In this document: positions 1 to 64,000 of the stretch, in pieces
Numbering within the stretch: position 1 is the first letter of the stretch
Layout: every line of letters begins with the position of its first letter
Assembly: GCA_963700155.1 (NCBI GenBank)
Contig: OY969472.1
Location: forward strand, 2,058 to 66,057
Direction of reading: 5' to 3'
DNA from: an uncultured bacterium
Lineage (GTDB): Bacteria > Patescibacteriota > Dojkabacteria > J137
Length of the DNA stretch: 64,000 nt
The notes under the pieces: generated by a model
What the model saw: the letters and a program-made list of their open reading frames with translations, nothing else
The model's database searches: none
What the model was told of the DNA's origin: nothing
Made by a program: the position numbers and the translations under genes

Positions 1-51
1 AAAAGTTAATCTATTTTATAAATATACTTGAAATCAAATGCTATGTAAAAC

Positions 52-597
52 TTAATTATTCTTCAATTTTGAAGCGAATTCTTTTCTGAATTTCTTTACT
101 TTTGGATCAATTACTAACATACAATAAGGCTTTCTCCTATTGTTTTCATAATAGTTTTGATGATAATCTTCGGCTTTATAAAAACTTTTGAAAGGAGTAA
201 TTTCTGTTACAATTGGATTTTTATATAAATGTAAGTTCTCAATTTCTTTTTGTACTTCTTCTGCGATTTTTTTCTGTTCATCATTATGGAAAAAAATCGC
301 AGACCGATACTGTGGACCTACATCAGCACCTTGTCTGTTTAAAGTCGTAGGATCATGAACTCGAAAGAAAATATCAACTAACTCCTTATAACTTATAACT
401 TTAGGGTTAAATTTTATATGAATAGTTTCTGCAAATCCAGTATCTCCTCCCGATACTTCTTCATATGAAGGGTTTTCTTTATCTCCTCCTGAATAACCAG
501 ATGTTACAGATTCAACCCCTTTTATGTCTTTAAAAATTGCTTCAACACACCAAAAACACCCACCTGCAAAAGTAGCCTACTTCTAAATTTTTATCAT
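52..597 (-). CDS. msrA: peptide methionine sulfoxide reductase MsrA. The 5' end is interrupted by two in-frame TAG codons, so it may be a pseudogene.
   Basis: Reverse-strand translation gives [21 protein letters not shown]...[10 protein letters not shown]...YHQNYY, which is the canonical MsrA core with the GCFWC active site. It ends at a TAA at 52-54. The only upstream ATG (595-597) reads M-I-K-I-TAG-K-TAG and then ATFAGG. This gene is absent from the provided ORF track because it has no usable start codon. Confidence 0.6.
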
Positions 598-611
598 CCA
601 TAATTTTTAAT

Positions 612-893
612 TTAAAACTTAGTTAAGGTTGTAAAAACTGGTTCAATTTCACACAAAGGATATAGTTTAGATGTAAATATATTAATATACTCTGTATTTT
701 GATGATATTCTTCTGCATCTGGAGTATCAAAAACTATAAAATGAAAAAAGCTTTGTCCATCTTCTTTAATATAAGTGTCATAGCTCAAAGTCCTAGATTC
801 ACTTCCAACAAGCACAACAAATTCTTTTATAATTTTTTTGGCTTCTTCAACTTTATCCTTTTTAACTTTAAATTCAACAACTTTATAAATCAT
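612..893 (-). CDS. small ABM/Dabb-like protein with a ferredoxin-like fold (tentative)
   Basis: 93-aa ORF with a size and hydrophobic pattern compatible with an antibiotic-biosynthesis-monooxygenase-like domain. The match is weak. Confidence 0.3.
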   Translation of the reverse strand: MIYKVVEFKVKKDKVEEAKKIIKEFVVLVGSESRTLSYDTYIKEDGQSFFHFIVFDTPDAEEYHQNTEYINIFTSKLYPLCEIEPVFTTLTKF

Positions 894-1001
894 ATTTCAA
901 AGATAAAATCTTAATACAATACATAATATCATATACTTAATCTAGAAATATCTGATGAAAGAATGTATCCTATTTAATATCAATAGTATTAACAAAATAA
1001 A

Positions 1002-2789
1002 ATGAATTCAGAAACTTTAAGATTTTTTAGGATCCCACTTTTTGTTCTATTCACAATAATAATATACCTAATATCATTAGCTTTTATACATATTGATAAT
1101 AATGTTGAAATATTAATATTGCTCAATGGAATTTCACTTGGAAGTCTTCAGTTAATTGAAGATACAATCGACTCTATTTTAAAAAAAGATTTAGCATTAG
1201 ATTATATAGCAATTCTTGCAATTATAACTGGATTATTAACTCAGCAGTTTCTCGTTTCTGCGGTTATCGTTTTAATGCTTAGTGGTGGACAATCTCTTGA
1301 GAAATATGCAATGAATAAAGCTAAGAAGTCATTGACCAAACTCTCAAATAGAATTCCTAACGAAGTAAATATATGGAATGGCAATAAAATCAAAGAAAAA
1401 ATTAAAATTGAAAAAGTAGCTATCAATGATTTTATTGCCATTAGAAAAGGTGAAGTCATTCCTCTTGATGGTGAACTTATCAGCATTAAAGCTCAAATAG
1501 ATGAATCTTCACTAACTGGAGAACCTTATACTCAAGAAAAAGTTAAGGGCTCGATTATACGAAGTGGAACTGTAAACGATGGAGATCTAATAGTGTTAAA
1601 AGTTACAAAAGGAGATAAAGATTCATCTTATAAAAAAATTATTGAGTTGGTTAAAAAAGCTCAAAATGAAAAAAGTCCATTTATAAGATTAGCTGATCAA
1701 TATAGTGGTTATTTTACTATAATAACTTTATTACTCGCTGGATTTACTTACTTAATTTCACAAGATCCACTTAGAATTCTAGCTGTTTTAGTAATAGCTA
1801 CCCCTTGTCCTTTAATTTTGGCTACTCCTATTGCACTAATTGGAGGTGTCAATTCAGCAGCTCGTGAAAAGATAATAATAAAAGAAATACAAAGTTTGGA
1901 AATTCTTGCTCGAGTAAATACAATAATATTTGATAAAACCGGAACATTAACATTAGGAAAACCAGTTTTAAGCAAAATAAAAATATTCGACAATTCTTAT
2001 ACTGAAGAGCAGGTACTTCAAATATCTGCTTCTATTGAGATGAGTTCTTTGCATCCATTTGCAAAAGCTATAGTTAGAAAAGCTAAAGACTTAAATTTAA
2101 AATTAGCTTCGATCGATAATGTTAAAGAGAATGCCGGGATCGGAATAAGTGGTAATTATAATAATAAAATATATACCATCTCTAAGTCTAAAGAAAATGA
2201 TTCAACTATTTCACTTTACTCAGAGGATAAAAAGATCTGTAATTTTGATTTTGAAGATAAAATCAAACCGGGTACAATTAAAATTCTTGAACAATTACTA
2301 AGTATGGGATTAGAGCTTCACATGTTTACAGGAGATAAGCAAGAACGTGCTGAGAAAATTATTAATGACTTAAAAGTTCCTATAACATTAAAGTCGGAAT
2401 GTACTCCTGAAGAAAAAAATAAAGGAATAGAAGAACTAAAACGAAATGGAAAAGTAACTGCAATGATTGGAGATGGTATCAATGATGCACCAGCTTTAGC
2501 TTTAGCAGATGTTGGGTTAGTTTTTAGTAATGAAGAACAAACAGCTGCTTCTGAAGCTGCTGATGTAGTTTTCTTAACTTCGAATATTGATTCAGTTTAT
2601 GATTCAATTAAAATTTCAAAAAGAACTATTCATATTGCCAAACAGAGCATATTATCAGGAATAAGTTTAAGTATCATTGGAATGTTATTCGCAAGTTTTG
2701 GTTTTATAATTCCGGTAATTGGAGCTGTACTTCAAGAATTAATTGATGTATCTGTTATATTTAACGCTTTAAGAGCAAGTAGAAAATAA
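1002..2789 (+). CDS. P1B-type heavy-metal-translocating P-type ATPase, lacking an N-terminal metal-binding domain
   Basis: CPC metal-translocation motif (IATPCPLILATP), DKTGTLT phosphorylation motif, GDGINDAPAL hinge motif, and multiple TM helices. Confidence 0.85.
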   Translation: MNSETLRFFRIPLFVLFTIIIYLISLAFIHIDNNVEILILLNGISLGSLQLIEDTIDSILKKDLALDYIAILAIITGLLTQQFLVSAVIVLMLSGGQSLEKYAMNKAKKSLTKLSNRIPNEVNIWNGNKIKEKIKIEKVAINDFIAIRKGEVIPLDGELISIKAQIDESSLTGEPYTQEKVKGSIIRSGTVNDGDLIVLKVTKGDKDSSYKKIIELVKKAQNEKSPFIRLADQYSGYFTIITLLLAGFTYLISQDPLRILAVLVIATPCPLILATPIALIGGVNSAAREKIIIKEIQSLEILARVNTIIFDKTGTLTLGKPVLSKIKIFDNSYTEEQVLQISASIEMSSLHPFAKAIVRKAKDLNLKLASIDNVKENAGIGISGNYNNKIYTISKSKENDSTISLYSEDKKICNFDFEDKIKPGTIKILEQLLSMGLELHMFTGDKQERAEKIINDLKVPITLKSECTPEEKNKGIEELKRNGKVTAMIGDGINDAPALALADVGLVFSNEEQTAASEAADVVFLTSNIDSVYDSIKISKRTIHIAKQSILSGISLSIIGMLFASFGFIIPVIGAVLQELIDVSVIFNALRASRK

Positions 2790-3209
2790 TTATTTTCCAG
2801 TTTCTTCTCTTTTAAACCTTAAGAAATATCTTAACACTATAAATAAAGTTAAAGCTAATATAAGGAAATTCAGCAAATTGCTCAGAAATAATCCATATCT
2901 TATCACGGGAGCTCCTGCAGCATCTGCAGCTGCTAAATTAACATAAGATTGATTTGAAAGATTTATGTATAGTTCCTTAAATGCTGAATTTCCTAAAAGT
3001 TTACCTATAGGTGGCATAATTATGTCATTAGCAAACGATTGGACAATAGAATTGAATGCAGTTCCAATTACAACACCAACAGCTAAATCTATTACATTAC
3101 CTTTGAAGGCGAAAGATTTAAAATCAGTAACAAAACCTTTCGCTTCAGATTTAACTCTAGCTCTTCGAGACTTAGGTTTTTCAAAATTATTATCTACATT
3201 TTCTGACAT
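2790..3209 (-). CDS. mscL: large-conductance mechanosensitive channel MscL
   Basis: KSFAFKGNVIDLAVGVVIGTAFNSIV...DIIMPPIG matches the MscL signature. The 139-aa length fits. Confidence 0.9.
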   Translation of the reverse strand: MSENVDNNFEKPKSRRARVKSEAKGFVTDFKSFAFKGNVIDLAVGVVIGTAFNSIVQSFANDIIMPPIGKLLGNSAFKELYINLSNQSYVNLAAADAAGAPVIRYGLFLSNLLNFLILALTLFIVLRYFLRFKREETGK

Positions 3210-3304
3210 ATTTATGAAATTAAAATATTAAACAGTTACTATAAGTATAAATGCTTAAATCAATTTCGTAAAATGATATTATATTAATTATTTTTTAAAT
3301 AAAA

Positions 3305-3661
3305 ATGATGGAAAATAAAGAAAATAACCAAAATGAATCGAAAGAAGTTACCATACAATCATTAGATCAAAGATTATCAAATATTGAGGAGATGACACAA
3401 AAATTAGTTTTAATCGATAAATATTATCAGTTACAGACAGCATGGGAGAAAAGTGCAATGCGGACAATTTTGATTGCAATTACAACTTATATTTTATCGG
3501 CAATTTTTCTTTATATATTAAATTTTCAATACTTTTATATTAACGCAGTACTCCCTACTGTTGGATTTATGTTAACCACTTTATCAATTCCTTTCATAAA
3601 AAGAATTTGGATAAAATATTATCTGAAAGAAAAGGATTCAATTAAAGAAGTTCTTAGTTAA
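3305..3661 (+). CDS. hypothetical small membrane protein
   Basis: 118-aa ORF with a charged N-terminal part and two hydrophobic helices. Confidence 0.4.
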   Translation: MMENKENNQNESKEVTIQSLDQRLSNIEEMTQKLVLIDKYYQLQTAWEKSAMRTILIAITTYILSAIFLYILNFQYFYINAVLPTVGFMLTTLSIPFIKRIWIKYYLKEKDSIKEVLS

Positions 3662-3727
3662 TTAATATATTGCAGTTAATATATTTATGCGGTAATATTA
3701 TCTGAATATATTGAACAGTAAACGAAT

Positions 3728-4474
3728 ATGCTCGAAGTAAAAAATTTAACAAAACTATTTAAAAAAATAGATCAGAAAACAAAAGAGAAAAGTTATGTTG
3801 GTATAAGAGATGTATCTTTTAATGCAGATGAGGGTAGAATCTTCGGTTTAATAGGTGCAAACGGTGCTGGAAAAACCACAACAATGAGAATTATTGCAAA
3901 TCTAACTTATCCTCATTCAGGTGAAATTTTACTTGATGGTAAAAATTATAAAGATATTCATAATCTTAAAATGTTAGTAAGTTTTGTATCTGGTGAGACA
4001 CAAATATTTGATAGATTAACAGGTTACGAAATTTTAAGTCTTTTTGGAGAATTTGCTGGTATAACAGGGAAAGCTCTTGAAGATAAAATTCAATTTCTTG
4101 TAAAGAAACTTGATATGGGAGATTTTATTAATAACCTTTGCTCAGGTTATTCTTCAGGAATGAGACAAAAGGTATCTATTGCAAGAGCTTTAATAACTGA
4201 CCCAAAAGTTCTTGTTTTTGATGAAGTGACAAACGGATTAGATATCTTTGCGGCAAAAGCAGTTAAAGATGAAATAAAGAATATGAAGGCTGAAGGGAAA
4301 ATAATCTTATATAGTACTCATATTATGTCAGATGCTGAAGAATTATGCGATGATATTGGAATTCTTCATAAAGGCAAGATACTTGAAACAGGAAGTGTAA
4401 AAGATCTTAAGAAAAAGTATAAAGTTGATACTATTGAAGATATATTTTTTAATCTTGTAGAAGAACAAATATAA
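3728..4474 (+). CDS. ABC transporter ATP-binding protein
   Basis: Walker A motif GANGAGKTT, ABC signature YSSGMRQKVSIARAL, and Walker B motif VLVFDE. Confidence 0.85.
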   Translation: MLEVKNLTKLFKKIDQKTKEKSYVGIRDVSFNADEGRIFGLIGANGAGKTTTMRIIANLTYPHSGEILLDGKNYKDIHNLKMLVSFVSGETQIFDRLTGYEILSLFGEFAGITGKALEDKIQFLVKKLDMGDFINNLCSGYSSGMRQKVSIARALITDPKVLVFDEVTNGLDIFAAKAVKDEIKNMKAEGKIILYSTHIMSDAEELCDDIGILHKGKILETGSVKDLKKKYKVDTIEDIFFNLVEEQI

Positions 4475-4477
4475 TTT

Positions 4478-5677
4478 ATGAGAGAGAAATTTTATAAACT
4501 TTTCAAAAAAGAAATTTTAACAATTTTACGAGATAGAAAATCTTTCTTAACATTCATCGTAATGTCAGTTGTGTTAACACCACTTCTTATTGGTGGTGTT
4601 GGATTAATTCAAGAACTTGAAACTAAATCTTTGGAGGGACAACAAACTATTATAGCTGTTGAAAATTCGAATATAGACTCTGGTTTAAATGATTTTTTGA
4701 AAAATAGTGATACCATAAAAGTTGTAAATTCTTCTGATTATGAAGGAGATTTGGGAAGTAAAATTATTAGTGGTTATTTAAATTTATCACAAAAAAATAA
4801 TCAGGTCTCAGCAGAATATGTGTATGATCAATCTTCAAATGCATCAACAGCATCAGCTTTAAAAGTTAATACTTTAATTCAGGCTTATTCTGCACTTTTA
4901 AGACAGAATATTTTAAAGTCTCATAATTTAAATGAAAAAGATTTAAATCCAGTTGTGTATTCACAAATTACATTACAAGAAGTGCAGAATAAGCCTGCTC
5001 AAAATGATTTAGTATTATTCTTAATTCCCTATATTATTTTAATTGGCTTAATTCAAGGAGCTTCTCAATTCGCTATTGAATTAACAGCAGGCGAAAAAGA
5101 AAGGAATACTTTAGCTACAACATTAAGTTTGAATGCTTCTAGAACAACAATTGGATTAGCAAAGATTGCTGCAATACTTGTACTTGCATTAGTTTCTTTA
5201 GTTCTTAATGTTGCATCACTTGTTGTGACATTTACATTGCTCTCAAAATCAAATTTAATTTCTGGTGGTACATCTGCAGCCCAAAATGCACTAAGTTTTA
5301 ATATAAATATTACTCCAGAAATGTTTTTACAAATATTCTTGATTTTATTACCGTTATCATTCTTAATTGCTAGCTTGCTTGTTCTTTTAGGAACTTACGC
5401 AAGAAACCAAAAGGAAGGAGGCCTTTATATTTTGCCTTTGATAATGGCAACTGTATTTATTGGTCTTTCAGGTCAGGCTTTTGATGTTAATACACCAGCA
5501 TACGTTTTCTTTATTCCAATACTAAGTCATGTAGTATTGTTGAAACAAGTTCTCTTAGGATACTTTATTCCACTTAATTATCTCATTTCTACTTTGGCTA
5601 CAGTTGCATTATTTGTTGTAGCCCTTCTAATAAGTATTAATATGTTTAAAAGAGAAGAAGTAATATTCAGACAATAA
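4478..5677 (+). CDS. ABC-2 family permease (NatB-like)
   Basis: It starts 4 nt after the ATPase gene. It has an N-terminal TM helix, a large extracytoplasmic loop and C-terminal multi-TM helices, which is typical of ABC-2 permeases. Confidence 0.6.
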   Translation: MREKFYKLFKKEILTILRDRKSFLTFIVMSVVLTPLLIGGVGLIQELETKSLEGQQTIIAVENSNIDSGLNDFLKNSDTIKVVNSSDYEGDLGSKIISGYLNLSQKNNQVSAEYVYDQSSNASTASALKVNTLIQAYSALLRQNILKSHNLNEKDLNPVVYSQITLQEVQNKPAQNDLVLFLIPYIILIGLIQGASQFAIELTAGEKERNTLATTLSLNASRTTIGLAKIAAILVLALVSLVLNVASLVVTFTLLSKSNLISGGTSAAQNALSFNINITPEMFLQIFLILLPLSFLIASLLVLLGTYARNQKEGGLYILPLIMATVFIGLSGQAFDVNTPAYVFFIPILSHVVLLKQVLLGYFIPLNYLISTLATVALFVVALLISINMFKREEVIFRQ

Positions 5678-6238
5678 TTAAGATTCAAAAGTATTACGAT
5701 AGGCAGTATCTCTTAAATTTTTGAAAAATGTCTCCACAACAACAAGAAAGTTAGTTCTATTTTTCAAATAATTTAAATATATGTTGTTGTGAGGCTGAAA
5801 TTTCAAACTAATACCTTTATAAGCCTTAGCAACAGCAACCTGTGCAGGGAAGACTTCAATATATTGATAATTTTCAATTCCATATTGAGCAATTAATGTT
5901 GAAACAAAATTGCAAATGACTTTAAATGTAAAAAATTTAAAAATTGGATAATCAATCATAAACAACTGGTTAGGTTGTTTCGAATCTATGTTTTCAATTA
6001 AAATTTCAAATGACTCAAAATCTATTTTTAGTTTAAATTGTACTTGTTCAAGTTTATATTTTGTTTTACTTTCACCAGTTAGATCTTTATAAGTGAAATT
6101 TAAAGTAACAGTATATTTTATAAAATTTTCACCTGTTTCAGTTTCAAAATTGAGTTTTTTAAGTTCAATACGATATCCTTCCAATACTAGTTGTACAGTA
6201 TTTTTACCTAAAACTTCATTTATATTATCTATATTCAT
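5678..6238 (-). CDS. hypothetical protein, last gene of the LigD-Pol/RarA same-strand cluster
   Basis: 186-aa ORF with no recognisable motif. It is tightly spaced downstream of rarA on the same strand. Confidence 0.4.
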   Translation of the reverse strand: MNIDNINEVLGKNTVQLVLEGYRIELKKLNFETETGENFIKYTVTLNFTYKDLTGESKTKYKLEQVQFKLKIDFESFEILIENIDSKQPNQLFMIDYPIFKFFTFKVICNFVSTLIAQYGIENYQYIEVFPAQVAVAKAYKGISLKFQPHNNIYLNYLKNRTNFLVVVETFFKNLRDTAYRNTFES

Positions 6239-6293
6239 TATATTTTTTTATAAAATTTTTCTGGATTATATTATTACTAGAAGAAATTATCTA

Positions 6294-7502
6294 CTATTTT
6301 AAATACTTTCTATCTTTAAGCTTATCTGGCATATGCTGTTGATCTACTTTTGCATCTTTAAAGTCATGTGCGTATTTGTAGCCTTTACCATAACCTAACT
6401 CTTTCATTAGCTTTGTGGGGGCATTTCTAATTACTAATGGAACTGGAAGAGAACCAAACTCATGAACATCAGACTGAGCAGATGATAAAGCTGAATAAGC
6501 TGAGTTGTCTTTTGGGGCTTTTGCGAGATAAATTGCTAATTGAACCAGAAATATATCACATTCAGGTCTTCCTAATTTTTGACATGCTTCAAAAGTAGAA
6601 TTTGCTATTACTAAAGCATTTGGATCTGCATTCCCAATATCTTCAGAAGCAAATCGCAAAAGCCTTCTTGCAATATAAAGTGGATCATCCCCAGCTTCAA
6701 GCATTCTTATTATCCAATAGACTCCTGCATCTGGATCTGAGTCTCTTAAAGATTTATGTACGGCTGAAATTATATTGTAATGATCTTCACCACGTTTTTC
6801 GTACTGCAAAAAGTTTTCAATTGATTTTTTTAAAATATCTTTAGTAATTATATTTTTATCAGAAATCATTAAAGCACTTTCAAGAATATTGCTGGCTGTT
6901 CTTAAATCTCCATCTGAAGATCTAACTATCACATCCAAGGCTTCATTATTGATTTTTATATTAAGACCTTCGGCTTTAACTTTTTCTATCAAGCGTTTTA
7001 GATAATCTTTAACATCTTCTTCAGAATGCTTATTCAAAGTAAAGACTCGAGTGCGCGACAACAGAGCCGGGATCAAAGAAAACGAAGGATTCTCTGTTGT
7101 CGCGCCAATTAAAGTTATAATACCTTTTTCAACATAGGGTAAAAGTGCATCTTGCTGGGATTTATTCCATCTATGTATCTCATCTAAAAACAAAATAGTT
7201 TTATTTGGAATTAATTCCATATTACCAGCTTGATTTTTAGTCATAGCATTCTTGATTATTGCTTTGAGATTATCTTTCCCAGCCATAACTGCAGAAAGTC
7301 TATAAAAATCTGCGTTTATTTCTTTTGAGATAATATGAGCAAGAGTAGTTTTCCCAGTTCCTGGGGGTCCCCAGAAAATCATGGAAGGAAGATTACCTGT
7401 TTCTATAAATCTTCTTATTGGTTTACCTTTGTCTACAAGGTGTTTCTGACCTATAAAGTCTTCTAATGTTGCAGGTCGGTATTTTGATGCTAATGGCTCC
7501 AT
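6294..7502 (-). CDS. rarA: replication-associated recombination protein A (RarA/MgsA AAA+ ATPase)
   Basis: N-terminal KYRPATLEDFIGQKHLV, Walker A motif GPPGTGKTTLA, Walker B motif LFLDEIHR, and a C-terminal MgsA helical domain. Confidence 0.9.
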   Translation of the reverse strand: MEPLASKYRPATLEDFIGQKHLVDKGKPIRRFIETGNLPSMIFWGPPGTGKTTLAHIISKEINADFYRLSAVMAGKDNLKAIIKNAMTKNQAGNMELIPNKTILFLDEIHRWNKSQQDALLPYVEKGIITLIGATTENPSFSLIPALLSRTRVFTLNKHSEEDVKDYLKRLIEKVKAEGLNIKINNEALDVIVRSSDGDLRTASNILESALMISDKNIITKDILKKSIENFLQYEKRGEDHYNIISAVHKSLRDSDPDAGVYWIIRMLEAGDDPLYIARRLLRFASEDIGNADPNALVIANSTFEACQKLGRPECDIFLVQLAIYLAKAPKDNSAYSALSSAQSDVHEFGSLPVPLVIRNAPTKLMKELGYGKGYKYAHDFKDAKVDQQHMPDKLKDRKYLK

Positions 7503-7538
7503 GTTTTGATTATATACTATGTATACCAGAAGAATATA

Positions 7539-8267
7539 TTATTGGAATGCGTTCAAACTTTTCACTGCCATATCCTCATCTTCATGCTCAAAAACTACAA
7601 CTCCACCTTTATCAGAAAATTCTTTTAATGCAAGTAGTAAAGGATAACACACACCATCAGGATCACCTAAATAAGTCCAGCAATCCTTAAATCTTTTATC
7701 CCATTGTGTCTTATCAGCAGTATGAATAACATCATATCCTGGTCTAAGTCTATTTGTTATAAACCATTCAATAAATTCTATTACTTCTTTTTGCTCTTTT
7801 TCATTCTTTGGATACATAATTCTACAATGATCAAAAATCATTGGAACACCCATAAATCTTGTAAAATTATAAACTTTCATTATTTCATCCCTATCAAACA
7901 CTTCAGTCTTTGCATTTTCAATTGCAACAAGACGACCATTAACGACTGGAACCATGGTAGGTATCATATCGTTTTCGTAGTGTACAAGAGGGATAATTAT
8001 TCTATCAGGTAATTCATTCTCAATCCTTTCAGCAATTTCTATCTCTTTTTGTGTAATAAAACCAAAGTTATGAAAATGAATAACTATTTCCTTAATCTCT
8101 GAATCCCTAATCATTTGAATCATTCTTCCAACATAAGCATCATCATTTTTAAACTCGTTAATAAAAAGCTGAACAGCCGTAAATCCATTCTTGGAAGCAA
8201 CTTCAACAGTGCTCCATAAATCATATCCATTTTTAATTAAAGCAGAAGAAGCTAATGCAGCAGGCAT
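7539..8267 (-). CDS. hypothetical TIM-barrel-like protein, possibly of the xylose-isomerase-like / AP-endonuclease-2 fold (tentative)
   Basis: 242-aa ORF with alternating beta/alpha hydrophobic periodicity and conserved acidic/His positions (VFEHEDED, IFDHC). It lies between LigD-Pol and rarA on the same strand. The fold assignment is inference. Confidence 0.3.
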   Translation of the reverse strand: MPAALASSALIKNGYDLWSTVEVASKNGFTAVQLFINEFKNDDAYVGRMIQMIRDSEIKEIVIHFHNFGFITQKEIEIAERIENELPDRIIIPLVHYENDMIPTMVPVVNGRLVAIENAKTEVFDRDEIMKVYNFTRFMGVPMIFDHCRIMYPKNEKEQKEVIEFIEWFITNRLRPGYDVIHTADKTQWDKRFKDCWTYLGDPDGVCYPLLLALKEFSDKGGVVVFEHEDEDMAVKSLNAFQ

Positions 8268-8307
8268 AAATTTATTTTAAAAAGTATCGATGGATTATAT
8301 CAGATTT

Positions 8308-9129
8308 TTAAAAATCCTTAATTGTGAACTCATTTGGCTTAACCTTCTCAACATCTTTCCAAGAAATTGGCATAGAAATAGAAGCTCCTTCACGAGCTCT
8401 TGTAGAATATGCAGCGATTGCAGTAGCACCACGTTCATTTCTAAGGTAATCAATAAACACTCGCCCTACTCTATCTTCCTTAGGTAGAGAAGTGGTGAAC
8501 TTTATTGGGGAATTTCCAGCTAATTCTTTTGCAATCTCAAAGCTTAAATCCTTAGATTCTTTCCATGTAGTCTTTTTATCCAATTCAGCAATAATATGGA
8601 AACCTTTTCCACCTGAAGTTTTTACTGAATTCTTTAAACCCATGTCGTCCAAAATATCTTTTAATTCATAGGAACCTTCGACAATATACTCATATTTAGA
8701 ACCTTCACCTGGATCCAAATCAAATATTATTCTGGTGGGATGTTCAAAATCAGCAGCTGTTGAGTTACCAACATGAAATTCAAGAACACCAAGATTTACC
8801 AGGTAAATGATATCTTCTATCTGATCGATCGTAATATAGTACCCTACTCCTTCTTTCTCTTTTATTTTTATCTTATCAATATAATCTGGAAAGTTTTCAG
8901 CTGGATGTTTTTGAAAAAATTTCTGTTTATCTATTCCTTCTGGTGCTCTGACTAGGCTCAATATTCTATCATCAAGCACTTCAAGAAATTTCTTCTCAAC
9001 TTTAAGATAGTAATTTATTATATCCAGTTTTGTAATTTTAGATTTTGGATAAAGGATTTTATTCGGATGTGTTACTTTAATTCCCCTAATTTCAATAGAT
9101 TCATTGTTGTCTTTTGTTTTATTTGCCAT
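8308..9129 (-). CDS. stand-alone LigD polymerase/primase domain (NHEJ primase-polymerase, Prim-PolC-like)
   Basis: KVTHPNKILYP, LVRAPEG, FDLDP, KTSGGKGFHI and RVFIDYLRNERGATAIAAYSTRAREGASISMPISW match the LigD Pol-domain motifs. Confidence 0.85.
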   Translation of the reverse strand: MANKTKDNNESIEIRGIKVTHPNKILYPKSKITKLDIINYYLKVEKKFLEVLDDRILSLVRAPEGIDKQKFFQKHPAENFPDYIDKIKIKEKEGVGYYITIDQIEDIIYLVNLGVLEFHVGNSTAADFEHPTRIIFDLDPGEGSKYEYIVEGSYELKDILDDMGLKNSVKTSGGKGFHIIAELDKKTTWKESKDLSFEIAKELAGNSPIKFTTSLPKEDRVGRVFIDYLRNERGATAIAAYSTRAREGASISMPISWKDVEKVKPNEFTIKDF

Positions 9130-9175
9130 AATAAAAATATATCATATTCAAAAACTTAATTCTTAAATAAATTAT

Positions 9176-9457
9176 ATGGATACACCACTTTTAGTTGGGA
9201 GTCTTGGAGGGCTAATTATTTTAATCTTGTTTTTATTAAATCAAGGTAATAAATTGAAGAATGATAATATTTATTATGATTTGTTCAATTTTATTGGAAG
9301 TCTATTATTAATTTTATATGCATTAATGATAAATAGTATTCCTTTTATTATTTTAAATATTGTTTGGGCAGGATATTCTTTAAAAGATGTAATTTCAAAA
9401 TTATTGAAACAAAAAAATATTAAATTAGTAGTGCGTGAAAATAACAATTCTGACTAA
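9176..9457 (+). CDS. hypothetical small membrane protein
   Basis: 93-aa ORF with three hydrophobic helices. Confidence 0.35.
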   Translation: MDTPLLVGSLGGLIILILFLLNQGNKLKNDNIYYDLFNFIGSLLLILYALMINSIPFIILNIVWAGYSLKDVISKLLKQKNIKLVVRENNNSD

Positions 9458-9464
9458 TAATAGT

Positions 9465-9887
9465 TTATTGTTCTATACTAATATCAGTCGGTTTACCATA
9501 ATTTATGTCATTTTGTCCTAAATTTTTGTATTTGCAAAAGATTCTGATATGTTCACTTGGATTGAGTCTTAATCTTTCTAGAAAAGAACTGTATCTAAGA
9601 GATTCTAATCCAGACAAAGAATAAACATGCAGAAGCGAGTCATCAAAAGCAATAAGTGCTAATTCTAAATTTTCTTGTGATTTTAGTTCCATCAAATCTT
9701 TAAGAAGTATCAATTTTAAGCTGTAAGTTTCAACTTCTTTAAACCCATGTAATTCTAAAAATTTCTTTATAGCTTTTCGATTATGAGAAATTCCATCAGG
9801 TATTATTACCGAATTATGAAGCGTATTTAAAGGAATTGGAGGAAAATCTTTAGGTCTTGAAAATAAATTTGTTAACAAATTCATCAC
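9465..9887 (-). CDS. hypothetical protein
   Basis: 140-aa ORF with no recognisable motif. Confidence 0.35.
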   Translation of the reverse strand: MMNLLTNLFSRPKDFPPIPLNTLHNSVIIPDGISHNRKAIKKFLELHGFKEVETYSLKLILLKDLMELKSQENLELALIAFDDSLLHVYSLSGLESLRYSSFLERLRLNPSEHIRIFCKYKNLGQNDINYGKPTDISIEQ

Positions 9888-9944
9888 TAATTGGAAACAA
9901 TTTATTTTTTATAATAACATAATTATTTTCCAAGAAAAAATTAT

Positions 9945-10889
9945 TTAAGGTTCAAGTTGAGATTCCCATCCTTGGTTAAGATTAGATTTTATTTTATCCA
10001 TTGCATCTAGAACTTCTCTCGAATAATTAGTATTTTCAATTTTATCTATTTTATATACCAAAGGTGTTCCTTCCTCATCATCTGCAAATTTTCTTTTAAA
10101 ATAATTAGTACTAACCTCAAGTAATGGTGAAGTTCCATGTTTTTCATTTGCCATGAATCTAAAATGATAAATTCCAAATTGATTAGCTTTTTTATAAAGT
10201 AATCTTGCAATTAGTTGTACTCTTGCTTTTTCATAATTATCAGAGTCAACTCTAGTTTCATCATTTTTTATACGTTCAATCACTTCTAAATGATGTACAT
10301 CTGGTATCCATATTTCTGCCTTATCTAGTCTTATTCCCAAAATCTCATGAAAAAATCTATCAACTTCAATCATTAACCCTAACATTTTCTTTAAATCTAC
10401 CACTTCTGGATTGTTTATATAATTTTCAAGTTGTTCATCTGGGATTTTCTTCAAGTCTTCATCTTCACTCAAAATATATGCAAGAGTTATTAAATTTGAT
10501 GAAGAGAATCGATCAAAAACTACTTGAACTACTCTGTGATTTATATTATATAGTATTTCTACAGCTCGCCTAATTTCATCTACACACTCAAGCCTATTTA
10601 AGGCAAAAAGCGAAAATCTTTCTTTCAATTCTAATTTATTACTTCTAAGCATTGTATGTATTTTTTCACCTAAAAATGTATTGTAATTAGGGAACTCAAC
10701 TCTTACCACATTAACTCCAGCGCCTATCATATACCTTTCTACATATGTAGCCCAGGTTCCTTTCCCAGAACCATCTAGTCCGTCCAGGATAGTATTCTGT
10801 ATAAGTTCCTCTTTTAAGAGTTCAAGATAGGTTTTTGAATTTGGTAGAAAAAGATCTAATTTTGTATCCATAAATTTTATAAAAATCAC
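9945..10889 (-). CDS. thymidylate-kinase-like P-loop (d)NMP kinase with an extended C-terminal region
   Basis: The P-loop ILDGLDGSGKGT matches the Tmk signature. The 314-aa protein is about 100 aa longer than canonical Tmk. The start may instead be the internal MDTKLD at 10871. Confidence 0.55.
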   Translation of the reverse strand: MIFIKFMDTKLDLFLPNSKTYLELLKEELIQNTILDGLDGSGKGTWATYVERYMIGAGVNVVRVEFPNYNTFLGEKIHTMLRSNKLELKERFSLFALNRLECVDEIRRAVEILYNINHRVVQVVFDRFSSSNLITLAYILSEDEDLKKIPDEQLENYINNPEVVDLKKMLGLMIEVDRFFHEILGIRLDKAEIWIPDVHHLEVIERIKNDETRVDSDNYEKARVQLIARLLYKKANQFGIYHFRFMANEKHGTSPLLEVSTNYFKRKFADDEEGTPLVYKIDKIENTNYSREVLDAMDKIKSNLNQGWESQLEP

Positions 10890-10934
10890 AAAATTATATC
10901 AGAAGTTTTGGTATACATAGCTTAAAATTTTTAT

Positions 10935-11327
10935 ATGAATAAATATTCAACACCAATCTTTGTTAGTTATATTAAAGCAGGGTTCCCATCTCCTGCAGAT
11001 GACTTTATTGAAAATACTCTAGATTTGGATGAATTTTTAATTGAACACCCTCAGGCCACTTTTTTTGTAAAAGTTTCGGGGGATTCAATGATAAACGCTG
11101 GAATTCATAGTAGAGATATTTTGATAGTAGATAGATCTTTGCAAGCTTACAACGGTAGTATCGTCGTTGCTGTAATTGATGGCGAATTTACTGTAAAAAG
11201 ATATAAAAAAATTGGGAATACTGTTTATTTACTTCCTGAAAATCCTAATTACAAAGTAATAAAAATCCCTGAAAATAGTGATTTCTTAATCTGGGGAGTG
11301 GTCAAACACGTAATACATTCAGTATAA
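10935..11327 (+). CDS. umuD: UmuD-like S24 self-cleaving peptidase (translesion-synthesis accessory protein)
   Basis: AGFPSPADDFIE, HPQATFFVKVSGDSMINAGI, DILIVD and GEFTVKRY are near-collinear with E. coli UmuD, including the Ala-Gly cleavage site, the catalytic Ser and the Lys. There is no N-terminal HTH domain. Confidence 0.85.
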   Translation: MNKYSTPIFVSYIKAGFPSPADDFIENTLDLDEFLIEHPQATFFVKVSGDSMINAGIHSRDILIVDRSLQAYNGSIVVAVIDGEFTVKRYKKIGNTVYLLPENPNYKVIKIPENSDFLIWGVVKHVIHSV

Positions 11328-11329
11328 AA

Positions 11330-11941
11330 TTACATTCTGAGCAAGTATCTTTTAAACCAATCCATTTTCCTTCTTATATCATCTGTATTATTTTCATTGA
11401 GAGCAATGCACGCTGACCAGAATAAAATCACATTAATATCACTAAGATGAATTAAGTCATCAGACTCCATAACTGGGAATTTATTATCCAAGATAGCATT
11501 TGTATTGAATACCTTATCAACCCTCTCTAGAATTCTTTCTGCCATTAAAATATCAAGATTATTAACCTCGTAAAAATCATCTAATGCGTATCCATTTATT
11601 TGAATTAAAAAGCTTACATATATTATTAACTGGGTAATAATATAATTAGTATTTAACTCAAAGAATCCAGTACTATTAAACTTTTTAGAAGTTAAAAACT
11701 TTCCAAGAAACACTGGACCTTTTTTGTTAAACATCAAAAATAACCATGATTCTTCATGCTGTTTTGCTTCTTTTTTATTTTTAATTGATATTAATTTTTT
11801 ATTATCTGAAAGATAAGAAAGCAACTTCAATAAGTTTTCATAGGAATTCCATACTTCCAAAGAAACAGGAGTCTTAAGATCATCAAATACTTCAAACTTT
11901 TCATCTAAATTGTTGTATTCTTCTAAATCCAAATTAAACAT
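11330..11941 (-). CDS. hypothetical protein
   Basis: 203-aa ORF with no recognisable motif. Confidence 0.4.
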   Translation of the reverse strand: MFNLDLEEYNNLDEKFEVFDDLKTPVSLEVWNSYENLLKLLSYLSDNKKLISIKNKKEAKQHEESWLFLMFNKKGPVFLGKFLTSKKFNSTGFFELNTNYIITQLIIYVSFLIQINGYALDDFYEVNNLDILMAERILERVDKVFNTNAILDNKFPVMESDDLIHLSDINVILFWSACIALNENNTDDIRRKMDWFKRYLLRM

Positions 11942-12354
11942 ATGTTAATTTTAAAAGTTTTTGATTATATCAATACAATATCTTTTTAGAAAATTTTCTT
12001 ACCATTTACTATAAGCAGGTATAGTAAAATAACAATTTTCATACTTTAAGAGAAAAGATTATTAATACCAATACCATAAATTCTATATTTTTCACTCTTT
12101 CTCTTTTTAAAGTTATGCATACTCTGGTGACTTTAAATTTCCACCTTGTTTTTCTAGTATTTTGTTATGTTAATATTATTGTAATTTTAATATACGTTAA
12201 AAAATCTCTATTACAGGCAATGAAAAGCGAGATCATGATTGCCAGAAAAAAATATATATTGTAACATCATATAATTAATATACTCTATATATAGTAATTT
12301 TTAGCTAAGTTTTACCAAACTAGCATATTCAATTATTTATTAATTTTTATTTAA

Positions 12355-14442
12355 ATGAAGCTAAATCCCCAAAAAATCTTAGGATTCTTCGCAGTGTTTG
12401 TAACCTGCAATATTGTGCTAAATTCAATAGCACCAATAGTAATTCTGGCTGATACATTGCCAACCTCTTATACTGAGCAAACAATTACTCCTGTCCAAGA
12501 AGAAGTAACTTATTCAATTACTGGTCACAAATATTCTCAGAATGAAGTTGGACTACCTTATTGGGATATAGTTTTATATAGCTCAGTAGATGGTGAAAAT
12601 TGGACATATGCATCAGAAACTACAACTAAAGATGGTACAAATGGTGAACTAGGAAGTTATGTGTTAGATAGTATAACAGCAGGTACTTATGATGTTTGTG
12701 AAGTAAATAGTCCTAATTGGAGTCAAATCCAGCCAGATGCTCAAACAGGAGTGGATCAACCTATTAACACTGATGTTGAGCCTTATTGTTTTCGAGTTGT
12801 AATTCCAGAAAATAGTGAACAATTGGTTTATGGAGATTATGATTTTATTAATGAAAATATTGAAGCTCCAACAACTGGAACTATAACTGTGACAAAAGAT
12901 GTTGTTGATCAAAATAACGTTGGTGAAGGAGTTTATTCTGATAATACTTTTACTGTTAGACTTGAAGACTCAGAAGGAACTCCTATAGAATCTTTTGACT
13001 CACAAATGATTAGTGATAGTTCAGTCTCTCCTTTAACAGCAACTTTTACAGTTGAATCTGGAACATATCAGATTGTTGAAGATCCAGTTGAAGGATTTAC
13101 TTCATTAGGATGTAATATTGTTGATACTGAAACTAATATGATAACTGTACAAGCAGGTTCAAATGTTAATGTAGTTTGTACTAATCAAGAACAACCTGTA
13201 GTAACTGGTTTTACAATTAGTGGGTATAAATATGGAGTGGATACAATGCCATATGAAAGTTATGTTGGAATTTCAGGTTGGGACATTGTTCTGTATAAAA
13301 ATGCTGAAGATGGGTGGCACTATGTTGCTGACTCAACAACTGCAGCCGATGGTTCGTACATTTTCCCTACTGTCGGAGCAGATTACGAGTTGAGTACTGG
13401 AACTTATGATGTCTGTGAAATTAATACAATTGGTTGGGAACAAATATACCCTAATATCGTAACCGGTTCTACTAAACCTATAAATACAAATGTTGAACAT
13501 TATTGTTTCCAAGTAGTTTTATTAAGTTTAGAGCATCCTAATTTTAATGGTTTAAATTTTCTTAATTACCATAATCTCCAACCAGCAGTGAGTATTTATG
13601 CATTTCCAGGCAGCACAACAACAGCTCCTAACAAATTAAAATTGAAAGCTTTAGGAGCAGGAGGAAATGGAGCATTAACTTATTCATGGGTTTGTAATAA
13701 CTCAATAAAGAGTAACTCAGTAAAAATTGCTTTGGCAACTCCTGATACATATAACTGTACAGTTACAGTAACAGATGAAGATGGAGACACTGCATCAGCA
13801 AGCACTACAGTTACAATTCATCCCGCCTCAACGAGTAATAATATCGAGACTGGAAGCGGATCTGAAATCACAACAACTAGTAGTAGTGGCACTGACAATA
13901 GCTCTTCCTCATCCTCAGGATCAATCGATGAAGGTACAACAACTTCAGAAGATGGAATCAGTAATGATGTTCTAGGACTGGATGCTCAAGTTTGTACAAC
14001 CAAATCAGCAGTTTCTGGATATGTTTTCATAGACACAAATGGAAATAACTCAAAAGAATTTGATGAAGATGGAATTGCTGACGTTGAGGTCACTATAATA
14101 GTTAATGTTAAAGATGATAAAGGACAAGATCAACAAGTTGAACTTAGAACTCTAAGAACTAATGCATTAGGAAGATGGGATACATCATTATGCCCTGGAG
14201 AGTATATTATAAAAGCAAATACTAATGATTTACCTGACAATGCATTCTTAGGAGGAAGTGATAACTTTAATTTCACTGTTCAAGAGGGAGTTGATAAAGA
14301 TAATGTTAACTTTGCTGCATATTTGATCAATGGATCTACGAGTATTAATTTTAACTGGTGGATTTTATTAATTCCATTAGTAATAATTCTACTTGCTGCC
14401 GGAGGATATGCTATCTTCTCAACAAGCAGAAGGAATTCATAA
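12355..14442 (+). CDS. cell-surface protein with a duplicated beta-sandwich domain and a C-terminal TM anchor
   Basis: N-terminal signal/TM segment. Two paralogous domains of about 150 aa each share a pattern of the form GYKY...WDIVLY...GTYDVCE...PINT.VE.YCF.VV. The C-terminal part has a Ser/Thr-rich linker followed by a TM helix and a basic tail (WWILLIPLVIILLAAGGYAIFSTSRRNS). Confidence 0.7.
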   Translation: MKLNPQKILGFFAVFVTCNIVLNSIAPIVILADTLPTSYTEQTITPVQEEVTYSITGHKYSQNEVGLPYWDIVLYSSVDGENWTYASETTTKDGTNGELGSYVLDSITAGTYDVCEVNSPNWSQIQPDAQTGVDQPINTDVEPYCFRVVIPENSEQLVYGDYDFINENIEAPTTGTITVTKDVVDQNNVGEGVYSDNTFTVRLEDSEGTPIESFDSQMISDSSVSPLTATFTVESGTYQIVEDPVEGFTSLGCNIVDTETNMITVQAGSNVNVVCTNQEQPVVTGFTISGYKYGVDTMPYESYVGISGWDIVLYKNAEDGWHYVADSTTAADGSYIFPTVGADYELSTGTYDVCEINTIGWEQIYPNIVTGSTKPINTNVEHYCFQVVLLSLEHPNFNGLNFLNYHNLQPAVSIYAFPGSTTTAPNKLKLKALGAGGNGALTYSWVCNNSIKSNSVKIALATPDTYNCTVTVTDEDGDTASASTTVTIHPASTSNNIETGSGSEITTTSSSGTDNSSSSSSGSIDEGTTTSEDGISNDVLGLDAQVCTTKSAVSGYVFIDTNGNNSKEFDEDGIADVEVTIIVNVKDDKGQDQQVELRTLRTNALGRWDTSLCPGEYIIKANTNDLPDNAFLGGSDNFNFTVQEGVDKDNVNFAAYLINGSTSINFNWWILLIPLVIILLAAGGYAIFSTSRRNS

Positions 14443-14467
14443 GTCGATAAAGAATATAGAATTTAAA

Positions 14468-14497
14468 GGCGGGGCATTAAAATGCCCCGCCTTTTTT
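14468..14497 (+). terminator. Rho-independent terminator
   Basis: GC-rich perfect hairpin GGCGGGGCAT-taaa-ATGCCCCGCC followed by TTTTTT, 26 nt after the surface-protein stop codon. Confidence 0.8.
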
Positions 14498-14673
14498 ATA
14501 AATTTATTAGATATAAAAGCTTTTAGACAAATTTCCTATTTTACATAAATTTAACATTAAATTTGTAATATTTTCATTTATATTACCTATAGTTAAACTG
14601 GTAAGTATTATTGATGATATGTTTACTAAAGTTTGTAAAACACTTATTATAAAGGTAATTAATTTTTTAAGTT

Positions 14674-14994
14674 TTGTTTATGCGAGATAAGGAAAAAAAT
14701 AATGATGGAAGTAATTTCTTCAGCTTTCTTGTAGGAGGATTGGTTGGGGCAGTTTTAGGAGTACTTTTCGCTCCCCAAGAAGGTTCTAAAACCAGAAAAG
14801 AAATAAAAGAAAGGGCTGAAAAAGCAAAAGTTGATCTAGATGAGAATATGAAAAATGTTAAGTCAACTGTTGAAGAAAAAGCTGGAGATTTTAAAGATGT
14901 TGCAGAGGAAAAGTCTTCTAAGATTAAGAAAGATGTTGAGAGAAAAGCCGAAGAAGCTAAGGAAAATATTTTAGGAAAGATTGACCAAGAATAA
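14674..14994 (+). CDS. YtxH-like protein (DUF948 family)
   Basis: N-terminal FLVGGLVGAVLGVLFAPQEGSKTRKE followed by a Lys/Glu-rich helical tail. Confidence 0.55.
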   Translation: MFMRDKEKNNDGSNFFSFLVGGLVGAVLGVLFAPQEGSKTRKEIKERAEKAKVDLDENMKNVKSTVEEKAGDFKDVAEEKSSKIKKDVERKAEEAKENILGKIDQE

Positions 14995-15073
14995 AGGTAT
15001 ACATACGTTAAGATAATCTTGAAAGACTCTGAAATTAAAACTTTTTATTATTTTATTTTTTATTTTATAAAAT

Positions 15074-15237
15074 ATGAAAGGGTTATTAGAGCTTCAAGAA
15101 CAGCTAAGACGAAGGTCTTATGAACGAAGAATGTTCGTAGAACAAAATGAAGCATTAGACGAAGAGTTTAATAAGATAAAGAGTAGATTTACCAGAGGTA
15201 AGTATGATACAGTTATTGACCTTATTAAATGGTAGAT
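15074..15237 (+). CDS. possible small basic protein
   Basis: 53-codon ATG-to-TAG ORF (MKGLLELQEQLRRRSYERRMFVEQNEALDEEF...) in an otherwise empty 350-bp gap. It is below the length cutoff of the provided ORF track. Confidence 0.2.
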
Positions 15238-15347
15238 TTTTAGTCAAAATTTAATATTTTCTTCAAATTTTTTCTTGCGGGTTATTCTTCAGTTCACTAA
15301 TAAATATTCCACTTTCTATAATTAAATATATTTTATATACTTAGGAT

Positions 15348-16100
15348 GTGGAAAAGAATCATATACTAATAAAAAATTTAATAATAAATTATTTATCAAA
15401 CAAAAGAGATTCCAATATTAATTTAATATTTATACATGGATGGAGGTCAGAAGCTAAAATCTGGGAAAGCATAATGCAGGAACTCAATATCTCATCTTAT
15501 GCAATTGATTTACCTGGATTTGGTGAATCACAAATGCCAACTAATAGCTATACTCTTAAAGATTTCTCAGAAATAATTAAAGAATTTATTAATAAATTAA
15601 ATCTTGAGAATGTAATATTAATAGGACATTCAAATGGCGGTGCAATATCTATAAAAACAATACTTAATTATCCTGAATTAATTTTAAAACTTATTCTTGT
15701 TGACAGTGCTGGTATCAGAGAACAAACTTTTTTTACCTTATTAAAGAATTTAATAGCAAAAATTGTAAAACCCTTATTTACACCAATGTTTATGAAGCCA
15801 TTAAGAGAAAAATTATATACTATAATGGGATCAGAAGATTACATTGCTGAACCAAAACTTAAACAGACTTTTATAAATATGATTAGTGAAGACTTAAGTC
15901 CAAGATTTAAGGAACTTAATAAACCTACATTAATAATCTGGGGTGAAAAAGATAAAGCAACTCCACTCTCTTATGCAAAATTTATGAATAATGAGATAAG
16001 AGGATCAAAACTAAAAATAATTCCAGAAGCTGAACATTATAGTTTTTTGCAGAATAAACAAATGTTTATTGACTACATTAAAGAATTTATCAATAATTAG
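15348..16100 (+). CDS. alpha/beta-fold hydrolase
   Basis: Nucleophile elbow GHSNGG, the HGW oxyanion region, and catalytic-triad spacing. Confidence 0.7.
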   Translation: MEKNHILIKNLIINYLSNKRDSNINLIFIHGWRSEAKIWESIMQELNISSYAIDLPGFGESQMPTNSYTLKDFSEIIKEFINKLNLENVILIGHSNGGAISIKTILNYPELILKLILVDSAGIREQTFFTLLKNLIAKIVKPLFTPMFMKPLREKLYTIMGSEDYIAEPKLKQTFINMISEDLSPRFKELNKPTLIIWGEKDKATPLSYAKFMNNEIRGSKLKIIPEAEHYSFLQNKQMFIDYIKEFINN

Positions 16101-16103
16101 GAT

Positions 16104-17586
16104 TATGAAATATACATTTCTTCCATATAATATTTTTAAATACCAGCTGTATATCTTCCAACTTGAAGAATATGAATCTTCAAGGTTTTTAAGATCATTA
16201 TTTAAGAAAGGACTGTTACCTACTCAAAACTTACGTAAAGAGCTTGTATGGACAACTAAAGCTAAAATTCTTGCAATCTTAACTTTCATAATTGAGATAT
16301 TGTTGAACATTTTAATCACGTACCTATTATATAGAGCTTTTAATTTAGAAATAATTGGAGTTGTTTTAATTTATCTCGTTTTATTCTATTTGCTAATAAT
16401 CCTGTCTTTTGCCTTTTTTATGCAATCTGTGGATTTAATTTCACCTCTGGAAAGATATCAAAAAAACAAAATTATTAAACAGGCAAAAGACAAGATTAAA
16501 AATTACACAAATTTGAAAATTATAGGAATTACAGGTAGTTATGGGAAAACTACAATGAAAGAGACTCTTTTCACAATTTTAAATGAGAAATTTAGAGTAG
16601 TAAAAACATCAGGAAATAATAATACTCCACTTGGTATTTCAAGAACAATTTTGGATAAATTAACAGAGATAACACAAATATTTATAGTTGAGATGGGAGA
16701 ATATGTAAAAGGAGATGTTAAAGAACTCTGTGAAATAACCCCTCCAGATATTTCAATAATTACAGGAATTAATGAAGCTCACCTTGAAAGATATAAAACA
16801 ATGGAGAACGCAATAAGTACTAAATTTGAAATTGTTGAAAATGCTAAACCGAATGCAGGATTTATTTTAAATGCTGATGATAAATTAACTTTAGAGAATT
16901 ATAAAAAGTATATTGATGATGAGAGTAAGATTACATTTTATTCAAGTTTGGATAATGTTCAAGACATAAATCTTGAGTTCAAAATAAAGAATATAATTTT
17001 TAATGAAGAAGAGCCTTCTTATGAATTTGAGTTATTTAATGGAGATTCTTCGCTTGGTATAACAAGAACAAAAATCCTAGCACCATATATTTTTGGTAAT
17101 ATTACCGCTTCAGCAACTATAGCAAAACATTTAGGGATGAATGATACCGAGATAAGACTTGGTATTAGCAATTTAAAACCAGTTGAACATAGACTTGAAA
17201 GTAGAATTATTCAAAATAATATTTTAGTAATAGATGATACTTATAATGGAAATTCAGATGGAATAAAAATCGGACTTGATTTATTAAACAAATTTAAAAA
17301 GAGAAGGAAAGTTTATGTTACACCAGGACTTGTAGAGACTGGTAGTTTATCTAAAGAAATTCATATTCAAATAGGTAAAGAATTGGCAAATGTAGCCGAT
17401 CTAGTTATTTTACTGAAAGATAGTGTTACTCCATACATTTTTCAGGGTCTTAAAGAAGCGGGATATGATGAGAAAAAAGTTATATGGTATGATTATTCTA
17501 AGGAAATGTATGCAAATCTGCATGAACATTTGAAACAGAATGATGTAGTAATGATGCAGAATGACTGGAGTGATAATTATTCTTAG
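16104..17586 (+). CDS. murF: Mur ligase family protein (MurF-like), carrying an unusual N-terminal membrane-anchor region
   Basis: Central-domain P-loop IIGITGSYGKTTMKET, plus the Mur ligase middle and C-terminal domains. The first ~110 aa contain 2-3 hydrophobic helices instead of the canonical MurF N-domain. The track start at 16069 overlaps the upstream gene, and ATG 16104 is preferred. Confidence 0.65.
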
Positions 17587-17596
17587 TATATAAAAT

Positions 17597-18064
17597 ATGA
17601 TTGTTCGAGAACTACTATCTCAAGATATAGAACATATCATTAATCCTGCACAACAGATGTATTTGGATCATGATTTAAAGGAGCAAGAGCTTTTTACACC
17701 AAATTCTTTTGAACCCGAAAGAATTAAAGAATATTTTCTTAATACTTTAAATAATAAATTTCAAAAAACTTTTGTCGCAGAAGAAAATGGTGAAGTTTTA
17801 GGATTTATTAGATGTGAAATAAAAGAAACTCCAAGATTTTATAAAGAAAGAAAAGTTGGATTCACAGATGATTTGGTTGTAATTAAAAAATATCAAAGAA
17901 CTGGAGTAGGGACAAAATTAAAAAAGAAAGCTGAAGAATGGTTTAAAAAAAAAGATATTAAGCTTTTAGAATGTAAGATCTATGAATGGAACATACCTTC
18001 TGCTAAACTATCAGAGAAATTAGGTTACAAAAAGACCTTTTCATATTATTATAAGCATATTTAA
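17597..18064 (+). CDS. GNAT family N-acetyltransferase
   Basis: Acetyl-CoA binding motif QRTGVGTKL. The 155-aa length fits. Confidence 0.7.
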   Translation: MIVRELLSQDIEHIINPAQQMYLDHDLKEQELFTPNSFEPERIKEYFLNTLNNKFQKTFVAEENGEVLGFIRCEIKETPRFYKERKVGFTDDLVVIKKYQRTGVGTKLKKKAEEWFKKKDIKLLECKIYEWNIPSAKLSEKLGYKKTFSYYYKHI

Positions 18065-18079
18065 TATTATAATTACTTT

Positions 18080-19252
18080 ATGACAATAGGAGTATTTTTC
18101 GGTTCAAGAAGTCCTGAGCATGATGTTTCAATAATTACCGGACAATTAGTCATCCAGGGATTAAAAGAACTTGGACATGATGTTGTACCTGTTTATATTT
18201 CTAAAGATGGACAATGGTGTGTTGGAGATGAGCTTGGTAATATAGAATTTTTTAAACAAAAAGATTTTGAAAGTAAGCTAAAAAAACTAGTCGGATACGC
18301 ATTACTACCAGATCCAGCCAGTCAAAAATTAATATTAAGAAAAACAGGTGTTATTTCAAATAAAGAATATAAGCTTGATTTAGCTTTTCCTGCACTTCAT
18401 GGACAATATGGTGAAGATGGAACTATACAAGGTCTTTTTGAAATGATGAATGTACCCTATGTAGGTTGTGATGTTACAACTTCATCAATAACAATGGACA
18501 AAGTTTTAACTAAAATTGTTTACCAGAGATTTAATATTCCAACTACAAACTTTATATATTTTGAAAATAAGGAATGGGTTAACAATAAAGAAGATATTAT
18601 TAATGATATCAAATCAAATTTAACTTGGCCTGTAATCGTTAAGCCAACAAAACTTGGTTCATCAATTGGGATTGCAAAAGCAAAAACTGATCAAGAGTTA
18701 GAATTAGCAATCGAAGTTGCATTACATTATGATCAAAAGGTAATCGTCGAAGAATGTATTGAAGAACTAATGGATTTAACTGTTGCAGTTATAGGTAACG
18801 AAGAACCAATTGCTTCACTTATACAAGAATCAGTTTATTCAAAAGAATTTTTCTCTTATGAGGATAAGTACTTAGAACAAGGTGGAGCTCAACTTGGAAA
18901 TGCTGAAAAGAAAATTATTATTCCAGCAACTTTAGACGATGAAACTACTAAGGAGATAAAACAAATGGCAATAGATATTTATAAAATTTTCAACTGTTCA
19001 GGAACGGCGCGGGTTGATTTCTTGTACAGCAAAACTTACAAAAAATTCTATGCTAATGAAATCAACCCACTCCCAGGAACTTTATACCATCACTTATGGA
19101 AAAAAAGTGGAATAGAATTAAAAGATCTATTAACTAAACTTATAGAATATGCAAATGAAAGACAAGATAAAAAAAATAAAGTAACATATACTTTTGATTC
19201 AGATATTCTTAAGCAATCTAATAAAGATAAGATGAAATTAAAAGGCGCATAG
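18080..19252 (+). CDS. ddl: D-alanine--D-alanine ligase
   Basis: N-terminal GVFFGSRSPEHDVSIITG and ATP-grasp motifs. Adjacent to murF. Confidence 0.9.
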   Translation: MTIGVFFGSRSPEHDVSIITGQLVIQGLKELGHDVVPVYISKDGQWCVGDELGNIEFFKQKDFESKLKKLVGYALLPDPASQKLILRKTGVISNKEYKLDLAFPALHGQYGEDGTIQGLFEMMNVPYVGCDVTTSSITMDKVLTKIVYQRFNIPTTNFIYFENKEWVNNKEDIINDIKSNLTWPVIVKPTKLGSSIGIAKAKTDQELELAIEVALHYDQKVIVEECIEELMDLTVAVIGNEEPIASLIQESVYSKEFFSYEDKYLEQGGAQLGNAEKKIIIPATLDDETTKEIKQMAIDIYKIFNCSGTARVDFLYSKTYKKFYANEINPLPGTLYHHLWKKSGIELKDLLTKLIEYANERQDKKNKVTYTFDSDILKQSNKDKMKLKGA

Positions 19253-19253
19253 A

Positions 19254-19877
19254 TTATTTTCGTGATATAAAATTATTTCCTTTAATATAGAACCGTAATG
19301 GCTTATCAATTGCTTTCTTTATGCCTATTCGCTTTGTTGAAACAATATCATTCTCATTCACTTCATAACCATCTTCAGCAATGTAAAGTTTAGAATCCCA
19401 AAGTTTTAATCCATCGTGACTTTTATTTATTCCTAAAGCTAAACATAGTTTACCTGGTCCATTGCAAATCTTATTATCTTTTATTTCTTTATCCTTTATG
19501 TTTTTTCTTCTTAAATTAAACCTACTTATATTAGCTTTCATCTTTTCTATTCCTATAAGAGGCTCTGAGGCACGAATTAACACTGCTTCACCAATTTTAT
19601 TTTCATTTGAAGAAATGTTAAAACAGTAATAATTTCCATAAATAAAATAAACATAAGAAGTTCCAGGTTCTTCAAAGACTGATTTGTTTCTTTTAGTTTT
19701 ACCAATAAAAGAATGCGCTGCCGGATCATTTGAAAGATAAGCTTCTGTCTCTACAATTCTACCAGACAATAAACTACCATTTACTTCATTAACTATAATC
19801 TTACCTAGTAAATCTTTTGAAAGTTCTAATGTATCTTTTTTAAAATAAAAATTTTTATTAAGTTTTTTAAATTTCAT
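19254..19877 (-). CDS. mpg: DNA-3-methyladenine glycosylase (Mpg/AAG family)
   Basis: GRIVETEAY...DPAAHSF...GTSYVYFIYGNYYCFN matches the AAG/Mpg family signature. Confidence 0.85.
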   Translation of the reverse strand: MKFKKLNKNFYFKKDTLELSKDLLGKIIVNEVNGSLLSGRIVETEAYLSNDPAAHSFIGKTKRNKSVFEEPGTSYVYFIYGNYYCFNISSNENKIGEAVLIRASEPLIGIEKMKANISRFNLRRKNIKDKEIKDNKICNGPGKLCLALGINKSHDGLKLWDSKLYIAEDGYEVNENDIVSTKRIGIKKAIDKPLRFYIKGNNFISRK

Positions 19878-20318
19878 TTATCGACTACTTTGTTATATAT
19901 GTGATACTATTTCAGTTATTTTGATCAAACTATATTAACATTTTATTTTGACATTTTATTAAATTCAACTGAAGTATAGGTCCCATAAATCACTAATAGT
20001 AAAGGAATTACTGAATATCTTTTACAATTCGAAGATAAGATATAAAAGGATTGAACTTTCCAGTTAAACTTGACTTAATTTCATAATTTTCTAATCGAAT
20101 TATTTATGGATATCCACGATAGATAGAAAAAACTTCATATGAAATTGCATTATTTTAAAAAATAATGCGTTACGGTATTGATACAATCTCTATTTATAAT
20201 TCAAAAATGTATACTAAAACTAAATTTTCTTATAGAAAACAGTTTTATACTTATTGTCACCAAAAATAAATATCAAATATAATTGAAGAAGAAAACTTTA
20301 GAATGTTTTTTGTATGTT

Positions 20319-20347
20319 ATTTATCTGTTAAAATCATACAGATAAAT
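20319..20347. promoter_or_regulatory. perfect 10-bp inverted repeat with a 9-nt spacer (ATTTATCTGT-N9-ACAGATAAAT), candidate operator
   Basis: It lies 16-44 nt upstream of the radA start codon. The core CTGT-N9-ACAG resembles a LexA-type SOS box, which is CTGT-N8-ACAG in E. coli. Confidence 0.4.
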
Positions 20348-20362
20348 TAATAAAATTTCAAT

Positions 20363-21667
20363 ATGTTTATTTGTTCTAATTGTGGAAAAATTTTTACAAA
20401 ATGGCAAGGACAATGTGATAGTTGCGGGAAATGGAATACAATAATTGAAAACCCAAATATAGTAGAAAAAGGTAAATCTAATAGGAAAAAAAATACCTCA
20501 AACGCAAAACCTGTAAAACTCAAAGATATTGATAATAAAAATACAGCAAACCGAAAAGGTTATCTTAAAACTGGAATTAATGAATTCGATAATACAATAG
20601 GAGGCTCATTAGTTCCAGGTCAGGTGATTCTTCTTGCAGGCTCACCAGGTGTTGGTAAAAGTACTTTAGCCTTACAAATTACTCAAGCATTATCAAACCA
20701 AAATGTAAATATTTTATATGTTGCTGGTGAAGAATCACCCGAACAAATTAAACAAAGAGCAGATAGACTTGGTTTAAACTTAAATAACGTTTATTTTTTA
20801 CCTGAGAGTAATATAAGAAGTGTTGAAAACTACGTTTCTTCACATAGAGATAAAATTGATATTGTATTTATAGATTCAATACAAACAATGTATGAACCCT
20901 CATCAAATTCAAGTTCTGGTTCAGTTTCTCAAGTCTCTGAATCTACAAATACGATCACAAATTTTGCAAAAGGTTTCGGAATAACGACTTTTATTATTGG
21001 TCATATTACGAAATCAGGAGATATCGCAGGACCTATGATATTAGAACATATGGTCGATACAGTACTGTTTTTTGAAGGTGAAAGAAGGTTTGAGTTTAGG
21101 ATTTTAAGAGTTGAAAAAAACAGATTTGGTCCAACAGATGAAGCTGGAATATTTAGAATGACTCAAAAAGGACTTGAGGAGGTCAAAGATACTAAGGAAT
21201 TATTAAAAATTAATAAGGAACAGTCCAGTGGCTCTGCTTATAGTATTGTACTTGAAGGAAGTCGTCCTGTAGTGGTTGAGATTCAAGCTTTAGCAACAAA
21301 AACTTATTTTACAAATCCACGAAGGACGACTTCCGGTTTTGATACAAATAGACTTTATATTCTTCTTGCAATTATCGATAAAAAATTAAAGCTTAAAACT
21401 TGGGAATATGACGTTTATGTAAACATAACCGGAGGTTTAAAAGTTTCAGACCCTGCTGTCGATTTAGCAGTTATTCAAGCAATAATTTCATCAATAAAAG
21501 ATACAATTATACCAAAAGATAATATTTACTTTGGAGAGGTAGGACTCACTGGTGAAGTTAGGAAAGTATTCTTAGAGGATAAACGAGTAAAAGAAGCTAA
21601 AAGACTTGGATTTGAAAACTTATTTTCTTCTAAAACTATAAAAAATATTCAATCATTAAAGTTTTAA
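20363..21667 (+). CDS. radA: DNA repair protein RadA/Sms
   Basis: N-terminal C4 zinc finger (CSNCG...CDSCGKW), Walker A motif GSPGVGKSTL, KNRFG motif, and a C-terminal Lon-like domain. Confidence 0.9.
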   Translation: MFICSNCGKIFTKWQGQCDSCGKWNTIIENPNIVEKGKSNRKKNTSNAKPVKLKDIDNKNTANRKGYLKTGINEFDNTIGGSLVPGQVILLAGSPGVGKSTLALQITQALSNQNVNILYVAGEESPEQIKQRADRLGLNLNNVYFLPESNIRSVENYVSSHRDKIDIVFIDSIQTMYEPSSNSSSGSVSQVSESTNTITNFAKGFGITTFIIGHITKSGDIAGPMILEHMVDTVLFFEGERRFEFRILRVEKNRFGPTDEAGIFRMTQKGLEEVKDTKELLKINKEQSSGSAYSIVLEGSRPVVVEIQALATKTYFTNPRRTTSGFDTNRLYILLAIIDKKLKLKTWEYDVYVNITGGLKVSDPAVDLAVIQAIISSIKDTIIPKDNIYFGEVGLTGEVRKVFLEDKRVKEAKRLGFENLFSSKTIKNIQSLKF

Positions 21668-21669
21668 AT

Positions 21670-24024
21670 TTACTTACCCCACTCCCAATTGACAACTTCT
21701 GGCATATCTTTACCAAATTCTTGTATATAACTTTTATGTTTCTCTAACTTTTTCTTGAAATAATTAACTAAAACATCCATTTCTTCATTTACTTTTTCTT
21801 TAACTTTCGATGCAGATCTAATTGCCTCAATACAAACATGAAATCTACTCGTACCATTCAAGACTTGCATATCAAAAGGAGTTGTAGTTGTACCCTCCTC
21901 TTTATATCCTAAAATCTTAAATCTACTAGAGACGTCAAATTTGTACAAGATTTCTTCTATTGCTGATGGGTAGCCATGAAAATTAAAAACTACATCTTTA
22001 TCTTTTGTGAATACTTTTACTAGATTGTCTTTAGAATCTATTGGATCATCAAAACTTCCAAGTCCTTTATAACTGAATTCATTAAAGTAAAGAACTTTCA
22101 CTTTCAATTCAGGAATCAAATCATTTAGTAAATCAACGGCTGCCAATGTTTCTAAATTTTGATACTCTCCGCAAGAAGCTAATACTACATCTGGATCTGC
22201 TTCATAATTGGAAGCCCATTCAAATTCAAGATATCCTTTTTGCACAAGTTCATTTGCTTCTCCTAGTTCAAGCCATTGTGGCATCTCTCTTTTTCCCATT
22301 GTTATTAAATTTACGAGATTTTTACTTGAAAGTGACTTATGTATAACACTTAGACTAGAATTTACATCTATTGGGAAATATAATCTAACAAAATCACTCT
22401 TCTTTGCTAACAAACTATTAATCAAAGTAGGGTTTTGATGAGTAAATCCATTATGTTCTTGTCTCCATAATGTACTAGTTGAAATCATATTTAAACTAGA
22501 TACCGATTCTCGCCAAGAGATAGATGATCTCTTTTTTAAATATTTAATATATTGATCTAATTGACTTGAAATTATATTAAGGAACGATTCATAAGATACG
22601 ATTAATCCATTCCTCCCAGAAAGAATGTAGCCTATCATAGATTGAATTAATACGTTTTCACTTAATAATTCAACTATTTGCCCATCATAAGAGAAATACT
22701 TATCCTGCTTTCTTAATGGCCAAGCATAAACCCTAGAGCTTCCTTCAAAAATATCATTTAAAAGATTAGATTCTGATTCATCAGGACTGAATAATCTAAA
22801 AGTTGACAATGATTCTTTATTGTTTGTAAAAATATCTCTTAAATATTCACTAATTTCTTGGGTCTGACTATCTGGTCTTCCACCTTTTTCAAATATTTTA
22901 AATTCATGATCTTGAAGATGAGGAAGTTTTAGATCTACAACTGGGTTAGATATTGATTTTGAAACACCAAGCCTATATTCATCTTTTGGAACTATTTCTA
23001 AAACTTCCTCATCAATAAATGATTCATTATCAAAAAGTTCTGATACTTTATAACTTTCCATCCATGATTTTAAAGCTTCGAATTCATTATCATCTTCTTT
23101 TACTTTTTGAAGAGGAATACCATGTGATAAATTATTATCTTCAAGGATTACTCCATTAACTTCTTTTGGACATGTCCAACCTTTCTTTGTTTTCAAAATT
23201 ATTATAGGCCATGAAGTTTTATCTTGTTTATATTCTGCCCAAATTTCTTTCACTCTATCTATTTTTTCAAAAGATTTATTCAACGCCTCTAAGAAATCGA
23301 TGTAAACATCTTTTGAAGTGTACTGATCGACAATAATCGGATCATAACCAAGACCTTTAAAGTATGCTGTAAGTTCATCTTTACTCTCAGTTCCATAGAC
23401 TGTAGGACCAGAAATTCTATAGCCATTTAAATGTAAAATTGGTAAAACGACACCATCTCTATTCGGAATTATAAATTTATTTAAGTTCCATGAAGCACAT
23501 AAAGTTGCTGTTTCAGCCTCTCCATCTCCTATAACACAAACAGTAGTTAAATCAGGGTTATCCATTACTGTACCAAATGCAGTAGATAGTGAATATCCTA
23601 ATTCACCTCCTTCTAAAATTGTTCCTGGGACCATTGGAGCACTATGACTTGGAAATTTACCAGGCCAACTGAAATCATGAATCAATTTCTTTAATCCCTC
23701 TTTATCCCAAGAGTACTCTGGATAAAATTCAGTTAATGTTTTTTCAATAAATAAATTGGACAGTAAAGATGGGGCACCGTGACCTGGGCCGGCTATATAT
23801 AATAAGTTTCTTGACTTAAGTGATTGCAATACATTTAAACCTCCATAAACAAAGTTCAGCCCAGGCACGGTGCCCCAATGACCTAAGATTCTATCTTTAA
23901 TATCATCTTTTTTAAGTTCATCTTCTAAAAGCTGGTTTTGCCTCAAATAAAGCATTGCCACAGAAATATAGTTTGCAAGTCTATGAAGTTTTTTATATCC
24001 ATTTAGTGATTTTTCAAAATCCAT
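21670..24024 (-). CDS. xfp: xylulose-5-phosphate/fructose-6-phosphate phosphoketolase
   Basis: 784 aa. GHWGTVPG and the GPGHG thiamine-diphosphate-binding motif, plus family-typical length. Confidence 0.9.
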   Translation of the reverse strand: MDFEKSLNGYKKLHRLANYISVAMLYLRQNQLLEDELKKDDIKDRILGHWGTVPGLNFVYGGLNVLQSLKSRNLLYIAGPGHGAPSLLSNLFIEKTLTEFYPEYSWDKEGLKKLIHDFSWPGKFPSHSAPMVPGTILEGGELGYSLSTAFGTVMDNPDLTTVCVIGDGEAETATLCASWNLNKFIIPNRDGVVLPILHLNGYRISGPTVYGTESKDELTAYFKGLGYDPIIVDQYTSKDVYIDFLEALNKSFEKIDRVKEIWAEYKQDKTSWPIIILKTKKGWTCPKEVNGVILEDNNLSHGIPLQKVKEDDNEFEALKSWMESYKVSELFDNESFIDEEVLEIVPKDEYRLGVSKSISNPVVDLKLPHLQDHEFKIFEKGGRPDSQTQEISEYLRDIFTNNKESLSTFRLFSPDESESNLLNDIFEGSSRVYAWPLRKQDKYFSYDGQIVELLSENVLIQSMIGYILSGRNGLIVSYESFLNIISSQLDQYIKYLKKRSSISWRESVSSLNMISTSTLWRQEHNGFTHQNPTLINSLLAKKSDFVRLYFPIDVNSSLSVIHKSLSSKNLVNLITMGKREMPQWLELGEANELVQKGYLEFEWASNYEADPDVVLASCGEYQNLETLAAVDLLNDLIPELKVKVLYFNEFSYKGLGSFDDPIDSKDNLVKVFTKDKDVVFNFHGYPSAIEEILYKFDVSSRFKILGYKEEGTTTTPFDMQVLNGTSRFHVCIEAIRSASKVKEKVNEEMDVLVNYFKKKLEKHKSYIQEFGKDMPEVVNWEWGK

Positions 24025-24099
24025 ACAATATTAACTGAATATTATTTCACTTATAGTCTACAATATCTAGTGGATTTAGAGAAGAATTTAAAGCATTTC

Positions 24100-24999
24100 T
24101 TATGTTAAATCACTCAAGTTTTTATTAACATTATCAAATTGACTTTTATTTATTATTAAAACTGCTCCATCTTTTTTTCTTGCAGCATAATAGTTGCCAT
24201 CACTTAAACTATAAATATCAAATCCATAAGAATTCCCATTTTTAAAATTAATTGTAAATGTTAAGTCAGGTTTCTTCCCTGTTAACTTTTTTGAATCATC
24301 ATTCGAAGCAAAACTTACACCACTAAAGTTTATTAAATTATTTAGGAAAGTATTAGTACTATCTTGATTAAGGGTTTTTGAGTTATCAGATAAAACAAAA
24401 GTACCGTTACTAGAATCAATTTCAAATCCTTTTGCAATAACTTTATCAAGATTATTTATATCCCCTGCAGATAAAGTCTTATCACGATAATCATTCAATG
24501 TTAAAGTAATACTATCAGTTAAATTTTTATCAACTAAATAAACATTTGCATCTCCTTCAGTTCTTAAATAATTTCCTGTTGAGGTTGCCTTTCCTAAAAT
24601 TATTGTAGTAATTTTATTTGTTCCATTAAATAAACCAACAGTTACACCATTAGCATCATCAATATTAAAAATTGAGTAATTTTCAGGATTTGAAGAAGAT
24701 ATATTTGTTACCTGTGCTGAAGATAAGCTATTCAATATTCCTTCAATTTTATTATTATCTGCATCATAACTATTCTTAAAGTTATCATCAGAAGCTTTCC
24801 ATTGATTATCAACTTTAGTAAGATCAATTGTATTTCCCTTATTAATTGAAATTTTATCAACCGAAGATTGTTGATCACTGCTTAAAAAAACCTTTGTAGA
24901 ACTATTAGATTGAAAATAATTTAATGCAGTAAGACCTGCAGCAATAAAAAATATAATTCCAAATACTATTAAAAGTCTTTTTAATTGATTATTATCCAT
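24100..24999 (-). CDS. DUF4340-like membrane-anchored accessory protein of the ABC/GldG-type system
   Basis: N-terminal TM helix and an Asn/Ser-rich beta-rich body. It lies immediately downstream of the GldG-like fusion gene on the same strand. Confidence 0.4.
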   Translation of the reverse strand: MDNNQLKRLLIVFGIIFFIAAGLTALNYFQSNSSTKVFLSSDQQSSVDKISINKGNTIDLTKVDNQWKASDDNFKNSYDADNNKIEGILNSLSSAQVTNISSSNPENYSIFNIDDANGVTVGLFNGTNKITTIILGKATSTGNYLRTEGDANVYLVDKNLTDSITLTLNDYRDKTLSAGDINNLDKVIAKGFEIDSSNGTFVLSDNSKTLNQDSTNTFLNNLINFSGVSFASNDDSKKLTGKKPDLTFTINFKNGNSYGFDIYSLSDGNYYAARKKDGAVLIINKSQFDNVNKNLSDLT

Positions 25000-25004
25000 A
25001 AATT

Positions 25005-27263
25005 TTATGCTAACTTATATTTTCTTTCTTGTCTTTTTCTTCTTAAATAAAATCGTAATACTCCAAATACAACAATAGCTGCAATTGGGAAGCCTATTCC
25101 AGCAACACTTAATGTTGTAGTCTGCGGGGAACTTAGAGATAGTTTTGGAGCTGTTCTAACTTTCGCTTGTATACTTGCAATTGCATCTGCTCCCGATAAC
25201 CACTCAATCGAACCTAAGCCAAATGCCATATTCTCACTTAGAGTAGATAAATTATAATCATCTGAAATTAGCTTAGAATCTCCTACAATAACTGCTTTAC
25301 CATTATTATTATTCTGAAGAGCAACTGCTAACAACTGAATTGAATCATCTTGTTTTGCATTCCAAGTTTGATCAGGAGCTAAATTATATGAACCACTAAC
25401 TTGAACATTTGCAGATCCGGAAGTTTCGATCAACTTATATACTGCTTCATTTGAAGTCTTACTTGTATTTATACTTATTGAACTTCCCCATAGGTAAGAT
25501 ACTTCTTTTACGTCTTTAAGCACTGAAATATCTGCATTTGTAGACTGAGCAACAACCCATAAAGGATAATTTATTGGGAATAAGTAACCGGTATTTACTA
25601 AATTATTATTCTGTAAGTCATAAACTAGATTTTGATTTACTGTTACTCCATAATCAGCAAATAAATCTCTTAAACTATTATCATTATTACTTGCTGTGAA
25701 AGACTGAGAATCAACTGTTACTGGATTTGTTAATAAAAATACATTTCCTCCATTTGAATAGAAATCTTTTATTTTCTTAATTTCGGTATCATTAAATTTT
25801 GCATTCGGCCCGTCAATAACTAAAGTTGTAATCTCTTTTGGGATATCTTTACTTAAATCAACTTGCTGAACATTAAAAAGCTCATTTATTTCATTTGTAA
25901 ATGACTTCATGTTTTGTGAGTCTGGAGTATAAGCCACATTTGTAGTTAAAAACCCAATAGTTTTTAAATCATTATTGGCAAGTTTATTAATTTTTTTTGT
26001 TATCTCATATTCAAGATTATTAAATATTGATTGGTCGTTCAAATCTAAAGATTCGGTTTTATCAAGGTATTTAAATCCTATACCAAAGTAACCGATTGCA
26101 ACTTGTGATGAATCTGAATTATTCACCTGGAATCTTATTGGACTAAGACCTGCAGTCGAAGCTTCGTTATTGGAATCTGAACTATCTGGCTGTTTGAATT
26201 GATAAGAAATCTTACCACTTGAATAAGTCTGATAATCCCTTAACAAATCTTGAACATCTCTGACCTGAGATTGAAATTCAATCGGTAGATTATTTGAGGC
26301 ATATAAAGTAATATTCAATACATCTGAAACTTTATTGACCACATCGACTGATGCATCTGATAATGTATATATCTTATTTGAGGTAAAGTCGATTCTTCCA
26401 GGAATAACCTGTCCAATATATCCAATTAGTAATGTAATTACAATAATGATTACCAAAGATACCCTTGCATATTGTAAATTTCTATTTCTACTAGGGAATT
26501 TATCTTTTATTATTAAATAATATGCAATGCTTAAAAATGCTGTAATAAACGCAATAAAATACAAGAGATCTCTTAAATCTAAAACACCTCTTGAGATCGA
26601 CTGATAATGTGAAAGTAAACCAATTCTTTCAATAATAAAGTCTATTCCTAAATTTAATTGTAATAAGTCAGAACCTAAAATTATAAATAATGCTGCTATA
26701 ACAAGAGTAGTCAAAAAAGCAGCTATTTCACTCTTTAATAATGATGAAACTGCAAGACCAACCGAAACTAAACTCATGCCAAGTACTAACGCACCAACAT
26801 ACTGCATAATAACTTGTCCAATATCAAGCTGGCCAAATGTTCCGATAGTTATTACTAAAGGTAATGTAAATATAAGTAAAATTGCAATGAATAATGAATA
26901 AGCAATAAACTTGCTTATTAATAGTTGAAATTCAGTAATAGGTTGAGTCAGAAGATACTCAATGGTTCCTGAAACTTTCTCTCTGGAAATGGAACTCATC
27001 GTTATTGCTGGAACAATTATTACAAATGTAAATGAAATATATGAGAATAAATTGCTTAAATCAGTAGTACCTACTTGTAAAAATTTACCTACTGCAAAGA
27101 ATAAAATCATTAAGACAATAACAAATAGAGCAATAATTATATAAGCTAGTGGTGTTGAGAAAAAATTAAAAAGTTCTTTTTTCACAAGAGTAAATATTAA
27201 TCCAAAGTTTACTTCTGGTATTTTTAAATGTGGTCTTTTTATTGATTTTATTTTATCTTTCAT
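25005..27263 (-). CDS. fusion of an ABC-2 permease (GldF-like) and a GldG-like extracytoplasmic domain
   Basis: The N-terminal part has about 6 TM helices. It is followed by a large soluble domain with GldG-like character and a C-terminal TM helix with a basic tail. It sits downstream of the ABC ATPase gene. Confidence 0.55.
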   Translation of the reverse strand: MKDKIKSIKRPHLKIPEVNFGLIFTLVKKELFNFFSTPLAYIIIALFVIVLMILFFAVGKFLQVGTTDLSNLFSYISFTFVIIVPAITMSSISREKVSGTIEYLLTQPITEFQLLISKFIAYSLFIAILLIFTLPLVITIGTFGQLDIGQVIMQYVGALVLGMSLVSVGLAVSSLLKSEIAAFLTTLVIAALFIILGSDLLQLNLGIDFIIERIGLLSHYQSISRGVLDLRDLLYFIAFITAFLSIAYYLIIKDKFPSRNRNLQYARVSLVIIIVITLLIGYIGQVIPGRIDFTSNKIYTLSDASVDVVNKVSDVLNITLYASNNLPIEFQSQVRDVQDLLRDYQTYSSGKISYQFKQPDSSDSNNEASTAGLSPIRFQVNNSDSSQVAIGYFGIGFKYLDKTESLDLNDQSIFNNLEYEITKKINKLANNDLKTIGFLTTNVAYTPDSQNMKSFTNEINELFNVQQVDLSKDIPKEITTLVIDGPNAKFNDTEIKKIKDFYSNGGNVFLLTNPVTVDSQSFTASNNDNSLRDLFADYGVTVNQNLVYDLQNNNLVNTGYLFPINYPLWVVAQSTNADISVLKDVKEVSYLWGSSISINTSKTSNEAVYKLIETSGSANVQVSGSYNLAPDQTWNAKQDDSIQLLAVALQNNNNGKAVIVGDSKLISDDYNLSTLSENMAFGLGSIEWLSGADAIASIQAKVRTAPKLSLSSPQTTTLSVAGIGFPIAAIVVFGVLRFYLRRKRQERKYKLA

Positions 27264-27278
27264 AATATTAATAAATAT

Positions 27279-28217
27279 TTAATTATTTTTAATTTGAGTA
27301 AGTTCTCTAAATAAATCTTCAAGATTTTGTTGTCTTACTGATAGTTCATAAATCATCCAATCATTCTTTTTTGAAATATCATTTATATCTTTTATTAATT
27401 TATCTAAGTTCTCTGAGGTAATTCTAAATTTTGCAGTTTTTCTGTCATCGTTAATTTCTGCAATACTATTAAATTTAAGTGATTTAAGATCGTTTTGTTT
27501 TACTTTTTTCCCAGAACTTTTCAAAGCTAAATAAACTTCATTAGTATTAAATCTCTTTTTTGTTATTGCATCTTTTGTATCGTCAAGAACTATTTTTCCT
27601 TTATTTATTATAATAATTCTGTTACACATTGCTTCAACTTCCTGCATAACATGAGTGCTGATTACAACTGTTCTATCTTTACCTAATTCTTTTATCAGGT
27701 TTCGAATTTCATTTCGCTGATTTGGATCAAGTCCTTCAGTTGGTTCATCTAAAATCATAATTTCAGGATCATGTACAAGAACTTGTGCAATCCCAACTCT
27801 TTGTTTATAACCTTTTGAAAGCTCAGAAATTGGTCTGTAAAAAACATCTTGAATTCCAGTTGCCTTAACTACATAATCTATTTTCTTCTTGTGTTCTGAC
27901 TTTGGAATTGAGTGAAGATCAAGTGCAAGCTTTATAGCTTCTTCTACAATCATTTCTTTATATAATGGATTATTTTCTGGCATATAACCGATTAGTTTTT
28001 TTGCAAACACCATATTATCTTTTACTTCCTTCTTCTCAATTGATATTTTCCCCGAATCCGGTATAAGAAACCCTGATATTACTTTCATTGTTGTTGATTT
28101 TCCTGCTCCATTTGGACCAAGTAATCCTACAACCTCTCCTTTATCAATCTCAAAAGATACTCCGTCCAGTGCTGTTAAATCACCATATTTCTTGGTAATA
28201 TTTTCAAGTTTAATCAT
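27279..28217 (-). CDS. ABC transporter ATP-binding protein (GldA-like)
   Basis: Walker A motif GPNGAGKSTT, signature LSKGYKQRVGIAQ, and Walker B motif ILDEPT. Confidence 0.85.
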   Translation of the reverse strand: MIKLENITKKYGDLTALDGVSFEIDKGEVVGLLGPNGAGKSTTMKVISGFLIPDSGKISIEKKEVKDNMVFAKKLIGYMPENNPLYKEMIVEEAIKLALDLHSIPKSEHKKKIDYVVKATGIQDVFYRPISELSKGYKQRVGIAQVLVHDPEIMILDEPTEGLDPNQRNEIRNLIKELGKDRTVVISTHVMQEVEAMCNRIIIINKGKIVLDDTKDAITKKRFNTNEVYLALKSSGKKVKQNDLKSLKFNSIAEINDDRKTAKFRITSENLDKLIKDINDISKKNDWMIYELSVRQQNLEDLFRELTQIKNN

Positions 28218-28291
28218 AAATATTATTTAATAGTTATTAACATCAATATATCTCTAAATATAACACAAAGTTCTTACAAAACATTTACATC

Positions 28292-28789
28292 TCAAGCTGC
28301 CTTTTTTAGAATACCATTATTCGACAATAGTTCTGTGTTAATTCTTTCACTTGGCACGACTACATTTTGATTACCCTCGGGGCTTGTATAATAGGTTACA
28401 AATTCATTTGCTTTTAAGAAATCCAGTGCTTTAGTTAAATCTTCAATACTGAAACCTGGTTTATATTTATCAAATATTTCTAACATTTTTGAATGTTCAA
28501 CCTCATGTAAGTTTTCTCCTATACCTTGTTTAAATAGCAAAATCAGCCACAATAATGCCTGATCATTAATTCCTTCAGCATCAATAATTTCTTTCTGGTC
28601 TTGTTTAAGTTTAATATTCTCTTCAATTACTCTTCTATCAACCCCAAATGGATTATGTTCTGGAACTCTATAGCCTTCTTTTGCATAATCTCCTTTCATA
28701 AAAGGGATTTCACTATCAGTCATTCCTGGAATATTCGGATTACCCTTAACTGAACTTGGTCTTATTCTTCCTGTGTTTTGTGTATTCAT
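28292..28789 (-). CDS. hypothetical protein
   Basis: 165-aa ORF with no recognisable motif. It ends with a TGA stop. Confidence 0.4.
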   Translation of the reverse strand: MNTQNTGRIRPSSVKGNPNIPGMTDSEIPFMKGDYAKEGYRVPEHNPFGVDRRVIEENIKLKQDQKEIIDAEGINDQALLWLILLFKQGIGENLHEVEHSKMLEIFDKYKPGFSIEDLTKALDFLKANEFVTYYTSPEGNQNVVVPSERINTELLSNNGILKKAA

Positions 28790-28816
28790 ATTTTTTTATA
28801 AATAATTAAAATATTA

Positions 28817-30625
28817 CTATTTTAATTTACCTAATTTTTTAGCTAATGTCTCTGTCTGAGTAAGTAATTCATCAATTTCGTTCAATCCTTGATACCAGAA
28901 GTTCTTTTTTGTAATATCTACTCCAAGTTTTTTAAATATATTTTTTGGAGATTCTGAACTTCCAGATTCGAAAAATTTAATAACTTTCTTAATAAATTGA
29001 GGATTTTCTTTTACAAAATGTTGTAATGATTTAGATATTAATAATCCGCTTGAATAAGAATATACATAGAAGAAACTTCGGATATGACTAATATAAAGCC
29101 ACCAATTTTCTGAACCAGGAGATTGAATAACAGAATCTCCCATATACTCTTCCATCTTTGTTTTAAAAATCAAGCCGATTTCCTTTTTAGATAAATATCC
29201 TTTCTCTCTAAATTGTTCATTAATCTCTTTCTCAAAATTATATATTCCAATTTGTCTGTGAATTGTTGAAACTTCCTCATTTAATTTCATCATATAAAGG
29301 GTGAGTCTTAGTTCATCATCAGCATCTTTTAATAATTCCTGCAGAACAAAATCTTCCATAAAAGTGCTTGATACTTCTGCAGTTGAAACTGGTGCGAATG
29401 CATATAAAGTATTCTGTTTTTTCATTAAAGTATGATGTACACCATGTCCCATTTCATGAGCAAAAGTTAATACATCATTAAGTTTATTTGTATGATTAAG
29501 CATAACAAAGACTGGAAGTTCTTTTCCTCCTTCAGTACAAAAGGCACCACTTGCTTTTCCTTTTTTTGGGAAAACATCTACTCTCCCCTCATCTAGAAAA
29601 CTTTGGAATATATCGAACAGCAATGGATCTAGTTTTCTAAAGACATTACCTACTAGATTAACAGTTTCATCAAAATTATATTTTTTACTGATTTCTCCAT
29701 AATGGACGTTTCTTTCATGATATTCAAGTTTATCCTTTCCCAAAAGTCTGGCTTTAAGTTTATAATATTTTCTTGAAGTCTCAAATTTCTTTACTACTGA
29801 TTCTCTAAGTGATTCTACAACTTCAATATCCATATCATCATCAAGAAGTCTTGCTTGTTCGGGAGTTTTATAATTTCTTAAAGTATCATTAATTTTTTTA
29901 TTTTCAAGAACTGAATTAAGTTCATGCTCTCCAACATCAATCCATTTTTCAAAAATTTCATTTAATGCTAAAGCTGCAGAATCTCTTACCTTTTGTTTCT
30001 TATTATCTATTAATGAAATTATTTCACTAAAACTTTTCTTTTCTTTTTTACCCTCTTCTGTAAAAACAACTTTTTCTTCTTTTGATAAGAACTCTTCGGT
30101 CATTTGAACCCAATTATAATAAGATACTTTCGACTTTAGATTCATGATTTTCTCTTGGTCTTCTGTTAGAAGATGGTTAGCCTCTAAAAAAAGCCTTTTA
30201 AGAAAATGTTTATATTTTTTTAGCTCTGAGGAATTTAAAAATTTAGATTGTTGCTTTTTGTCTATTGTCGCAATTCGATGTGCAAAAAATTGAATATCAT
30301 TTTCAATTTTTTGCCCCATTTCTATTACTTTATTTAATTTTGCTTTTATTTCTGTATTCTCTTGATCTAAAACTGAACTCAACCATAAGTAATAACCTTC
30401 ATTACCATCACTTCCAAATTTAGCTAGCCATTTCTCATATTCTTCTAATGCTTTAGCAAGCACTTTAGGATTCTTTAAGTAATCATCTCTATCTTTCCAT
30501 TTATTGATAAATTCATAACTTTTTTTCTTTACAATTTTTCTATCTTTTTCAATTTTAGGGTCGTCTATATTTTTGTAGAAGATTTCTAAATTCCAAGAAG
30601 TACTCAATTTCTTTTCTTTTTTCAT
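28817..30625 (-). CDS. pepF: oligoendopeptidase F (M3 family)
   Basis: 602 aa with the HEMGHGVH zinc-binding HExxH motif and typical M3B length. Confidence 0.85.
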   Translation of the reverse strand: MKKEKKLSTSWNLEIFYKNIDDPKIEKDRKIVKKKSYEFINKWKDRDDYLKNPKVLAKALEEYEKWLAKFGSDGNEGYYLWLSSVLDQENTEIKAKLNKVIEMGQKIENDIQFFAHRIATIDKKQQSKFLNSSELKKYKHFLKRLFLEANHLLTEDQEKIMNLKSKVSYYNWVQMTEEFLSKEEKVVFTEEGKKEKKSFSEIISLIDNKKQKVRDSAALALNEIFEKWIDVGEHELNSVLENKKINDTLRNYKTPEQARLLDDDMDIEVVESLRESVVKKFETSRKYYKLKARLLGKDKLEYHERNVHYGEISKKYNFDETVNLVGNVFRKLDPLLFDIFQSFLDEGRVDVFPKKGKASGAFCTEGGKELPVFVMLNHTNKLNDVLTFAHEMGHGVHHTLMKKQNTLYAFAPVSTAEVSSTFMEDFVLQELLKDADDELRLTLYMMKLNEEVSTIHRQIGIYNFEKEINEQFREKGYLSKKEIGLIFKTKMEEYMGDSVIQSPGSENWWLYISHIRSFFYVYSYSSGLLISKSLQHFVKENPQFIKKVIKFFESGSSESPKNIFKKLGVDITKKNFWYQGLNEIDELLTQTETLAKKLGKLK

Positions 30626-30741
30626 AAATCATATTTTATAAACAATTTTTTGATTATATAACGAGAAATATGAAATTGGTATGAAAAACTATCTCTTTAT
30701 TGAAAATATAAGTACTATAAATTATAATAATCATGCTCTAA

Positions 30742-30979
30742 GCCGAATATAGTAAAATGGTCATTTAAAGTGATGCTTTTGAAAAAAGCATTTAAGAACA
30801 TGTTTATTCTTAACTTACAATGACCGATCTTAGTAGTTTTACAATTAACGCGGGTATAGTATATCGGTCATTTAAAGTTATGCTTTTGAAGAAAGCATTT
30901 AAGAAAAAGTTTGTTCTTTACTTGCAATGACCGATCTTAGTAGCTTTACAATTAATGCGGGTATAGTATATCGGTCATT
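30742..30979 (+). repeat. tandem direct repeat of about 107 bp (two full units plus one degenerate unit). Each unit ends with a copy of the first 23 nt of tRNA-Gly.
   Basis: The units begin at about 30759 and 30867. The third unit, from 30973, runs into the genuine tRNA. Each unit contains the palindrome ATGCTTTTGAA(A/G)AAAGCAT and the inverted copy CAATGACCGATC of the tRNA D-region TATATCGGTCATT. The two full units are more than 90% identical. Confidence 0.75.
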
Positions 30980-31028
30980 ATATTGGTTTTCCAAACCAAG
31001 GAGGCGGGTTCGATTCCCGCTACCCGCT
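30957..31028 (+). tRNA. tRNA-Gly (anticodon TCC)
   Basis: Manual fold: acceptor stem GCGGGTA/TACCCGC, D-loop containing GG, anticodon stem TTGGT/ACCAA with loop TTTCCAA (U33 and anticodon TCC), 4-nt variable loop, T-arm GCGGG-TTCGATT-CCCGC, and discriminator T followed by TTTTT. Confidence 0.8.
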
Positions 31029-31090
31029 TTTTTCATAAAACTCTTTCCTGGTAAGCAATGTAATTTCTACTAGTAATGGGCTGATCGAAC
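31015..31090 (+). repeat. att-like direct repeat R0: the tRNA-Gly 3' end plus about 60 nt of downstream flank
   Basis: ACCCGCTTTTTTCATAAAACTCTTTCC...ACTAGTAATGGGCTGATCGAAC is repeated with about 75% identity at 33487-33579. Confidence 0.6.
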
Positions 31091-32397
31091 TAATTAGGAA
31101 AAATCTCAGTTGAACCTTCAATAATTTTCACTGTAGAATTATTTTCAAATATAAATTTAAGTTCCTCTCCAGCCCAACTATAATCCTCTTCTTTTCCTAT
31201 CAAAAATGTTTGATCAGTTTTATGTTTATAATAACTGAAACCATTCATTGGAGTTTCACTGTTTAAATAGATGCAAATTAAACCATTATTAAACTGAGTT
31301 ACATACTCATCGGTTCTCTTATTTGAATATTTTCCTTTTAATTTACTGAGCTCATCATTATTTTCATCATCCTTAAAATTATTTTTAACATATAGCCATA
31401 TTGCATGGATTGAATTAGCTATTGTATTTGTCCAGCTATCCATGGAGTTTGTCAGTACTACTATCCCAATATCATTCTCGTTATCAATAAGTATTTGTGA
31501 AGAATAACCATTGAAAGAACCTCCATGACCATTTACTAAAATATTCGAGTTATGCCAAGTTTCATATCCGTAACCATATTGTAAATCACTATCTCTTGAC
31601 GTTCTTACTTTTCTCATTTCTTCTAAACTATTTTTACTCAATTTAACTGGATTTAAATTTTCTCTCACAAATTTAGATAAATCCTCCACACTAGATATAA
31701 AACCAGTGGAGGCTGAAAATGCTTTAGTCTGTACATTATTTAATGGTTCATCTGAGTGCAAACTTTTTCTTTTATAAGGAGTACAAATTCCAGTTATACT
31801 TGAATCTTCCAAGTCAGAATAAGTATTTTTCATTTCAAGAACAGATAGAAAATCTTTTGAAAATTCTACAAAGGATTTTATAGTAATTTTTTCGATTATC
31901 AAGCCTAAGATTGCATATCCTAAATTTGAGTATTTAAATTGCTCCATTGGTGCATATATCTTAATATCCTTTTTTAATTCTTCAAGTACAAATTCTTTAT
32001 CAGGAAAATTATCATCTTCCCAACATAAAGTATTACCATCTGATTTAATACCTGATTGATGACTCAGTAATTGCCTAATAGTAATATTTGAAATATTTGA
32101 ATTTATTTCTTCAAAATATTTATTTAACTTATCCTCTAAAGACAACTTATCTTCTTCTAAAAGTTTAAAAATCATATTTGCTGTAAACATCTTTGAAACA
32201 GAGGCTACCCTATACATACTTTTAGTATTCGATTCAGTTTTATTCATTAAATTGCTATATCCGTAGCTATTAGAATAAATATTGTTTCCCCCATTAACAA
32301 GTGAGATTGTAATACTGGGAATATTTTCAGTTTTCCTAAAGTGATCCAACCAAACATTTATAAGCTCTATTGCTTTTTCTTGAGATTTACTACCCAT
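31090..32397 (-). CDS. beta-lactamase-fold serine hydrolase (class C beta-lactamase / EstB / D-aminopeptidase family)
   Basis: The motifs SVSK (S-x-x-K), YSN and HGG occur at appropriate spacing in a 435-aa protein. Confidence 0.75.
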   Translation of the reverse strand: MGSKSQEKAIELINVWLDHFRKTENIPSITISLVNGGNNIYSNSYGYSNLMNKTESNTKSMYRVASVSKMFTANMIFKLLEEDKLSLEDKLNKYFEEINSNISNITIRQLLSHQSGIKSDGNTLCWEDDNFPDKEFVLEELKKDIKIYAPMEQFKYSNLGYAILGLIIEKITIKSFVEFSKDFLSVLEMKNTYSDLEDSSITGICTPYKRKSLHSDEPLNNVQTKAFSASTGFISSVEDLSKFVRENLNPVKLSKNSLEEMRKVRTSRDSDLQYGYGYETWHNSNILVNGHGGSFNGYSSQILIDNENDIGIVVLTNSMDSWTNTIANSIHAIWLYVKNNFKDDENNDELSKLKGKYSNKRTDEYVTQFNNGLICIYLNSETPMNGFSYYKHKTDQTFLIGKEEDYSWAGEELKFIFENNSTVKIIEGSTEIFPN

Positions 32398-32476
32398 TTT
32401 TTTAATTTAATATCTATCAAAGAATTTTATCATTAAATCATTGTAAAGCTCTAGAATATAATTTTAGTTAATTTAA

Positions 32477-32488
32477 CCATAACCCGCT
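32477..32488 (+). repeat. att-like remnant R1 (CCATAACCCGCT)
   Basis: Short degenerate copy of the tRNA-Gly 3' end (TACCCGCT), sharing the core found in R2-R4. Confidence 0.4.
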
Positions 32489-32567
32489 TTCTGTGATTGT
32501 TGTCCGATATTCTTCTCAATTTGCCATTCTATATCTAAACTTACTATTGTTACTAATGAAGAAGATA

Positions 32568-32596
32568 TTGACTTTCTTATATAACCAAGATATAAT
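32568..32596 (+). promoter_or_regulatory. near-consensus sigma70-type promoter (TTGACT-17-TATAAT)
   Basis: The -35 box is at 32568-32573 and the -10 box at 32591-32596. About 40 nt downstream is a GGAGGG ribosome-binding site placed 6 nt before ATG 32646. Confidence 0.6.
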
Positions 32597-32645
32597 GTAT
32601 ATACGGTATGAAGCATTAAGCTTCTAACTATATGGAGGGTACAAA

Positions 32646-32729
32646 ATGCCTGACACAACCAAAAGTGGTGGAAACAGTCCCAAGGGCGGTGGTCCTAAAT
32701 CGCCGGGTCCAGGCCCGAAGCAAGGGTAA
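32646..32729 (+). CDS. micro-ORF encoding a 27-aa Gly/Pro/Lys-rich peptide (MPDTTKSGGNSPKGGGPKSPGPGPKQG). It could alternatively be a GC-rich small RNA.
   Basis: Strong RBS GGAGGG, an ATG start, a TAA stop, and local GC far above the genome background. It is followed 13 nt later by a perfect GC-rich hairpin. Confidence 0.4.
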   Translation: MPDTTKSGGNSPKGGGPKSPGPGPKQG

Positions 32730-32742
32730 CTAACTCCATCAC

Positions 32743-32765
32743 GGGGCGACACAATGTGTCGCCCC
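32743..32765 (+). terminator. perfect GC-rich hairpin (GGGGCGACAC-aat-GTGTCGCCCC) with no U-tract
   Basis: 10-bp perfect stem with a 3-nt loop, in a genome that otherwise lacks GC-rich stretches. Confidence 0.45.
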
Positions 32766-32892
32766 AAACAACCCCAACAAAAACATTTTGAAAGATATTT
32801 GAAATTCATAACTCCTAATATCAATAAAATACCAAAATCGGATTATCCAGAGACATTAAATATTTGGATATTGTCAGAAAACCGAGTTGTTA

Positions 32893-32918
32893 GTTCGAAC
32901 TTCGGTCCATAACCCGCT
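32893..32918 (+). repeat. att-like remnant R2 (GTTCGAACTTCGGTCCATAACCCGCT)
   Basis: Degenerate copy of the tRNA T-loop and 3' end. It is nearly identical to the start of R3. Confidence 0.5.
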
Positions 32919-33018
32919 TTTGCTTCTAGAATCATTTCCCAATGAGCATTTTGATAACTATTCTAGCCAAAAAATAAATGATATAATAAAAATCATATAA
33001 ATTATTAGTTTATAACAT

Positions 33019-33357
33019 ATGAATAGAGATGAAACTCCTACAGTCGCTGATGCCGTAGATGCTACGCGAGAGAGATATAATAAGGAACGTTCTACAAGTT
33101 ATAAGGTAGGGCAAACTTTAACAATACCTGAAGGCACAAGAATTATAGTGGAAGGAAAGGGGATGATATTGCCAGTTGAGGTAGAGGCGGTCGTAAAACA
33201 TATAGAATATGATGATTATTCATTGGAAATGGCGGAGTCACAATTAGTACCCGACGATAACAATAACTTAGATTTCCCTAAAATTACTTTTAAACTTAAA
33301 GGTTATGAACGTGGTGAAACAGTGAAATTATTTCAGTTTCGTTTACCTCGAGGATAG
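33019..33357 (+). CDS. hypothetical protein, higher-GC islet gene
   Basis: 112-aa ORF with GC clearly above the genomic background. It is flanked by att-like remnants R2 and R3. Confidence 0.4.
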   Translation: MNRDETPTVADAVDATRERYNKERSTSYKVGQTLTIPEGTRIIVEGKGMILPVEVEAVVKHIEYDDYSLEMAESQLVPDDNNNLDFPKITFKLKGYERGETVKLFQFRLPRG

Positions 33358-33486
33358 CCTCTCAAAAAAGACAGTTTAGGTTCTAAATAGAGTAGCCAAT
33401 TCTTAAGGCAAATATGGTTTTGAATGAGTTAAGTACGCATTTGAAGATTAGATCCACATGTATTATCTAATGTACTTGTACGAGCA

Positions 33487-33579
33487 GTTCGGTTCGAACT
33501 TCGGTCCATAACCCGCTTGTGTCATAAAATTCTTTCCCATTAACCATTATATTTTCAACTAGTAACGGTCTGATCGAAC
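33487..33579 (+). repeat. att-like direct repeat R3 (a copy of the tRNA 3' end and downstream flank, cognate to R0)
   Basis: GTTCGGTTCGAACTTCGGTCCATAACCCGCTTGTGTCATAAAATTCTTTCC...ACTAGTAACGGTCTGATCGAAC aligns with 31015-31090. Confidence 0.6.
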
Positions 33580-33622
33580 CAAATTTGATATAATCCAAAT
33601 AAATAAATTTACATATATTTAT

Positions 33623-34423
33623 ATGGAGAAAGAATGCATACCTGAAGGATTAAGCGAGGGTGAATATTTTAAAAGAATTATAGACATTTTTAGCAGTCAA
33701 GAAATAGTTAGAGAACATGTAATTAAAAATCACGATGATAACCTTTGGTGGCCTCAAAAAGTTAAGGATCCAAGAAAGAGATTACTATTTGCAGGATTAT
33801 CAACTAGGGTTTCATATAACATGATTGACCATTATCGCTCAGTTATAGATGAACTCGATGCTTACTCCTACGAAGATATAGTAAATTTACCTGTTGAAGA
33901 TTTAATAAAAATTGTAGGGAGATTAGGACTAGGTAATACTAGGACTAAATATATTCACTCAATGATTAAATTCATTCAACTTCATGATACGGAATTATCC
34001 TCTTATTCAAATTCAGATTTAATTAAATTGATTTCTGAAGAAGTTGATGGAGCATCGTATAAGGTTGCACAGTGCTGCGTGTTATATTCGCGAGGTTACC
34101 ATTGCGGAGTTATGCCTGTTGATAGTGGAATGAAAGATATGCTGCTCCCATGTATCGGATTCAATCTCAGTAATGGTGCAATTGGCCATGAAGAAGCTCG
34201 ATTGGAGCTTGAGAGATTAGTTTCAGAAGTAGATTTAAGACCAATATTAGAGAAAAATAATTATTTGGATTATATAAATATACCTGAAGGTGCAGATTTA
34301 ACTTGGTGGACACACTTAGTACTTATTTACTACAAGAGATTCTTTTGTAATAAACATAATCCATCAATCTGCCCTTTAGCAAATACTTTTAAATTAAGAG
34401 AATCATGTAAAGAGGAACTATGA
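33623..34423 (+). CDS. Ogg-like HhH-GPD DNA glycosylase/lyase (8-oxoguanine glycosylase family)
   Basis: LGLGNTRTKY matches OGG1 LGLGYRARY. VDGASYKVAQCCVLYS matches PGVGTKVADCICLMA, with the catalytic Lys conserved. PVDSGM matches PVDVHM, with the catalytic Asp conserved. It ends with TGA in an ATGA overlap with the next gene. Confidence 0.65.
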   Translation: MEKECIPEGLSEGEYFKRIIDIFSSQEIVREHVIKNHDDNLWWPQKVKDPRKRLLFAGLSTRVSYNMIDHYRSVIDELDAYSYEDIVNLPVEDLIKIVGRLGLGNTRTKYIHSMIKFIQLHDTELSSYSNSDLIKLISEEVDGASYKVAQCCVLYSRGYHCGVMPVDSGMKDMLLPCIGFNLSNGAIGHEEARLELERLVSEVDLRPILEKNNYLDYINIPEGADLTWWTHLVLIYYKRFFCNKHNPSICPLANTFKLRESCKEEL

Positions 34424-34900
34424 TAATACTAGAAGGTTTGGATGGGACAGGTAAAAGTACCCTTTCAGAAAAATTAAAACAATTTGGATATTCAAATTTA
34501 TATTTTGCACATGACCCAGAAAATAAAGATATCTATGGGAAATATTTAAATATATTAAAAGGTGGAAACTTACAAAAATTAATTTTAGACCGTTCATTCA
34601 TAAGTGAATTTGTTTATGGGAACGTACTTAGAGGTGGAAGTAGACTGAGTGAATCTCAAATACAAACTCTTGCAAAAAATTATGCTCAGAAAAGTGGAAG
34701 GATAATTTATTTGGTTGCACCTTATAACACCCTAGTCAAAAGAAGAAAATAAAGATTTGCTAATTCTCCAAAAGAATTATAAGGAACTAAATGATTCGTA
34801 TGAATACATAATGAAATCATTAAAAAATTTTATAAGGATATATAAATTTGATACTAAACTAAAGAGCACAGAACAAATTGTAAAAGACTTAGACTTTTTA
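34420..34900 (+). pseudogene. Tmk-like P-loop kinase interrupted by a -1 frameshift in an A-rich run
   Basis: The Tmk P-loop ILEGLDGTGKST is present. Frame 1 stops at 34750-34752 after 110 aa. The reading frame continues in the -1 frame (EENKDLLILQKNYKELNDSYEYIMKSLKNF...) to a TAG at about 34900. The shift maps to AAAAGAAGAAAATAAAG. Confidence 0.5.
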
Positions 34901-34910
34901 TAGAAATCAT

Positions 34911-35711
34911 ATGACTACTGATATTGTTTTCGCAGGTAACATCTCAAGGGATAAGATTTCTTGTATGGATAGTATTTACAGAGAGGTTTGGGGTGGGAGT
35001 TCACTTAATTCTTCATTAGTATGTAGGGTGGTGAGTAATAAAGGTATCGGATTGATTACAGCATTTGGTAATGACTTTGATAGAAATTTACTTTCAAAAA
35101 ATAGAATACAGATTGAGAATTCATTTGTTAGTAGAAAGAGTAATGCTTTTTTGATAAATGAAAGAAAAGATACATTTACTCTGGAAGAACCTCCTTATCT
35201 AAATTACAATAATATACCCAATATTAACACCAATATATTACACGTTTCCTTTAGGAGAGGTGTCCCTATTGAAAGAATCTTAGACTCAAAAGGAGTTAAC
35301 TTTAAATCTTTATCAATTGATGTGATGATTCATAGTATTAAAGATTATCTTCCATTGTTCCAAAAATATAAAGATGCTATAAATTTTGCTTTTTGTAACT
35401 CCTCTGAGTATAGAATTATTAAAGACTATCTTGAACCATCTGCAAATATTCTAGTGACAGATAGTGGTAAGGATGTAACCTATTTCAATGGCGAAACTAA
35501 GAAAGTATTTAGAGTTATTAATGTAGATAGTAGCAAGGTAGTATCAACTACTGGTGCTGGTGATTGCTTTATTGGTGGCTTTTGGGGTTCTTTTCTTACT
35601 AATGATTCATTTGATAATTCTATAAATTTAGGAATAAAATTAGCATCAGATTCTGTAAAATATTGTGGAGTCGAAGATTTTATAAATAATAGTAATTTAC
35701 TAAAACATTAA
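34911..35711 (+). CDS. PfkB/ribokinase-family carbohydrate or nucleoside kinase
   Basis: C-terminal TTGAGDCFIGGF (the GAGD ATP-binding motif) and a ribokinase-fold N-terminus. Confidence 0.75.
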   Translation: MTTDIVFAGNISRDKISCMDSIYREVWGGSSLNSSLVCRVVSNKGIGLITAFGNDFDRNLLSKNRIQIENSFVSRKSNAFLINERKDTFTLEEPPYLNYNNIPNINTNILHVSFRRGVPIERILDSKGVNFKSLSIDVMIHSIKDYLPLFQKYKDAINFAFCNSSEYRIIKDYLEPSANILVTDSGKDVTYFNGETKKVFRVINVDSSKVVSTTGAGDCFIGGFWGSFLTNDSFDNSINLGIKLASDSVKYCGVEDFINNSNLLKH

Positions 35712-35728
35712 TTTTTAAGACTAAAATA

Positions 35729-36028
35729 ATGAGTAAAAAACAGAACTCGGTTCAAAAACAAATCTGGCAAAATAAATTAGACAAAGGATTTAATACAGAA
35801 AATGTTGATAAAGAATTCTGCTTTGCTTATGGAGAACTTGGTGAAGCATATAATGCCTACAGAAAAGGTTTAGAAGATTTAGGTGATGAATTAGCTGATG
35901 TGGCTATTTACCTTTATGCATTATCAGAAATGCTAGGTTTTGATTTAGACAATGAAGTTACAAAGAAATTGGCAAAAAACAAAGCTCGTAAATATGAAAA
36001 AAAGAACGGAGTTTTACTAAAAATTTAA
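35729..36028 (+). CDS. MazG-like nucleoside triphosphate pyrophosphohydrolase (small all-alpha NTP-PPase)
   Basis: EFCFAYGELGEAYNAY...ELADVAIYLYALSEMLGFDL matches the MazG-domain EExxE/D metal-binding pattern. Confidence 0.75.
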   Translation: MSKKQNSVQKQIWQNKLDKGFNTENVDKEFCFAYGELGEAYNAYRKGLEDLGDELADVAIYLYALSEMLGFDLDNEVTKKLAKNKARKYEKKNGVLLKI

Positions 36029-36034
36029 ATTACT

Positions 36035-36061
36035 GGTTTGAACTTCGCTCCATAACCCGCT
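36035..36061 (+). repeat. att-like remnant R4 (GGTTTGAACTTCGCTCCATAACCCGCT)
   Basis: Degenerate copy of the tRNA 3' end. The flank that follows (TTTTTCAAAACC...) resembles the flank after the genuine tRNA. Confidence 0.5.
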
Positions 36062-36305
36062 TTTTCAAAACCTTCAATTCATTTTACAAACAAAAGAACC
36101 GCTCAGGTTAGATTTTTACAAAAAGCGGACAATTATATTATAAACGTCACAATAATAAACCAAGAACCTTCGTAGACTATTCATCTTTGATATATATATT
36201 TATTAAACACTTACTATCATTACAGATACATTCAATTATATATAATTTTTGCATATTTTTATTCTCAAATGTATAATAAATAAAATATCTATTAAAATAC
36301 TAATT

Positions 36306-37991
36306 ATGGGAAAGAAGATCATATTTAATGTATTAATAATATTCTTAATGTTTTCGCCTGCTTCAGGCATGGTTTTTGCTCAAAATATAAATTTAATAAA
36401 TAACCCTTCAGTTGAAACATCACAAAATTCACTTCCTCAAGATTGGTCAAAAGAAAGCTGGGGGAAAAACACTGTATCTTACCAATATCTATCAACAGGT
36501 CATACTGGCTCAAAAAGTCTTTATCTAAAAGTTAGCGATTACCAAAGTGGAGACGCAAAATGGGTATTCAATCCTGTAAATGTTTCAGCAAGCACTAACT
36601 ATCTTTTTACAGACTACTATAAATCCACGGCTGTAAGTGATGTTGTAGTTAGATTAATTGATTCTTCGAATAAACAGACATATATAGACTTGGGAGAAAC
36701 CCAGCCTTCAGCAAATTGGACACAATTTTCAGCAACTTTTAAAACTAAACCAACAACTGTAAAAGTTACTGTTTTACATTTACTCTATAACGACGGAGAA
36801 TTAACTACAGACGACTATAGTTTATATCTAAATCCAGGAGCTGTAATAACTTACAATGTTCCAAACAACTCTGTAGAAACAGTTTCAACTATAAATCCTA
36901 ATCTCCCGGACAGCTGGACAAGCGATGCTTGGGGAACAAATAATGCACAATTCGATTATTTAAATACTGGTTATGATAGTAATCGAAGTGTCAAAGTAAC
37001 AATATCTTCTTACACTAACGGCGATGCTAAATGGATGTATAATCCACAACCTTTGACAAAAGGACAATATTATGAGTTTCAAGATTATTATCAGTCTGAT
37101 GTTTCTACTGAAGTCGCAGTTATGTATACTAAAAGAAATGGTTCACAAGCATTTCTTGAACTCAAAAATGCTCCTGTAAGTACAGGATGGAATCATTATA
37201 CTGCTTACTTCACAGTACCAAATAATGCTGTTAATGTCAGTGTTATTCACTTTCTATCAATGGCGGGGTATCTTGTTACTGATGATTATAGCGTCACTCC
37301 TGCAGTATATAAACCATTGACTCGTGCTTTGCTAACCCTGACTTTTGACAATGGCTATGAAGATAATTCAACTACTGCTGTCCCCACTATGGACGCTTTA
37401 GGTATTAAAAGCACACAATGTTTCTCAACTGAATATTTAGAAGCTGAAAATCACACTTGGGATTATATTGTAAAACAATTTTATGACGATGGTCATGAAA
37501 TTTGTTCCCACTCAGCACATCACGAAGATATTACAAATTTAACTGCTTCCCAACTTGATTATGAGTACAGTTATTCACAAAATTATTTAGACGATTTGAT
37601 TGGTGTACCTGATGCAGTTCAAAATTATATTTCGCCATTCGGAAGTTATTCTGATACAGCTTTTACTGAAGCACAAAAGTACTATACTTCTTTCCGAAGT
37701 ACAGATGACGGATATAATACCAGAGACAATATGAATTTTTATAATTTGCATGTTCAAAATATTCTGAAGACTACAACAGCAGCAAAGGTTCAATCTTGGG
37801 TGAACAATGCGATCGCAAATAAATCTTGGCTTGTTATTGTATATCATAGAGTTGCCACAAAAAAGATTGGCAAATATGACACAACGCCTACATTATTTGA
37901 TGCACAGATGCAAGCAATCGTAAATTCCAAAATTACAGTATTAACTACAGCTCAGGCGATACAGGAAATTACTCCTCAGCTAGATAAATAG
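36306..37991 (+). CDS. secreted polysaccharide deacetylase (NodB homology domain) with two N-terminal CBM-like beta-sandwich repeats
   Basis: Signal peptide MGKKIIFNVLIIFLMFSPASGMVFAQ. Two paralogous domains of about 150 aa, each ending in a TTDDYS/VTDDYS-type segment. C-terminal NodB motifs TFDNGYEDN and HSAHHEDIT. The track start at 36249 is a TTG, and ATG 36306 is preferred. Confidence 0.7.
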   Translation: MGKKIIFNVLIIFLMFSPASGMVFAQNINLINNPSVETSQNSLPQDWSKESWGKNTVSYQYLSTGHTGSKSLYLKVSDYQSGDAKWVFNPVNVSASTNYLFTDYYKSTAVSDVVVRLIDSSNKQTYIDLGETQPSANWTQFSATFKTKPTTVKVTVLHLLYNDGELTTDDYSLYLNPGAVITYNVPNNSVETVSTINPNLPDSWTSDAWGTNNAQFDYLNTGYDSNRSVKVTISSYTNGDAKWMYNPQPLTKGQYYEFQDYYQSDVSTEVAVMYTKRNGSQAFLELKNAPVSTGWNHYTAYFTVPNNAVNVSVIHFLSMAGYLVTDDYSVTPAVYKPLTRALLTLTFDNGYEDNSTTAVPTMDALGIKSTQCFSTEYLEAENHTWDYIVKQFYDDGHEICSHSAHHEDITNLTASQLDYEYSYSQNYLDDLIGVPDAVQNYISPFGSYSDTAFTEAQKYYTSFRSTDDGYNTRDNMNFYNLHVQNILKTTTAAKVQSWVNNAIANKSWLVIVYHRVATKKIGKYDTTPTLFDAQMQAIVNSKITVLTTAQAIQEITPQLDK

Positions 37992-38014
37992 CAAATCTAA
38001 TTAAAAACTATTCT

Positions 38015-38042
38015 AAAACCATTGGTAAGTGCCAATGGTTTT
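38015..38042. terminator. bidirectional hairpin terminator between convergent genes
   Basis: AAAACCATTGG-taagtg-CCAATGGTTTT forms a perfect 11-bp stem. It is flanked by A-runs on the left and T-runs on the right. Confidence 0.6.
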
Positions 38043-38188
38043 ATTATTATGAAAGATAGTAGACTTAACATTCTTTCATTATTTTAATTTAGACGAATAA
38101 TTTATATAGAATTATATTCGTTTATATTAAAAATTTTTAAATATAACATTGAGCTGTATCATTTTGTTCAGAAAGTTTTCCAGTTTAA

Positions 38189-38998
38189 TTACAATTTTGC
38201 AATATTAACAGTTTTCATTTTAAAATACTGAGTTCCTGCGGCGCCTCCTTGTGCAGTTAATTCACCAGAAAGTGCAACTTCATCATCAGCTTTTAGATTT
38301 GCTACGAAAGGTATTCCACTAATAAATGACTCAGGAACTAAATAGTTAACACAAGGAGGCGCCGGATTTGCACATGAATTAAATACATAATTAGATTTAG
38401 TTGAAACATCTGGATCAACTTCTTTATCTACATATTTAGCTATAACATTAATTAAAATATCCCCATTTAAAACAAAATATTCATTTCCTGCTGCATTACC
38501 TGCAGGTGAAGGTACAATCTGCCCAGAAATAAGAACTGGCATTGTGTCTTGAAGTGAGCTCAAAATAGGATAGTCAGATTTTGTTGATGCATCAAGTAAA
38601 TAATGGTAACAAACTGATAAATTATTATCGCAATAATCGAAAGAATAATAATCAGTACCAGCAATTTGCACAGTTGTTGAACTATAAGTTGTTCTTTTGT
38701 CTGTTATTGTATCAGCATTAGTATATGAAACAGGCGTACTCACTGGATTTTGGTTTGAACTATTGTTTGATGATGAATTATTATTTTGGTTTGTAGGTGC
38801 ATTATTATTATTTTGTAAAAGTAAAAATAAGACTATGACTACTATCACAACTATTATTAATACAAACCCTCCTACAATTATTATCATTTTGTTTCTTGGC
38901 GAATTATTATTTACACTATTTGCAACAGTTAAATTTGGTTGAGTCATTTCTTTATTTTCGACTCCAGATATATTATTTTGGTTTGTTTGTGTGTCCAT
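38189..38998 (-). CDS. secreted or membrane-anchored hypothetical protein with an Asn/Ser-rich low-complexity linker
   Basis: N-terminal TM helix (IIIVGGFVLIIVVIVVIVLFLLL), an NQNNNSSSNNSSNQN tract, and two related C-terminal subdomains. Confidence 0.45.
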   Translation of the reverse strand: MDTQTNQNNISGVENKEMTQPNLTVANSVNNNSPRNKMIIIVGGFVLIIVVIVVIVLFLLLQNNNNAPTNQNNNSSSNNSSNQNPVSTPVSYTNADTITDKRTTYSSTTVQIAGTDYYSFDYCDNNLSVCYHYLLDASTKSDYPILSSLQDTMPVLISGQIVPSPAGNAAGNEYFVLNGDILINVIAKYVDKEVDPDVSTKSNYVFNSCANPAPPCVNYLVPESFISGIPFVANLKADDEVALSGELTAQGGAAGTQYFKMKTVNIAKL

Positions 38999-39077
38999 AT
39001 TTTTTATAAAAAAAAGTATTACTTTATATAATACAACTAATTAAAAATCATCTCTATAAGTAGTGATATAATTCATC

Positions 39078-39593
39078 ATGGATTGGCAATTGACTGGGAA
39101 TATCGAAAAATCAGAGATCATTAACTTTGAAGAATCTTTAGAGCAATTAGAAGAACTTTTCAACTATCTTTTAAATTTAATTAATCTTTATCCTGAAAAT
39201 CTTAAAACAGCTATTATTTTCGATCAATGGAGTTTGAAAGATATTCTTGCTCATTTTATAGGATGGAATAAACTTACAACCGATGATATAAAAAGAACAT
39301 TAAAAGGAAAAACAAAAGATAATATATGGATAGATGATGCTGAGATAGACCTTTTTAATAAGACTGAAGTGAATAAAAGAAGTACATTAAATTGGGATGA
39401 AGTTCTAAATGAATTTATTATATCTTTCGAAGAACTTTTTAATACATATAAATCCATTCCTCCTGAATTTAGAAAAGCTAATTTGAATCCAAATGAAGAA
39501 GGCTTTCCAATAAGTTTGAGCTTAATGGTTGATGTAAAACATTTCATTTATCACATCTTTGAAATTGAGACAAAAATTAGTGAAATTATTTAG
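39078..39593 (+). CDS. DinB_2 / ClbS (DUF1706)-like four-helix-bundle protein (tentative)
   Basis: 171 aa. ILAHFIGWNKLTTDDIKRTL resembles the ClbS/DfsB IGW motif region. Size fits. Confidence 0.4.
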   Translation: MDWQLTGNIEKSEIINFEESLEQLEELFNYLLNLINLYPENLKTAIIFDQWSLKDILAHFIGWNKLTTDDIKRTLKGKTKDNIWIDDAEIDLFNKTEVNKRSTLNWDEVLNEFIISFEELFNTYKSIPPEFRKANLNPNEEGFPISLSLMVDVKHFIYHIFEIETKISEII

Positions 39594-39688
39594 AAATTTT
39601 CCACAAAAAAATAAAGATTTTTCTTCTAAAATCTTATATACTAAATCAAGTTAATTAAACACAAAAAAACCTAATCCTATAATTAATC

Positions 39689-42600
39689 ATGGAAGAAAAT
39701 ACTGAGAATAAAAATATTATTCTTCTTAACGACGATCTTACTATACGTATTGTTCTTAAGAACTTACTACATCAATATTTTGATAAAAATGTAAAAATAT
39801 ATTCATCTGCCGAAGCATTACAAGGTCTTGGTTTAATTTTCATCTTAAAGTCGGATATAGTTATTGTAGATAAGTCACTTCCTAAGCATAATGGCTTAAA
39901 TATTGTCGACTATATAAAATCCAATGAAAAATTAAAAAAAGTAAAGACAAAAGTTATTGTTCTTGGTGAGGGGAAAGAAGATTCCTCAATACCAAATGAA
40001 TATAAATATATTGATACAACAGATGAGAATTTCCCTGGAACATTAGTAAATTATGTAAAAACAGTTATTCCAGAGTATGTTTCTAAAATTAATAAAGTAA
40101 ATTCTTTAATTTCTAAGTTAGGTAAAAATGTTGTTAAATTCTCTAATAAATCAGATAAAATAATAGCCAATGATAAGGGAAGATTTTTCCCAATGACTCC
40201 TTGGTTAAAATGGGTGTATTATCAATTTTTATCTAGTGTTAATCTTACCTTGTTTTCTTTTCTAGTAGGAAAATTCCCTGATGAGAACAAGGAACAACAG
40301 AAATTTGATATCGAATCCAACTTCAGGAAAAATCTTCCTGGAATAGCGATTGGACTTACAATGTTGTTTTTAACAAGTATAACTGCCTTTGCAATTGGAG
40401 GTACAGTGATAACATCATCATTAGTTTTAACTCAAAATGTACAATCAGCTACAGCAAGAACCTGGGATGGAGGCGGTTCGCAGGACTCATGTGGAGGTAA
40501 TCTAGGAGATGAGAATAAATGGAGCTGTGCTGAAAACTGGAATCCCGATGGAGTTCCTGGGAGTAGCGATACAATTACTTTCAACGGGACTAGTACAAAG
40601 AATTCTGTTATTGATGCAAGTTTTGCAGGAACAGTAAATAATATTACGATAGCGTCTGGCTATACTGGAACAATTACTCAAGCTCGTTCATTAACCGCAA
40701 GTGGTACTTATTCTCAGGCTGCTGGAACATTTAATAGCGAAAACCAGTCTTTAACCGTTGGCTTTTTTACTCTATCTGGTGGAAGTTTTACTGCTCCATC
40801 AACAAACATGACTATATACAGTATGATGACGGTAACTGGTTCACCAAGTTTTAATGCAAATAATGGTACTGTTAATTTCACCTTAGGATATTTAACTATA
40901 TCTTGCGGGAATATTACATTTAATAAGGTAACGATTACTAATGCTGGTTATGTCGTTGTTGAAAGTGATTGTAATCTACCTCTTGGAAATAATCCTACTT
41001 TGTCTTGGGATTATCGTCAAAATTTCTTATTATCAGGTACACTTACTGGCTCTGGAACTCTTACAGCTACTAGCGCAACCACAAGTGGAAAATATTTTTA
41101 CCTTGAGCCTGGTTCAGCATTAGTTGGATTTAGTGGGTTAAATGTCGGGAATTTTTATGTTGCAAATACAGATGCAGATTTTAGTAGTTATACTACTTTC
41201 AGTGTCTCTGGGTATGTAGGACAAAGTTCAGGAACATTTAAAATGCCTACTATTACTGGAACTAATGGTATTCAAGATCTTACACTTTCGGGTGGGACAT
41301 TCAGAGCTCCACCAGGTAATTTAAATATTAATCATGAGATAAACATTAGTGCATCTGCAGCTCCGGGTTTTGATGCAAATGGAGGAACTATAAATTTTAT
41401 AAGTGCATCCAGTAGATATTTAACCTGCAACAATGCTGTGTTTAATAAAGTAACTATTAATACAAATCAATTTGTGGTTGTTTATGCTGGATGTAATTTT
41501 CCATTAGGAAATAATCCGACAATAACATGGTCAGGTAGTCAAAACTTTATTTTAGATGGCACTTTGTCTGGAACAGGTACATTGACAACAGTCGGAGGAA
41601 CAACTAGTGGAAAACAATTTTTTTTAGATCCGGGCTCTTCAGTTACTGGATTCACTAATTATAGTATTGGAGGATATTTCACAATCAGTAGTGGAGTTAC
41701 ATTTGATTCTACTGCTCTTGGTGGAACTTTAAGTGTTGCAAGTGGATATACAATCTCTATGGCATCAGGAACAGTTAGTTTGAACGGGACTGCAAATCCG
41801 ACAATAGGCACACTTGGCATTAGTGGGGGCACATTTATTGGACCACCTTCAAATTTAACAATAAATGGGAATCTGAGTATATCAGGAGGAGCTTTTACTG
41901 CTCCAACAGGGAGTATGAATGTTTATGGGAATATTTCAATAAGTGGAAGCTCAACATTTGATGCAAATGGTGGCACAATAACTCTATTAGGAACAAATAC
42001 TCAGACAATGGGGTGCAATAATGTAACATTAAATAAGGTTGTTATAAATAAAGGGAATATTGGTGCTGATAACTCAGTAACCATAGGGAGCGACTGCAGT
42101 CTCCCATTAGGGAACGACCCAACAGTCATAGTAAATTTAAATTCATTTAATTCAAAAAAAGGAGATCTAATATTAAACGGATCTCTGAGTGGTACAGGAA
42201 CTCTTTCAACTGGTAATGGTTCTGGTGGAAATATAACGCTTGGATCAACCGGATCTATCAATGGATTTAGTGGATTTAACTCACCATATATGGGTCTAAT
42301 AGTATCTGGAACCACCCTGGATATGAGTGGATATACAACATTTATGATGGCAGGTAGTAGCCATTTAACTAACTTATCTGTTCAAAGTGGAGGAACTTTA
42401 AAATTACCAACACCAACTGGTTCAGTAACAGTATCTACAATAAGTACAACTGGAGGAAGTACATTTATTGGAGCTGGGGGAAGTATATATGATAACGGTA
42501 GCCTTTCAATAAGTGGGGGAACATTTGTAGCACCATCGGGTACTCTAAGTCTTGTTGGAAATATTTCAATAAGTGGGAATCCAACTTTTGATGCAAATGG

Positions 42601-45600
42601 TGGCACAATTACACTAGGAGGAAGTAATAATCAAACATTGGCATGTAATAATGTAACATTCAATAAAGTAGTTATAAATAGAGATAATGTTGGGTCCGAT
42701 AATTCTGTAACCATAGGAAGTGACTGCAATCTCCCATTAGGGAATAACCCAACAGTTGTAGTAAATTTAAACTCATTTAATTCAAAAAAAGGAGATTTAA
42801 TACTTAATGGTTCATTGAGTGGGACTGGGACACTTACCATGGGAAATGGATATGGCGGTACATTAACCATGAACACAGGTAGTTCTATATCAAATTTTAG
42901 TTCCATATTTTCAAATAAAACTGCTCAGTTACTGCAAATTTCAGGAGCAAATGAAGATTTAAGTACTTTATCTTCAATGACTTGGAGTGGAGGAATAACA
43001 ATTACTTCTGGAAGTTTAACTTTACCTGATACAGCAAGCATTGGAGCATTAACAGTTAATGGAGGAACTTTAAATTCGACTAATGGAAGTTTAAATGAAT
43101 CTGGAACACTAACACTTTCATCTGGAACATTAAATGCCCCAACAGGGAATCTTAATTTGGCAGGTGCTATATCTTTCTCTTCGACCGGTACTTTCAATGC
43201 TGGAAGTGGGACAATTAATTTAAAAGGAGGAACAGTAACCCATAGCTGTAATAATAAGACTTTTAATCTTGTGACATTAAATAATACCGCAACTCAAACA
43301 GTGAATAGCAACTGCTCTTTTCCTTTAGGGAATGATCCTATAATAACTAACGGAATAACATTAGATAGTGGAACATTAAGTGGAAGTGGGACAATTACAA
43401 TGACTACTGGAATTCTGACTTTAAATACTGGCTACCATCTGACAGGATTTAGTGGATTTACGGGAACCTCAAATGGTCTAAGGACAAGTGGGGCTAGTAA
43501 TACAGTTGATTTCTCAAGTTATTCAACATTTGACTTAAACAGTTCGCTTACAGTCGATACTGGTGCAAGCTTAACATTTCCAAATTCTGGAGCTAACTTT
43601 AATATTACTTCACTTACTTTAAGTGGGAATGGAAGCATATTAAATGCATATAATGGTAATATGAACATTTCGGGTAGTCTTACTTTTTCTGATAACTCAA
43701 CATTTAATGCCGGTAGTGGTTCAATTACTTTTAATGGTTCAACCGCAACACATTCCTGTAATAATGCTACTTTTAACCTTGTTATCTTTAATAATTCAGG
43801 AACACAAACTGTTTCAAGTAACTGTAGTTTTCCATTAGGAAACAATCCTACTGTTGCAAATTCTTTAAATGTTAGTGGTGGTACATTAACTGGAAGTGGA
43901 ACATTTAACATGACTACTGGTACTCTAACTCTAACAAATGCAGCATTCTCAGGATTTATAGGTTTTAATGGAGGCATATTAATAGTAAGTGGCGCTTCTT
44001 CAACAGCAGATTTTAGTAGTTATACAACATTTGATACAACCGGAACAGTTCAAGCTCAAAGTAGCGCCACTTTAACTTTACCCAATAATGCTAACATCGG
44101 AGGAGATTTACAAGCATCTAGTACTATTAACGCTCCTTCAGGAAATTTATATGTCGGTGGATCAATTACAGGTGGCAGTAATTTTCATCATAATAATGGA
44201 ACAGTGATTTTAGACGGTACTAATCAAACTATTTCTACAGCAGCGTTGACTTTTTATAATCTAACCAAGATAGTTCCAACTGGATCTTCTCAAACGTTAA
44301 CATTCCCTGCAGGAACATCATCCACACAAACTATCGCTGGAGATCTTATACTACACGGTTATGATACATCAGCAAGATTAAATTTAAGAACATCATCTGG
44401 AACAACATACTTTCAAATCAATGCTCAAGGATCAAGAGATTTATTATATCTTGATATTAAAGATTCAAATAATATTAATACTGCAGCAATGCAAATGGGT
44501 GGGTCGGGAAGCCAAGACAGTGGACATAATATAGCTTGGAACTTCAGTAGTGCAACTCCAAATGATCCTTCAAATCTTGGACCAGCAAGTGTTATCAGCG
44601 CTGTTTATACTACAACTTTAAAACCAACTTTTAGCTTTACTATCTCAGACCCGAATCCATTAGATACTGTAAAGTATAATTTTCAAGTCGATGATAATAG
44701 TGACTTTAGCTCTCCTGTAATAGATTATTCTACTGTATTAGGATCCCAAGGATCTAAAAGTTTTACAGTTGGACAATCTGCAGGGACAGGTACGTATAAT
44801 GTTGGATCCAGCGGACAGTCATTAACTACTGGTGGATATTACTGGAGAGTAAATGCAACTGATAATAATGGATTAATTTCAAACTATACTACTGCTAATG
44901 GTGGAGCTATTGCGTTTTATATTGATTCTGTGGCACCCGCTACATTTACTCCTACTCTAAACGTAACTAGTCCTACTCAAAACAGAACACCTACAGTAAC
45001 TTTCAATACAACTGACAATGTTGGAGTTGACCATTATCAGGTAAAAGTTGATTCAGGAAGTTTTTCAACTCATACTAGTCCATATACAATTCCAACTTTA
45101 AATGCAGGAGATCATACAATTACTGTTAGAGCTTATGATACAACTTCAAATTATACTGATGGGGTTGTAATGATAACAGTAGAAGTTAATCCACCAGTAG
45201 CATTTTCACCAACATTAAACGTATCTAACCCTACAAATAACACTTCTCCGATTCTTACATTTAGTACAACTGATGGTGCAGGAATAGATCACTATGAAGT
45301 AAAAATAAATTCTGGAAGTTTTTCTACTCAATCATCACCTTATCAGTTACCAACATTAACTCAAGGAAGTTATACATTCACGGTAAGAGCATACAATATT
45401 AATGATGTATACACTGATGGAAGTGTAAGTACTTATATAGATACGAGTGCACCAAACAATTTTACTCCTACTTTGAATGTGGGAAATTATACAAATAATC
45501 AAACTCCGACTTTAAGTTTTGTTACTGCAGATAATCACCAGCTTGGTCACTATGAAGTTGATATTGATGGGGGTGGCTTCACGGCCCAGACTAGTCCATA

Positions 45601-48600
45601 TGTGTTACCAACATTAAGTGAAGCCGCCCATTCGATAACAGTTATAGCATATGATGCTGCAGGAAATTCAAAAACTGGAACAGTGGTGAATGTGACTGTT
45701 GACATTACAGCCCCAGCTTCTTTTACGCCAACATTAGATGTAACTTCACCTACAAGCAACACAAGACCAACAGTCACATTCACCACAACAGATAACAATG
45801 TAGTTAATCATTATGAAATAAAAATCGACTCTGGAAGTTTTACTACTCAATCATCACCATATCAGCTTGATCCGCTTGATTATGGTGATCATACAATTAC
45901 TGTAAGAGCTTTTGATATTGCGGGAAATTATACAGATGGAGATATAATAGATTTATTTGTAGATAACAATGGGCCTGATGCTTTTATTCCTACATTAAAT
46001 GTAGTTTCACCTACAACAAATACTTCTCCTACAGTTTCATTTTCTACAACAGATGATACTGGAATAGATCATTATGAAGTTAAAGTTGATTCAGGGAGCT
46101 TTTTAGAACAGGAAAGTCCTTATACTGTAGATGAGTTAACTGAAGGTTCACATACAATAACTGTTAGAGCTTTTGATACTTTAGGAAACTATACTGATGG
46201 AAATGTAATAATTGTAATTGATTTAACCAAACCTAACGCATTTTCACCAACATTAAATACTGGAAGTTTTACTTCTAATACAAGACCAACAGTAAGTTAC
46301 GGTACAACAGATAATGTTGGAATTAACCATTATGCTGTCAAATTAGATTCAGGTAGTTTTGGTACACATTCTAGTCCTTATCAATTACCGACTTTATCAG
46401 AAGGCTCTCATTCGATAACAGTCAGAGCTTATGATAGTGCTGGCAATTACAGAGATGGAACAACTTTAGCTGTAACAATTGACTTAACAGTTCCAAATAA
46501 CTTTACCCCAACTTTAAATGTAACATCACCTACTATAAATACGACTCCAACAGTTTCATTTAGTACTACAGATAACTTTGGAATTAACTACTATAGAGTT
46601 CAGGTAGATAATGGCAGTTTTTATACTACAACAAGTCCTTATCAAGTACCTCCTTTATCAAATGGAGATCATACAATTACAGTAAGAGTTTATGATAAAG
46701 CATCTAACTATAAAGATGGATCAGTCAACGTTACTGTAAATAGAACCTCACCAGATCCATTTACACCAACATTAAATGTTACTAGTCCAACTAATGATTC
46801 AACACCAATTTTAAGCTTTAGTACTACTGATGCAATGACATCAATAGATCATTATGAAGTTAAAGTAGACAATGGAAGTTTTTCTATTCAGACTAGTCCA
46901 TATCAACTACCAAATTTATTTCAGACAAACTTAAATACTCCACCTCATACAATTACTGTAAGAGCTTACAATACTATTGATAATTTCACAGATGGCACTG
47001 TAAGTTTATACGTCGATACTACTTTACCAACTATTAACTATTCTGCACCTATAAAGATTAAAAATTCAGATATTACAAATACTACCTTCTCAATTAGTGA
47101 TAACTTAGGAATTAACAAAGATAATACATCTATTACAGGTGGTGTGTTTACATGCAATCAAGGATCAGTTATTGGTGTTGGATGTAGTGGAACAATTACG
47201 AATAGCGGGACTGTTAGTATTACAGCTACAGATAATGCAGGAAGTTCAAGAACTGTGAATGTTACTGGATATATTATAGATCAGGTTGCCCCTGAAATTA
47301 CAATTACAGCGCCAACAAAGAATTCTGCTACAACAATAACAGACACTACTCTTTTTGTTACTGATAATATCCAAATCACTGTTGATAAAGTAATAGCTGT
47401 ATCAGGCGGTACAATCATTTGTACCCAAACCAGTCAGACACGTGTAGATTGTACCGCCTCTGTTTCAGACACCGGTGATTTAGTAATAAATGCTAATGAC
47501 ACAGCAGGAAACGCTGATGCTTTAACTGAAAGTGGTTATGTGGTAACTGCTACACCACCAGCACCTTTCCAGCCATCACTTAACACTACAGCTTATACTA
47601 ATGATACTGCTCCAATATTATTCTTTTCTACAACAGATGCAGATGGGATAGATCATTATGAAGTAAAAATAAATAATGGATCATTTACAACACAAATTAG
47701 TCCATATCAACTCCCTATTCAATCTGCAGGATTTAAAACTATAACAGTTAGAGCTTACGATACTCAAGGTAACTTTAGAGACGGTTCAATTGGTGTGACA
47801 ATAGACACTTCATCTCCAGCAGCTTTTACTCCTATACTTAATGTTTCAAGTCCTACAAATAATACAACACCTATAGTCTCATTCTTCACTACTGATAATA
47901 ATGGAATTGATCATTACGAAGTACAAGTTGATGGAGGATCTTTCAGCACTCAAGTAAGTCCATATCAACTTCCAGAATTAGTTGAAGGAGATCATATTAT
48001 TACGGTAAGAGCATTTAATATTGTTGGAAATTATACTGATGGGAGTGTTGATTTAACAGTGGACTTAACACCACCAGAATCTTTCACACCAATTATTACC
48101 CCTGGAACAATAACAAATATAACAAACCCTGAATTAACTTATTCAACAACTGATAATATTGCAGTTAGTCACTATGAAGTTCAAGTTGACTCTGGGATGT
48201 TCTCAATTCAAGCTAGTCCTTACACTGTTCCAACTGTACCTGAAGGAGATCATACTATGACTGTTGTAGCTTACGATACTGCGGGAAATTCAACAACCGA
48301 AATGGTTGGGGCAATAGTTGATCAAAGTGCTCCTGTAATTAGTTATTCTGCTCCAACTAGAGTCAAAAACTCTAACATAACAAATACAACTATAACTGTA
48401 ATAGATGATGCAGCAATTGATGTTTCAAATGTCACTGCAAGCGGTGTTGGTATAATAAATTGTACTCAAACTTCTAGTACTCGAGTTGATTGTACTTCAA
48501 ACATAGCGAGTTCAGGAACGTTAACAATAAATGCCGAAGATACAGTAGGATATACTTCAAGTGAAGATATTGATGGTTATGTAATTGAAACTATAGCTCC

Positions 48601-50599
48601 AGAAATAACAATAGCTGCACCAACAAAAAGTGCAAACAATACTATAACTGACACAATTATCAAAGTTACAGATAATTATCAAATAAATGCAAGTGGAGTG
48701 AATGCGGCAGGTGGTGTTTTAGATTGTGTTCAAACCAATAGTAAAGAAGTAAACTGTTCAGTGTCTATTCCAGTTAGTGGAGATCTAATAATAACTGCAA
48801 CTGACGTTGCAGGAAATGAAGCAACAAAAACAGAATCAGATTATCAGGTTACCTCTGGGGTACCTGCCGCATTCACTCCAACTCTAAATACCGGAGCATA
48901 CACTCATAACACGACTCCTATTGTAGGTTTCTTTACAACTGATCAAGATGGTATTAATCATTATGAAGTTAAAATTGATGATGGGAGTTTCTCAACACAA
49001 ACTTCTCCTTATCAACTTCCTGAACTCCAAGAAGGATTCCATACAATCGTAGTCAGAGCCTTCAGCAATAATGGAAGTTTTAGAGATGGTAGCATTTCAG
49101 TAACAATAGACTTGACTAACCCTACTAACTTAAAAATAGAGTTAAATACAGAAAATCCAACAAATAATCCGAGACCAATAATTACTTTCACAGCAGATGA
49201 TGAAAATGGTATTGGTCATTTTGAAGTAAAAGTAGCAAGTGATGGAGGTACATTTGTAACTGCAGATTCCCCATACCAAGTTCCTGATAATTTAGAAGAT
49301 GGTGATCATATAGTAACTGTTAGAGCATTTGATAAAGCTGATAATGCGATAGAAGATAGTACAAGTTTTACTTTAGATACTACAAAACCAACTGGTTCTA
49401 TAGAAATTAACAATGGAGAAAATAAAACAAGCATACAAAAAGTAAATCTTCAATTAACAGCTGATGACGTAGGAGTTGGAATAAAATCTATGATAATTTC
49501 TGAATACTCAGACTTTCATTCTTCGAATTATGAGCAATATTCATCAACAAAAGAATGGACTTTATCAAATGAAAAAGGTGTAAAAACTATTTATGTGAAG
49601 TTTCGAGACAAAGCTGGTAATGAATCTGAAGTTTATTCAGCTTCAATAGCTTATGATCCTAGTGGTCAATTCAACTTCCCTGGTATTCCAGGTGAAGAAC
49701 AACCGCAATCAGTTCTTATTAATACAACAAATGCAGTAGATGCAACTTTACTTACTCTTGCCGTTGGAACAATAGCAACAAACCTTTTTGCGAGTCCAAA
49801 TATAATTTTATACGGTATCTTTATTATCCGTGACCGAAAGAAAAGAAGACCTTGGGGAATTGTTTATGATCAAAATACTATGGAACCAATACCATTTGTA
49901 ACAGTAAGGCTTTATTCAGCTGAAAATAATAAATTAATTGCCCAAAAGATTACTGATTTTGAAGGCAAATTCGGATTCATCGTAAATAAAGGCGATTATA
50001 TTTTAGAAGTACTACACTCTGATTATCTCTCATATAAAGAAAATTTCACTTACGATGAATCTGAAGGAATACTTCAAAAAGATATTTCATTAAGCAAAAA
50101 TTCAAGTAAAGCAGGAGAGTATAGAAGAACTTTAAGAGAAAAATTATATAAAGCAAATACTGTAATTGTTTATCTTGGATTAATATTCTCAGTGATTGTA
50201 TTCTTGATTAATAGAACTACTTTCACTACCATCATTCTTTTGTTATACATAGTCCAATTTATAATTGTTTATTTACTAAATAGAAGAAAAAAACAAGAAT
50301 GGGGATTTGTTTATGATATTGCTACAGGATTAAGAATTAAAGGAGCCTTTGTAAGAATTTATACAAAAGAAGAAATCAAACAGCTCGACGTACAGATGAC
50401 AGATATTAACGGAAGATATTTCTTTAATCTAAAGTCTGGTGAATATTTAATATCAGTAAACGCTGAAGGATATAAGTTCCCAGCAGATAGCGTTAGTCAA
50501 AAACATATTTTTGTATCTGAATCTGGACAAAATTTTATGGAAGTTAAAATAGTTAAAAATAAACCTATAAATTTAGAGATACCTTTAGAGACAATTTAA
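39689..50599 (+). CDS. giant (3636-aa) multidomain membrane-anchored protein with an N-terminal CheY-like receiver domain
   Basis: Residues ~8-120: receiver (REC) fold with the DD pair and the acceptor Asp (IVIVDKSLPKHNGL). Residues ~170-245: two hydrophobic segments. Residues ~250-1700: Gly/Thr/Ser/Asn-rich parallel-beta-helix-like repeats (GSGTLT, NNVTFNKVVIN). Residues ~1735-3235: about 15 tandem Ig-like repeats of roughly 95 aa (FTPTLNVTSPT...IDHYEVKVDSGSF...GDHTITVRAYD.AGNYTDG). C-terminus: TM helices alternating with two CarboxypepD_reg-like domains (WGIVYD..., WGFVYD...DINGRYFF). It is one uninterrupted ORF. Confidence 0.85.
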   Translation: MEENTENKNIILLNDDLTIRIVLKNLLHQYFDKNVKIYSSAEALQGLGLIFILKSDIVIVDKSLPKHNGLNIVDYIKSNEKLKKVKTKVIVLGEGKEDSSIPNEYKYIDTTDENFPGTLVNYVKTVIPEYVSKINKVNSLISKLGKNVVKFSNKSDKIIANDKGRFFPMTPWLKWVYYQFLSSVNLTLFSFLVGKFPDENKEQQKFDIESNFRKNLPGIAIGLTMLFLTSITAFAIGGTVITSSLVLTQNVQSATARTWDGGGSQDSCGGNLGDENKWSCAENWNPDGVPGSSDTITFNGTSTKNSVIDASFAGTVNNITIASGYTGTITQARSLTASGTYSQAAGTFNSENQSLTVGFFTLSGGSFTAPSTNMTIYSMMTVTGSPSFNANNGTVNFTLGYLTISCGNITFNKVTITNAGYVVVESDCNLPLGNNPTLSWDYRQNFLLSGTLTGSGTLTATSATTSGKYFYLEPGSALVGFSGLNVGNFYVANTDADFSSYTTFSVSGYVGQSSGTFKMPTITGTNGIQDLTLSGGTFRAPPGNLNINHEINISASAAPGFDANGGTINFISASSRYLTCNNAVFNKVTINTNQFVVVYAGCNFPLGNNPTITWSGSQNFILDGTLSGTGTLTTVGGTTSGKQFFLDPGSSVTGFTNYSIGGYFTISSGVTFDSTALGGTLSVASGYTISMASGTVSLNGTANPTIGTLGISGGTFIGPPSNLTINGNLSISGGAFTAPTGSMNVYGNISISGSSTFDANGGTITLLGTNTQTMGCNNVTLNKVVINKGNIGADNSVTIGSDCSLPLGNDPTVIVNLNSFNSKKGDLILNGSLSGTGTLSTGNGSGGNITLGSTGSINGFSGFNSPYMGLIVSGTTLDMSGYTTFMMAGSSHLTNLSVQSGGTLKLPTPTGSVTVSTISTTGGSTFIGAGGSIYDNGSLSISGGTFVAPSGTLSLVGNISISGNPTFDANGGTITLGGSNNQTLACNNVTFNKVVINRDNVGSDNSVTIGSDCNLPLGNNPTVVVNLNSFNSKKGDLILNGSLSGTGTLTMGNGYGGTLTMNTGSSISNFSSIFSNKTAQLLQISGANEDLSTLSSMTWSGGITITSGSLTLPDTASIGALTVNGGTLNSTNGSLNESGTLTLSSGTLNAPTGNLNLAGAISFSSTGTFNAGSGTINLKGGTVTHSCNNKTFNLVTLNNTATQTVNSNCSFPLGNDPIITNGITLDSGTLSGSGTITMTTGILTLNTGYHLTGFSGFTGTSNGLRTSGASNTVDFSSYSTFDLNSSLTVDTGASLTFPNSGANFNITSLTLSGNGSILNAYNGNMNISGSLTFSDNSTFNAGSGSITFNGSTATHSCNNATFNLVIFNNSGTQTVSSNCSFPLGNNPTVANSLNVSGGTLTGSGTFNMTTGTLTLTNAAFSGFIGFNGGILIVSGASSTADFSSYTTFDTTGTVQAQSSATLTLPNNANIGGDLQASSTINAPSGNLYVGGSITGGSNFHHNNGTVILDGTNQTISTAALTFYNLTKIVPTGSSQTLTFPAGTSSTQTIAGDLILHGYDTSARLNLRTSSGTTYFQINAQGSRDLLYLDIKDSNNINTAAMQMGGSGSQDSGHNIAWNFSSATPNDPSNLGPASVISAVYTTTLKPTFSFTISDPNPLDTVKYNFQVDDNSDFSSPVIDYSTVLGSQGSKSFTVGQSAGTGTYNVGSSGQSLTTGGYYWRVNATDNNGLISNYTTANGGAIAFYIDSVAPATFTPTLNVTSPTQNRTPTVTFNTTDNVGVDHYQVKVDSGSFSTHTSPYTIPTLNAGDHTITVRAYDTTSNYTDGVVMITVEVNPPVAFSPTLNVSNPTNNTSPILTFSTTDGAGIDHYEVKINSGSFSTQSSPYQLPTLTQGSYTFTVRAYNINDVYTDGSVSTYIDTSAPNNFTPTLNVGNYTNNQTPTLSFVTADNHQLGHYEVDIDGGGFTAQTSPYVLPTLSEAAHSITVIAYDAAGNSKTGTVVNVTVDITAPASFTPTLDVTSPTSNTRPTVTFTTTDNNVVNHYEIKIDSGSFTTQSSPYQLDPLDYGDHTITVRAFDIAGNYTDGDIIDLFVDNNGPDAFIPTLNVVSPTTNTSPTVSFSTTDDTGIDHYEVKVDSGSFLEQESPYTVDELTEGSHTITVRAFDTLGNYTDGNVIIVIDLTKPNAFSPTLNTGSFTSNTRPTVSYGTTDNVGINHYAVKLDSGSFGTHSSPYQLPTLSEGSHSITVRAYDSAGNYRDGTTLAVTIDLTVPNNFTPTLNVTSPTINTTPTVSFSTTDNFGINYYRVQVDNGSFYTTTSPYQVPPLSNGDHTITVRVYDKASNYKDGSVNVTVNRTSPDPFTPTLNVTSPTNDSTPILSFSTTDAMTSIDHYEVKVDNGSFSIQTSPYQLPNLFQTNLNTPPHTITVRAYNTIDNFTDGTVSLYVDTTLPTINYSAPIKIKNSDITNTTFSISDNLGINKDNTSITGGVFTCNQGSVIGVGCSGTITNSGTVSITATDNAGSSRTVNVTGYIIDQVAPEITITAPTKNSATTITDTTLFVTDNIQITVDKVIAVSGGTIICTQTSQTRVDCTASVSDTGDLVINANDTAGNADALTESGYVVTATPPAPFQPSLNTTAYTNDTAPILFFSTTDADGIDHYEVKINNGSFTTQISPYQLPIQSAGFKTITVRAYDTQGNFRDGSIGVTIDTSSPAAFTPILNVSSPTNNTTPIVSFFTTDNNGIDHYEVQVDGGSFSTQVSPYQLPELVEGDHIITVRAFNIVGNYTDGSVDLTVDLTPPESFTPIITPGTITNITNPELTYSTTDNIAVSHYEVQVDSGMFSIQASPYTVPTVPEGDHTMTVVAYDTAGNSTTEMVGAIVDQSAPVISYSAPTRVKNSNITNTTITVIDDAAIDVSNVTASGVGIINCTQTSSTRVDCTSNIASSGTLTINAEDTVGYTSSEDIDGYVIETIAPEITIAAPTKSANNTITDTIIKVTDNYQINASGVNAAGGVLDCVQTNSKEVNCSVSIPVSGDLIITATDVAGNEATKTESDYQVTSGVPAAFTPTLNTGAYTHNTTPIVGFFTTDQDGINHYEVKIDDGSFSTQTSPYQLPELQEGFHTIVVRAFSNNGSFRDGSISVTIDLTNPTNLKIELNTENPTNNPRPIITFTADDENGIGHFEVKVASDGGTFVTADSPYQVPDNLEDGDHIVTVRAFDKADNAIEDSTSFTLDTTKPTGSIEINNGENKTSIQKVNLQLTADDVGVGIKSMIISEYSDFHSSNYEQYSSTKEWTLSNEKGVKTIYVKFRDKAGNESEVYSASIAYDPSGQFNFPGIPGEEQPQSVLINTTNAVDATLLTLAVGTIATNLFASPNIILYGIFIIRDRKKRRPWGIVYDQNTMEPIPFVTVRLYSAENNKLIAQKITDFEGKFGFIVNKGDYILEVLHSDYLSYKENFTYDESEGILQKDISLSKNSSKAGEYRRTLREKLYKANTVIVYLGLIFSVIVFLINRTTFTTIILLLYIVQFIIVYLLNRRKKQEWGFVYDIATGLRIKGAFVRIYTKEEIKQLDVQMTDINGRYFFNLKSGEYLISVNAEGYKFPADSVSQKHIFVSESGQNFMEVKIVKNKPINLEIPLETI
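44930..49390 (+). repeat. intragenic tandem array of about 285-bp (95-aa) Ig-like domain repeats
   Basis: The nucleotide-level periodicity has about 15 copies, interrupted twice by a different domain type (at ~47020-47560 and ~48330-48850). Confidence 0.7.
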
Positions 50600-50657
50600 A
50601 AAACTTTACAAAATTATTATATTAATATAACTTTAAAATACTTTTTAGTTAAAATAT

Positions 50658-51056
50658 ATGAGTATTAACACTGCTAGTTTAGATAATGAGTTAAATGCAG
50701 ACACTTCGGTTCTTTGGAACAGCGTCAAAGATGAATTACACTTTGAATTTTTAGCACCTGAATTTCAAGAAATTCTTGATAAATTAAGTGATAATACAAG
50801 AATTGTTAATATGGATCAACTTGAAGACCATGTACCTTTTTTCTCTTTTTTTCTACAATTTCAAGGTAAAACAATAGAGATTCCTAATATAGGTAGCTTT
50901 AAGGCACAATATATATTAGTTGATTACCCACCGGATGAAGATAAACCTACTGAAAGTATTATTATTTATTGTGACGAATTTGGAAAAGTAGGTTTTGTAG
51001 AAAAGTCTATACCAGTTTTTCAAACTTGGACAGCTGATATATTTAAAGAAGTATAA
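50658..51056 (+). CDS. hypothetical protein
   Basis: 132-aa acidic ORF with no recognisable motif. Confidence 0.4.
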   Translation: MSINTASLDNELNADTSVLWNSVKDELHFEFLAPEFQEILDKLSDNTRIVNMDQLEDHVPFFSFFLQFQGKTIEIPNIGSFKAQYILVDYPPDEDKPTESIIIYCDEFGKVGFVEKSIPVFQTWTADIFKEV

Positions 51057-51083
51057 TAATTTATTATTTAATTTATTTTTTCT

Positions 51084-51419
51084 ATGAAAATAATTATAAA
51101 TCTTGTATTGAGTACACTTACAGTAATAGTTTCAGCATATATTATTCAAGGGGTTACCGTTGATGGTTTTTTAACTGCGCTTGTAGTTGCAGTATTACTA
51201 GGAATAGTAAATAGTATTATTATGCCTATAATAAAATTACTAACTCTTCCAATAACTGTTTTAACATTAGGATTATTCAGCCTTGTAATTAACGCTTTAA
51301 TGGTTTTATTAGTTGCTTGGATAGTACCTGGTTTTATGGTTAGTGGATTCTTACCAGCATTATTATTCGCAATTTTGCTCTCACTAATTAATACTATTAT
51401 TTTTAAAATAGCAGATTAA
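51084..51419 (+). CDS. DUF360-family (YvlD / phage-holin-4-like) four-TM membrane protein
   Basis: 111 aa with four hydrophobic helices and a conserved pattern typical of DUF360 proteins. It shares an ATGA overlap with msrB. Confidence 0.5.
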   Translation: MKIIINLVLSTLTVIVSAYIIQGVTVDGFLTALVVAVLLGIVNSIIMPIIKLLTLPITVLTLGLFSLVINALMVLLVAWIVPGFMVSGFLPALLFAILLSLINTIIFKIAD

Positions 51420-51817
51420 TGAAATATAACGATTTAACAGAAGAAGAAAGAAAAGTGATTGAAGATAAAGATACTGAATCTCCCTTCACAGGTGAATATG
51501 ACAATTTTTATGAACCAGGAACATTCATCTGCAGAAGATGTAATAATCCCCTATTTACTTCAAAGGCAAAGTTTGATGCACATTGTGGTTGGCCTGCTTT
51601 TGATGAAAGTTTCCCAAATTCATTGAAAAGAATATATGATAATTCTCTCGGAATGCAAAGAACTGAAATCGAATGTGCAAACTGCAGAGCTCACCTTGGA
51701 CATGAATTTAAAGGAGAGCATTTAACCGATAAAAATGTAAGAGAATGTGTGAATTCTTTATCCATAAAATTCATTCCCGAAAGAAAAGAACTTCCCCCAA
51801 TAATTTCTACTAATTAA
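51419..51817 (+). CDS. msrB: peptide methionine (R)-S-oxide reductase MsrB
   Basis: The zinc-binding pattern CxxC...CxxC with CGWPAF, and the catalytic region RTEIECANCRAHLGHEF. Confidence 0.9.
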   Translation: MKYNDLTEEERKVIEDKDTESPFTGEYDNFYEPGTFICRRCNNPLFTSKAKFDAHCGWPAFDESFPNSLKRIYDNSLGMQRTEIECANCRAHLGHEFKGEHLTDKNVRECVNSLSIKFIPERKELPPIISTN

Positions 51818-51864
51818 TAAGAAAAACTTCACAGAAGCATAGTCTTACTCAAAATTTATTTTTC

Positions 51865-51912
51865 TTGACAATATTAGTTTAGTTGCTAAAATAATTAGTT
51901 ACTTAACTAATA
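51865..51912 (+). promoter_or_regulatory. marR promoter (TTGACA-16-TAAAAT) with an overlapping 8-bp inverted repeat ATTAGTTA-ct-TAACTAAT, candidate MarR operator
   Basis: The -35 box is at 51865-51870 and the -10 box at 51887-51892. The palindrome at 51894-51911 lies 5 nt upstream of the marR ATG. Confidence 0.45.
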
Positions 51913-51915
51913 AAT

Positions 51916-52389
51916 ATGTTCCAATCAAGAGAAGAAAAAATACAATTAATCTTTGAAAAGTTCGAAAATATCTTTAAAACAATACATAAAAGACGTTTTC
52001 ATCTTCATAAAAATAAACAAAGATTCCCATTTGAAGATTTAAATCTAAGCAGAAGAGAAATTATATTCCTTTTTATTATTGGAAAATCTCAAGATGGAAT
52101 TTCAGTAAAAGATTTATCAAAATTCCAAAGAATAACTTCTGGAGCAGTAACTCAATTTATCGATAGTTTAATTGAAAAAAATCTTGTAAAACGAGAAGAA
52201 GATACTTATGATAGAAGAGTTATTAAAATAAAATTAACTGATTATGCAAAAAGTAAATTCAATAATTTTAAAAAAGGTTATGTAGAATCTTTAGTCCCTT
52301 TTTTCGATAATTTAACAGATGAGGAATTAGATCAATTTATAAATATATTAGAAAAACTTAGATCAAATACTGCAACAGCAGAAGATTAA
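51916..52389 (+). CDS. MarR-family transcriptional regulator
   Basis: 157 aa with a winged-helix segment ISVKDLSKFQRITSGAVTQFIDSLIEKNLVKREEDTYDRRVIKIKLT. Confidence 0.75.
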   Translation: MFQSREEKIQLIFEKFENIFKTIHKRRFHLHKNKQRFPFEDLNLSRREIIFLFIIGKSQDGISVKDLSKFQRITSGAVTQFIDSLIEKNLVKREEDTYDRRVIKIKLTDYAKSKFNNFKKGYVESLVPFFDNLTDEELDQFINILEKLRSNTATAED

Positions 52390-52399
52390 TATTAATTCC

Positions 52400-54136
52400 A
52401 TGACAAAATTACTTAAATATTTAAAACCTTATTCTCTTTGGCTTGTAGTAATGATTGTACTTACTTTAATACAAGTTTTTGCAACTTTACAGCTTCCTGA
52501 TTATATGGCACAGATTATTAATCAAGGAATAGTTCTTCAGAATCAAGATTTGATAATTTCTACTGGTATTCAAATGCTTGGAGTCGCGCTAATTGGAGCT
52601 GTAGCAATAATCTGTGTAAGTTATTTAGCTTCTCGAGTTGGAATGAGTTTTGCAAGAAAAATCCGTGAATTAATTTTTAGTAAAGTTGAAGGATTTTCCC
52701 TAACTGAATTTAATAAATTTTCAACAGCTTCCTTAATAACAAGATCTACTAATGATGTCACACAAGTACAAACAGTACTAATTATGGTATTCAGGTTAGT
52801 TTTAATGGCGCCAATTACAGGAGTTGTTGCAATTTATAAAGCTTATCAATTGGCGCCATCAATGACTTGGATTATGGCAGTTTCAGTTTCTATTCTAGTT
52901 ATAATTATATATGTTCTTTTTAGAGTAGCAGTCCCAAAATTCACTCTCCTTCAAAAAATGGTAGATAAGTTGAATTTAGTTGCCAGGGAAAATCTTACTG
53001 GACTAAGAGTAATTAGAGCATTTAATACTCAGAAATATGAAGAACAGAAGTTTGAGAAAGTAAATAGAGATTTAACTAACCTTAATCTTTTTGTAAATAG
53101 ACTTTTAGTATTAATGCAGCCAATGGTTATGCTTATTTTCAATTTAACCGCTATTGCTGTTATATGGATCGGCGCTCATATGATAGCTGATAATAATTTA
53201 CAGATTGGGGATATGATCGCCTTTATGCAATATGCAATGCAGGTGATTCTATCATTCTTATTAATGTCTATTATCTTTATTATGGTCCCCAGAGCTTCAG
53301 TTTCAGCAGATAGAATTTCTGAAGTCTTAAGTACAGAACCATTTATTAAAGACCCTGAAAATCCTGAAACGCCTGAAGATGAAAAACATGGATTAGTAGA
53401 ATTTAAAGATGTCACATTTACATATCCTGGAGCAGATTTACCAGTTTTATATAATATTACTTTTACAGCTAAACCAGGTCAGACAACTGCTTTCATTGGT
53501 AGTACTGGAAGTGGTAAATCTACTTTAATAAATTTGATCCCAAGATTCTTTGATGTTACATCGGGTCAGGTTTTAGTGGATGGTGTTGATGTAAGAAACA
53601 TGACACAAAAGAATTTACATGACAAAATTGGATATGTTCCTCAAAAAGGTGTTCTATTTTCTGGAACAATAAATTCAAATATAAAGTACGGTAAAGAAGA
53701 TGCAACAGAAAGTGAAGTTTCTAAAGCAGCTGTAACTGCACAAGCTTCAGATTTTATTAACAGCTTTAATGAAAAATTTGAATCACCAATAGCTCAAGGA
53801 GGGAGTAACGTTTCAGGGGGTCAAAAACAAAGACTTTCAATAGCACGTGCATTAGTCAAAAAACCTGAGATTTATATTTTTGATGACAGCTTTTCAGCTC
53901 TTGATTTTAAAACTGATGCAACTTTGCGAGAAGCTTTACATAAAGAGACTCAAAATTCTACTGTCCTTATTGTTGCACAAAGGATAGGAACTATTTTAAA
54001 TGCAGACCAAATTATCGTTTTAAATGAAGGAAGAATCGTTGGTAACGGAAAACACGAAGAATTAATGAGAACTAGTAAAGTATATAAGGAAATTGCTTTA
54101 TCTCAACTTTCAGAGAAAGAGTTAAAAAATATTTAA
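52400..54136 (+). CDS. ABC exporter subunit, fused permease and ATPase (heterodimeric MDR type)
   Basis: Six N-terminal TM helices, Walker A motif GSTGSGKSTL, signature VSGGQKQRLSIARAL, Walker B motif IYIFDD. Confidence 0.85.
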   Translation: MTKLLKYLKPYSLWLVVMIVLTLIQVFATLQLPDYMAQIINQGIVLQNQDLIISTGIQMLGVALIGAVAIICVSYLASRVGMSFARKIRELIFSKVEGFSLTEFNKFSTASLITRSTNDVTQVQTVLIMVFRLVLMAPITGVVAIYKAYQLAPSMTWIMAVSVSILVIIIYVLFRVAVPKFTLLQKMVDKLNLVARENLTGLRVIRAFNTQKYEEQKFEKVNRDLTNLNLFVNRLLVLMQPMVMLIFNLTAIAVIWIGAHMIADNNLQIGDMIAFMQYAMQVILSFLLMSIIFIMVPRASVSADRISEVLSTEPFIKDPENPETPEDEKHGLVEFKDVTFTYPGADLPVLYNITFTAKPGQTTAFIGSTGSGKSTLINLIPRFFDVTSGQVLVDGVDVRNMTQKNLHDKIGYVPQKGVLFSGTINSNIKYGKEDATESEVSKAAVTAQASDFINSFNEKFESPIAQGGSNVSGGQKQRLSIARALVKKPEIYIFDDSFSALDFKTDATLREALHKETQNSTVLIVAQRIGTILNADQIIVLNEGRIVGNGKHEELMRTSKVYKEIALSQLSEKELKNI

Positions 54137-54139
54137 AAT

Positions 54140-56191
54140 ATGGATAAAAAAGAAGATTTAAAAAAAGTAACTAGTAAAAAACCACAAGGGATGGCTTTTG
54201 GACCAGGCCAAGGTATGCAAGGTGTAGGTGAAAAAGCCAAAGACTTTAAAGGAAGTTTAAAAAAACTAGCAAATTATTTAAAACCGTTCTGGAAATCTAT
54301 TATTCTGGTAGTATTTTTTGCGATAGTTAGTACAACATTTGCTATATTAAGTCCAAGAATATTAGGAAACATTACAAACAACATCGTTAGTGATTATTTA
54401 AATATTACAATTTATAATCAAGTTACTGCTAATCTGCCACAAGGCATGACAATTCCTCCAGGAACCACTGGTGCAGATTTGCTGAAAAATGCTCCACAAG
54501 AAGAAGTTTCTAAAATCCCATCAGATAAACTTGATCAAATTAAAGCTTTAGACTTCTCTACTCGACCACAATTTAATTTTGACATTATTGCCCAAACTGG
54601 ATTATTTTTAATCGCTCTTTACCTATTGAGTTCTATATTTACATATATCCAAGGCTGGATAATGACTGGTGCGACTCAAGAAATTACTTTCAGATTTAGA
54701 AGAGATATTTCAGAAAAAATTAACAAACTTCCTTTAAGTTATTTTGATAAGAAAACATATGGTGATGTTTTAAGTAGAATAACAAATGATGTTGATACGG
54801 TAAGCCAAAATTTAAATCAAAGTTTAACTCAACTCATTTCAGCAATTACTACAATCATTGGAATATTAATAATGATGCTCTTAATAAGTGTTCCTATGAC
54901 AGTGATAGCTCTTTTAACCTTACCAATAAGCTTCTTCTTTATTGGATTTGTGATAAAAAAGTCTCAAACATTATTTTTTCAACAACAACAATCTTTAGGT
55001 GAAATCAATGGTCATGTTGAGGAAATGTATGCTGGTCATAATATCGTGAAAGTATTTAACCGTGAAGATGAATCTTTAGAAAAATTTAATAAGATAAATA
55101 ATGATTTATATGTGAGCGGTTGGAAGTCGCAATTTTTCTCAGGATTATTATTCCCAATAACTAATATCATAAGTAACTTAGGTTATATTGCAATTGCTGT
55201 ATTAGGTGGATGGTTGGCAATTAACGGGAAAATTCAAATAGGAGATATACAGGCATTTATGCAATATATGCAGCAATTTAATCAGCCAATAATGCAAACT
55301 GCGAATATTGCAAATGTATTGCAGTCTACTGCAGCAGCTGCTGAAAGAGTCTTTGAATTTTTAGATGAGCCTTCAGAAATCGAAGAATCTAAAAATCCTG
55401 TTGTTATTAAAAATATTAAAGGTAATGTTGAGTTTAATAATGTTAAATTCGGATACGATCCTAGTCACTATGTAATAAATGGATTTAACTCAAAAATTAA
55501 AGCTGGGCAACGAGTTGCAATAGTTGGACCAACAGGAGCAGGAAAAACAACAATGGTAAATTTATTAATGAGATTTTATGATGTAAATAAAGGCTCAATT
55601 AAGGTTGATGGCATTGATATTAGAAATATGCGAAGATCAGATTTAAGAAAATTATTTGGAATGGTTTTACAAGACACTTGGCTTTTCAACGGAACAATTA
55701 GAGATAATATAAGATATGGGAAACTTGATGCTAGTGAAGAAGAAATTATAAATGCAGCCCAAACTGCACATGTAGATCATTTTGTTCACTCTTTACCGGA
55801 TGGTTACGATATGATATTGAATGAAGAAGCAGATAATATATCTCAAGGTGAAAAACAATTATTGACAATAGCTAGAGCAATGTTAGCAAATCCACCAATC
55901 TTAATTCTTGATGAAGCAACTAGTTCTGTTGATACAAGAACTGAAGTGTTAATCCAAAAAGCTATGGATAATTTAATGCAAGGTAGAACTAGTTTTGTAA
56001 TTGCACATAGATTATCTACTATAAAAGATGCTGATTTAATTCTTGTTATGAGGTCTGGTAATATTGTTGAGCAAGGTACTCATGAAGAATTATTAGCTCA
56101 AAAGGGATTCTATGCTTCAATTTATGAAAGTCAATTTAGTAATGGTGGTGATATCGACAGAGCCTTAAAAGTAAATCCCCAATTAGCTTAA
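54140..56191 (+). CDS. ABC exporter subunit, fused permease and ATPase (partner of the upstream gene)
   Basis: Walker A motif GPTGAGKTTM, signature ISQGEKQLLTIARAM, Walker B motif ILILDEATS. There is a Gly/Gln-rich N-terminal extension. Confidence 0.85.
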   Translation: MDKKEDLKKVTSKKPQGMAFGPGQGMQGVGEKAKDFKGSLKKLANYLKPFWKSIILVVFFAIVSTTFAILSPRILGNITNNIVSDYLNITIYNQVTANLPQGMTIPPGTTGADLLKNAPQEEVSKIPSDKLDQIKALDFSTRPQFNFDIIAQTGLFLIALYLLSSIFTYIQGWIMTGATQEITFRFRRDISEKINKLPLSYFDKKTYGDVLSRITNDVDTVSQNLNQSLTQLISAITTIIGILIMMLLISVPMTVIALLTLPISFFFIGFVIKKSQTLFFQQQQSLGEINGHVEEMYAGHNIVKVFNREDESLEKFNKINNDLYVSGWKSQFFSGLLFPITNIISNLGYIAIAVLGGWLAINGKIQIGDIQAFMQYMQQFNQPIMQTANIANVLQSTAAAAERVFEFLDEPSEIEESKNPVVIKNIKGNVEFNNVKFGYDPSHYVINGFNSKIKAGQRVAIVGPTGAGKTTMVNLLMRFYDVNKGSIKVDGIDIRNMRRSDLRKLFGMVLQDTWLFNGTIRDNIRYGKLDASEEEIINAAQTAHVDHFVHSLPDGYDMILNEEADNISQGEKQLLTIARAMLANPPILILDEATSSVDTRTEVLIQKAMDNLMQGRTSFVIAHRLSTIKDADLILVMRSGNIVEQGTHEELLAQKGFYASIYESQFSNGGDIDRALKVNPQLA

Positions 56192-56320
56192 CTGATAATT
56201 ATATTCAATTGTTTTTAGCTCTAGTTTCTGTTAAAATGCAACGTCAATTATTGATTTTATATCTGCATAAAAGGTTATATAAAATTAGGAATTGAAAGTA
56301 ATATATTTAAAGTTTTTGAA

Positions 56321-56878
56321 ATGGCAGACACAACAAATCTTTATAGAGGAATGATTATAAAATTCAATAATGAACCTCATATTCTAGTAGAAAAAGAATT
56401 TAGATCAATGGGAAAAGGAGCGGCTTTTAATAGAGTTAGACTTCAAAATATAAAATCCGGTAAATTTTTTGAAACTGTTTTTAAATCAGGTGAGAAAGTT
56501 GAAGAACTAGATGTTGAAAAAAGGAATATGCAATATCTATATATTGATGGAAATAATGCCGTCTTTATGGATCCAGATAATTACGAACAGATTAATGTTA
56601 AGTTAGACATAATCCCAGGTGGTACAGACTATTTACATCCAGATGCGAAATATATAATGTCAATTTATGAAGGGGAAGTTATATATATCCAAATTCCACA
56701 AAAAATAACATTACAAGTAACTGAAACTGCAGATACTGTGAAGGGTAATACTGTAAACAATGCTTTAAAAGAAGCAACAGTTGAAACAGGAGCTAAAGTA
56801 CAAATTCCAATGTTTATAAAAACTGGAGATAGAATTGTAATTAATACTGAGTCCGGTAATTATTTCTCAAAAGAATAA
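56321..56878 (+). CDS. efp: elongation factor P
   Basis: The KGAAFNRVRLQNIKSGK region contains the conserved modifiable Lys (GKGAAF). The 185-aa length fits. Confidence 0.9.
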   Translation: MADTTNLYRGMIIKFNNEPHILVEKEFRSMGKGAAFNRVRLQNIKSGKFFETVFKSGEKVEELDVEKRNMQYLYIDGNNAVFMDPDNYEQINVKLDIIPGGTDYLHPDAKYIMSIYEGEVIYIQIPQKITLQVTETADTVKGNTVNNALKEATVETGAKVQIPMFIKTGDRIVINTESGNYFSKE

Positions 56879-57987
56879 TGAAAACCTGGCAGATTTTAAA
56901 AAATAATCCTGAACTTTTCCAAAGATATTACACAAAAGAGTATATAATCAAAGCCTGCCGAATATTTTTTGAACATAGAAATTATCATGAATTGGAAAGT
57001 CCAATAATCACATCTTCTCTTCCACAGGAAAGATATTTAGATGTTCTTGAAACTAAAATCACTTTAAAAGACAAAGATGATATTAATGCATATATTATTC
57101 CTACAACAGAAACTTTCAATAAAAAGATTTTAGCAGCAGGTTTAGGAGAGCATTTTGTAATCACCAAAGTTGCAAGAGGTACTGAAGAAATTAGTCCAAA
57201 TCATAGTCCTGAATTTACCATGCTTGAATGGTACCATTTGAATGCAGATTATTTTGATTTAATGAATGATACTGAAGATTTAATTATTTTTATAAAGAAA
57301 TTTTTAGATCTTGCTTTAAATACTCCAAGAGAAAAACTTAATGAAATATTCTCAATGAGTTTTGATGAAATTAATAACCACAAGACAGATCTAAAAATTT
57401 CTTACAAAGGACAGATAATTGATCTAAGTAAAGGTTGGAATAAAATTTCAATTCCTGATATTTTAAAAAATCAACTCGGTATAGAACTTTCTGATATTCA
57501 AGATAAAAGTAAATTATATAAATATATTGATTCGAAAGGATATTCTGTTTCCAAAAACGATGATTGGCAGACTCTTTTTGAGCTTATTTTTACTGCAGAA
57601 ATCGAAGGGAAACTTCCAAATGATAAGCCCACTTTTGTATATAATTACCCAAAACAACTTTGCCCTTTAACTAAAGTAAATGAAGAAAACCCACTAGTTT
57701 CAGAAAAAGTAGAGCTTTACTTTGGTGGAAAAGAAATTGCAAATGGTTATTCAGAACTTTCTAACTGGAAAGAACAAGAAAAAAGATTTTTAGAAGAACA
57801 AAAAGCAAGAAAAGAATTGGGTAAAAAAGAAGTAAAAATGGATATCGATCTTATTGAAGCAATAAAAAGCGGGATTCCAAGAGTTGCAGGAATTGGAATG
57901 GGATTAGATAGAGTTGCAATGATCTTTGCAAATGCAGATAATATTTCAGATATTAATTACTTTCCTTCAAGTGAATGGATTGAATAA
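56878..57987 (+). CDS. epmA: EF-P lysine aminoacylase EpmA (PoxA/GenX), a class-II LysRS paralog
   Basis: NPEFTMLEWY, KPTFVYNYP, VELYFGGKEIANGYSEL and GIGMGLDRVAM are collinear with E. coli EpmA. It overlaps the efp stop codon. Confidence 0.85.
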   Translation: MKTWQILKNNPELFQRYYTKEYIIKACRIFFEHRNYHELESPIITSSLPQERYLDVLETKITLKDKDDINAYIIPTTETFNKKILAAGLGEHFVITKVARGTEEISPNHSPEFTMLEWYHLNADYFDLMNDTEDLIIFIKKFLDLALNTPREKLNEIFSMSFDEINNHKTDLKISYKGQIIDLSKGWNKISIPDILKNQLGIELSDIQDKSKLYKYIDSKGYSVSKNDDWQTLFELIFTAEIEGKLPNDKPTFVYNYPKQLCPLTKVNEENPLVSEKVELYFGGKEIANGYSELSNWKEQEKRFLEEQKARKELGKKEVKMDIDLIEAIKSGIPRVAGIGMGLDRVAMIFANADNISDINYFPSSEWIE

Positions 57988-58735
57988 AAACCCAAATGAT
58001 ATAACCGCATCAATTTACGATAAAGTAATTAAACCACTAAAACCGGGTGAAGTTACAGATGAAGAAATTTCTTTAGTTAATTCTTTGGTCGAACCAGGTT
58101 CAAAAATACTAGACATAGGAGGAGGAACTGGCAGACATTCAATAACTTTAGCCAAAGAAGGATATAAAATTTCTGTTGTAGATTCATCCCTTGGGATGTT
58201 GAATAATTTAACTCCTAAAATAGAAAAACTAAAACTTAAAAAAGAAAATATACAAGTTTTCTATAATGATATTTTTGATAAAGATTTTGACGAAGACTCT
58301 TTTGATTTTATTATACTTTTTTGGAATAGTTTTAATGAGATTGTATTAACAGACGAACAGGCAGAATTATTTTTTGAAAAAGTAAGTAAATGGTTAACTA
58401 AAGATGGTGGTATTTTAATTAATATAGATGATTCTGAAAAAGTAAATCCAGCTAATTTTGATTTTAAAACAACTTACCAAGAAGACGGTTACACCTATAA
58501 ACTTCATTGGAAAACTAAAAGCTATGATTCAAAAACTAATACCTCTGTATCACTTGAATCAATTGATATGTTAGATAAAGATAACAAACTTTTAGATAGT
58601 TTTAAAAATAAGATTATTCAACGATATTGGAGTCTTGAAGAATTAGAGAACTTTGCGAGGAATTCAGCTTTTAAAATTGAAAGGTTGAAATTTAAACTTA
58701 ACGAGGAACTTTATCTTTTATTGACTAGAAGCTGA
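57932..58735 (+). CDS. class I SAM-dependent methyltransferase
   Basis: Motif I ILDIGGGTGRHS and an acidic loop VVDSS. The start is uncertain: ATG 57932, GTG 57971 and TTG 57980 all overlap the 3' end of epmA in another frame. Confidence 0.6.
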   Translation: MQIIFQILITFLQVNGLNKNPNDITASIYDKVIKPLKPGEVTDEEISLVNSLVEPGSKILDIGGGTGRHSITLAKEGYKISVVDSSLGMLNNLTPKIEKLKLKKENIQVFYNDIFDKDFDEDSFDFIILFWNSFNEIVLTDEQAELFFEKVSKWLTKDGGILINIDDSEKVNPANFDFKTTYQEDGYTYKLHWKTKSYDSKTNTSVSLESIDMLDKDNKLLDSFKNKIIQRYWSLEELENFARNSAFKIERLKFKLNEELYLLLTRS

Positions 58736-60048
58736 ATTCCTCTACATGCAGCATATCTTCAGTAACCTTCTCTTTTTTTAATATCTTTTTAAGTGAATCG
58801 GTCATAATTTTTGGACCACATAAATAAATCATATACGATTTTAGCGGGTCTTTTAGATACTTTTTCAGGAGATCAGCTGTAATAAAACCAAATTCGTGAG
58901 TTGGATCTTTAGATTTCTCTTTGCTAAGAACATAAATACATTTAAAATTCGGATTCTTTTGCATTGCATTATCCAATTTAGATTTAAATGCAATATCTTT
59001 ATCATCTTGACTACCATAAAACATCCATATTTTTTCTGGATAATCAGCGGGATTAAATTCAATATCTTCAATTAAATCTAAGAATGGAGTTGCTCCAATT
59101 CCTCCAACAATTAAAACCAATTTCTCTTTAGTTTTATAAGCTTCATCAACAAAAGTCCCATAAGGTCCATCCATTAGAACTTCTTGCCCTATTTCCAAAT
59201 CTTTTAAACTTACACTATATTTCCCAAGAAATTTTACTCCAAAAGTAATATCATGGTTGTTATCATGATAATCCGAAACACTAAATGGATGAGCTTCTCC
59301 AAAAACCTGTCTTTTGCAAATATAAATATTGCCCAGGTCTGGATTTCAATACTTTATTAATTGGTGACAATGTTAAATCTATCACATTAGGAGTATCGTA
59401 AACTATAGATTTAACTTTGTATTTTGCCCTCCCTAAAATACCAAACTGAAATAATATTCTATATATAACAATAAAAATAAATATTACAAACAAAATATCA
59501 AAATAAGTTTTAAGAAGAGGACTTTCTAAAAAGATTCCAGAATTAACACTATGGAAATAAACTAATACAAATAGAAAATAATTTAATAGATGAATCATCT
59601 TCCATGGCCTGAATCCAATCTTTTCTTTAAGAAAAGCACTCAAAACCCAAATAACTGCTAATATTATAAATCCTATTGTACCAACGGATACCCAAAAACT
59701 ATATTGAGTTTCAAAACCCAAAATTGTTAAATTAAACCCCTGAATCCAGTTGTCTATAAGCATTAAGACTGGATGAAGTGTAATAAAGATAAAGCCATAT
59801 TTTGCTAAAAGTCCATGAAGCTCATTACTCCAAGTTAATTCTACAGTGAAAATTCGTAAAACTGATCTTGTACCAATTACAAATTCCCACCACAACATTA
59901 GATATCCAACCAAACCTAAAATATCAGCAATTATCCAGAGTTCATCACCTTCGTCAAAAAACCCAGTTAGAATAAACTTGTATGAAAAAATAAACAGAAT
60001 AAGAAAACTTAAAATGAATACTGTGACTAAGATTATTTTTCCTTTCAT
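58725..60048 (-). pseudogene. NOX/ferric-reductase-family flavocytochrome (FRE transmembrane domain plus FAD- and NAD-binding domains), split by a frameshift in a homopolymer run
   Basis: The upstream ORF (59281-60048) has 6 TM helices with two His pairs (HGLLAKYGFIFITLH, HLLNYFLFVLVYFH) and ends RPGQYLYLQKTGFWRSSSI*. The frame of the downstream ORF (58725-59198) stays open upstream and reads QVFGEAHPFSVSD...GPYG...LVLIVGGIGATP. The two parts join if one T is removed from GGTTTTTGG (forward-strand CCAAAAACC at 59299-59307). Confidence 0.6.
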
Positions 60049-60062
60049 AAAAGTATTTTACA

Positions 60063-60959
60063 TTAATTCAAAACACCTTTGTATCCTTTACTTCTAAAAA
60101 ATTTTTTATTAGGAAAGACTATTAAATACTCTACCTCAAGATTTTTAGCGATACTATCCGCTTTTTCTGGTTCTGAAATAAATATTGCAGTACTTGCTAA
60201 ATCAGCATTAATTATACTTTTAGACTGAGTAAATACAGCTGAAGTATTATTAACGCTACCTCCTGAATTGAAATCTATTAAATGATGATAGACTTCTCCA
60301 GTTCTTCTATCTTTCCATGCTCTTCGAGTTGGAGAAGAACATGCAATTGCTTCATTAGCTATCTTAATAGAACCGATCATTTCAGTATCATCAAAAGGAT
60401 TTTCCAAGGCAAACTCATGTTCATTGTCATTAGAGTCTTTAACATAAATATCACCACCACCATTAATTAAGTAATTTTTTAATTTGAATTCATTAAGACT
60501 CTTTTTAAATTTGTTAATTAACCATCCTTTTCCAATACCTCCTAGATCAATTCTGGCATCTTTAGATATTCTTATTAAATCCTTGGTTAAAGTATAAATT
60601 TTCAAATCATCTGGTGAATAGTTTTTAGGTTTGCTTGAAAATGTATAATTAGCATCATAGCCTAAATCTTCTAATTGAGTACCTACACAAACATTGAAAT
60701 GACCATCTGTTAATTCTCTGACTTTCTCAGAAGTTTTTAACATTTCATATAACTCAAGTGGAAAATCCGAAATAGATTTTTCTCTATTAAGTTTTGAAAT
60801 GAGGCTGTTTTCTTTAAATCGTGAATATTTTTCATCAAATTCATGCAAGATATTGAGTATGTTATTCTGGACTTCAGAAAACAGCCTCTCTTCTATTTTG
60901 TCTGGGATAGTTATCCACCAATGAGTACCAATTCCCTCAAATTTAAAAGTGTCTGTCAT
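60063..60959 (-). CDS. apbE: FAD:protein FMN transferase (ApbE family)
   Basis: FEGIGTHWW, SLISKLN, DLGGIGKGWLIN, LINGGGDIY, YHHLIDFNSG and INADLASTA match the ApbE motif series. Confidence 0.85.
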   Translation of the reverse strand: MTDTFKFEGIGTHWWITIPDKIEERLFSEVQNNILNILHEFDEKYSRFKENSLISKLNREKSISDFPLELYEMLKTSEKVRELTDGHFNVCVGTQLEDLGYDANYTFSSKPKNYSPDDLKIYTLTKDLIRISKDARIDLGGIGKGWLINKFKKSLNEFKLKNYLINGGGDIYVKDSNDNEHEFALENPFDDTEMIGSIKIANEAIACSSPTRRAWKDRRTGEVYHHLIDFNSGGSVNNTSAVFTQSKSIINADLASTAIFISEPEKADSIAKNLEVEYLIVFPNKKFFRSKGYKGVLN

Positions 60960-60965
60960 AGAATT

Positions 60966-61373
60966 TTAATTAACTTGTGACTGAATATCTTTTAAAGCTT
61001 CTAAAAATGCTGCAGAAGTAGCTGATGAGCCACTTACAGCATGAAGGTCAAAATTGTTTTTTATCGATTTTCCTACTACTAAATTATTAATACTTTCTGA
61101 GAAATTACTTTGATATCTACTGCTAGTTTTATTACTTGAAGTATTTTTTACAACAAGATTATTTATTGTGTCACCCTCTAAATAAACAGTAACATCAATC
61201 TGCTCTGTACCCTCTGGTGAAGCATACTTTTTTGTTGCTGTATATGAATTACCAGAATTATTAATTATATTATTTTCTTTGACAGTAGAATTATTATTTA
61301 ATATTAAAATAATTACTATTACCATTACTAAAGCGATTATTACCCCAGCTACAATTAAAGTTCTGTTTTTCAT
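60966..61373 (-). CDS. membrane-anchored FMN-binding-domain protein, a probable ApbE substrate
   Basis: N-terminal TM helix. C-terminal AVSGSSATSAAFLEAL resembles the FMN_bind flavinylation motif ((S/T)GA(T/S)(S/T)). It lies immediately upstream of apbE on the same strand. Confidence 0.5.
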   Translation of the reverse strand: MKNRTLIVAGVIIALVMVIVIILILNNNSTVKENNIINNSGNSYTATKKYASPEGTEQIDVTVYLEGDTINNLVVKNTSSNKTSSRYQSNFSESINNLVVGKSIKNNFDLHAVSGSSATSAAFLEALKDIQSQVN

Positions 61374-61431
61374 AGAGATAAATTAACTAAATAAGAAATT
61401 ATTTACAATTTAATATATAAATGATTCTCTT

Positions 61432-62196
61432 TCAATCAAAAATATATTTAAAAACACTTAGAATCGCAATTGCAGCAGTTTCACTTCGCAGAATAGTATT
61501 ACCAAAACTAACAAACTCGAGATTAGAATTTTTTGAAAGTGAATGCTCATTTGGTGAAAAGCCACCTTCAGGTCCTATGATATAAGCTATTTTTTTATAT
61601 TTTTCTTCATTACTTTCAAAAAATTCTTTTAAATTCATTGTAGTTTGCGATTCTTTAATATTGTCTCTAGGAATTGTGAAAAAGAAAACGATATCAAATT
61701 TATCTTTTAAATTTATTGCTTCTTTAAAACTTATCGGTTCTGATATATCAGGGATTTTAACTCTTTCAGATTGTTTTGATGCTGCGATTGTTACCTTTTT
61801 CCATCTTGATAGTCTTTTTAAAGCAACATCTCTTTTAATCTGAGAGAATTCAGTTTCAATCGGAACAATATTATCGATTCCTAATTCAGTAGTTTTTTCA
61901 ATAACCAAGTCGAATTTATTAGATCTTAAAAGCGATTGAAACAAGGTGATCTCTACACCACTTTCTTCGCTAAAATCTGCAACTTTAAGAATTTTCTTAA
62001 TATGAGCTGTAACAAATTCTCTACCAACTACATTCAATTCTGCTAAATATTCCTTTTCTCCATTAAAGAGAATTATTTCATTCCCTTTTTTCAATCTCAA
62101 AACATTTCTTATATGTTTGATATCACTATCTTGTAGTTTTACACTACTGTTGATTGTTAAATTAGTTCTTTCAGTAAAAAATCTATTTAGTCTCAT
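61432..62196 (-). CDS. rsmE: 16S rRNA (uracil1498-N3)-methyltransferase RsmE
   Basis: N-terminal MRLNRFF...HIRNVLRLKKGNEIILFNG PUA-like region and a C-terminal SPOUT knot. It shares an ATGA overlap with the upstream gene. Confidence 0.85.
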   Translation of the reverse strand: MRLNRFFTERTNLTINSSVKLQDSDIKHIRNVLRLKKGNEIILFNGEKEYLAELNVVGREFVTAHIKKILKVADFSEESGVEITLFQSLLRSNKFDLVIEKTTELGIDNIVPIETEFSQIKRDVALKRLSRWKKVTIAASKQSERVKIPDISEPISFKEAINLKDKFDIVFFFTIPRDNIKESQTTMNLKEFFESNEEKYKKIAYIIGPEGGFSPNEHSLSKNSNLEFVSFGNTILRSETAAIAILSVFKYIFD

Positions 62197-62855
62197 GATT
62201 GATTATTTTGACTTTCAATTTGATTAATTAAATCCCCAACTTTTGTTTTTAAGTCACCAAATGATGTCAAAGTAAATACTTTCCCATAGATCAGAACTGT
62301 TGGTGTTGATTGAGTCCCAGTCAAACTTATTACTTTTTGTTTTTCTTGTTTAATAATATTTTTTACCTCATCACCATTCATATCTGTTTGAAATTTATTA
62401 ACATCCAACCCAAGTTTTTGAGCAAGTTGAACTGGATCAACAGGATTTCCATAAAAAGATTTATCTGTATCACTATAAGTAAAGTCTGTATTATTTGGAT
62501 CTCTTTGATAAGAAACCCATTTAAATAAGTCATAACTGTAATCATCAAATTTACCCTGCATTCTTGCTGCTTCAGAAGCATATGCATAAGTTATTGAAGA
62601 ATCTGCCAGAAAAGGAAGATTCTTAGTTTCAACATCAACTTTATCACCATAGGTTGTTTTTACATCTCTCACATAATTTTCGAAATCTGCACAATGAGGA
62701 CAGTTATAATCGACATAAACATCAACTTTCACAGGTAAAGTTTCATTTACTGCAGTAATGCTGTTATTTTTTTGATTACTTAAAAGTACAAGAAAACCAC
62801 CACCTAAAACTAATATTAAGACTATCCATACTACACTTGGTATTTTCATAAACAA
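62193..62855 (-). CDS. DsbA-like thiol:disulfide oxidoreductase (thioredoxin fold), membrane-anchored
   Basis: N-terminal TM helix. CPHC active site within VDYNCPHCADFENYV. Confidence 0.75.
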   Translation of the reverse strand: MFMKIPSVVWIVLILVLGGGFLVLLSNQKNNSITAVNETLPVKVDVYVDYNCPHCADFENYVRDVKTTYGDKVDVETKNLPFLADSSITYAYASEAARMQGKFDDYSYDLFKWVSYQRDPNNTDFTYSDTDKSFYGNPVDPVQLAQKLGLDVNKFQTDMNGDEVKNIIKQEKQKVISLTGTQSTPTVLIYGKVFTLTSFGDLKTKVGDLINQIESQNNQS

Positions 62856-62860
62856 TTTTA

Positions 62861-63970
62861 TTAATAATTTAGATCAAAATCAGAATACAAAACTAATAAT
62901 TTCCTTCCACTTTCCTTTGCTGAATACTTATTAGCAGTTGCCAAAGCATTATATCTCATAAATTGTAAATCCTCCCAATTTTTATAAATATCTTTAATCT
63001 TATTTATTAACCCATCAATGTTTTCAACAATAAACCCATTTGATTCATTTACTACAACTTCACTTCCACCATTAGAATTGCTGCTAATAATATATACACC
63101 TCTACTCATTGCCTCTAACAGAGTGAACGGCATAGCTTCGCGTATGCTTGGAAGAACATAAATATCTGAATTTGCTAATTCTGCAATAAATTCTTCTTCG
63201 TTATATTTTTTTTGAATAATTTCAACATTAGATAATTCTGAACTAAAATCTTGGTATCCACTTAGTGGTCCAACAATTTTAAAATTATATTGTTGTAGTT
63301 TTGAAGCGGCCTGAATGATCCATTCAGGCCGCTTGACTGGATCAATTCTTCCCATATAAATTATTGAATTCTTTGGTTTAGCATCAATTATATTAGGCTT
63401 ATTTTTCAAAAAAATATCTTTAATCCCATTTGAAATTAATATAGAGTTTTTTAAACCTAAATTTAAAAGATATTTGTTTTCCCATTTACTTATTCTTATT
63501 ACTCTTGAGTATATTTTTAATTCCCACCAACCAATGAATATATCATAAAGCGTATCAATAATTTTCAATAATACTGGTCTCTGCGTATCTTTCTCAAAAG
63601 GAGCATGAGTAGTTAAAAAAATTGTTTTTGAATTTAATTTACCCCAAATTAATGAAAGTAAACTATGAGGATGTCTATATCCATGGGTATGAATAATTTC
63701 AGGATTTACTTTATGTATCTTGCCTAAAAAATTCCAAAACATAGATGTACCGCCAAGTTTAAGAAAAACATTAAACCTATAAATCTTTAATCCTTCATAT
63801 TCTTCATAATCTGAAGACTTATCTTTTGTTCCTTTAATAATGTTTGACGAAAAGATAGAAACATCATAACCATTATCTCGTAATGTAATTGCATCATTGT
63901 AAACACGAGTCCAGATACCACAAGCTGAAGGATAAGAGAATGGACATAATATCAGGACTTTTTTATTCAT
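62861..63970 (-). CDS. GT4-family glycosyltransferase
   Basis: C-terminal EAMPFTLLEAMSRGVYIISS (E-x7-E motif) and the GT-B fold length. Confidence 0.75.
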   Translation of the reverse strand: MNKKVLILCPFSYPSACGIWTRVYNDAITLRDNGYDVSIFSSNIIKGTKDKSSDYEEYEGLKIYRFNVFLKLGGTSMFWNFLGKIHKVNPEIIHTHGYRHPHSLLSLIWGKLNSKTIFLTTHAPFEKDTQRPVLLKIIDTLYDIFIGWWELKIYSRVIRISKWENKYLLNLGLKNSILISNGIKDIFLKNKPNIIDAKPKNSIIYMGRIDPVKRPEWIIQAASKLQQYNFKIVGPLSGYQDFSSELSNVEIIQKKYNEEEFIAELANSDIYVLPSIREAMPFTLLEAMSRGVYIISSNSNGGSEVVVNESNGFIVENIDGLINKIKDIYKNWEDLQFMRYNALATANKYSAKESGRKLLVLYSDFDLNY

Positions 63971-64000
63971 ACACGTATTTTACAATATTAAAATGAAATA

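Follow-up and report, generated by a model that had tools for sequence, protein, structure and literature searches.

The three DNA-damage genes in the interval at positions 5678-11327 of the window (the whole 64-kb stretch of DNA that was analyzed) probably owe their closeness to a gene order inherited in the lineage rather than to membership in a dedicated repair operon. They encode a stand-alone LigD-type polymerase domain (PolDom), RarA, and UmuD. Two features appear to be particular to this genome: umuC was lost together with a DUF1232 gene, and a TIM barrel gene occupies a variable slot between the genes for PolDom and RarA. The genome is small (about 1.14 Mb) with 28% G+C. The interval is ordinary chromosome, and no defence or phage signal was found in it using PADLOC and PHROGs.

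Gene organization

A minus-strand run consists of PolDom (8308-9129, 273 aa), a stand-alone LigD-type primase–polymerase domain; the TIM barrel (7539-8267, 242 aa); the AAA+ recombination/replication-restart ATPase RarA/MgsA (6294-7502, 402 aa); and an orphan ORF of 186 aa (5678-6238). The ORFs were found again where the preliminary description had placed them, with measured gaps of 40, 36, and 55 nt, and all of its domain calls were borne out by profile searches. Four-gene co-directional runs with short gaps are not unusual in the window, in which longer runs occupy 50658-58735 and 21670-32397. The gene of a CBU_0592-family small membrane protein (9176-9457, plus strand, 93 aa; NF047864, E = 1e-7), absent from that description, is divergent from PolDom and lies between it and a 140-aa orphan ORF (9465-9887, minus strand). 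Beyond these are a Tmk-like P-loop protein (9945-10889, minus strand), which probably begins with the ATG at 10871 (308 aa, as in the gene call in L001), and a UmuD-like S24 peptidase (10935-11327, plus strand, 130 aa). A 203-aa ORF (11330-11941, minus strand), likewise omitted earlier, adjoins umuD on its downstream side.

The 186-aa ORF showed no match in Pfam, NCBIfam, or PADLOC and no tblastn match in the related loci; its PHROGs match was marginal (phrog_35881, E = 0.0045). The 140-aa ORF matched no family in Pfam, NCBIfam, PADLOC, or PHROGs and is absent from the relatives; in L012 the corresponding place is taken by a GATase gene on the opposite strand. The dTMP kinase likeness of the Tmk-like protein is confined to its N-terminal half: residues 35-133 alone align with PF02223, over profile positions 1-93 of 185 (E = 2e-10), and the TIGR00041 score (32 bits) is below the cut-off of 83. 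Its ortholog in L012 is 37% identical, and none was found in L014, L028, and L029.

The order umuC–umuD–CBU_0592<>PolDom–slot–rarA is conserved in five related contigs, and the extended order of the lineage is umuC–umuD–(Tmk-like)–CBU_0592<>PolDom–variable slot–rarA–ABC transporter–mscL. The ABC transporter, mscL, murE-like, and ddl genes are collinear with the window in the relatives. PolDom is 70% identical to its counterparts in L012/L013, 59% in L014, 52% in L028, and 51% in L029; the values for L012 and L014 are 81% and 78% for RarA and 70% and 63% for UmuD. The CBU_0592–PolDom pairing is kept in all related loci, and PF26604 adjoins PolDom in L012, L013, L014, L028, and L029, with a tblastn match in L015. 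Between L029 and the window, the CBU_0592<>PolDom–slot–rarA segment is inverted with respect to the murE/ddl block but is intact, and this linkage could reflect selection rather than inertia. The relatives are close (RarA is about 80% identical), so a shared gene order carries little weight in either direction.

Across the five related loci, four unrelated gene sets occupy the slot between PolDom and rarA: L012 has DUF1828/1829 and DUF6978 genes on the opposite strand, L014 a 309-aa gene with no relation to these, L028 a 1899-aa CHAP/PA14 protein with a 620-aa gene, and L029 a 347-aa homolog of the latter gene. The TIM barrel fills the slot in the window only, that is, at one of the six PolDom loci and one of the 17 TIM-family loci. 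At the 16 other loci, where the neighbors are diverse, no gene for PolDom, RarA, UmuD, or Mpg was found, either beside the family member or elsewhere in the locus. The position of the barrel beside PolDom would represent accessory-gene placement, not a conserved partnership, although a newly captured neighbor can be functionally recruited.

Features of PolDom

PolDom matched PF21686 (E = 8e-79) and TIGR02778 ligD_pol (279.7 bits, cut-off 214.7). The catalytic residues Asp137, Asp139, and Asp227, the SGxKGxH motif, and Lys24 and Lys34 of the 5′-phosphate pocket, defined as in PMC7442782, are all present. Judged from these residues, the polymerase is catalytically intact and has kept the pocket, which serves gap recognition (PMC7442782). 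Its most likely role is to fill short gaps or extend termini beside a 5′-phosphate, and the family suggests a preference for rNTPs. The preliminary description took mycobacterial Prim-PolC as the model, an analogy that alignment with 2fao, 5dmu, 5op0/6sa0, and 2iru did not support. PolDom residues 12-270 align with the Prim-PolC core, but the protein stops at the end of the core domain and has no C-terminal extension, whereas the α8/Loop 3 extension is strictly conserved in Prim-PolC (PMC5663958), which needs Loop 3 for gaps >1 nt (PMC7442782). NHEJ-type PolDoms were also the better matches (2fao, 4e-50; 5dmu, 7e-48; Prim-PolC, 2e-39).

These top matches, Pseudomonas aeruginosa LigD POL and the stand-alone NHEJ Pol of Methanocella, raise the question of whether PolDom is the separately encoded POL of a split LigD, with Ku and an ATP-dependent ligase (LigD-LIG/LigC type) elsewhere in the genome. 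Split LigD systems are known (PMC5663958; PMC7719229, "nonconventional NHEJ"), and POL–PE and POL–LIG fusions occur among PolDom relatives at ≤47% identity. We regard this reading as rather unlikely. Consistent with the preliminary description, a domain scan of ORFs of at least 100 aa over the 64-kb window, lenient threshold included, found no Ku, ATP-dependent ligase, or IMS/UmuC domains. ku and ligD usually lie near each other, and no Ku or ligase was found at the six related loci within about 10 kb on each side of PolDom (less at contig ends). All relatives with at least about 47% identity are stand-alone proteins of 262-307 aa, and NHEJ correlates with genomes of large size (PMC7719229), in contrast to the roughly 1.1 Mb here. 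Because the genome is small, a PolDom that works without Ku is somewhat more likely than one that works with Ku and ligase encoded elsewhere.

Family and metal ligands of the TIM barrel

The AlphaFold2 model of the barrel (pLDDT 96.7) has eight β/α units, and the profile matches are in the AP_endonuc_2 superfamily, as expected from the TIM-barrel assignment made earlier. The protein is a member of a rare, as yet unnamed family within the AP-endonuclease-2/xylose-isomerase superfamily, with about 50 cluster representatives among 1.84 billion proteins. It had no match in Pfam or NCBIfam, and PF01261 was matched by 20 of the 40 family members. Gln33, His64, His96, Glu117, Asn118, Asp146, Arg149, Gly222, and Glu227 are invariant, and His182 is retained in 39 of the 40. 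Six of the nine metal ligands of Endonuclease IV (Endo IV) are retained, including both Zn1-site histidines, along with the E-N motif; an invariant Arg takes the place of the third-site His. His64, His96, and Glu117 would build one metal site, and Glu117, Asp146, His182, and Glu227 the other, with Arg149 standing in for the third-metal ligand His182 of Endo IV. Of the claim that the barrel may be an Endo IV- or UvdE-type nuclease, the idea of a nuclease-like protein rather than a typical sugar isomerase is supported; the defining third metal site of Endo IV and UvdE is missing. On alignment, the ligands follow the pattern that a DNA-repair nuclease would be expected to show, and nuclease activity is plausible. 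The barrel is most likely a putative two-metal phosphodiesterase of the Endo IV branch.

A role unrelated to DNA, as a sugar or sugar-phosphate isomerase, epimerase, dehydratase, or CbiR-like phosphodiesterase, appears doubtful, although such small-molecule enzymes dominate the superfamily. Foldseek and hhalign did not separate the barrel from sugar epimerases/isomerases: ketose 3-epimerases gave the top Foldseek E-values, and Escherichia coli Hyi (0.0027) scored above Nfo (0.18) in hhalign; the family did not match the Nfo models. Two members weakly matched CbiR, a precedent for non-DNA phosphodiesterases in the superfamily (PMC7733943). The proteins are short (228-250 aa), with little space for the DNA-recognition loops of Endo IV, and the gene neighbors of the family include NUDIX hydrolases (twice) and one ITPase-like gene. 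Against this, the Hyi alignment leaves the ligands out of register, and the invariant β4 His (His96), both Zn1-site histidines, and the E-N motif are absent from E. coli Hyi and UlaE. In the whole-PDB profile search, Endo IV-type proteins alone reached E < 10, led by the archaeal MJ1311 (7e-5), which PMC2770678 lists among predicted homologs of Endo IV, and by the M. tuberculosis enzyme itself (Endo IV, 0.006). The conserved basic residues (Arg149, Lys186, and position 194, which is Arg in 34 of 40 members and Lys in this protein) suggest a phosphate-bearing substrate.

Transcription and the putative SOS operator

Each short gap of the minus-strand run has its own −10-like element (TGATATAAT, TATATAAT, TAATATAAT), and separate promoters are possible from these sequences. 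The gaps of the run showed no terminator-like hairpin. Because PolDom and the TIM barrel gene are separated by just 40 nt that contain no terminator, their co-transcription in this genome is possible. On balance, the four minus-strand genes do not seem to form one dedicated BER operon.

The site GGTATACA occurs at 7520-7527 (minus strand) in the 36-nt gap between the TIM barrel gene and rarA, 6 nt upstream of a TATAAT hexamer, and at 10910-10917 (plus strand) in the divergent Tmk-like/umuD promoter region. It is also present upstream of rarA in L014, L028, and L029 (one-mismatch variant in L012), upstream of umuD and umuC in L012, and upstream of umuC in L028 and, with one mismatch, L014. About 128 kb (five non-redundant sequences) contain 11 exact GGTAYACA sites, eight of which are on the coding strand, no more than 60 nt ahead of the start codon of rarA, umuD, or umuC; the remaining two promoters of these genes carry one-mismatch variants. 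lexA in L007 is preceded by TTGACA and then, within 28 nt, three GTATAC hexamers; the 64-kb window showed no LexA. From roughly a dozen sites and a single lexA promoter, which lies on a contig (L007) of uncertain relatedness, we infer that GGTAYACA is probably the LexA operator of the lineage. rarA and umuD would each have their own promoter overlapped by this site, as would umuC in the relatives. If so, rarA and umuD would provide SOS-controlled damage tolerance (fork rescue and translesion synthesis).

The earlier suggestion of a minimal Ku-independent module for BER or short-gap repair, in which a glycosylase would remove the base, the barrel cut or clean the AP site, PolDom fill, and a housekeeping ligase seal, is improbable: despite the co-directional PolDom–barrel pair, the kept ligands and 5′-phosphate pocket, the Endo IV-type best matches, and the mycobacterial precedent of Endo IV working best with Prim-PolC/LigC (PMC5663958), the adjacency is unique to this genome, Loop 3 and the third metal site are missing, the barrel is not set apart from sugar enzymes, no ATP-ligase is nearby, and mpg is in a different transcription unit. 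This 3-methyladenine (Mpg/AAG-type) DNA glycosylase gene, confirmed at 19254-19877 (minus strand; PF02245, E = 8e-62), is about 8 kb from the cluster and outside the gene run, and its upstream sequence lacks the operator-like motif.

RarA, UmuD, and the loss of umuC

RarA contains MgsA_C (E = 8e-60), AAA_assoc_2, and AAA domains, with Walker A from residue 45 and Walker B from residue 104. The description of the S24 peptidase as fully UmuD-like is upheld by NF007621 (164 bits, cut-off 110) and phrog_811 UmuD-like (2e-48); the Ala15-Gly16 cleavage site and the Ser51/Lys88 dyad are intact, and there is no HTH domain. A different polymerase partner had been proposed from the lack of an adjacent umuC. 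The maps of L012/L013, L014, and L028 show umuC (IMS and DUF4113) and a DUF1232 gene at the position of the intergenic stretch 11942-12354, and umuC lies near umuD in L012, L014, and L028. No umuC or DUF1232 remnant was found in this stretch; tblastn on the 1.1-kb stretch alone gave nothing better than E = 0.3, and tblastn with UmuC of three relatives gave no match in the 64-kb window. The stretch is followed by an SdrD_B protein in synteny with L013, and of the 203-aa ORF only the last 32 residues resemble the 170-aa gene between umuD and umuC of L012 (blastp E = 5e-5). The umuC beside umuD has been lost here, and no new partner is indicated.

Comparison with known systems

PolDom shares the AEP primase–polymerase core, the three catalytic aspartates, SGxKGxH, and the 5′-phosphate-pocket lysines with the NHEJ LigD POLs of P. 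aeruginosa (2FAO), Methanocella paludicola (stand-alone, 5DMU), and M. tuberculosis (2IRU). Unlike these, it has no fused or neighboring ligase, phosphoesterase, or Ku, and in this lineage it sits between the CBU_0592 membrane gene and rarA, near umuDC. Mycobacterial Prim-PolC (5OP0, 6SA0) is likewise a stand-alone PolDom paralog with a 5′-phosphate pocket, but PolDom lacks C-terminal α8 and Loop 3 (Prim-PolC residues 294-336) and is outside any LigC operon.

The TIM barrel resembles Endo IV (Nfo) and MJ1311 (3WQO) in having ligands at the C-terminal ends of β3 to β8. The pairs with Nfo are His64=His69, His96=His109, Glu117=Glu145, Asp146=Asp179, His182=His216, and Glu227=Glu261, and the E-N, H-x-x-D, and LGxG motifs are common to both. 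It differs from Endo IV in being about 40 residues shorter and in lacking the third metal site: invariant Arg149 is at the position of Endo IV His182, the family has no His at the His231 position, and the Asp229 position is variable. RarA has the full domain set of RarA/MgsA with both Walker motifs; unlike in known RarA/MgsA, its promoter carries the operator-like site of umuD/umuC, and the SOS control is putative. The UmuD-like protein has the S24 fold, the Ala-Gly cleavage site, and the Ser/Lys dyad of E. coli UmuD (UmuD′2C, Pol V) and passes the curated subfamily cut-off, but it has a shorter N-terminal arm, in which 15 residues precede the cleavage site. In contrast to the E. coli Pol V locus, the 64 kb here contain no umuC, which in the relatives is one to three genes away from umuD.

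Gene organization of the window

ORF mapping and profile scans bore out the genes that the preliminary description had placed at 5678–11327, and its domain calls were correct. The minus strand carries a stand-alone LigD-type primase-polymerase domain (PolDom; 273 aa, 8308–9129), a 242-aa protein without a Pfam or NCBIfam match (7539–8267), RarA/MgsA with MgsA_C, AAA, and AAA_assoc_2 domains (6294–7502), and a 186-aa orphan ORF without a credible family match (5678–6238). These four genes are separated by 40, 36, and 55 nt; longer co-directional runs are present in the window, where four closely spaced genes in one direction are nothing unusual. On the other side of PolDom lie a 140-aa orphan ORF with no family match (9465–9887, minus strand), a gene for a Tmk-like protein (9945–10889, minus strand), and a UmuD-like gene (10935–11327, plus strand). 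A 93-aa membrane gene of the CBU_0592 family (9176–9457, plus strand), overlooked earlier, is divergent from PolDom. The dTMP kinase likeness of the Tmk-like protein is limited to its N-terminal P-loop half: the PF02223 profile was matched at positions 1–93 of 185, and TIGR00041 gave 32 bits, short of a full-length match above the equivalog cut-off of 83. The G+C content of the window is 28%, and the parent contig is 1.14 Mb long.

No Ku, ATP-ligase, or Y-family polymerase domain was detected by profile scan in any window ORF of at least 100 aa, with unannotated ORFs rescanned at E ≤ 0.1, and tblastn with the UmuC proteins of three relatives gave no match in the window. The earlier statement that Ku, ligase, and UmuC are missing holds for the 64-kb window. 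PADLOC returned nothing credible as a defence island and PHROGs nothing beyond UmuD and Tmk as a prophage, and on these results such an origin of the orphan genes was rejected. The 140-aa ORF was also considered as a decayed form of the GATase found at that place in the related locus L012, and this was rejected (opposite strand, zero similarity).

As previously stated, mpg is located at 19254–19877 (minus strand). It adjoins radA/sms (plus strand) in a divergent pair 485 nt apart (19254–21667), which makes another small cluster of repair genes. Farther on, a 266-aa protein (33623–34423, plus strand) resembles HhH-GPD glycosylases at a level below threshold (E = 4e-4), and the end of its gene overlaps that of a 110-aa P-loop protein with weak Tmk/dNK kinase likeness (34420–34752, plus strand); these may represent one more glycosylase gene and one more small kinase-like gene. 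A giant ORF of 3636 aa with Ig-like (Big_13) repeats occupies 39689–50599 (plus strand), where the local G+C fraction is 0.34–0.36 versus ~0.28 elsewhere. Similar giant surface proteins adjoin PolDom in the related loci L015 (3897 aa) and L028 (1899 aa).

Comparison with related loci

Unrelated accessory genes collect between PolDom and rarA: across five genomes, this hot-spot interval holds four distinct gene sets. In L012/L013 (PolDom identity, 70%), the order is DUF1232, umuC, a 170-aa ORF, umuD, Tmk-like, GATase, CBU_0592, PolDom, an interval with DUF1828/1829 and DUF6978 genes on the other strand, rarA, ABC transporter, and mscL. In L014 (59%), it is umuC, a 55-aa ORF, umuD, CBU_0592, PolDom, a 309-aa ORF in the interval, and rarA. 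L028 (52%) has umuC, two small ORFs, umuD, CBU_0592, a 198-aa ORF, PolDom, genes for a 1899-aa CHAP/PA14 protein and a 620-aa protein in the interval, and rarA. L029 (51%) has CBU_0592, PolDom, a 347-aa ORF in the interval, and rarA, followed by hydrolase, murE-like, and ddl genes as in the window at 15348–19252. The intervals compared were 7503–8307 in the window, 5899–7189 in L012, 8814–9826 in L014, 10889–18784 in L028, and 2136–3306 in L029. Only the 620-aa protein of L028 and the 347-aa protein of L029 are homologous, and among these loci the 242-aa protein (hereafter the barrel) is found in the window only. No counterparts of the 186-aa and 140-aa ORFs were found in the related loci. Because the interval holds four unrelated gene sets, the barrel takes that place only in the window, and both orphan ORFs lack counterparts, the neighborhood reads as a gene order passed down in the lineage and interrupted at a variable insertion point, rather than as a conserved operon.

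The surroundings of the barrel family point the same way. PolDom, RarA, UmuD, and Mpg were absent, by tblastn, from the contexts of five family members and eleven further metagenomic loci, and the family has no recurrent partner: NUDIX genes occur twice, and nth (L025), dprA/topA (L019), an EVE-domain gene (L003), and a GIY-YIG gene (L024) once each. Co-occurrence of the family with repair genes was rejected, as these are single cases. Neighbors of distant members (L025 6001–6669 and 7353–8006, L019 1–453 and 1206–1583, L011 4701–5941, L026 358–963, and L003 3620–4087) include endonuclease III-like, dprA, topA, NUDIX, and EVE genes, with nucleic-acid or nucleotide themes, none of them recurrent. 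PolDom and the barrel do not form a module. The gene run had been tentatively read as a minimal base-excision or gap-repair operon, which would have been notable; the comparative evidence does not support it.

The divergent CBU_0592–PolDom pair, separated by 9130–9175 in the window, is kept in every related locus (L012, L013, L014, L015, L028, and L029), down to 48% PolDom identity, and is conserved deeper than PolDom–rarA.

Orphaned umuD

The UmuD-like protein exceeds the NF007621 cut-off (164 bits versus 110) and has the A15–G16 cleavage site and the S51/K88 dyad, so the description of the gene as fully UmuD-like stands. In L012, L014, and L028, a 415–421-aa IMS/DUF4113 UmuC is encoded one to three genes from umuD. 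Downstream of umuD in the window are a 203-aa ORF, 413 nt of noncoding DNA, and a gene for an SdrD_B protein, whose counterpart in L013 sits beyond umuC and DUF1232. No umuC or DUF1232 remnant was detected, even in a search limited to this 1.1-kb stretch, and a degraded umuC pseudogene at 11942–12354 was rejected on that result. Measured against their L012 orthologs, UmuD (70% identity), PolDom (70%), and the ABC permease (71%) have diverged to about the same degree. It had been suggested that UmuD has another polymerase partner; the comparative evidence does not support this, with umuC near umuD in three relatives and missing from the window. The simplest reading is that umuC was lost or relocated in this genome, rather than that UmuD serves another polymerase in the lineage. 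The window offers a natural example of umuD remaining intact without the umuC that once adjoined it.

Candidate SOS operator

Read-through and internal promoters both appear possible in the four-gene run because each short gap has its own −10-like element and no terminator-like hairpin was found between the genes. The sequence GGTATACA lies 5–8 nt upstream of a −10 hexamer both in the 36-nt gap before rarA (7520–7527, minus strand) and in the divergent Tmk-like/umuD region (10910–10917, plus strand). This 8-nt site, generalized as GGTAYACA, is found in the same geometry before rarA in L014, L028, and L029, with a one-mismatch variant in L012; L012 also carries it before umuD and umuC, and umuC is preceded by it in L028 and by a one-mismatch form in L014. 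The occurrence before rarA, umuD, and umuC spans five related genomes. There are 11 exact sites in ~128 kb, 8 of which lie in rarA, umuD, or umuC promoters; sites in the relatives are at 2189–2196 and 3148–3155 in L012, 9779–9786 in L014, 7522–7529 and 18725–18732 in L028, and 3264–3271 in L029. A third GGTATACA site in the window (14996–15003, plus strand) precedes an unannotated 53-aa ORF (15074–15235, plus strand; MKGLLELQEQLRRRSYERRMFVEQNEALDEEFNKIKSRFTRGKYDTVIDLIKW), which may encode a small damage-induced protein. The site is absent upstream of PolDom, the barrel gene, mpg, and radA, except for TGTATACA at PolDom in L029. A GTATAC upstream of radA (20209) was rejected as an operator site; its flanks and geometry differ.

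On L007, the contig of the closest barrel homolog, the promoter region of lexA (3623–4258, minus strand) contains TTGACA and, packed into 28 nt, three GTATAC hexamers (4259–4320: TTGACA-AGAAT-GGTATACC-AC-GTATACC-ATTAA-GTATAC). This arrangement would fit autoregulation via the same GTATAC core motif. GGTAYACA is probably the operator of a repressor, perhaps LexA. From these promoter comparisons, we infer that the LexA box of the lineage is built around GTATAC and that rarA and umuDC belong to the SOS genes. Such an operator would place rarA with umuDC in the SOS regulon of poorly studied small-genome bacteria.

PolDom

PolDom scored far above the curated cut-off of PF21686 (E = 8e-79; 265 bits versus 27.4) and above that of TIGR02778 (279.7 versus 214.7). 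The catalytic acidic triad (D137, D139, and D227) and the SGGKGFH motif are present, and K24 and K34 align with K23 and K35 of the 5′-phosphate pocket defined in Prim-PolC (PMC7442782). The C-terminal α8/Loop 3 extension, which is strictly conserved in and defines Prim-PolC and is required for gaps of >1 nt (PMC5663958, PMC7442782), is absent from PolDom, whose 273 aa reach no farther than the core (its alignment with 6sa0 breaks off at chain position ~274 of 350). Its closest solved structures are the NHEJ polymerases Pseudomonas aeruginosa LigD POL (4e-50) and Methanocella Pol (7e-48), followed by Prim-PolC (2e-39). A Prim-PolC-type operon with LigC was not found either, as no ligase domain occurs in the window or the related loci. 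On these three counts, the Prim-PolC analogy drawn earlier is not supported.

The pathway of PolDom depends on genes outside the window. Relatives down to ~47% identity are all stand-alone proteins of 262–307 aa, and only below that level are PE- or ligase-fused proteins seen. No Ku or ATP-ligase was found within ~10 kb on either side of PolDom (less at contig ends) in six related loci; neither there nor in the window is the polymerase accompanied by, or joined to, the Ku and ATP-dependent ligase of a Ku–LigD NHEJ system. Split NHEJ, in which PolDom acts with Ku and a ligase encoded elsewhere in the genome, agrees with the structural matches to NHEJ polymerases and is a less likely but serious rival. 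A Ku-independent role is somewhat favored because NHEJ correlates with large genomes (PMC7719229) and the host genome is 1.1 Mb. A lone PolDom kept across relatives with no nearby Ku or ligase is a possible Ku-independent repair polymerase.

Fold and metal sites of the barrel family

A word-indexed homolog search with the 242-aa protein matched only itself, and a profile search with the family alignment (A1) gave few matches. Metagenome scans gave no match with alignment A2 and 12 loci, mostly short, with alignment A3. An exhaustive HMMER search of 1.84 billion proteins yielded ~50 cluster representatives; the family is therefore rare. The TIM-barrel call was borne out by an AlphaFold2 model from the family alignment, an eight-stranded β/α barrel (pLDDT 96.7, pTM 0.93) with the invariant residues at the C-terminal ends of strands β2 to β8. 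Among 40 aligned full-length members, Q33, H64, H96, E117, N118, D146, R149, G222, and E227 are invariant, and D179, H182, and E229 nearly so. Residues 64–67 are H-F-H-N in the window protein and H-L-P-N in 36 of the 40 members (Pro at +2), a lineage-specific change beside a metal ligand.

The (β/α)8 fold and an E-D-H-E metal quartet on β5 to β8 place the family in the PF01261 clan, and half of the members (20/40) weakly match PF01261 itself (AP_endonuc_2/xylose-isomerase-like barrel; best E = 2.4e-6). Against all PDB sequences, the profile matched two proteins only: MJ1311 (3wqo, E = 7e-5), a predicted Endo IV homolog of Methanocaldococcus jannaschii (PMC2770678), and Mycobacterium tuberculosis endonuclease IV (5zhz, E = 0.006). 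Foldseek gave weak matches only, the top ones all in the AP endonuclease 2/xylose-isomerase superfamily; the best E-values were for ketose 3-epimerases (~1e-6) and the best TM-score for Thermus thermophilus Endo IV (0.60). Curated Nfo models in NCBIfam matched neither the window protein nor any of the 40 members. The UvdE models (PF03851/TIGR00629) did not match the window protein and weakly matched 2/40 members in one scan (best, 0.0049) and 1/40 in another (0.036).

Metal ligands were mapped by HMMER alignments and hhalign against authentic Escherichia coli Nfo, and conservation was counted in the 40 members. H64, H96, E117–N118, D146, and E227 correspond to Endo IV H69, H109, E145–N146, D179, and E261 and are kept in all members; H182 (Endo IV H216) is kept in 39. 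At the third site, Endo IV H182 is replaced by R149 (Arg in 40/40), the H231 position (W197) is never His, and the D229 position (D195) is D or E in 25/40. Six of the nine ligands of the trinuclear cluster (H69, H109, E145, D179, H182, H216, D229, H231, and E261) are therefore kept, and the mapping indicates that metal sites 1 and 2 are complete in the family and the third is gone.

Possible combined role

Left standing are the rare Endo IV-like two-metal barrel family, the candidate rarA–umuDC SOS operator, the orphaned umuD, and the lone PolDom, a modest but usable outcome. Joining them into one scheme is a long shot. Here the reduced, AT-rich genomes of the lineage would lack NHEJ, and PolDom would be a Ku-independent, PrimPol-like damage-tolerance polymerase, linked with SOS-controlled rarA and umuDC, that fills or re-primes gaps at stalled forks. 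The barrel, a novel Arg-assisted, two-metal Endo IV-like phosphodiesterase, would have joined PolDom in the window genome and would clean gap termini, and UmuD would persist without UmuC by an acquired UmuC-independent role.

Comparison with enzymes of the barrel superfamily

Membership in the sugar isomerase/epimerase branch is slightly favored by the Foldseek E-values and by hhalign, which against single E. coli sequences gave 0.0027 for Hyi, 0.016 for UlaE, and 0.18 for Nfo, a comparison that does not discriminate; yet the family has an invariant β4 His and the E-N pair. In the sugar enzymes Hyi and UlaE, the β4 His is absent, and E-x-x-N or E-x-x-D is found in place of E-N. This motif pattern would place the family on the nuclease/phosphodiesterase side of the superfamily, as neither Nfo nor UvdE. 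Of the earlier proposal of an Endonuclease-IV- or UvdE-type nuclease, the nuclease-like ligand motifs remain, and the third metal site and a match of the window protein to Nfo or UvdE models do not. Among its members, the superfamily also counts CbiR, a phosphodiesterase that does not act on DNA (PMC7733943), and the family showed weak matches to it in the profile scan. Metal-dependent phosphodiesterase chemistry is most likely, and a putative DNA-repair nuclease is plausible. Rare and compact, with two metal sites and an invariant Arg at the position of the third zinc of Endo IV, the family is a clean biochemical target that bears on the evolution of the trinuclear nuclease site.

Follow-up and report, generated by a model that had tools for sequence, protein, structure and literature searches.

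A candidate gene for a structured small RNA in a repeat-bounded islet downstream of a tRNA-Gly gene

The window (the whole 64-kb stretch of DNA that was analysed) contains a single reported tRNA or tmRNA gene, that for tRNA-Gly(UCC), with ARAGORN finding no tmRNA in the window, and directly downstream of it lies a tandem array of islets bounded by repeats, the second of which carries the element described here. The array is made up as follows.

30957-31028, tRNA-Gly(UCC) gene
31029-32489, islet 1, with a 435-aa beta-lactamase-fold ORF on the - strand
32477-32490, + strand, left boundary repeat CCATAACCCGCTTT, an exact copy of 32907-32920
32490-32919, islet 2 (430 bp), with the element as its sole recognisable content
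32893-32922, + strand, right boundary repeat GTTCGAACTTCGGTCCATAACCCGCTTTTG, with more copies at 33492-33521 and 36036-36062
32920-33518, islet 3, with a 112-aa ORF without family
33519-36062, islet 4, with HhH-GPD-like, dNMP-kinase-like, PfkB-like and MazG-like ORFs

A 13-nt core of the repeat, CCATAACCCGCTT, occurs in four exact copies (at 32477, 32907, 33506 and 36050, where chance gives 0.5 at up to 2 mismatches), and three of the four extend to the 27-nt GTTCGAACTTCGGTCCATAACCCGCTT. The repeat shares ACCCGCTT with the 3' end of the tRNA-Gly gene (the last 8 nt of the tRNA), so that the direct repeats by which an integrated element at a tRNA gene is recognised are present here, and the first 65 nt or so of islets 1 and 4 are also homologous to each other, with 81% identity. 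No integrase or recombinase was found in the island ORFs or among the 30 window ORFs scanned with Pfam, and PADLOC and PHROGs gave nothing diagnostic for defence or phage on the island ORFs; the element's own islet holds no phage genes, and the PHROG matches in the neighbouring islets are to generic enzymes. Searches of viral and metagenome contigs for the att-like repeat gave no match.

Tandem islands at tRNA genes, with partial tRNA 3'-end repeats left by integrative elements, are known from other bacteria, the tycheposons of Prochlorococcus being one example. The array described here is like these in that its islets lie directly downstream of the tRNA, each ending in a repeat with the tRNA's last 8 nt, and in that a relative has kept the site but with other cargo. 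It differs from them in having no integrase or mobility gene and in having a repeat that matches the 3' half of the tRNA at GGTTCGA and ACCCGCTT only, and so does not truly copy it. In the closest relative (L029) the PepF gene adjoins tRNA-Gly, as it does in the window, and a 33-nt stretch identical to the islet repeat at 32 of 33 positions lies about 4 kb from tRNA-Gly with different genes between. This marks the site as a conserved integration or recombination hot spot and the islets, which may have accumulated there as a tandem repeat-bounded array downstream of tRNA-Gly(UCC), as accessory DNA.

The features of the element itself, those of the RNA being predictions from folding, are given below in order along the + strand.

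32568-32596, + strand, sigma-70-type promoter-like site: TTGACT (32568-32573), 17-nt spacer, TATAAT (32591-32596)
32603-32765, + strand, predicted transcript body, about 163 nt and 53% GC, both ends predicted
32610-32614 with 32620-32624, + strand, predicted helix 1, a 5' hairpin of GAAGC with GCUUC
32634-32639, + strand, Shine-Dalgarno-like hexamer GGAGGG, 6 nt before the ATG at 32646
Across GGAGGG and AUG, + strand, predicted helix 2, a weak hairpin of GGGUA with UGCCU that partly sequesters both
32646-32729, + strand, 27-codon ORF MPDTTKSGGNSPKGGGPKSPGPGPKQG (84 nt, TAA at 32727-32729)
32665-32672 with 32735-32742, + strand, predicted helix 3, an 8-bp closing stem of GUGGUGGA with UCCAUCAC, pairing probability above 0.99
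32743-32765, + strand, helix 4, a perfect 10-bp hairpin GGGGCGACAC-AAT-GTGTCGCCCC directly 3' of the 8-bp stem
32766-32790, + strand, C/A-rich tail AAACAACCCCAACAAAAACAUUUUG, almost free of G, mean unpaired probability 0.77

A preliminary description of this DNA had reported a TTGACT-17-TATAAT promoter, a GGAGGG 6 nt before the ATG of an 84-nt ORF, and a perfect 10-bp GC hairpin, and a reading of the sequence found each of these at the positions listed above. Its further statement that nothing else in the window lies as near to consensus did not hold, as the sites at 20254, 30700 and 51865 also score 11/12. The window has four sites with this score, its dinucleotide shuffles average 6.0, and an 11/12 promoter score is by itself no better than chance (not significant). 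All four (20254, 30700, 32568 and 51865) are intergenic and upstream of + strand genes, and so are plausible promoters; the element's site is of the same class as those upstream of tRNA-Gly, the RadA-like gene at 20363 and the MarR-family gene at 51916. Its -10 context, AGATATAAT, is close to the TGATATAAT form found upstream of many window genes. The promoter-like site is in the correct place, which counts for reading the element as a small RNA gene. A single antisense promoter-like site was found at the element, and this was weak (9/12).

The most marked property of the element is its composition. The 120 nt at 32647-32766 have a GC content of 58.3%, which is the maximum for the 64 kb (mean 30.1%, sd 5.5%) and bears out the earlier remark that local GC content is about twice the background (58% against 30% over 120 nt). 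When the 12 intergenic regions of the window that exceed 100 nt are compared by their best 100 nt, the region of the element comes to 61% GC, compared to 19-45% for the other 11 (45% for that bearing the tRNA and 19-42% for the rest); the tRNA-Gly gene alone has 50%. The enrichment is limited to about 32630-32775, the helical part, and the promoter, the 5' leader and the remainder of the islet have the AT-rich composition native to the window. A rise in GC confined to the core with native flanks fits local structural selection better than the import of a foreign block, and of the "foreign origin" proposed earlier only the location in a repeat-bounded islet stands.

In a genome of 29% GC, GC-rich intergenic regions longer than 100 bp were mostly structured RNAs (PMC2704228), a paper which cites Klein, Misulovin and Eddy 2002 for GC-rich intergenic structured RNAs of AT-rich genomes. 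The element is like those RNAs in being a sharply bounded GC-rich segment within intergenic DNA of about 20% GC in a genome of about 30% GC, and by the GC-rich intergenic criterion of that work it ranks first, above the tRNA. The published candidates (Meyer et al. 2009, PMC2704228) were, however, backed by conservation in metagenomes and by covariation, whereas the element has no relative and lies in accessory DNA.

Folding of the + strand over 32603-32768 gave a minimum free energy (MFE) of -65.3 kcal/mol (z = -4.33, with 0 of 200 shuffles as stable), compared to -55.7 kcal/mol (z = -2.09) for the - strand, so that the + strand is lower by 9.6 kcal/mol. These z-scores are for a single sequence and owe much to one hairpin, and as weak evidence they are counted against the small RNA reading; the body without the terminal hairpin still has z = -2.25, which counts for it. 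In the ensemble prediction helix 3 closes a multi-stem domain of about 60 nt. The terminal hairpin has 8 G-C and 2 A-T pairs around an AAU loop with a pairing probability near 1, and is among only three hairpins in the window with at least 8 G-C pairs; no shuffle gave a hairpin like that at 32743-32765.

No U-tract comes after the terminal hairpin on either strand (the letters that follow are AAACAACCCC on +, GTGATGGAG on -) and the terminator scan was silent there, while the two canonical terminators of the window (14465-14494 and 38014-38043) each consist of an A-tract, a stem and a T-tract. With a G+C stem-loop present but the U-tract absent on both strands, the hairpin is not a canonical intrinsic terminator, which leaves the predicted 3' end undefined and counts against the small RNA reading; it may instead be a stabilising 3' structure or a protein-binding site. 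The C/A-rich tail at 32766-32790 has ACAACC in common with an unpaired stretch at 32656-32661, and could possibly be a pairing region or a rut-like sequence. RNAduplex runs of the two unpaired C/A-rich stretches against 51 gene starts gave no target that beat shuffled seeds, a result that counts against the small RNA reading.

Taken with the composition, these features lead us to favour, tentatively and at a little under an even chance, an orphan, islet-borne gene for a structured non-coding small RNA on the + strand, from about 32603 to about 32765-32790. RNA polymerase would initiate about 7 nt downstream of TATAAT (predicted start 32603), and the transcript would fold into a protective 5' hairpin, then a small hairpin over GGAGGG and AUG, then the multi-stem domain under the 8-bp helix, with the adjoining 10-bp G-C hairpin stabilising or defining the 3' end. 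A partner RNA or protein would most likely make contact at the C/A-rich stretches left unpaired, with the ACAACC at 32656 and that of the 3' tail, and the high G+C of the core would be explained by the need of helices for G+C in a genome of 30% GC. What the analysis shows is the sequence features, the anomaly in composition, the strand bias in folding stability, the foreign look of the codon usage and the layout of the islets; from these we infer that the element is transcribed, where its RNA begins and ends, how it folds and what it might do. The preliminary description had offered a small RNA with spurious antisense ORFs as its alternative to a Gly/Pro/Lys-rich peptide, and the alternative fits better than the peptide (the fold is strand-specific, the GC-rich segment is intergenic and the 66-aa antisense frame is an orphan).

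Two kinds of known small RNA invite comparison. RsaE/RoxS are Firmicutes small RNAs with unpaired C-rich motifs and G-rich Shine-Dalgarno targets, and the element is like them in having unpaired C-rich stretches (CAACCCCAAC, ACAACC) beside stable predicted hairpins, but it has no Rfam match, G-rich Shine-Dalgarno targets are nearly absent from its genome and no target was found. The dual-function small RNAs RNAIII/hld, SgrS/SgrT and SR1/SR1P combine a structured RNA with a short ORF led by a Shine-Dalgarno sequence, and the element resembles these as a predicted structured RNA of about 160-230 nt with a short ORF preceded by a Shine-Dalgarno-like motif, differing in that its host almost never uses Shine-Dalgarno sequences and that both an RNA function and translation are putative here.

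That ORF is the basis of an alternative which we consider unlikely, namely that the element is a micro-protein gene led by a Shine-Dalgarno sequence, either a moron-like cassette from a GC-richer donor that uses such sequences or a dual-function RNA, in which case the product would be a disordered, basic peptide of 27 residues, rich in Gly, Pro and Lys and with two SPK motifs, which might bind nucleic acid. A promoter, GGAGGG at the optimal 6-nt spacing, an ATG, a closed ORF and a 3' hairpin are all present, and a Shine-Dalgarno motif with an ATG and a closed ORF of at least 20 codons arose in just 37 of 5000 dinucleotide shuffles of the element (0.7%), this arrangement being the sole feature that argues for translation. 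The repeat-bounded islet also makes a foreign origin plausible, and a moron is by definition a unit inside a prophage that has a promoter and terminator to itself and a deviant GC content (PMC3594210). The element shares with morons a promoter-like site, a downstream hairpin, deviant GC and a setting in horizontally acquired DNA, but unlike them it has no prophage context, its islet is without phage genes, its hairpin lacks the U-tract of a terminator, its product would be a 27-residue peptide or an RNA, and its deviant GC is confined to the core, the GC-rich block running past the ORF but leaving out the promoter and flanks, which have a native look.

The codon usage of the ORF, measured against 18,612 codons of window genes, is not native. 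Back-translation of the same peptide with window usage gave an expected 3.9 G or C third positions where the micro-ORF has 12 of 26 (P = 1.4e-4), and its synonymous log-likelihood fell within the lowest 2.5e-5 of simulations; GGC, GGG, CCC, CCG and TCG, each only 4-10% of its synonymous family in the window, are used freely. In a gene from a GC-rich donor, GC3 is expected above GC1 and GC2, and here it is the opposite, the GC per codon position being 16, 19 and 12 of 26 (62%, 73% and 46%), with no significant three-base periodicity in GC by codon position. Each of the six frames across 32630-32745 (38 codons) is interrupted by just 0-2 stops, which suggests that the ORF of 84 nt, the pair of antisense ORFs (61 and 66 aa) and the richness in Gly and Pro (GGN and CCN) follow from GC-rich composition alone. 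The Gly/Pro/Lys ORF is thus probably a by-product of GC-rich sequence, as the antisense ORFs would also be, and this is a caution for AT-rich genomes generally, where a GC-rich stretch will yield ORFs in several frames and Gly/Pro-rich "peptides" whether it is coding or not.

The apparent ribosome-binding site is also out of keeping with its host. GGAG, GAGG or AGGA occurs at -18 to -5 in only 1 of the 52 long ORFs of the window, and many window genes instead have extended -10 boxes of the TGATATAAT type, several of these 5-6 nt before the ATG in a leaderless arrangement, so the "strong RBS" is foreign to the way this genome starts translation. The initiation region (-30 to +30) is unusually structured, with an MFE of -9.6 kcal/mol compared to a mean of -3.8 (sd 1.9, minimum -8.5) for 51 gene starts; in the ensemble GGAGGG and AUG are about 35% unpaired, the mean unpaired probability of GGAGGG being 0.33. 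It is therefore more probable that GGAGGG forms a helix or a G-rich stretch in the RNA than that it is a ribosome-binding site. The peptide (9 of 27 codons Gly, net positive charge, no hydrophobic residues after Met1 other than Pro) has no family or detectable relatives, Pfam gave no match on any frame of the element, and the gene caller of the public collection called no gene there (L001). Of the earlier reading as a Gly/Pro/Lys peptide, the ORF and Shine-Dalgarno motif stand as sequence, while the codon usage, the rarity of such motifs, the structured initiation region and the open frames all go against translation.

Equally to be weighed against the small RNA reading is the possibility, also an unlikely one, that the element is what survives of a decayed integrative element, either an inert relic or a site acting at the DNA level (for example a piece of a foreign gene, an origin-like hairpin, or a place where a recombinase or repressor binds), and that its promoter-like and Shine-Dalgarno-like matches are coincidental. 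An islet of just 430 bp without a recombinase, among remnants bounded by att-like repeats, would suit such a relic, as would a promoter score at chance level, the complete absence of homologues and a perfectly symmetric palindrome like those of protein-binding or cruciform-forming sites. A functionless stretch of 58% GC should, however, decay in a genome of 30% GC, and here a 10-bp stem has been kept without a mismatch. The fold advantage is moreover specific to one strand and depends on G-U pairs, for which a site in DNA would have no use, the promoter-like site is rightly placed and oriented, and Rfam rRNA models and Pfam showed no gene fragment.

A cis-acting structured leader, riboswitch- or attenuator-like, with the domain under the 8-bp stem as sensor and the 10-bp hairpin as expression platform, its loop hiding the AUG at 32754 of a 52-codon ORF (32754-32912), or else with the Gly/Pro ORF (9 of 27 codons Gly) as a leader peptide, has in its favour a geometry like that of an aptamer followed by a sequestering helix and the position of that ATG in the hairpin loop, but is very improbable given that there is no Rfam riboswitch match, that the 52-aa ORF has no family and ends within the boundary repeat (in L029 an in-frame stop lies 8 codons before the repeat, so the repeat itself is non-coding there), that there is no U-tract or obvious alternative pairing for attenuation, and that the islet ends before the next solid gene, at 33019, which has its own GATATAAT.

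Several specific identities were also considered and rejected. Covariance models of known Rfam families (SRP RNA, 6S, tmRNA, RNase P, riboswitches and ribozymes) did not match the element; at gathering score, Rfam 15 found only the tRNA-Gly in the whole window, and a search of 32300-33100 at E up to 10 gave one chance match, outside the element. By eye, neither the SRP helix-8 motif nor the rod shape of 6S fits it, and a housekeeping RNA is ruled out by the lack of an Rfam match, the accessory location and its absence from the syntenic site of the relatives. For a type I toxin, the peptide is not hydrophobic and has a net positive charge, and the antisense promoter-like site scores only 9/12. 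A leader-peptide attenuator would agree with Gly at 9 of 27 codons, but there is no U-tract terminator and no downstream operon within the islet. A native Shine-Dalgarno-led gene would have the motif and open frame seen here, but not this codon usage or these properties of the initiation region.

On present evidence the element holds no surprise and only a generic mechanism can be assigned to it, but it is a reasonable candidate for transcript mapping. If transcribed and functional, it would be an accessory small RNA, or an RNA with a micro-peptide, from a lineage of which hardly any relatives have been sequenced, and would mean that RNA genes can be the cargo of tiny islets at tRNA hot spots; to our knowledge nothing is known of riboregulation in such barely sampled lineages. 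There is a slim chance that it represents an undescribed class of structured RNA, or an undescribed dual-function RNA with an SPK-motif basic micro-protein, forming a minimal mobile RNA cassette at tRNA-Gly. Such a cassette would be the sole cargo of a 430-bp att-bounded islet, in a lineage whose own genes are almost without Shine-Dalgarno sequences.

How poorly this lineage is sampled can be seen from its relatives, as the nearest PepF proteins are only 59-63% identical, and species-representative genomes gave matches of at most 57% identity, in MAGs of Nitrospirota, Patescibacteria and WWE3. The source contig has 1,140,724 bp at about 30% GC, and would come from an AT-rich bacterium with a small genome, possibly one of the Patescibacteria or of a host-associated lineage. 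The element is absent from L028, L029 and L030, and neither blastn nor nhmmer found a homologue of it in any of the loci compared, those of the two nearest relatives among them. The 66-aa antisense frame had no match among 5.8 billion proteins and none by phmmer against 1.84 billion representatives. As the wobble positions of this frame coincide with those of the sense ORF, degenerate patterns cover synonymous variants of the peptide, and these found nothing in species-representative genomes, JGI metagenomes or viral contigs; exact DNA and peptide patterns gave nothing beyond chance in viral contigs. With blastn there was no match in plasmids and only 26-nt chance matches (E = 0.8) in phages. 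The element is thus without a homologue in any collection searched, which is counted against the small RNA reading. Its only other occurrence is in an identical 4.8-kb contig from run ERR11571143, and exact-protein look-ups for three neighbouring genes led to the same single other sample, again with identical sequence, where the contigs break at the repeats.

The tRNA-Gly(UCC) gene of the window (30957-31028) lies between two sets of repeated sequence, and the following features were considered.

Features beside the tRNA-Gly gene (window positions)
30748-30979: tandem 107-nt units, 2.2 copies matching each other at 90%, directly upstream of tRNA-Gly
31022-36062: four islets downstream of tRNA-Gly, with CCATAACCCGCTT as their boundaries
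34420-34752: P-loop dNMP-kinase-like ORF of 110 aa, in islet 4

Every 107-nt unit begins with a copy of the first ~23 nt of tRNA-Gly, and its predicted fold is a long stem bearing two hairpins, with ATCGGTCATT paired to AATGACCGAT. The closest relative, L029, has a single copy of the unit upstream of its own tRNA-Gly (6645-6745, - strand), and relative to the window 4 pairs are altered there on both sides of the stem. A promoter-like site at 30700 (11 of 12 hexamer positions matching) is found upstream of the units, so these may form a transcribed, structured leader of the tRNA. The units have no match in Rfam.

The boundary repeat of the islets is longer, at 27-30 nt, in three copies, and L029, with a PepF only 63% identical, has a copy at 2571-2603 that agrees at 32 of 33 nt. 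Islet 1 and islet 4 each open with an arm of ~65 nt; the two arms are homologous (81% identical) and include ACTAGTAAyGGkCTGATCGAAC, and a similar motif follows the boundary repeat of L029. No recombinase was found in the island downstream of tRNA-Gly. Islet 4 holds a compact nucleotide-metabolism-like gene set (HhH-GPD-like, dNMP-kinase-like, PfkB-like and MazG-like), and the N-terminal (P-loop) part of its dNMP-kinase-like ORF gave weak PADLOC matches to PDC-M51B and VakA.

Across the whole window, a Shine-Dalgarno motif precedes only 1 of 52 ORF starts, while extended -10 boxes of the TGATATAAT type, lacking a -35, precede many genes. In several cases the box stops 5-6 nt upstream of the ATG, which suggests that some mRNAs here would be leaderless.

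The 1.12-Mb contig of another relative, L028, carries long, repeated hairpins with GC-rich feet, CCCGCCTGCC...GGCGGGCAGG, at 17927-18046 and 1064-1110, one of them directly upstream of the L028 tRNA-Gly. These resemble dispersed repeats of a MITE- or REP-type family and are unrelated in sequence to the GC-rich candidate element of islet 2. Both L028 and a third locus, L030, come from GCA_034680565.1 (NCBI), and as this assembly contains two distinct relatives by PepF (61% and 59% identical, on contigs of 1.12 Mb and 41 kb) and has contig numbers above 41,000, it seems to be a metagenome-like or host-associated assembly with at least two related small-genome bacteria.

Elsewhere in the window, a single ORF of 3636 codons (39689-50599, + strand) has a somewhat raised GC content of 34% and contains the second-highest GC peak of the window (52% at 40449-40568). 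A perfect 14-bp hairpin, AAGCGGCCTGAATG-ATC-CATTCAGGCCGCTT, without a T-tract, lies at 63304-63334 within a glycosyltransferase ORF (62861-63970, - strand), an unusual feature for coding sequence when the genome has 30% GC.

Follow-up and report, generated by a model that had tools for sequence, protein, structure and literature searches.

The window (the whole 64-kb stretch of DNA analyzed here) contains a cassette of four genes on the same strand, at the positions where the earlier note had described them. All of the corresponding open reading frames are present, although one of the genes is split between two frames:

33623-34423, + strand: HhH-GPD-fold glycosylase-like protein (266 aa)
34420-34752, + strand: Tmk/dNK-like P-loop kinase, 5' part (110 aa; GLDGTGKST and DRS motifs)
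34742-34903, + strand: 3' part of the same Tmk/dNK-like kinase gene (+1 frame, 53 codons)
34911-35711, + strand: PfkB (ribokinase-family) kinase (266 aa; GG, NxxE and TGAGD motifs)
35729-36028, + strand: MazG-like all-alpha NTP pyrophosphohydrolase (PF12643; 99 aa; EXXE...EXXD metal-binding motif)

The tight packing that had been reported holds for the ATGA overlap of the HhH and kinase genes (34420-34423), but it is not uniform, as the kinase reading frame is truncated by a frameshift.

Proteins of the cassette

The first protein had been described as an OGG1-like HhH-GPD glycosylase. Its score for PF00730 (HhH-GPD) is 21 bits, below the Pfam gathering cut-off of 26.2, and some of its homologues have precomputed matches to this family. 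Despite the score, structure prediction confirms the HhH-GPD fold, because the AlphaFold model has a pLDDT of 84.7 and the top 50 Foldseek matches in the PDB are all HhH-GPD glycosylases (Ogg1, MagIII, MjOgg, EndoIII and MutY; TM approximately 0.5). The layout of the superfamily is present: a two-lobe, all-helical protein with a GAS hairpin followed by an MPVD loop that carries Asp167. Lys147 (GASYKVAQCC), which aligns with Lys120 of EndoIII (Nth), and Asp167 (MPVDSG) are unchanged across 27 homologues, so the catalytic residues are not missing on alignment; Cys242, Cys250 and Cys262 are likewise invariant. In bifunctional glycosylase/lyases the HhH-motif Lys lies about 18-20 residues ahead of the Asp, a spacing that K147 and D167 share.

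The Ogg part of the description does not stand. The protein has no match to an Ogg model (NCBIfam), its AlphaFold model has no beta-strand/N-terminal domain and its family is isolated: a HMMER search over 1.84 billion representatives found only 118 relatives, with no gradation into the Ogg or Nth families. Ogg-HhH is seen only at an E-value of 0.095, in one fusion homologue. A PDB profile search with the family gave no significant match, and the protein has no match in PHROG. It is a member of a small, isolated family and not Ogg1. The genome from which the window is taken also encodes an MPG glycosylase.

The second gene encodes a kinase whose family is probably the one that the earlier note had proposed (P-loop, Tmk-like), but whose copy in the window is not intact. 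The reading frame ends at 110 aa, compared to 166 aa in the homologue from locus L009, and scores 24.4 bits against a Pfam cut-off of 27. The intact L009 orthologue is above the cut-offs for both Thymidylate_kin (35.9) and dNK (30.4). The best PHROG match is a thymidylate kinase (9e-22) and the nearest solved relative is YorR of SPbeta (2axp; E-value: 1e-9). Alignment with L009 shows that 8 nt flanked by short A/G-rich repeats are missing from the window, and the truncation falls right where the Arg-rich lid starts. A programmed frameshift is ruled out by the same alignment, as an 8-nt deletion requires a +1 shift. The 3' part (34742-34903) is 74% identical to L009 and still conserved (pN 0.14, pS 0.82). 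The frameshift is apparently recent, with the kinase step predicted to be disabled in the window, and because of it the local copy of the cassette may be decaying. The deletion may also be an assembly error, because the sole second copy (Logan contig L001) is 100% identical and may derive from the same data.

The remaining two assignments are borne out. The PfkB protein scores 49.6 bits (Pfam cut-off: 25.8), and its GG, NxxE and TGAGD motifs are invariant in the alignment. It is structurally most similar to the nucleoside kinase of M. jannaschii, and pseudouridine kinase is also among its fold matches. The MazG-like protein scores 35.3 bits for PF12643 (cut-off: 27), and its translation includes GELGE...DELAD. 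No PfkB relatives were found among the 2.9 million IMG/VR viral contigs, and no short-form PfkB relatives in the JGI metagenomes. Between the window and L009, the cassette genes have pN values of 0.11-0.20 and pS values of 0.65-0.86, which puts the four-gene form under purifying selection.

A segment array at tRNA-Gly

Four segments follow a tRNA-Gly(UCC) gene, each closed by a copy of CCATAACCCGCTT, and the cassette (segment D) comes last among them:

30957..31028, + strand: tRNA-Gly(UCC), anchor of the array (ARAGORN; Rfam 62.7 bits)
31029..32476: segment A, with a beta-lactamase/PBP-fold gene (31090-32397, minus strand)
32477..32490, + strand: repeat R1, short form (CCATAACCCGCTTT)
32491..32892: segment B, whose sole content is a 27-aa Gly/Pro/Lys-rich ORF (32646-32729) and a GC-rich hairpin
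32893..32922, + strand: repeat R2 (GTTCGAACTTCGGTCCATAACCCGCTTTTG)
32923..33491: segment C, with a 112-aa ORF (33019-33357)
33492..33521, + strand: repeat R3, left boundary of the cassette (97% identical to R2)
36036..36065, + strand: repeat R4, which closes both the cassette and the array on the right (90% identity with R2)

The 3' end of the tRNA, ACCCGCT(T), is the part common to the downstream repeats. It has ACCCGCTT in common with CCATAACCCGCTT, and ACCCGCTT is found again at 32482, 32912, 33511 and 36055, within repeats of 13-30 nt. The cassette itself is flanked by direct repeats of the GTTCGAACTTCGGTCCATAACCCGCTT type (33492-33521 and 36036-36065). The 13-mer occurs in four exact copies in the window, and at up to 2 mismatches there are 5 matches where 0.49 are expected by chance. 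The left ends of segments are also similar: 31022-31093, which includes the first 65 nt of segment A, matches 33511-33582 at the start of segment D (72 nt, 81% identity). Contig L001, identical to the window, begins exactly at R2. The att repeat was not found in the JGI metagenomes.

The small ORF of segment B has a GGAGGG ribosome-binding site, and the hairpin, read from the sequence, lies at 32743-32765. The GC-rich stretch around them (32640-32770) was considered as a known RNA and rejected; it has no match in Rfam, which finds only the tRNA, and consists of the small ORF and hairpin. No family match was found for the 112-aa ORF of segment C.

As in tRNA-targeting integrative islands, the array runs from an intact tRNA to a direct repeat of that tRNA's 3' end. 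It resembles tRNA-linked genomic islands and cis-mobilisable elements (CIMEs)/tandem accretion arrays in its terminal tRNA, in direct repeats that take in the 3' end of the tRNA, in its tandem segments and in the similar left ends of these segments. It differs from them in the very small size of the segments (0.4-2.5 kb), in a match of no more than 8 nt between the repeat and the present tRNA and in the absence of an integrase from the 64 kb. The search for integrases and recombinases used Pfam on the ORFs of 31090-39593, 19254-30625 and 50658-51419; for the remaining ORFs of the window, translations were read and screened for motifs. An integron cassette array was rejected, as there is no IntI, attC features are absent and the repeat palindrome does not extend beyond GTTCGAAC.

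The view of the cassette as an att-bounded mobile islet is supported by the repeat-bounded array, and also by L009, in which the cassette directly abuts tRNA-Gly. In other genomes, a longer operon containing the same genes often lies on serine-recombinase islands or next to tRNAs, which again agrees with mobility. The locus is best explained by a Dojkabacteria-like (CPR) genome having gained the cassette through horizontal transfer, as cargo of a small array of integrase-less segments on the 3' side of tRNA-Gly.

The same gene order in other genomes

The order HhH, kinase, PfkB, MazG recurs in approximately 28 independent loci in two phyla (the window, L009, L034, L010/L011, 21 species-representative genomes and L035-L039). 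The four genes are therefore supported as a functional unit; they had been proposed as a single cassette, and in these relatives they do not lie at scattered core-genome positions. Natural fusions point the same way. When the full-length HhH family is clustered at 50% identity, 19 of the 37 clusters are fusions of the HhH protein to the Tmk/dNK-like kinase; in P0302 it is fused to PfkB. Within the operon, the HhH protein is always paired with a nucleotide kinase and often fused to it.

Most of the loci hold a longer operon, which encodes an NT5C-like nucleotidase, a radical SAM enzyme, a racemase-like protein, the HhH protein, the kinase, PfkB with a second P-loop domain and the MazG-like protein. 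The window cassette is a trimmed version, or minimal core, of this accessory operon of 7-8 genes. The longer form is carried by gut Bacilli and one Dojkabacteria MAG. The organisms with the operon have small genomes (gut Bacilli/Tenericutes-like MAGs and Dojkabacteria). It occurs patchily, as an accessory unit on islands, and the flanking genes vary between loci. The radical SAM enzyme has a MiaB/RimO-like layout with a candidate nucleic-acid-binding C-terminus. In L040, a thymidylate-synthase (ThyA)-fold protein that lacks the catalytic Cys takes the place of MazG. Neighbors of the operon include ASCH, cytidine deaminase, HD_3 and GNAT proteins, and a census of 147 neighbors found no enrichment in restriction-modification, Abi or other defense genes. 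Genes for a Y-family polymerase and RNase HII are found near some of the operons. The earlier note had said that the combination is not a described operon, and the literature searched gives no account of it.

Proposed functions of the operon

The reading developed here, to which we give somewhat less than an even chance, is a salvage/sanitation funnel in which a non-canonical nucleotide, probably a pyrimidine deoxynucleotide, is brought to the monophosphate and its base is then removed, as by Qng1. From the observed gene content, conserved linkage, fusions, mobility context and purifying selection, we infer a substrate and an order of steps as follows. The PfkB and Tmk/dNK-like kinases would convert a nucleoside to the 5'-monophosphate, and the MazG-like enzyme would return the triphosphate to the monophosphate. 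The HhH-GPD-fold enzyme would then cleave the N-glycosidic bond of the resulting monophosphate. The base and sugar phosphate would be salvaged and the analogue kept out of DNA.

Qng1 has the HhH fold and keeps both the HhH-motif Lys and the Asp, yet it hydrolyzes a free nucleotide, queuosine-5'-monophosphate, for salvage (PMC9881137). These two residues can therefore be conserved without DNA being the substrate, and an enzyme of the Qng1 kind fits the role proposed for the HhH protein downstream of the kinases. The partners of the HhH protein appear to act at the nucleotide level (NT5C-like nucleotidase, MazG-like enzyme and Tmk-like kinase), and the replacement of MazG by a ThyA-fold protein in L040 and the predicted structural proximity of PfkB to a nucleoside kinase suggest the same. 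The small genomes of the carriers, the absence of PfkB relatives from the IMG/VR viral contigs and the neighbors (ASCH, cytidine deaminase and HD_3, without defense genes) are consistent with a funnel, and the selected four-gene form makes sense on its own. The same logic is found in the pseudouridine pathway, where the PfkB kinase YeiC makes the monophosphate and the pseudouridine-5'-phosphate glycosidase YeiN cleaves it; YeiN, however, is of a different fold, and no MazG-like or P-loop kinase partner occurs there.

Several observations argue against the funnel. It is not clear what the radical SAM and racemase-like enzymes would do in a simple version of it, and the NT5C-like nucleotidase would work in part against the two or three kinases that share its operon. 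The frameshift in the kinase gene of the window also counts against it. The HhH family has no match to Qng1/DUF2419, either in Pfam or by PDB profile search; Qng1 is absent from the top fold matches of the HhH model, the best of which are true DNA glycosylases, and the model appears to lack the cleft-blocking insertions of Qng1. Unlike the HhH protein, Qng1 is neither operon-linked to nor fused with kinases.

An unlikely alternative, in our judgment, is modification or replacement of bases in polymeric DNA, with the P-loop kinase and then the HhH enzyme acting on the base, like 5-HMUDK and aGPT-Pplase of phages. Tailoring of the appended group would fall to the radical SAM and racemase-like enzymes, and the pyrimidine dNTP pool would be biased by the MazG-like, NT5C-like and ThyA-fold proteins. 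The operon would then be a cellular, island-borne system for pyrimidine hypermodification or exchange, with the window as its minimal core, and we consider this equally improbable. Phage thymidine hypermodification uses a P-loop kinase, an HhH-fold glycosylase-like transferase (aGPT-Pplase/AADT), a radical SAM isomerase, acetyltransferases and a ThyA-like hydroxymethylase, and kinase-transferase fusions occur in the pathway (PMC8989533). The operon has counterparts to these in its HhH-kinase fusions, its radical SAM enzyme, the ThyA-fold gene of L040 and the GNAT and ASCH neighbors. Its location on mobile islands also fits, as does a weak Foldseek match of the HhH model to a phage aGPT-Pplase model (E-value: 0.53). 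However, five members of the HhH family have no Pfam aGPT-Pplase match at E-values up to 10. Most of the operons have no source of 5-hmU, and the ThyA-fold protein of L040 lacks its catalytic Cys; unlike the phage clusters, the system has no functional hydroxymethylase. PfkB and a MazG-like protein are extra to the phage clusters, and no nuclease or reader that could use a mark is linked to the operon. The four-gene form has no candidate tailoring enzyme, yet it is under purifying selection.

The operon is also cellular rather than viral. A phage origin was rejected on the absence of PfkB relatives from IMG/VR, the weakness of the matches of the HhH model to viral models and the lack of a PHROG for the HhH protein. 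The SPbeta region that encodes YorR and, next to it, the NT5C-type nucleotidase YorS resembles the operon in its kinase, but HhH-GPD, PfkB or MazG-like partners are not known from this unit.

Repair similar to the GO system is quite improbable. The HhH-GPD protein would be a bifunctional DNA glycosylase/lyase for an oxidized or otherwise damaged base, and the MazG-like enzyme, whose fold is present, would remove the matching damaged dNTP, in line with the Ogg/MazG sanitation idea of the earlier note. The protein has its fold and HhH motif in common with Ogg1, Ogg2, AGOG and EndoIII, as well as the placement and spacing of the invariant Lys and Asp, which sit where K120/D138 of EndoIII and K249/D268 of Ogg1 do. 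We also counted in favor of repair the KVAQC motif, which we take to be similar to KVADC of Ogg1, and the Y-family polymerase and RNase HII genes near some operons. Against this, the family is distinct from all four, has no Ogg or Nth model matches and differs from EndoIII in the Cys pattern of the cluster loop, as it does from Ogg1 in the missing N-terminal domain. Its obligate pairing or fusion with nucleotide and sugar kinases is seen in no known repair glycosylase. The operon is accessory and patchy rather than core, and an MPG glycosylase is already encoded by the genome.

Anti-phage defense or counter-defense, in which phage-specific modified dNTPs are destroyed and modified bases excised from phage DNA, is very unlikely: the operon is carried on mobile islands, one locus adjoins a C5 DNA methylase and a Cas-like gene and MazG and kinase domains are among predicted, unvalidated defense domains (PMC13092281), but PADLOC gave no system match (weak kinase matches only), the neighbor census has no defense-island context and nucleotide-building kinases misfit a logic of depletion, so that the anti-phage identity suggested earlier is not supported.

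The cassette points to a conserved operon, undescribed in the literature searched, around an isolated glycosylase-fold family whose members always come with nucleotide kinases and, across half of the family's diversity, are fused to them. It is common in human-gut Bacilli and lies on mobile islands across two phyla, and the tRNA-Gly array, with its tiny segments that lack an integrase, is among the few concrete views of cargo uptake in the CPR. If the DNA-level reading were true, the operon would parallel phage thymidine hypermodification in bacteria and the CPR, with a DNA modification chemistry new outside phages. If the funnel is true, it would be the second case, after Qng1, of a DNA-glycosylase fold recruited to nucleotide metabolism, and would give salvage-dependent bacteria with small genomes a new route to cope with modified nucleosides from the environment.

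The tRNA-Gly array and mobility of the cassette

The four-gene cassette lies downstream of a tRNA-Gly(UCC) gene whose 3' end (ACCCGCTT) recurs at 32482, 32912, 33511 and 36055, within direct repeats (R1-R4) of which R3 and R4 flank the cassette. The sequence CCATAACCCGCTT has four exact copies in the window; at up to two mismatches the number of matches rises to 5, where chance predicts 0.49 and none of 100 shuffles gave as many as 5. The last three repeat copies extend to approximately 30 nt (90-97% identity). The 72-nt stretch from the tRNA 3' end (31022-31093) is 81% identical to that from R3 (33511-33582), and the other segments, like the cassette of L009 (a Logan contig with the same four genes as the window), have left ends built on this framework. 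Based on these repeats and similar left ends, the region is an array of four short segments, organized as follows.

30957-31028, tRNA-Gly(UCC), array anchor
Segment A, beta-lactamase-fold gene
Segment B, 27-aa ORF
Segment C, 112-aa ORF
Segment D, four-gene cassette:
33623-34423 (+), ORF 1, HhH-GPD-like protein (ORF call; Pfam HhH-GPD, 21 bits, sub-threshold)
34420-34752 (+), ORF 2, 5' part of a kinase, 110 aa (Pfam Thymidylate_kin/dNK, sub-threshold matches)
34911-35711 (+), ORF 3, PfkB (Pfam, 49.6 bits, above cut-off)
35729-36028 (+), ORF 4, MazG-like protein, PF12643 (Pfam, 35.3 bits, above cut-off)

The L009 cassette is directly 3' of an intact tRNA-Gly(UCC), so position relative to the tRNA varies among genomes. 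The repeats, the four-segment array and this placement support the mobile, att-bounded islet proposed in the earlier note, and the ORF calls confirm its four same-strand genes and its ATGA stop/start overlap of ORFs 1 and 2 (34420-34423). No recombinase was seen within the 64-kb window, where array-adjacent ORFs were covered by a Pfam scan and the others only by inspection of their translations and a motif screen. Around the islet are ordinary chromosomal genes (MPG glycosylase, RadA, phosphoketolase, ABC transporters, PepF and polysaccharide deacetylase). The G+C content of the window is approximately 29%, the contig from which it comes measures 1.14 Mb, and the best named relatives of its RarA are from "Candidatus Dojkabacteria" (70-74% identity).

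Several further features were observed here. The only content of segment B is a Gly/Pro/Lys-rich ORF (MPDTTKSGGNSPKGGGPKSPGPGPKQG, 32646-32729), which has a GGAGGG ribosome-binding site, together with a GC-rich hairpin (32743-32765); this locally GC-rich region has no Rfam match. Immediately 5' of the tRNA (30739-30952) are two tandem 107-nt units, each starting with a copy of the tRNA 5' end (an exact 23 nt, gcgggtatagtatatcggtcatt, in unit 2) and each containing an inverted repeat with it. These may be 5'-half recombination remnants or a structured leader. In L009, the right-end repeat has a diverged core (CCAGATTCAGCTC), and approximately 150 nt downstream of the cassette (2757-2780) the middle of the L009 tRNA-Gly recurs as an identical fragment (ACTGAAGAGGCGAGTTC). 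Shortly downstream of the islet in the window is a gene for a 3636-aa repeat-rich, probably surface-exposed protein (39689-50599).

The glycosylase-like protein and the kinase lesion

The HhH-GPD-like (HhH) protein is predicted by AlphaFold to be all-helical (pLDDT 84.7), and its top 50 Foldseek matches in the PDB are exclusively HhH-GPD glycosylases (Ogg1, MagIII, MjOgg, EndoIII, MutY and MIG; TM approximately 0.5). In a 27-sequence alignment, the motifs NHDxNLWWP, AGLSTRxSYNM, GASYKVAQCC and MPVDSGMKD are invariant, as are three Cys near the C-terminus. Lys147 aligns with EndoIII Lys120 (hhalign), and Asp167 follows at a spacing of 20 residues. The HhH-GPD fold named in the earlier note was confirmed, as was the conservation of the candidate catalytic Lys and Asp, both residues being in invariant motifs. 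A profile search of the PDB with the family returned nothing significant. The label "OGG1-like" had to be abandoned and Ogg identity is ruled out, as neither Ogg nor Nth models match the protein and an exhaustive HMMER search (1.84 billion representatives) found an isolated family, 118 relatives in all, that does not grade into the large repair families.

The L009 proteins are 80% (HhH), 70% (kinase), 66% (PfkB) and 82% (MazG-like) identical to those of the window. The L009 kinase is intact (166 aa). DNA alignment with L009 places an 8-nt deletion in the window kinase inside AAAAG[AAGATCAA]AAGAAAAT, such that codons 1-110 end at TAA and the other 53 lie in the +1 frame (34742-34903). This tail retains 74% identity to L009 (pN 0.14 versus pS 0.82); its conservation indicates that the lesion is either recent or an assembly error. 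The sole second copy, Logan contig L001, matches the window at 100% identity for 10.7 kb and could stem from the same data. Strong purifying selection acts on the HhH, PfkB and MazG-like genes, all of them intact (dN/dS approximately 0.06-0.10 where dS is unsaturated). A second Tmk-like P-loop protein (9945-10889, minus strand, 314 aa, LDGLDGSGKGT) may be the housekeeping thymidylate kinase and, if so, loss of the cassette kinase would be tolerable.

The long operon and its carriers

PfkB homologues are rare: a word-indexed search gave only five clusters, including the window's own protein. A pattern scan of species-representative genomes identified 21 loci with a PfkB homologue, and tblastn showed the same ordered gene set in all 21, within the limits of each contig.

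Gene 1, NT5C-like HAD nucleotidase
Gene 2, radical SAM enzyme, about 500 aa (CX5CX2C motif; weak MiaB/RimO-like matches)
Gene 3, Asp/Glu-racemase-like protein (Pfam Amdase, NCBIfam EutA)
Gene 4, HhH-GPD-like protein
Gene 5, Tmk/dNK-like kinase
Gene 6, PfkB, with a second P-loop domain fused or adjacent in most loci (absent in L031)
Gene 7, MazG-like protein

Judged by gene content and order, the four genes of the window are the core of this larger conserved operon, of which the window copy is a reduced, partly disabled instance. Carriers are gut "Bacilli", Tenericutes-like, Erysipelotrichaceae and Mycoplasmatota MAGs, together with one MAG (L032) labelled Candidatus Dojkabacteria. Two more HhH homologues, sampled at random, both lie within the full operon; one of these, P0092, has entries in 203 blocks of the collection, and those of its contigs that were displayed are ENA metagenome scaffolds. 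The second P-loop is missing from a short form (L034 and partly L033), the shortest form (window and L009) begins at the HhH gene, and some genomes keep only a racemase-like fragment and the HhH gene. In L035-L037, from a bacterium in metagenome scaffolds, the full operon is closely preceded by a 281-aa radical SAM gene followed by an extra MazG-like copy and a 111-aa gene (2951-5125).

The HhH domain is followed by the Tmk/dNK-like kinase in one polypeptide in 19 of 37 full-length family representatives, and P0302 fuses HhH to a PfkB domain that passes the Pfam cut-off. In the fusion locus L040 the order is radical SAM, racemase-like, HhH::kinase, PfkB and a thymidylate-synthase-fold protein, which replaces MazG (4680-5432; same in L041) and has Ser for the catalytic Cys and Asp for the Asn177 equivalent.

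Flanks of the long operon are variable in Bacilli. It adjoins tRNA-Arg in L012 and L031, and in L024, L025 and L029 it lies in an approximately 14-kb insert (region 322-16332 of L024) that interrupts a PBP gene and has a large, CcrB/XisF-like serine recombinase at its end. Serine recombinases are encoded by 5 of 147 flanking ORFs scanned, and sequence clustering finds homologues of the L024-type recombinase close to the operon in 7 of 17 loci. Also encoded on the insert are a GNAT-ASCH protein and a cytidine deaminase whose additional N-terminal domain resembles ASCH, although Pfam did not confirm this.

Proposed function and alternatives

Homology as such names no substrate. The nearest structure to PfkB is an M. 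jannaschii nucleoside kinase, with ribokinases and pseudouridine kinase close behind; the nearest solved relative of the Tmk/dNK-like kinase is SPbeta YorR, a protein of unknown function, and for the MazG-like protein all PDB matches are weak. The model that we tentatively favour is as follows. The 5'-monophosphate of a non-canonical nucleoside, probably a pyrimidine deoxynucleoside, would be the meeting point of the kinases and the MazG-like enzyme in a funnel, and the HhH-fold enzyme would then remove its base. The pyrimidine flavour is suggested by the NT5C-like, Tmk-like and ThyA-fold partners. YeiC/YeiN, which pairs a PfkB kinase with a glycosidase, follows the same logic. Qng1, an HhH-fold enzyme that retains the Lys and Asp and acts on queuosine-5'-monophosphate, is a documented precedent for action on a free nucleotide (PMC9881137). 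Convergence on a monophosphate would account for the fusions, four-gene self-sufficiency, small-genome hosts and absence from phages, but would leave the radical SAM and racemase-like genes unexplained.

The main rival, which we consider unlikely, is that the enzymes act on DNA itself, in the manner of phage thymidine hypermodification, in which a P-loop kinase is paired or fused with a glycosylase-like HhH-fold enzyme and radical SAM tailoring occurs (PMC8989533). Against this, there is no aGPT-Pplase match, most operons lack a source of 5-hmU, and viral relatives are missing, with none of PfkB in IMG/VR. A GO-like repair reading, which has the glycosylase fold on its side and the obligate kinase coupling and the lack of an Ogg or Nth model match against it, is more doubtful. 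The anti-phage role raised in the earlier note is improbable. MazG and kinase domains are listed among predicted defence domains, though just as unvalidated ones (PMC13092281); PADLOC gave no support, and the 147 flanking ORFs include GNAT, ASCH, HD/HD_3, recombinase, Y-family polymerase and RNase HII genes but no defence genes.

In agreement with the earlier note's statement that this is not a described operon, no description of the gene combination was found in the literature searched. The enzyme families and the type of island have known counterparts. No earlier description seems to exist of the HhH family, of its obligate coupling to kinases or of the complete operon.

What the first reader, a model, noticed from the sequence alone, without database searches (positions are those of the whole stretch)
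58725..62855. Putative extracytoplasmic flavin-based redox module: NOX/ferric-reductase flavocytochrome, ApbE, membrane FMN-binding protein and a DsbA-like oxidoreductase
Seen in sequence: these genes run on the minus strand in the order DsbA-like (CPHC), RsmE, FMN_bind protein with N-terminal anchor, ApbE, and a six-TM bis-heme FRE domain fused to FAD- and NAD-binding domains. Established knowledge: ApbE flavinylates extracytoplasmic FMN_bind domains (NqrC, RnfG, Listeria PplA). FRE/NOX proteins move electrons from cytoplasmic NAD(P)H across the membrane. Inference: a NAD(P)H to heme to flavoprotein electron route to the cell surface, an alternative to the Ndh2/DmkA-based Gram-positive EET chain, possibly feeding extracellular thiol or methionine-sulfoxide repair. 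msrB and msrA are in the same window. The NOX gene is interrupted by a frameshift at a T5/A5 run (59299-59307).
Basis: partly seen in the sequence, partly recalled or inferred. Interest (0 to 1): 0.6.

Follow-up and report, generated by a model that had tools for sequence, protein, structure and literature searches.

The report
Broken NOX–ApbE–flavoprotein electron-export gene cluster
An ultrasmall (CPR/Patescibacteria) bacterium carries a three-gene set, of a kind already predicted in 2021, for passing electrons from NAD(P)H across the membrane to a surface flavoprotein. Its key membrane gene is broken by one extra base, and its two closest relatives have lost that gene altogether.

Summary
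The last is split by a +1 frameshift at a T5 run (59301-59305). Removing one T restores a 440-aa protein that passes every published NOX sequence filter.

Only three genes form a conserved unit: FMN_bind protein, ApbE and NOX. Among 42 related ApbE loci from CPR bacteria and DPANN archaea, 36 carry the FMN_bind gene and 21 the NOX gene. DsbA and RsmE appear only in close, fully syntenic relatives, and they stay when NOX is lost. MsrA and MsrB are cytoplasmic and lie 7-58 kb away.

This architecture is the "MsrQ-like" flavinylation system of Méheust et al. 2021 (eLife), so it is not a new route.

The frameshift cannot be settled here because no second assembly exists.
- For real decay: the two closest relatives lack both NOX and the FMN_bind gene, and a Gracilibacteria relative also has a broken NOX.
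- Against: the repaired protein shows no other damage.

One unexplained point is that ApbE in this whole clade has no export signal, while its presumed substrate is exported.

Verdict: a new member of a known, still uncharacterised kind, possibly non-functional. Interest is modest.

The parts
58725..60048 (-). NOX/ferric-reductase-type flavocytochrome b gene. It has six TM helices with two bis-His heme sites, then FAD- and NAD(P)H-binding domains. It is interrupted by a +1 frameshift; the repaired product is 440 aa.
   Evidence: Pfam on the two fragments and on the repaired ORF: Ferric_reduct, FAD_binding_8, NAD_binding_1. Best solved relative is SpNOX 8qq7, E 7e-20. Motifs found: HPFSV@253, GIGATP@316, H78-x13-H92, H153-x12-H166, CGP@410. 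Full-length alignment with 11 intact relatives, 28-42% identity.
59301..59305 (-). T5 homopolymer (A5 on the + strand) where the reading frame shifts. It lies at codon ~249/250, three codons before the FAD-binding HPFS motif. The upstream frame ends at TAG 59281-59283.
   Evidence: Sequence read directly. The three-frame translation and the one-base deletion that restores the ORF. The junction aligns without a gap to relatives (TGFGEAHPFS vs KFGETHPFT, DFGEAHPFT).
60063..60959 (-). ApbE (FAD:protein FMN transferase), 298 aa, with no signal peptide or lipobox.
   Evidence: Pfam PF02424, E 6.6e-43. All 33 positions invariant across the 30-sequence alignment, including DLGGIGKG and NGGGDI, are by definition shared by the window protein. 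The ORF starts 6 bp after the FMN_bind gene's stop. Window residue 8 aligns with residue 21 of the signal-less E. coli construct 4xgw. There is no N-terminal hydrophobic stretch in this protein or in its homologs at the ~40 related loci.
60966..61373 (-). Small membrane-anchored FMN_bind-like protein ('FMNb'), 135 aa. The TM helix spans about residues 5-25 and the C-terminal domain is predicted to face outside.
   Evidence: Pfam FMN_bind 22.0 bits, at the cutoff. A family profile of 25 homologs hits the solved FMN-binding domain 8p2a at E 2e-4, with the motif aligned. 10 of 25 family members hit PF04205. Homologs carry a TM anchor or a lipobox.
61023..61034 (-). Predicted flavinylation motif S114-G115-S116-S117 of FMNb, with S117 as the predicted FMN acceptor. 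G115 and T119 are invariant in the family and S117 is at least 90% conserved.
   Evidence: Alignment A2 gives the family motif [VI]xG[AS]SxT. It aligns with SGAT of 8p2b (dvh--SGATvss) and with VSGATYT of 8p2a. It matches the [S/T]GA[S/T]-like motif quoted in PMC8238504.
61432..62196 (-). RsmE 16S rRNA methyltransferase. It is a neighbour and is judged not to be part of the module.
   Evidence: Pfam PUA_4 + Methyltrans_RNA. It is present next to ApbE only in L008, L009 and L015.
62193..62855 (-). Membrane-anchored DsbA-like thiol-disulfide oxidoreductase (CPHC). It is a neighbour and is judged not to be part of the module.
   Evidence: Pfam Thioredoxin_4/DSBA. PDB hits to Gram-positive DsbA proteins. 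It is found near ApbE only in L008 and L015, and it is retained in L008, where NOX and FMNb are absent.

Best explanation
The conserved unit is three genes, not five: FMNb, ApbE and a NOX-type flavocytochrome b. It is a CPR (Dojkabacteria-like) instance of the 'MsrQ-like' flavinylation-associated transmembrane electron-transfer systems.

Proposed mechanism:
1. Cytoplasmic NAD(P)H reduces FAD in the C-terminal dehydrogenase domain.
2. Electrons pass to the inner heme b (H78/H153).
3. They pass on to the outer heme b (H92/H166).
4. They reach FMN covalently bound to Ser117 of the membrane-anchored FMNb on the outer face. ApbE installs that FMN from FAD.
5. An unidentified extracellular acceptor (O2, Fe(III) or another oxidant) takes the electrons. 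This would let a fermentative cell without a respiratory chain dispose of reducing equivalents or reduce iron.

Shown here: domain content, cofactor-binding motifs, the flavinylation-type motif, the predicted outward orientation of FMNb, and conserved three-gene linkage. Inferred: every electron-transfer step, its direction and the acceptor.

In this genome as assembled, NOX carries a one-base insertion just before the FAD motif, so the chain has no working entry point. The two closest relatives have deleted both NOX and FMNb, so this lineage is most likely in the course of losing the module. I put the chance that the frameshift is real at about 0.55.

DsbA, RsmE, MsrA and MsrB are unrelated neighbours.
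For: - Gene identities.
- All published NOX sequence filters (Hajjar 2017, PMC5676040) are met by the repaired ORF.
- FMNb family motif and anchors.
- Linkage: in 42 CPR/DPANN-type ApbE loci, the only recurrent neighbours within 5 kb are FMNb (36 loci) and the NOX family (21 loci). The same order FMNb-ApbE-NOX is seen in L010, L013 and L015.
- Literature definition of the class.
- Decay: L015 (ApbE 44% identical) has GT-DsbA-RsmE-FMNb-ApbE-NOX(intact)-MT. L008 (62%) has GT-DsbA-RsmE-[unrelated 87 aa]-ApbE-MT. L009 (64%) has RsmE-ApbE-MT. Neither L008 nor L009 holds a NOX or FMNb relic at tblastn E<1.
- A second, independent broken NOX lies beside FMNb-ApbE in Gracilibacteria L043, with HPFS changed to SRPFS.
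- NOX is the only evidently disrupted gene among ~55 in the window, despite 547 A/T runs of 5 or more bases. That argues against a generally error-prone assembly.
Against: - No member of this class has been characterised biochemically in the papers read, so the electron path is by analogy.
- ApbE here and across the clade lacks any export signal, while FMNb is predicted to be exported. The flavinylation step is therefore topologically unexplained.
- FMNb reaches only the Pfam cutoff. Its single-sequence structure model is weak (pLDDT 63.5) and has no significant fold match.
- The repaired NOX keeps 37 of 40 positions that are invariant in relatives, within the range of intact relatives. The lesion is therefore either very recent or an assembly error at a homopolymer.
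- FMNb-ApbE pairs often occur without NOX nearby, and NOX homologs occur without ApbE (L004-L007). The partnership is frequent but not obligatory.
Confidence: 0.7

Rival explanations
1. The frameshift is a homopolymer assembly error. The genome really has T4, NOX is intact, and the three-gene module works as in relatives such as L015.
For: There is a single lesion at a 5-base homopolymer. The repaired protein keeps all cofactor motifs. It deviates at only 3 of 40 otherwise invariant positions, all conservatively, like intact relatives. FMNb and ApbE next door are intact. The source is a single 1.14-Mb contig.
Against: No other broken gene was seen among ~55 genes and 547 A/T runs of 5 or more bases. 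The two closest relatives have lost NOX and FMNb entirely. Another CPR lineage has an independently broken NOX.
Confidence: 0.45
2. NOX and the FMNb-ApbE pair are separate functions that merely sit together. NOX would act alone as an SpNOX-like NAD(P)H oxidase that reduces O2 directly. FMNb would be served by another membrane partner, or would bind and shuttle flavin.
For: SpNOX reduces O2 without a partner (PMC5676040) and is the closest solved relative. 15 of 36 FMNb-ApbE loci have no NOX within 5 kb. The NOX homologs in L004-L007 sit among ribosomal genes, without ApbE or FMNb. L008 and L009 keep ApbE after losing NOX.
Against: NOX is the only other recurrent neighbour, in 21 of 42 loci and in both same-strand and convergent arrangements. 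L001-L003 place NOX directly before two FMNb paralogs. NOX and FMNb are lost together in L008 and L009. Many loci are cut by contig ends, so the NOX count is a lower bound.
Confidence: 0.2
3. One reading: the flavin chain feeds the DsbA-like oxidoreductase, or extracellular methionine-sulfoxide repair.
For: The genes share a strand with gaps of -4 to 58 bp, and no terminator-like site was found between them. Méheust et al. report other flavinylation clusters that include thioredoxin-like proteins, in their DsbD/DUF3570 systems.
Against: The phmmer scan found a DsbA-like ORF near ApbE only in the fully syntenic L008 and L015, and no DsbA family recurred as a neighbour across the 42 loci. DsbA and RsmE persist after NOX and FMNb are deleted. 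MsrA and MsrB have no signal peptide and lie 58 and 7 kb away, in other gene groups. No MsrP-type enzyme was seen. By established knowledge, DsbA-type CPHC proteins are oxidants that need an electron acceptor, not a reductant.
Confidence: 0.05
4. The leaderless ApbE flavinylates a cytoplasmic target, and FMNb is either not its substrate or is modified before export. The cluster would then not be a conventional extracytosolic flavinylation system.
For: No signal peptide is possible: an in-frame stop lies just upstream, and this holds across the clade. Cytosolic ApbEs exist, for example the one serving Klebsiella fumarate reductase (PMC12052999). ApbE is kept in L008 and L009 without FMNb or NOX next to it.
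Against: FMNb is ApbE's most constant neighbour (36 of 42 loci) and conserves a flavinylation-type G[AS]SxT motif. No other FMN_bind-like ORF exists in the window.
Confidence: 0.15

Closest known systems
'MsrQ-like' flavinylation-associated electron-transfer systems (Méheust et al. 2021, eLife, PMC8238504)
   Same: [quoted passage not shown] The proposed route is NAD(P)H to heme to extracytosolic flavin.
   Different: That class was described mainly in Actinobacteria, and the paper calls the candidate phyla radiation strikingly underrepresented. Here ApbE is leaderless. FMNb is a divergent family at or below the Pfam threshold, with a Ser acceptor (G[AS]SxT). No VIT1 iron transporter is nearby. 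NOX is frameshifted.
SpNOX, Streptococcus pneumoniae NADPH oxidase (PDB 8qq7; PMC5676040, PMC11564096)
   Same: The single-chain architecture matches: six TM helices, bis-His on TM3 and TM5, HPFS and GIGxTP motifs, CGP, and a C-terminal aromatic residue. It is the best solved-structure match (E 7e-20).
   Different: The HMMER alignment covers only residues 121-433. SpNOX works alone with O2 as acceptor. No ApbE/FMN_bind partnership appeared in the passages retrieved from Hajjar 2017, and the SpNOX papers listed by the search hold no occurrence of 'ApbE'.
E. coli MsrPQ with Fre (MsrQ/YedZ)
   Same: It has a ferric-reductase-domain heme membrane protein that passes cytoplasmic reducing power to an extracytoplasmic partner.
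   Different: By established knowledge, MsrQ has no fused dehydrogenase domain and its partner is the molybdoenzyme MsrP. No MsrP gene was seen among the window ORFs examined. The partner here is a small flavinylated protein.
Listeria monocytogenes flavin-based EET (Ndh2, DmkA/B, EetA/B, PplA, FmnB)
   Same: An ApbE-type enzyme flavinylates a surface-anchored FMN_bind protein that hands electrons to outside acceptors. It is used by a fermentative organism for redox balance.
   Different: That system enters through NADH dehydrogenase and a demethylmenaquinone pool, and its FmnB is a lipoprotein. Here entry would be through a heme flavocytochrome with no quinone step, and ApbE is leaderless.
NqrC / RnfG flavinylated subunits
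   Same: They have an N-terminal TM anchor plus an FMN_bind domain, with the acceptor residue in an SGAT-type motif near the C-terminus.
   Different: By established knowledge, NqrC and RnfG are subunits of six-subunit ion-pumping complexes. No other Nqr or Rnf gene was found among the recurrent neighbours.

Membership tests
MsrQ-like flavinylation system (Méheust 2021 operational definition) | A PF01794 gene within five genes of an ApbE or FMN_bind gene | tested here: met
   Ferric_reduct (PF01794) lies directly downstream of ApbE, and FMN_bind directly upstream. Definition quoted.
MsrQ-like flavinylation system (Méheust 2021 operational definition) | [quoted passage not shown] | tested here: inconclusive
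   FMNb has an N-terminal TM anchor and several homologs have a lipobox, while ApbE has none. SignalP was not available.
MsrQ-like flavinylation system (Méheust 2021 operational definition) | C-terminal NAD-binding domain PF00175 on the PF01794 protein (typical: 1437 of 1797 clusters) | tested here: met
   Met only after repair of the frameshift. As assembled, the two domains lie in different frames.
NOX family (Hajjar et al. 2017 sequence filters) | [quoted passage not shown] | tested here: met
   HPFSV at 253 and GIGATP at 316 of the repaired ORF. Filters quoted.
NOX family (Hajjar et al. 2017 sequence filters) | Two His-x12/14-His pairs on separate TM helices, with 3-7 TM helices in all | tested here: met
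   H78-x13-H92 and H153-x12-H166, with about six hydrophobic helices. All four His are conserved in 11 relatives.
NOX family (Hajjar et al. 2017 sequence filters) | One uninterrupted polypeptide carrying both the membrane and dehydrogenase domains | tested here: not met
   A +1 frameshift at 59301-59305 splits the FAD domain.
NOX family | NAD(P)H-dependent reduction of O2 to superoxide | not testable with these tools
   This needs a biochemical assay.
ApbE / FAD:protein FMN transferase | ApbE domain with conserved FAD/Mg-binding motifs | tested here: met
   PF02424, E 6.6e-43. DLGGIGKG and NGGGDI are invariant in alignment A1. PDB ApbE hits down to E 1e-15.
ApbE / FAD:protein FMN transferase | Typical N-terminal lipoprotein or secretion signal placing it outside the cytoplasm | tested here: not met
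   No hydrophobic N-terminus. The start codon lies 6 bp after the upstream gene's stop. The same holds at the ~40 related CPR/DPANN loci.
FMN_bind domain (PF04205), ApbE substrate | Match to the domain profile | tested here: inconclusive
   22.0 bits against a cutoff of 22. 10 of 25 family members match at E<=0.01. The family profile hits FMN-binding domain 8p2a at E 2e-4.
FMN_bind domain (PF04205), ApbE substrate | [S/T]GA[S/T]-like flavinylation motif | tested here: met
   SGSS (S114-S117) in the window and G[AS]SxT across the family. It aligns with SGAT of 8p2a and 8p2b.
FMN_bind domain (PF04205), ApbE substrate | FMN_bind fold | tested here: inconclusive
   The single-sequence AlphaFold model has pLDDT 63.5. 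Its element order (three strands, helix, C-terminal helix) is compatible with the fold, but Foldseek against the PDB gave no hit with E<0.1.
FMN_bind domain (PF04205), ApbE substrate | Covalent FMN on the acceptor residue | not testable with these tools
   This needs mass spectrometry or in-gel fluorescence.
DsbA-like oxidoreductase as a module component | Conserved co-occurrence with FMNb-ApbE-NOX beyond close synteny | tested here: not met
   The phmmer scan found a credible DsbA-like ORF only in L008 and L015, and no DsbA family recurs among neighbours across 42 loci. It is retained where NOX and FMNb are deleted.
Listeria-type flavin-based EET | Ndh2 / EetA / EetB / DmkA genes linked to the flavinylated protein | tested here: not met
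   No such family is among the recurrent neighbours, and none was seen among the window ORFs examined. The whole genome was not available.

The most novel reading that the evidence does not exclude
CPR bacteria and DPANN archaea share a distinct variant of flavin-based electron export in which ApbE is cytoplasmic. The small lipoprotein or anchored FMN_bind protein would be flavinylated at its extreme C-terminal G[AS]SxT motif before or during export. These cells may be unable to supply FAD outside, so this would remove the need for extracellular FAD. Together with a NOX-type flavocytochrome, it would give organisms described as lacking electron-transport chains a minimal two-protein, quinone-free transmembrane electron outlet. 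That outlet appears to be gained and lost repeatedly.
Probability: 0.15. Interest if true: 0.65.

Novelty: new member of a known kind. Interest (0 to 1): 0.3.

Why it matters
If the module works in relatives with an intact gene, such as L015, L010 and L013, it would be one of very few membrane redox devices in CPR bacteria. These organisms are generally described as fermenters without electron-transport chains. The device could explain how some of them reoxidise NAD(P)H, reduce iron or handle oxygen at the cell surface.

The 2021 survey that defined this class reported CPR as underrepresented. No paper in the searchable library mentions both ApbE and Patescibacteria, so the spread of the FMNb-ApbE(-NOX) cluster across CPR and DPANN seems not to have been described.

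For this particular genome the practical message is more modest. The cluster is a known predicted type, it is probably inactive or being lost, and DsbA, RsmE and the Msr genes should not be annotated as part of it.

Tried and rejected
- **Independent copy of the frameshift site.** An exact-pattern scan of metagenome contigs, allowing T4-T7, found nothing. The 90% clusters of the window's ApbE, FMNb and NOX N-fragment each hold one member from one contig. The source contig was not retrievable by protein look-up. The site could therefore not be verified.
- **Word-indexed protein searches.** The search with FMNb returned only itself. The search with the repaired NOX missed the closest relatives, which were later found through ApbE-centred loci.
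- **Structure test of FMNb.** The single-sequence model was weak and Foldseek gave only insignificant hits.
- **Programmed frameshift or transcriptional slippage.** Rejected by inference. On GGU-UUU-UGG a +1 re-pairing is possible, but the next codon is neither a stop nor a rare codon. A T5 run is too short for efficient transcriptional slippage. All 11 relatives encode the junction in one frame.
- **Split two-component NOX (MsrQ + Fre style).** Rejected. The break lies inside the FAD domain, three codons before HPFS. The downstream frame has no ATG, GTG or TTG before HPFS, and its first listed start is TTG at 59198, beyond the motif.
- **A second FMN_bind substrate in the window.** The only other profile hit (38192-39040) matched just the TM helix and a low-complexity linker.
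- **Promoter and terminator scan.** Uninformative. It found 25 promoter-like sites against 33 expected by chance, and no terminator.
- **Other frameshifts in the window.** None was evident. Other same-strand overlaps are between distinct, complete genes.

Full report
**1. What is in the sequence**

The window is AT-rich (about 28-30% GC) and densely coded. On the minus strand, from 63970 down to 58725, the genes run in this order, separated by -4 to 58 bp:
- a GT1 glycosyltransferase;
- a membrane-anchored DsbA-like protein (CPHC);
- RsmE;
- a 135-aa protein with an N-terminal TM helix and a Pfam FMN_bind match exactly at the cutoff (22.0 bits);
- ApbE (E 6.6e-43);
- a ferric-reductase/NOX-type gene in two pieces.

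The minus strand reads aca ggt ttt t gga gaa gct cat cca ttt. The T5 run is at 59301-59305. Removing one T joins the two pieces into a 440-aa ORF with Ferric_reduct, FAD_binding_8 and NAD_binding_1 domains.

**2. The flavocytochrome**

The repaired protein meets all the sequence filters that Hajjar et al. 2017 used to define bacterial NOX proteins (filters quoted; tested):
- HPFSV at residue 253;
- GIGATP at residue 316;
- H78-x13-H92 and H153-x12-H166, on the third and fifth of about six hydrophobic helices;
- CGP at residue 410.

Its best solved relative is SpNOX (8qq7, E 7e-20). It aligns end to end with 11 intact relatives at 28-42% identity. The junction (TGF|GEAHPFS) aligns without a gap, and all four histidines are conserved.

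The frameshift falls at codon ~249/250, three codons before the FAD-binding HPFS motif. The assembled gene therefore cannot give a working dehydrogenase domain. It is also not a natural split into two subunits, because the first ATG, GTG or TTG in the downstream frame (TTG at 59198) lies beyond the FAD motif.

**3. The flavoprotein and ApbE**

Homologs of the small protein, here called FMNb, were collected from loci found through ApbE. They form a divergent family of about 135-215 aa.
- Each has an N-terminal TM anchor or a lipobox (...GC[ST]).
- Each has a C-terminal motif [VI]xG[AS]SxT. G115 and T119 are invariant and S117 is at least 90% conserved.

A profile of the family hits a solved FMN-binding domain (8p2a, E 2e-4), with GsSlT aligned on SGATYT. 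The window protein alone aligns its SGSS on SGAT of 8p2b. Ten of 25 family members reach Pfam FMN_bind at E<=0.01. By sequence, then, this is a divergent FMN_bind domain with a serine acceptor at S117.

Only a single-sequence model could be made (pLDDT 63.5). Its order of three strands, a helix and a C-terminal helix is compatible with the fold, but Foldseek found nothing significant.

ApbE carries the family's invariant motifs.

**4. Which genes belong together**

ApbE homologs are named Dojkabacteria or Saccharibacteria in public records. This places the organism in the CPR/Patescibacteria.

I scanned 42 CPR/DPANN-type ApbE loci for relatives of the window's genes and clustered all their neighbouring ORFs.
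- The only recurrent neighbours are FMNb (36 loci) and the NOX family (21 loci).
- NOX lies on the same strand as ApbE in some loci (L010, L013, L015) and convergent to it in others (L018, L020-L022, L045, L049).
- DsbA and RsmE appear only in L015, L008 and L009, which share the window's whole gene order from GT to the downstream methyltransferase.
- They are still present in L008 and L009, where NOX and FMNb are gone.

They are syntenic bystanders.

MsrB (51419-51817 +) and an MsrA-like ORF (55-576 -) have no signal peptides. They lie 7 and 58 kb away among unrelated genes. The extension of the module to thiol or methionine-sulfoxide repair is not supported.

**5. How this compares with what is known**

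Méheust et al. 2021 (PMC8238504) defined 'MsrQ-like' flavinylation systems as PF01794 proteins clustered with apbE and an FMN-binding gene. They found 1797 such clusters, and 1437 of them carry a C-terminal PF00175 NAD-binding domain. They proposed NAD(P)H as the cytosolic donor and, for the subset with VIT1, iron reduction. A 2024 follow-up discusses only the predicted heme sites.

What is less known is its presence in CPR and DPANN. The 2021 survey called CPR strikingly underrepresented. No paper in the searchable library mentions both ApbE and Patescibacteria.

**6. Is the frameshift real?**

No independent sequence exists. The 90% clusters of the three proteins have one member each, and a metagenome pattern scan found nothing.

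For a real lesion:
- The closest relatives by ApbE identity, L009 (64%) and L008 (62%), lack both NOX and FMNb and hold no relics of them. The more distant L015 (44%) keeps both in the same place. The lineage is therefore shedding the module.
- A Gracilibacteria locus (L043) has an independently frameshifted NOX in which the FAD-motif histidine is lost.
- No other gene of about 55 in the window is broken, although there are 547 A/T runs of 5 or more bases.

For an error, or a very recent event:
- There is a single one-base change in a homopolymer.
- The repaired protein keeps 37 of 40 positions invariant in relatives, no worse than intact relatives.

I put the chance of a real lesion at roughly 0.55. 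A programmed frameshift is unlikely. There is no stop or rare codon after the slippery UUU-U, the run is short, and all relatives are in frame.

**7. An unexplained point**

The ApbE here has no signal peptide, and neither do its homologs at the ~40 related CPR/DPANN loci.
- The start codon lies 5-15 residues before the first conserved motif.
- An in-frame stop lies just upstream.
- Window residue 8 aligns with residue 21 of the signal-less E. coli construct.

FMNb is predicted to be exported. Cytosolic ApbEs are known for cytosolic substrates, but that does not explain pairing with an exported substrate. Three possibilities remain open: flavinylation happens before export, ApbE leaves the cell by a non-classical route, or ApbE has another substrate.

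**8. Verdict**

This is a correctly observed gene cluster whose core is a CPR member of a known, predicted class of NOX/MsrQ-like flavinylation systems. In this genome it is probably inactive or decaying. The DsbA, RsmE and Msr links should be dropped.

Noticed in passing
window 60063-60959 (-); L008-L049 ApbE genes: The ApbE of this whole CPR/DPANN clade has no signal peptide or lipobox, with an in-frame stop just upstream of a start 5-15 aa before the first conserved motif. Its adjacent presumed substrate carries a TM anchor or lipobox. This topology mismatch is unexplained, and I found no mention of it in the papers read.
   Followed up: partly
L043:6057-7351 (+) (Gracilibacteria JAAUSE010000001.1): A second, independent frameshifted NOX gene lies directly upstream of FMNb-ApbE. 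It is split between TM6 and the dehydrogenase domain, and the FAD motif is changed from HPFS to SRPFS.
   Followed up: partly
L008:5741-6004 (+) and L009:247 (RsmE/ApbE junction): In the two closest relatives the FMNb slot holds an unrelated 87-aa acidic ORF (L008) or is absent altogether (L009). NOX is cleanly deleted between ApbE and the convergent methyltransferase. ApbE is kept intact in both.
   Followed up: partly
L027, L028, L033, L036, L040, L041, L058, L059: DPANN and other archaeal MAGs (labelled Micrarchaeota, Woesearchaeota or Methanosarcinales) carry the same FMNb-ApbE pair, with lipobox-bearing FMNb, as CPR bacteria. This suggests transfer between these two groups of ultrasmall organisms.
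   Followed up: no
L001:5220-7846 and 9329-10765: A NOX homolog (~30% identical) sits without ApbE. It is followed by two tandem FMNb paralogs and preceded by cytochrome-b5-domain proteins and an ECF sigma factor, with a DsbD/thioredoxin pair 5 kb downstream.
   Followed up: no
window 39689-50599 (+): A giant 3636-aa ORF lies in a stretch of higher GC (0.34-0.36 against about 0.28 elsewhere). It was not analysed.
   Followed up: no
window 51084-51817 (+) and 55-576 (-): MsrB (SelR) overlaps the stop of a 4-TM holin-family (Phage_holin_4_2) gene and is followed by a MarR regulator and two ABC exporter genes. An MsrA-like ORF (GGCFWC) lies at the far end of the window. Both Msr proteins are leaderless.
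   Followed up: partly
window 34420-34752 (+): A 110-aa ORF begins with a P-loop like that of thymidylate-kinase-type enzymes (LEGLDGTGKST). It is only about half the usual length, so it may be truncated or a short paralog.
   Followed up: no
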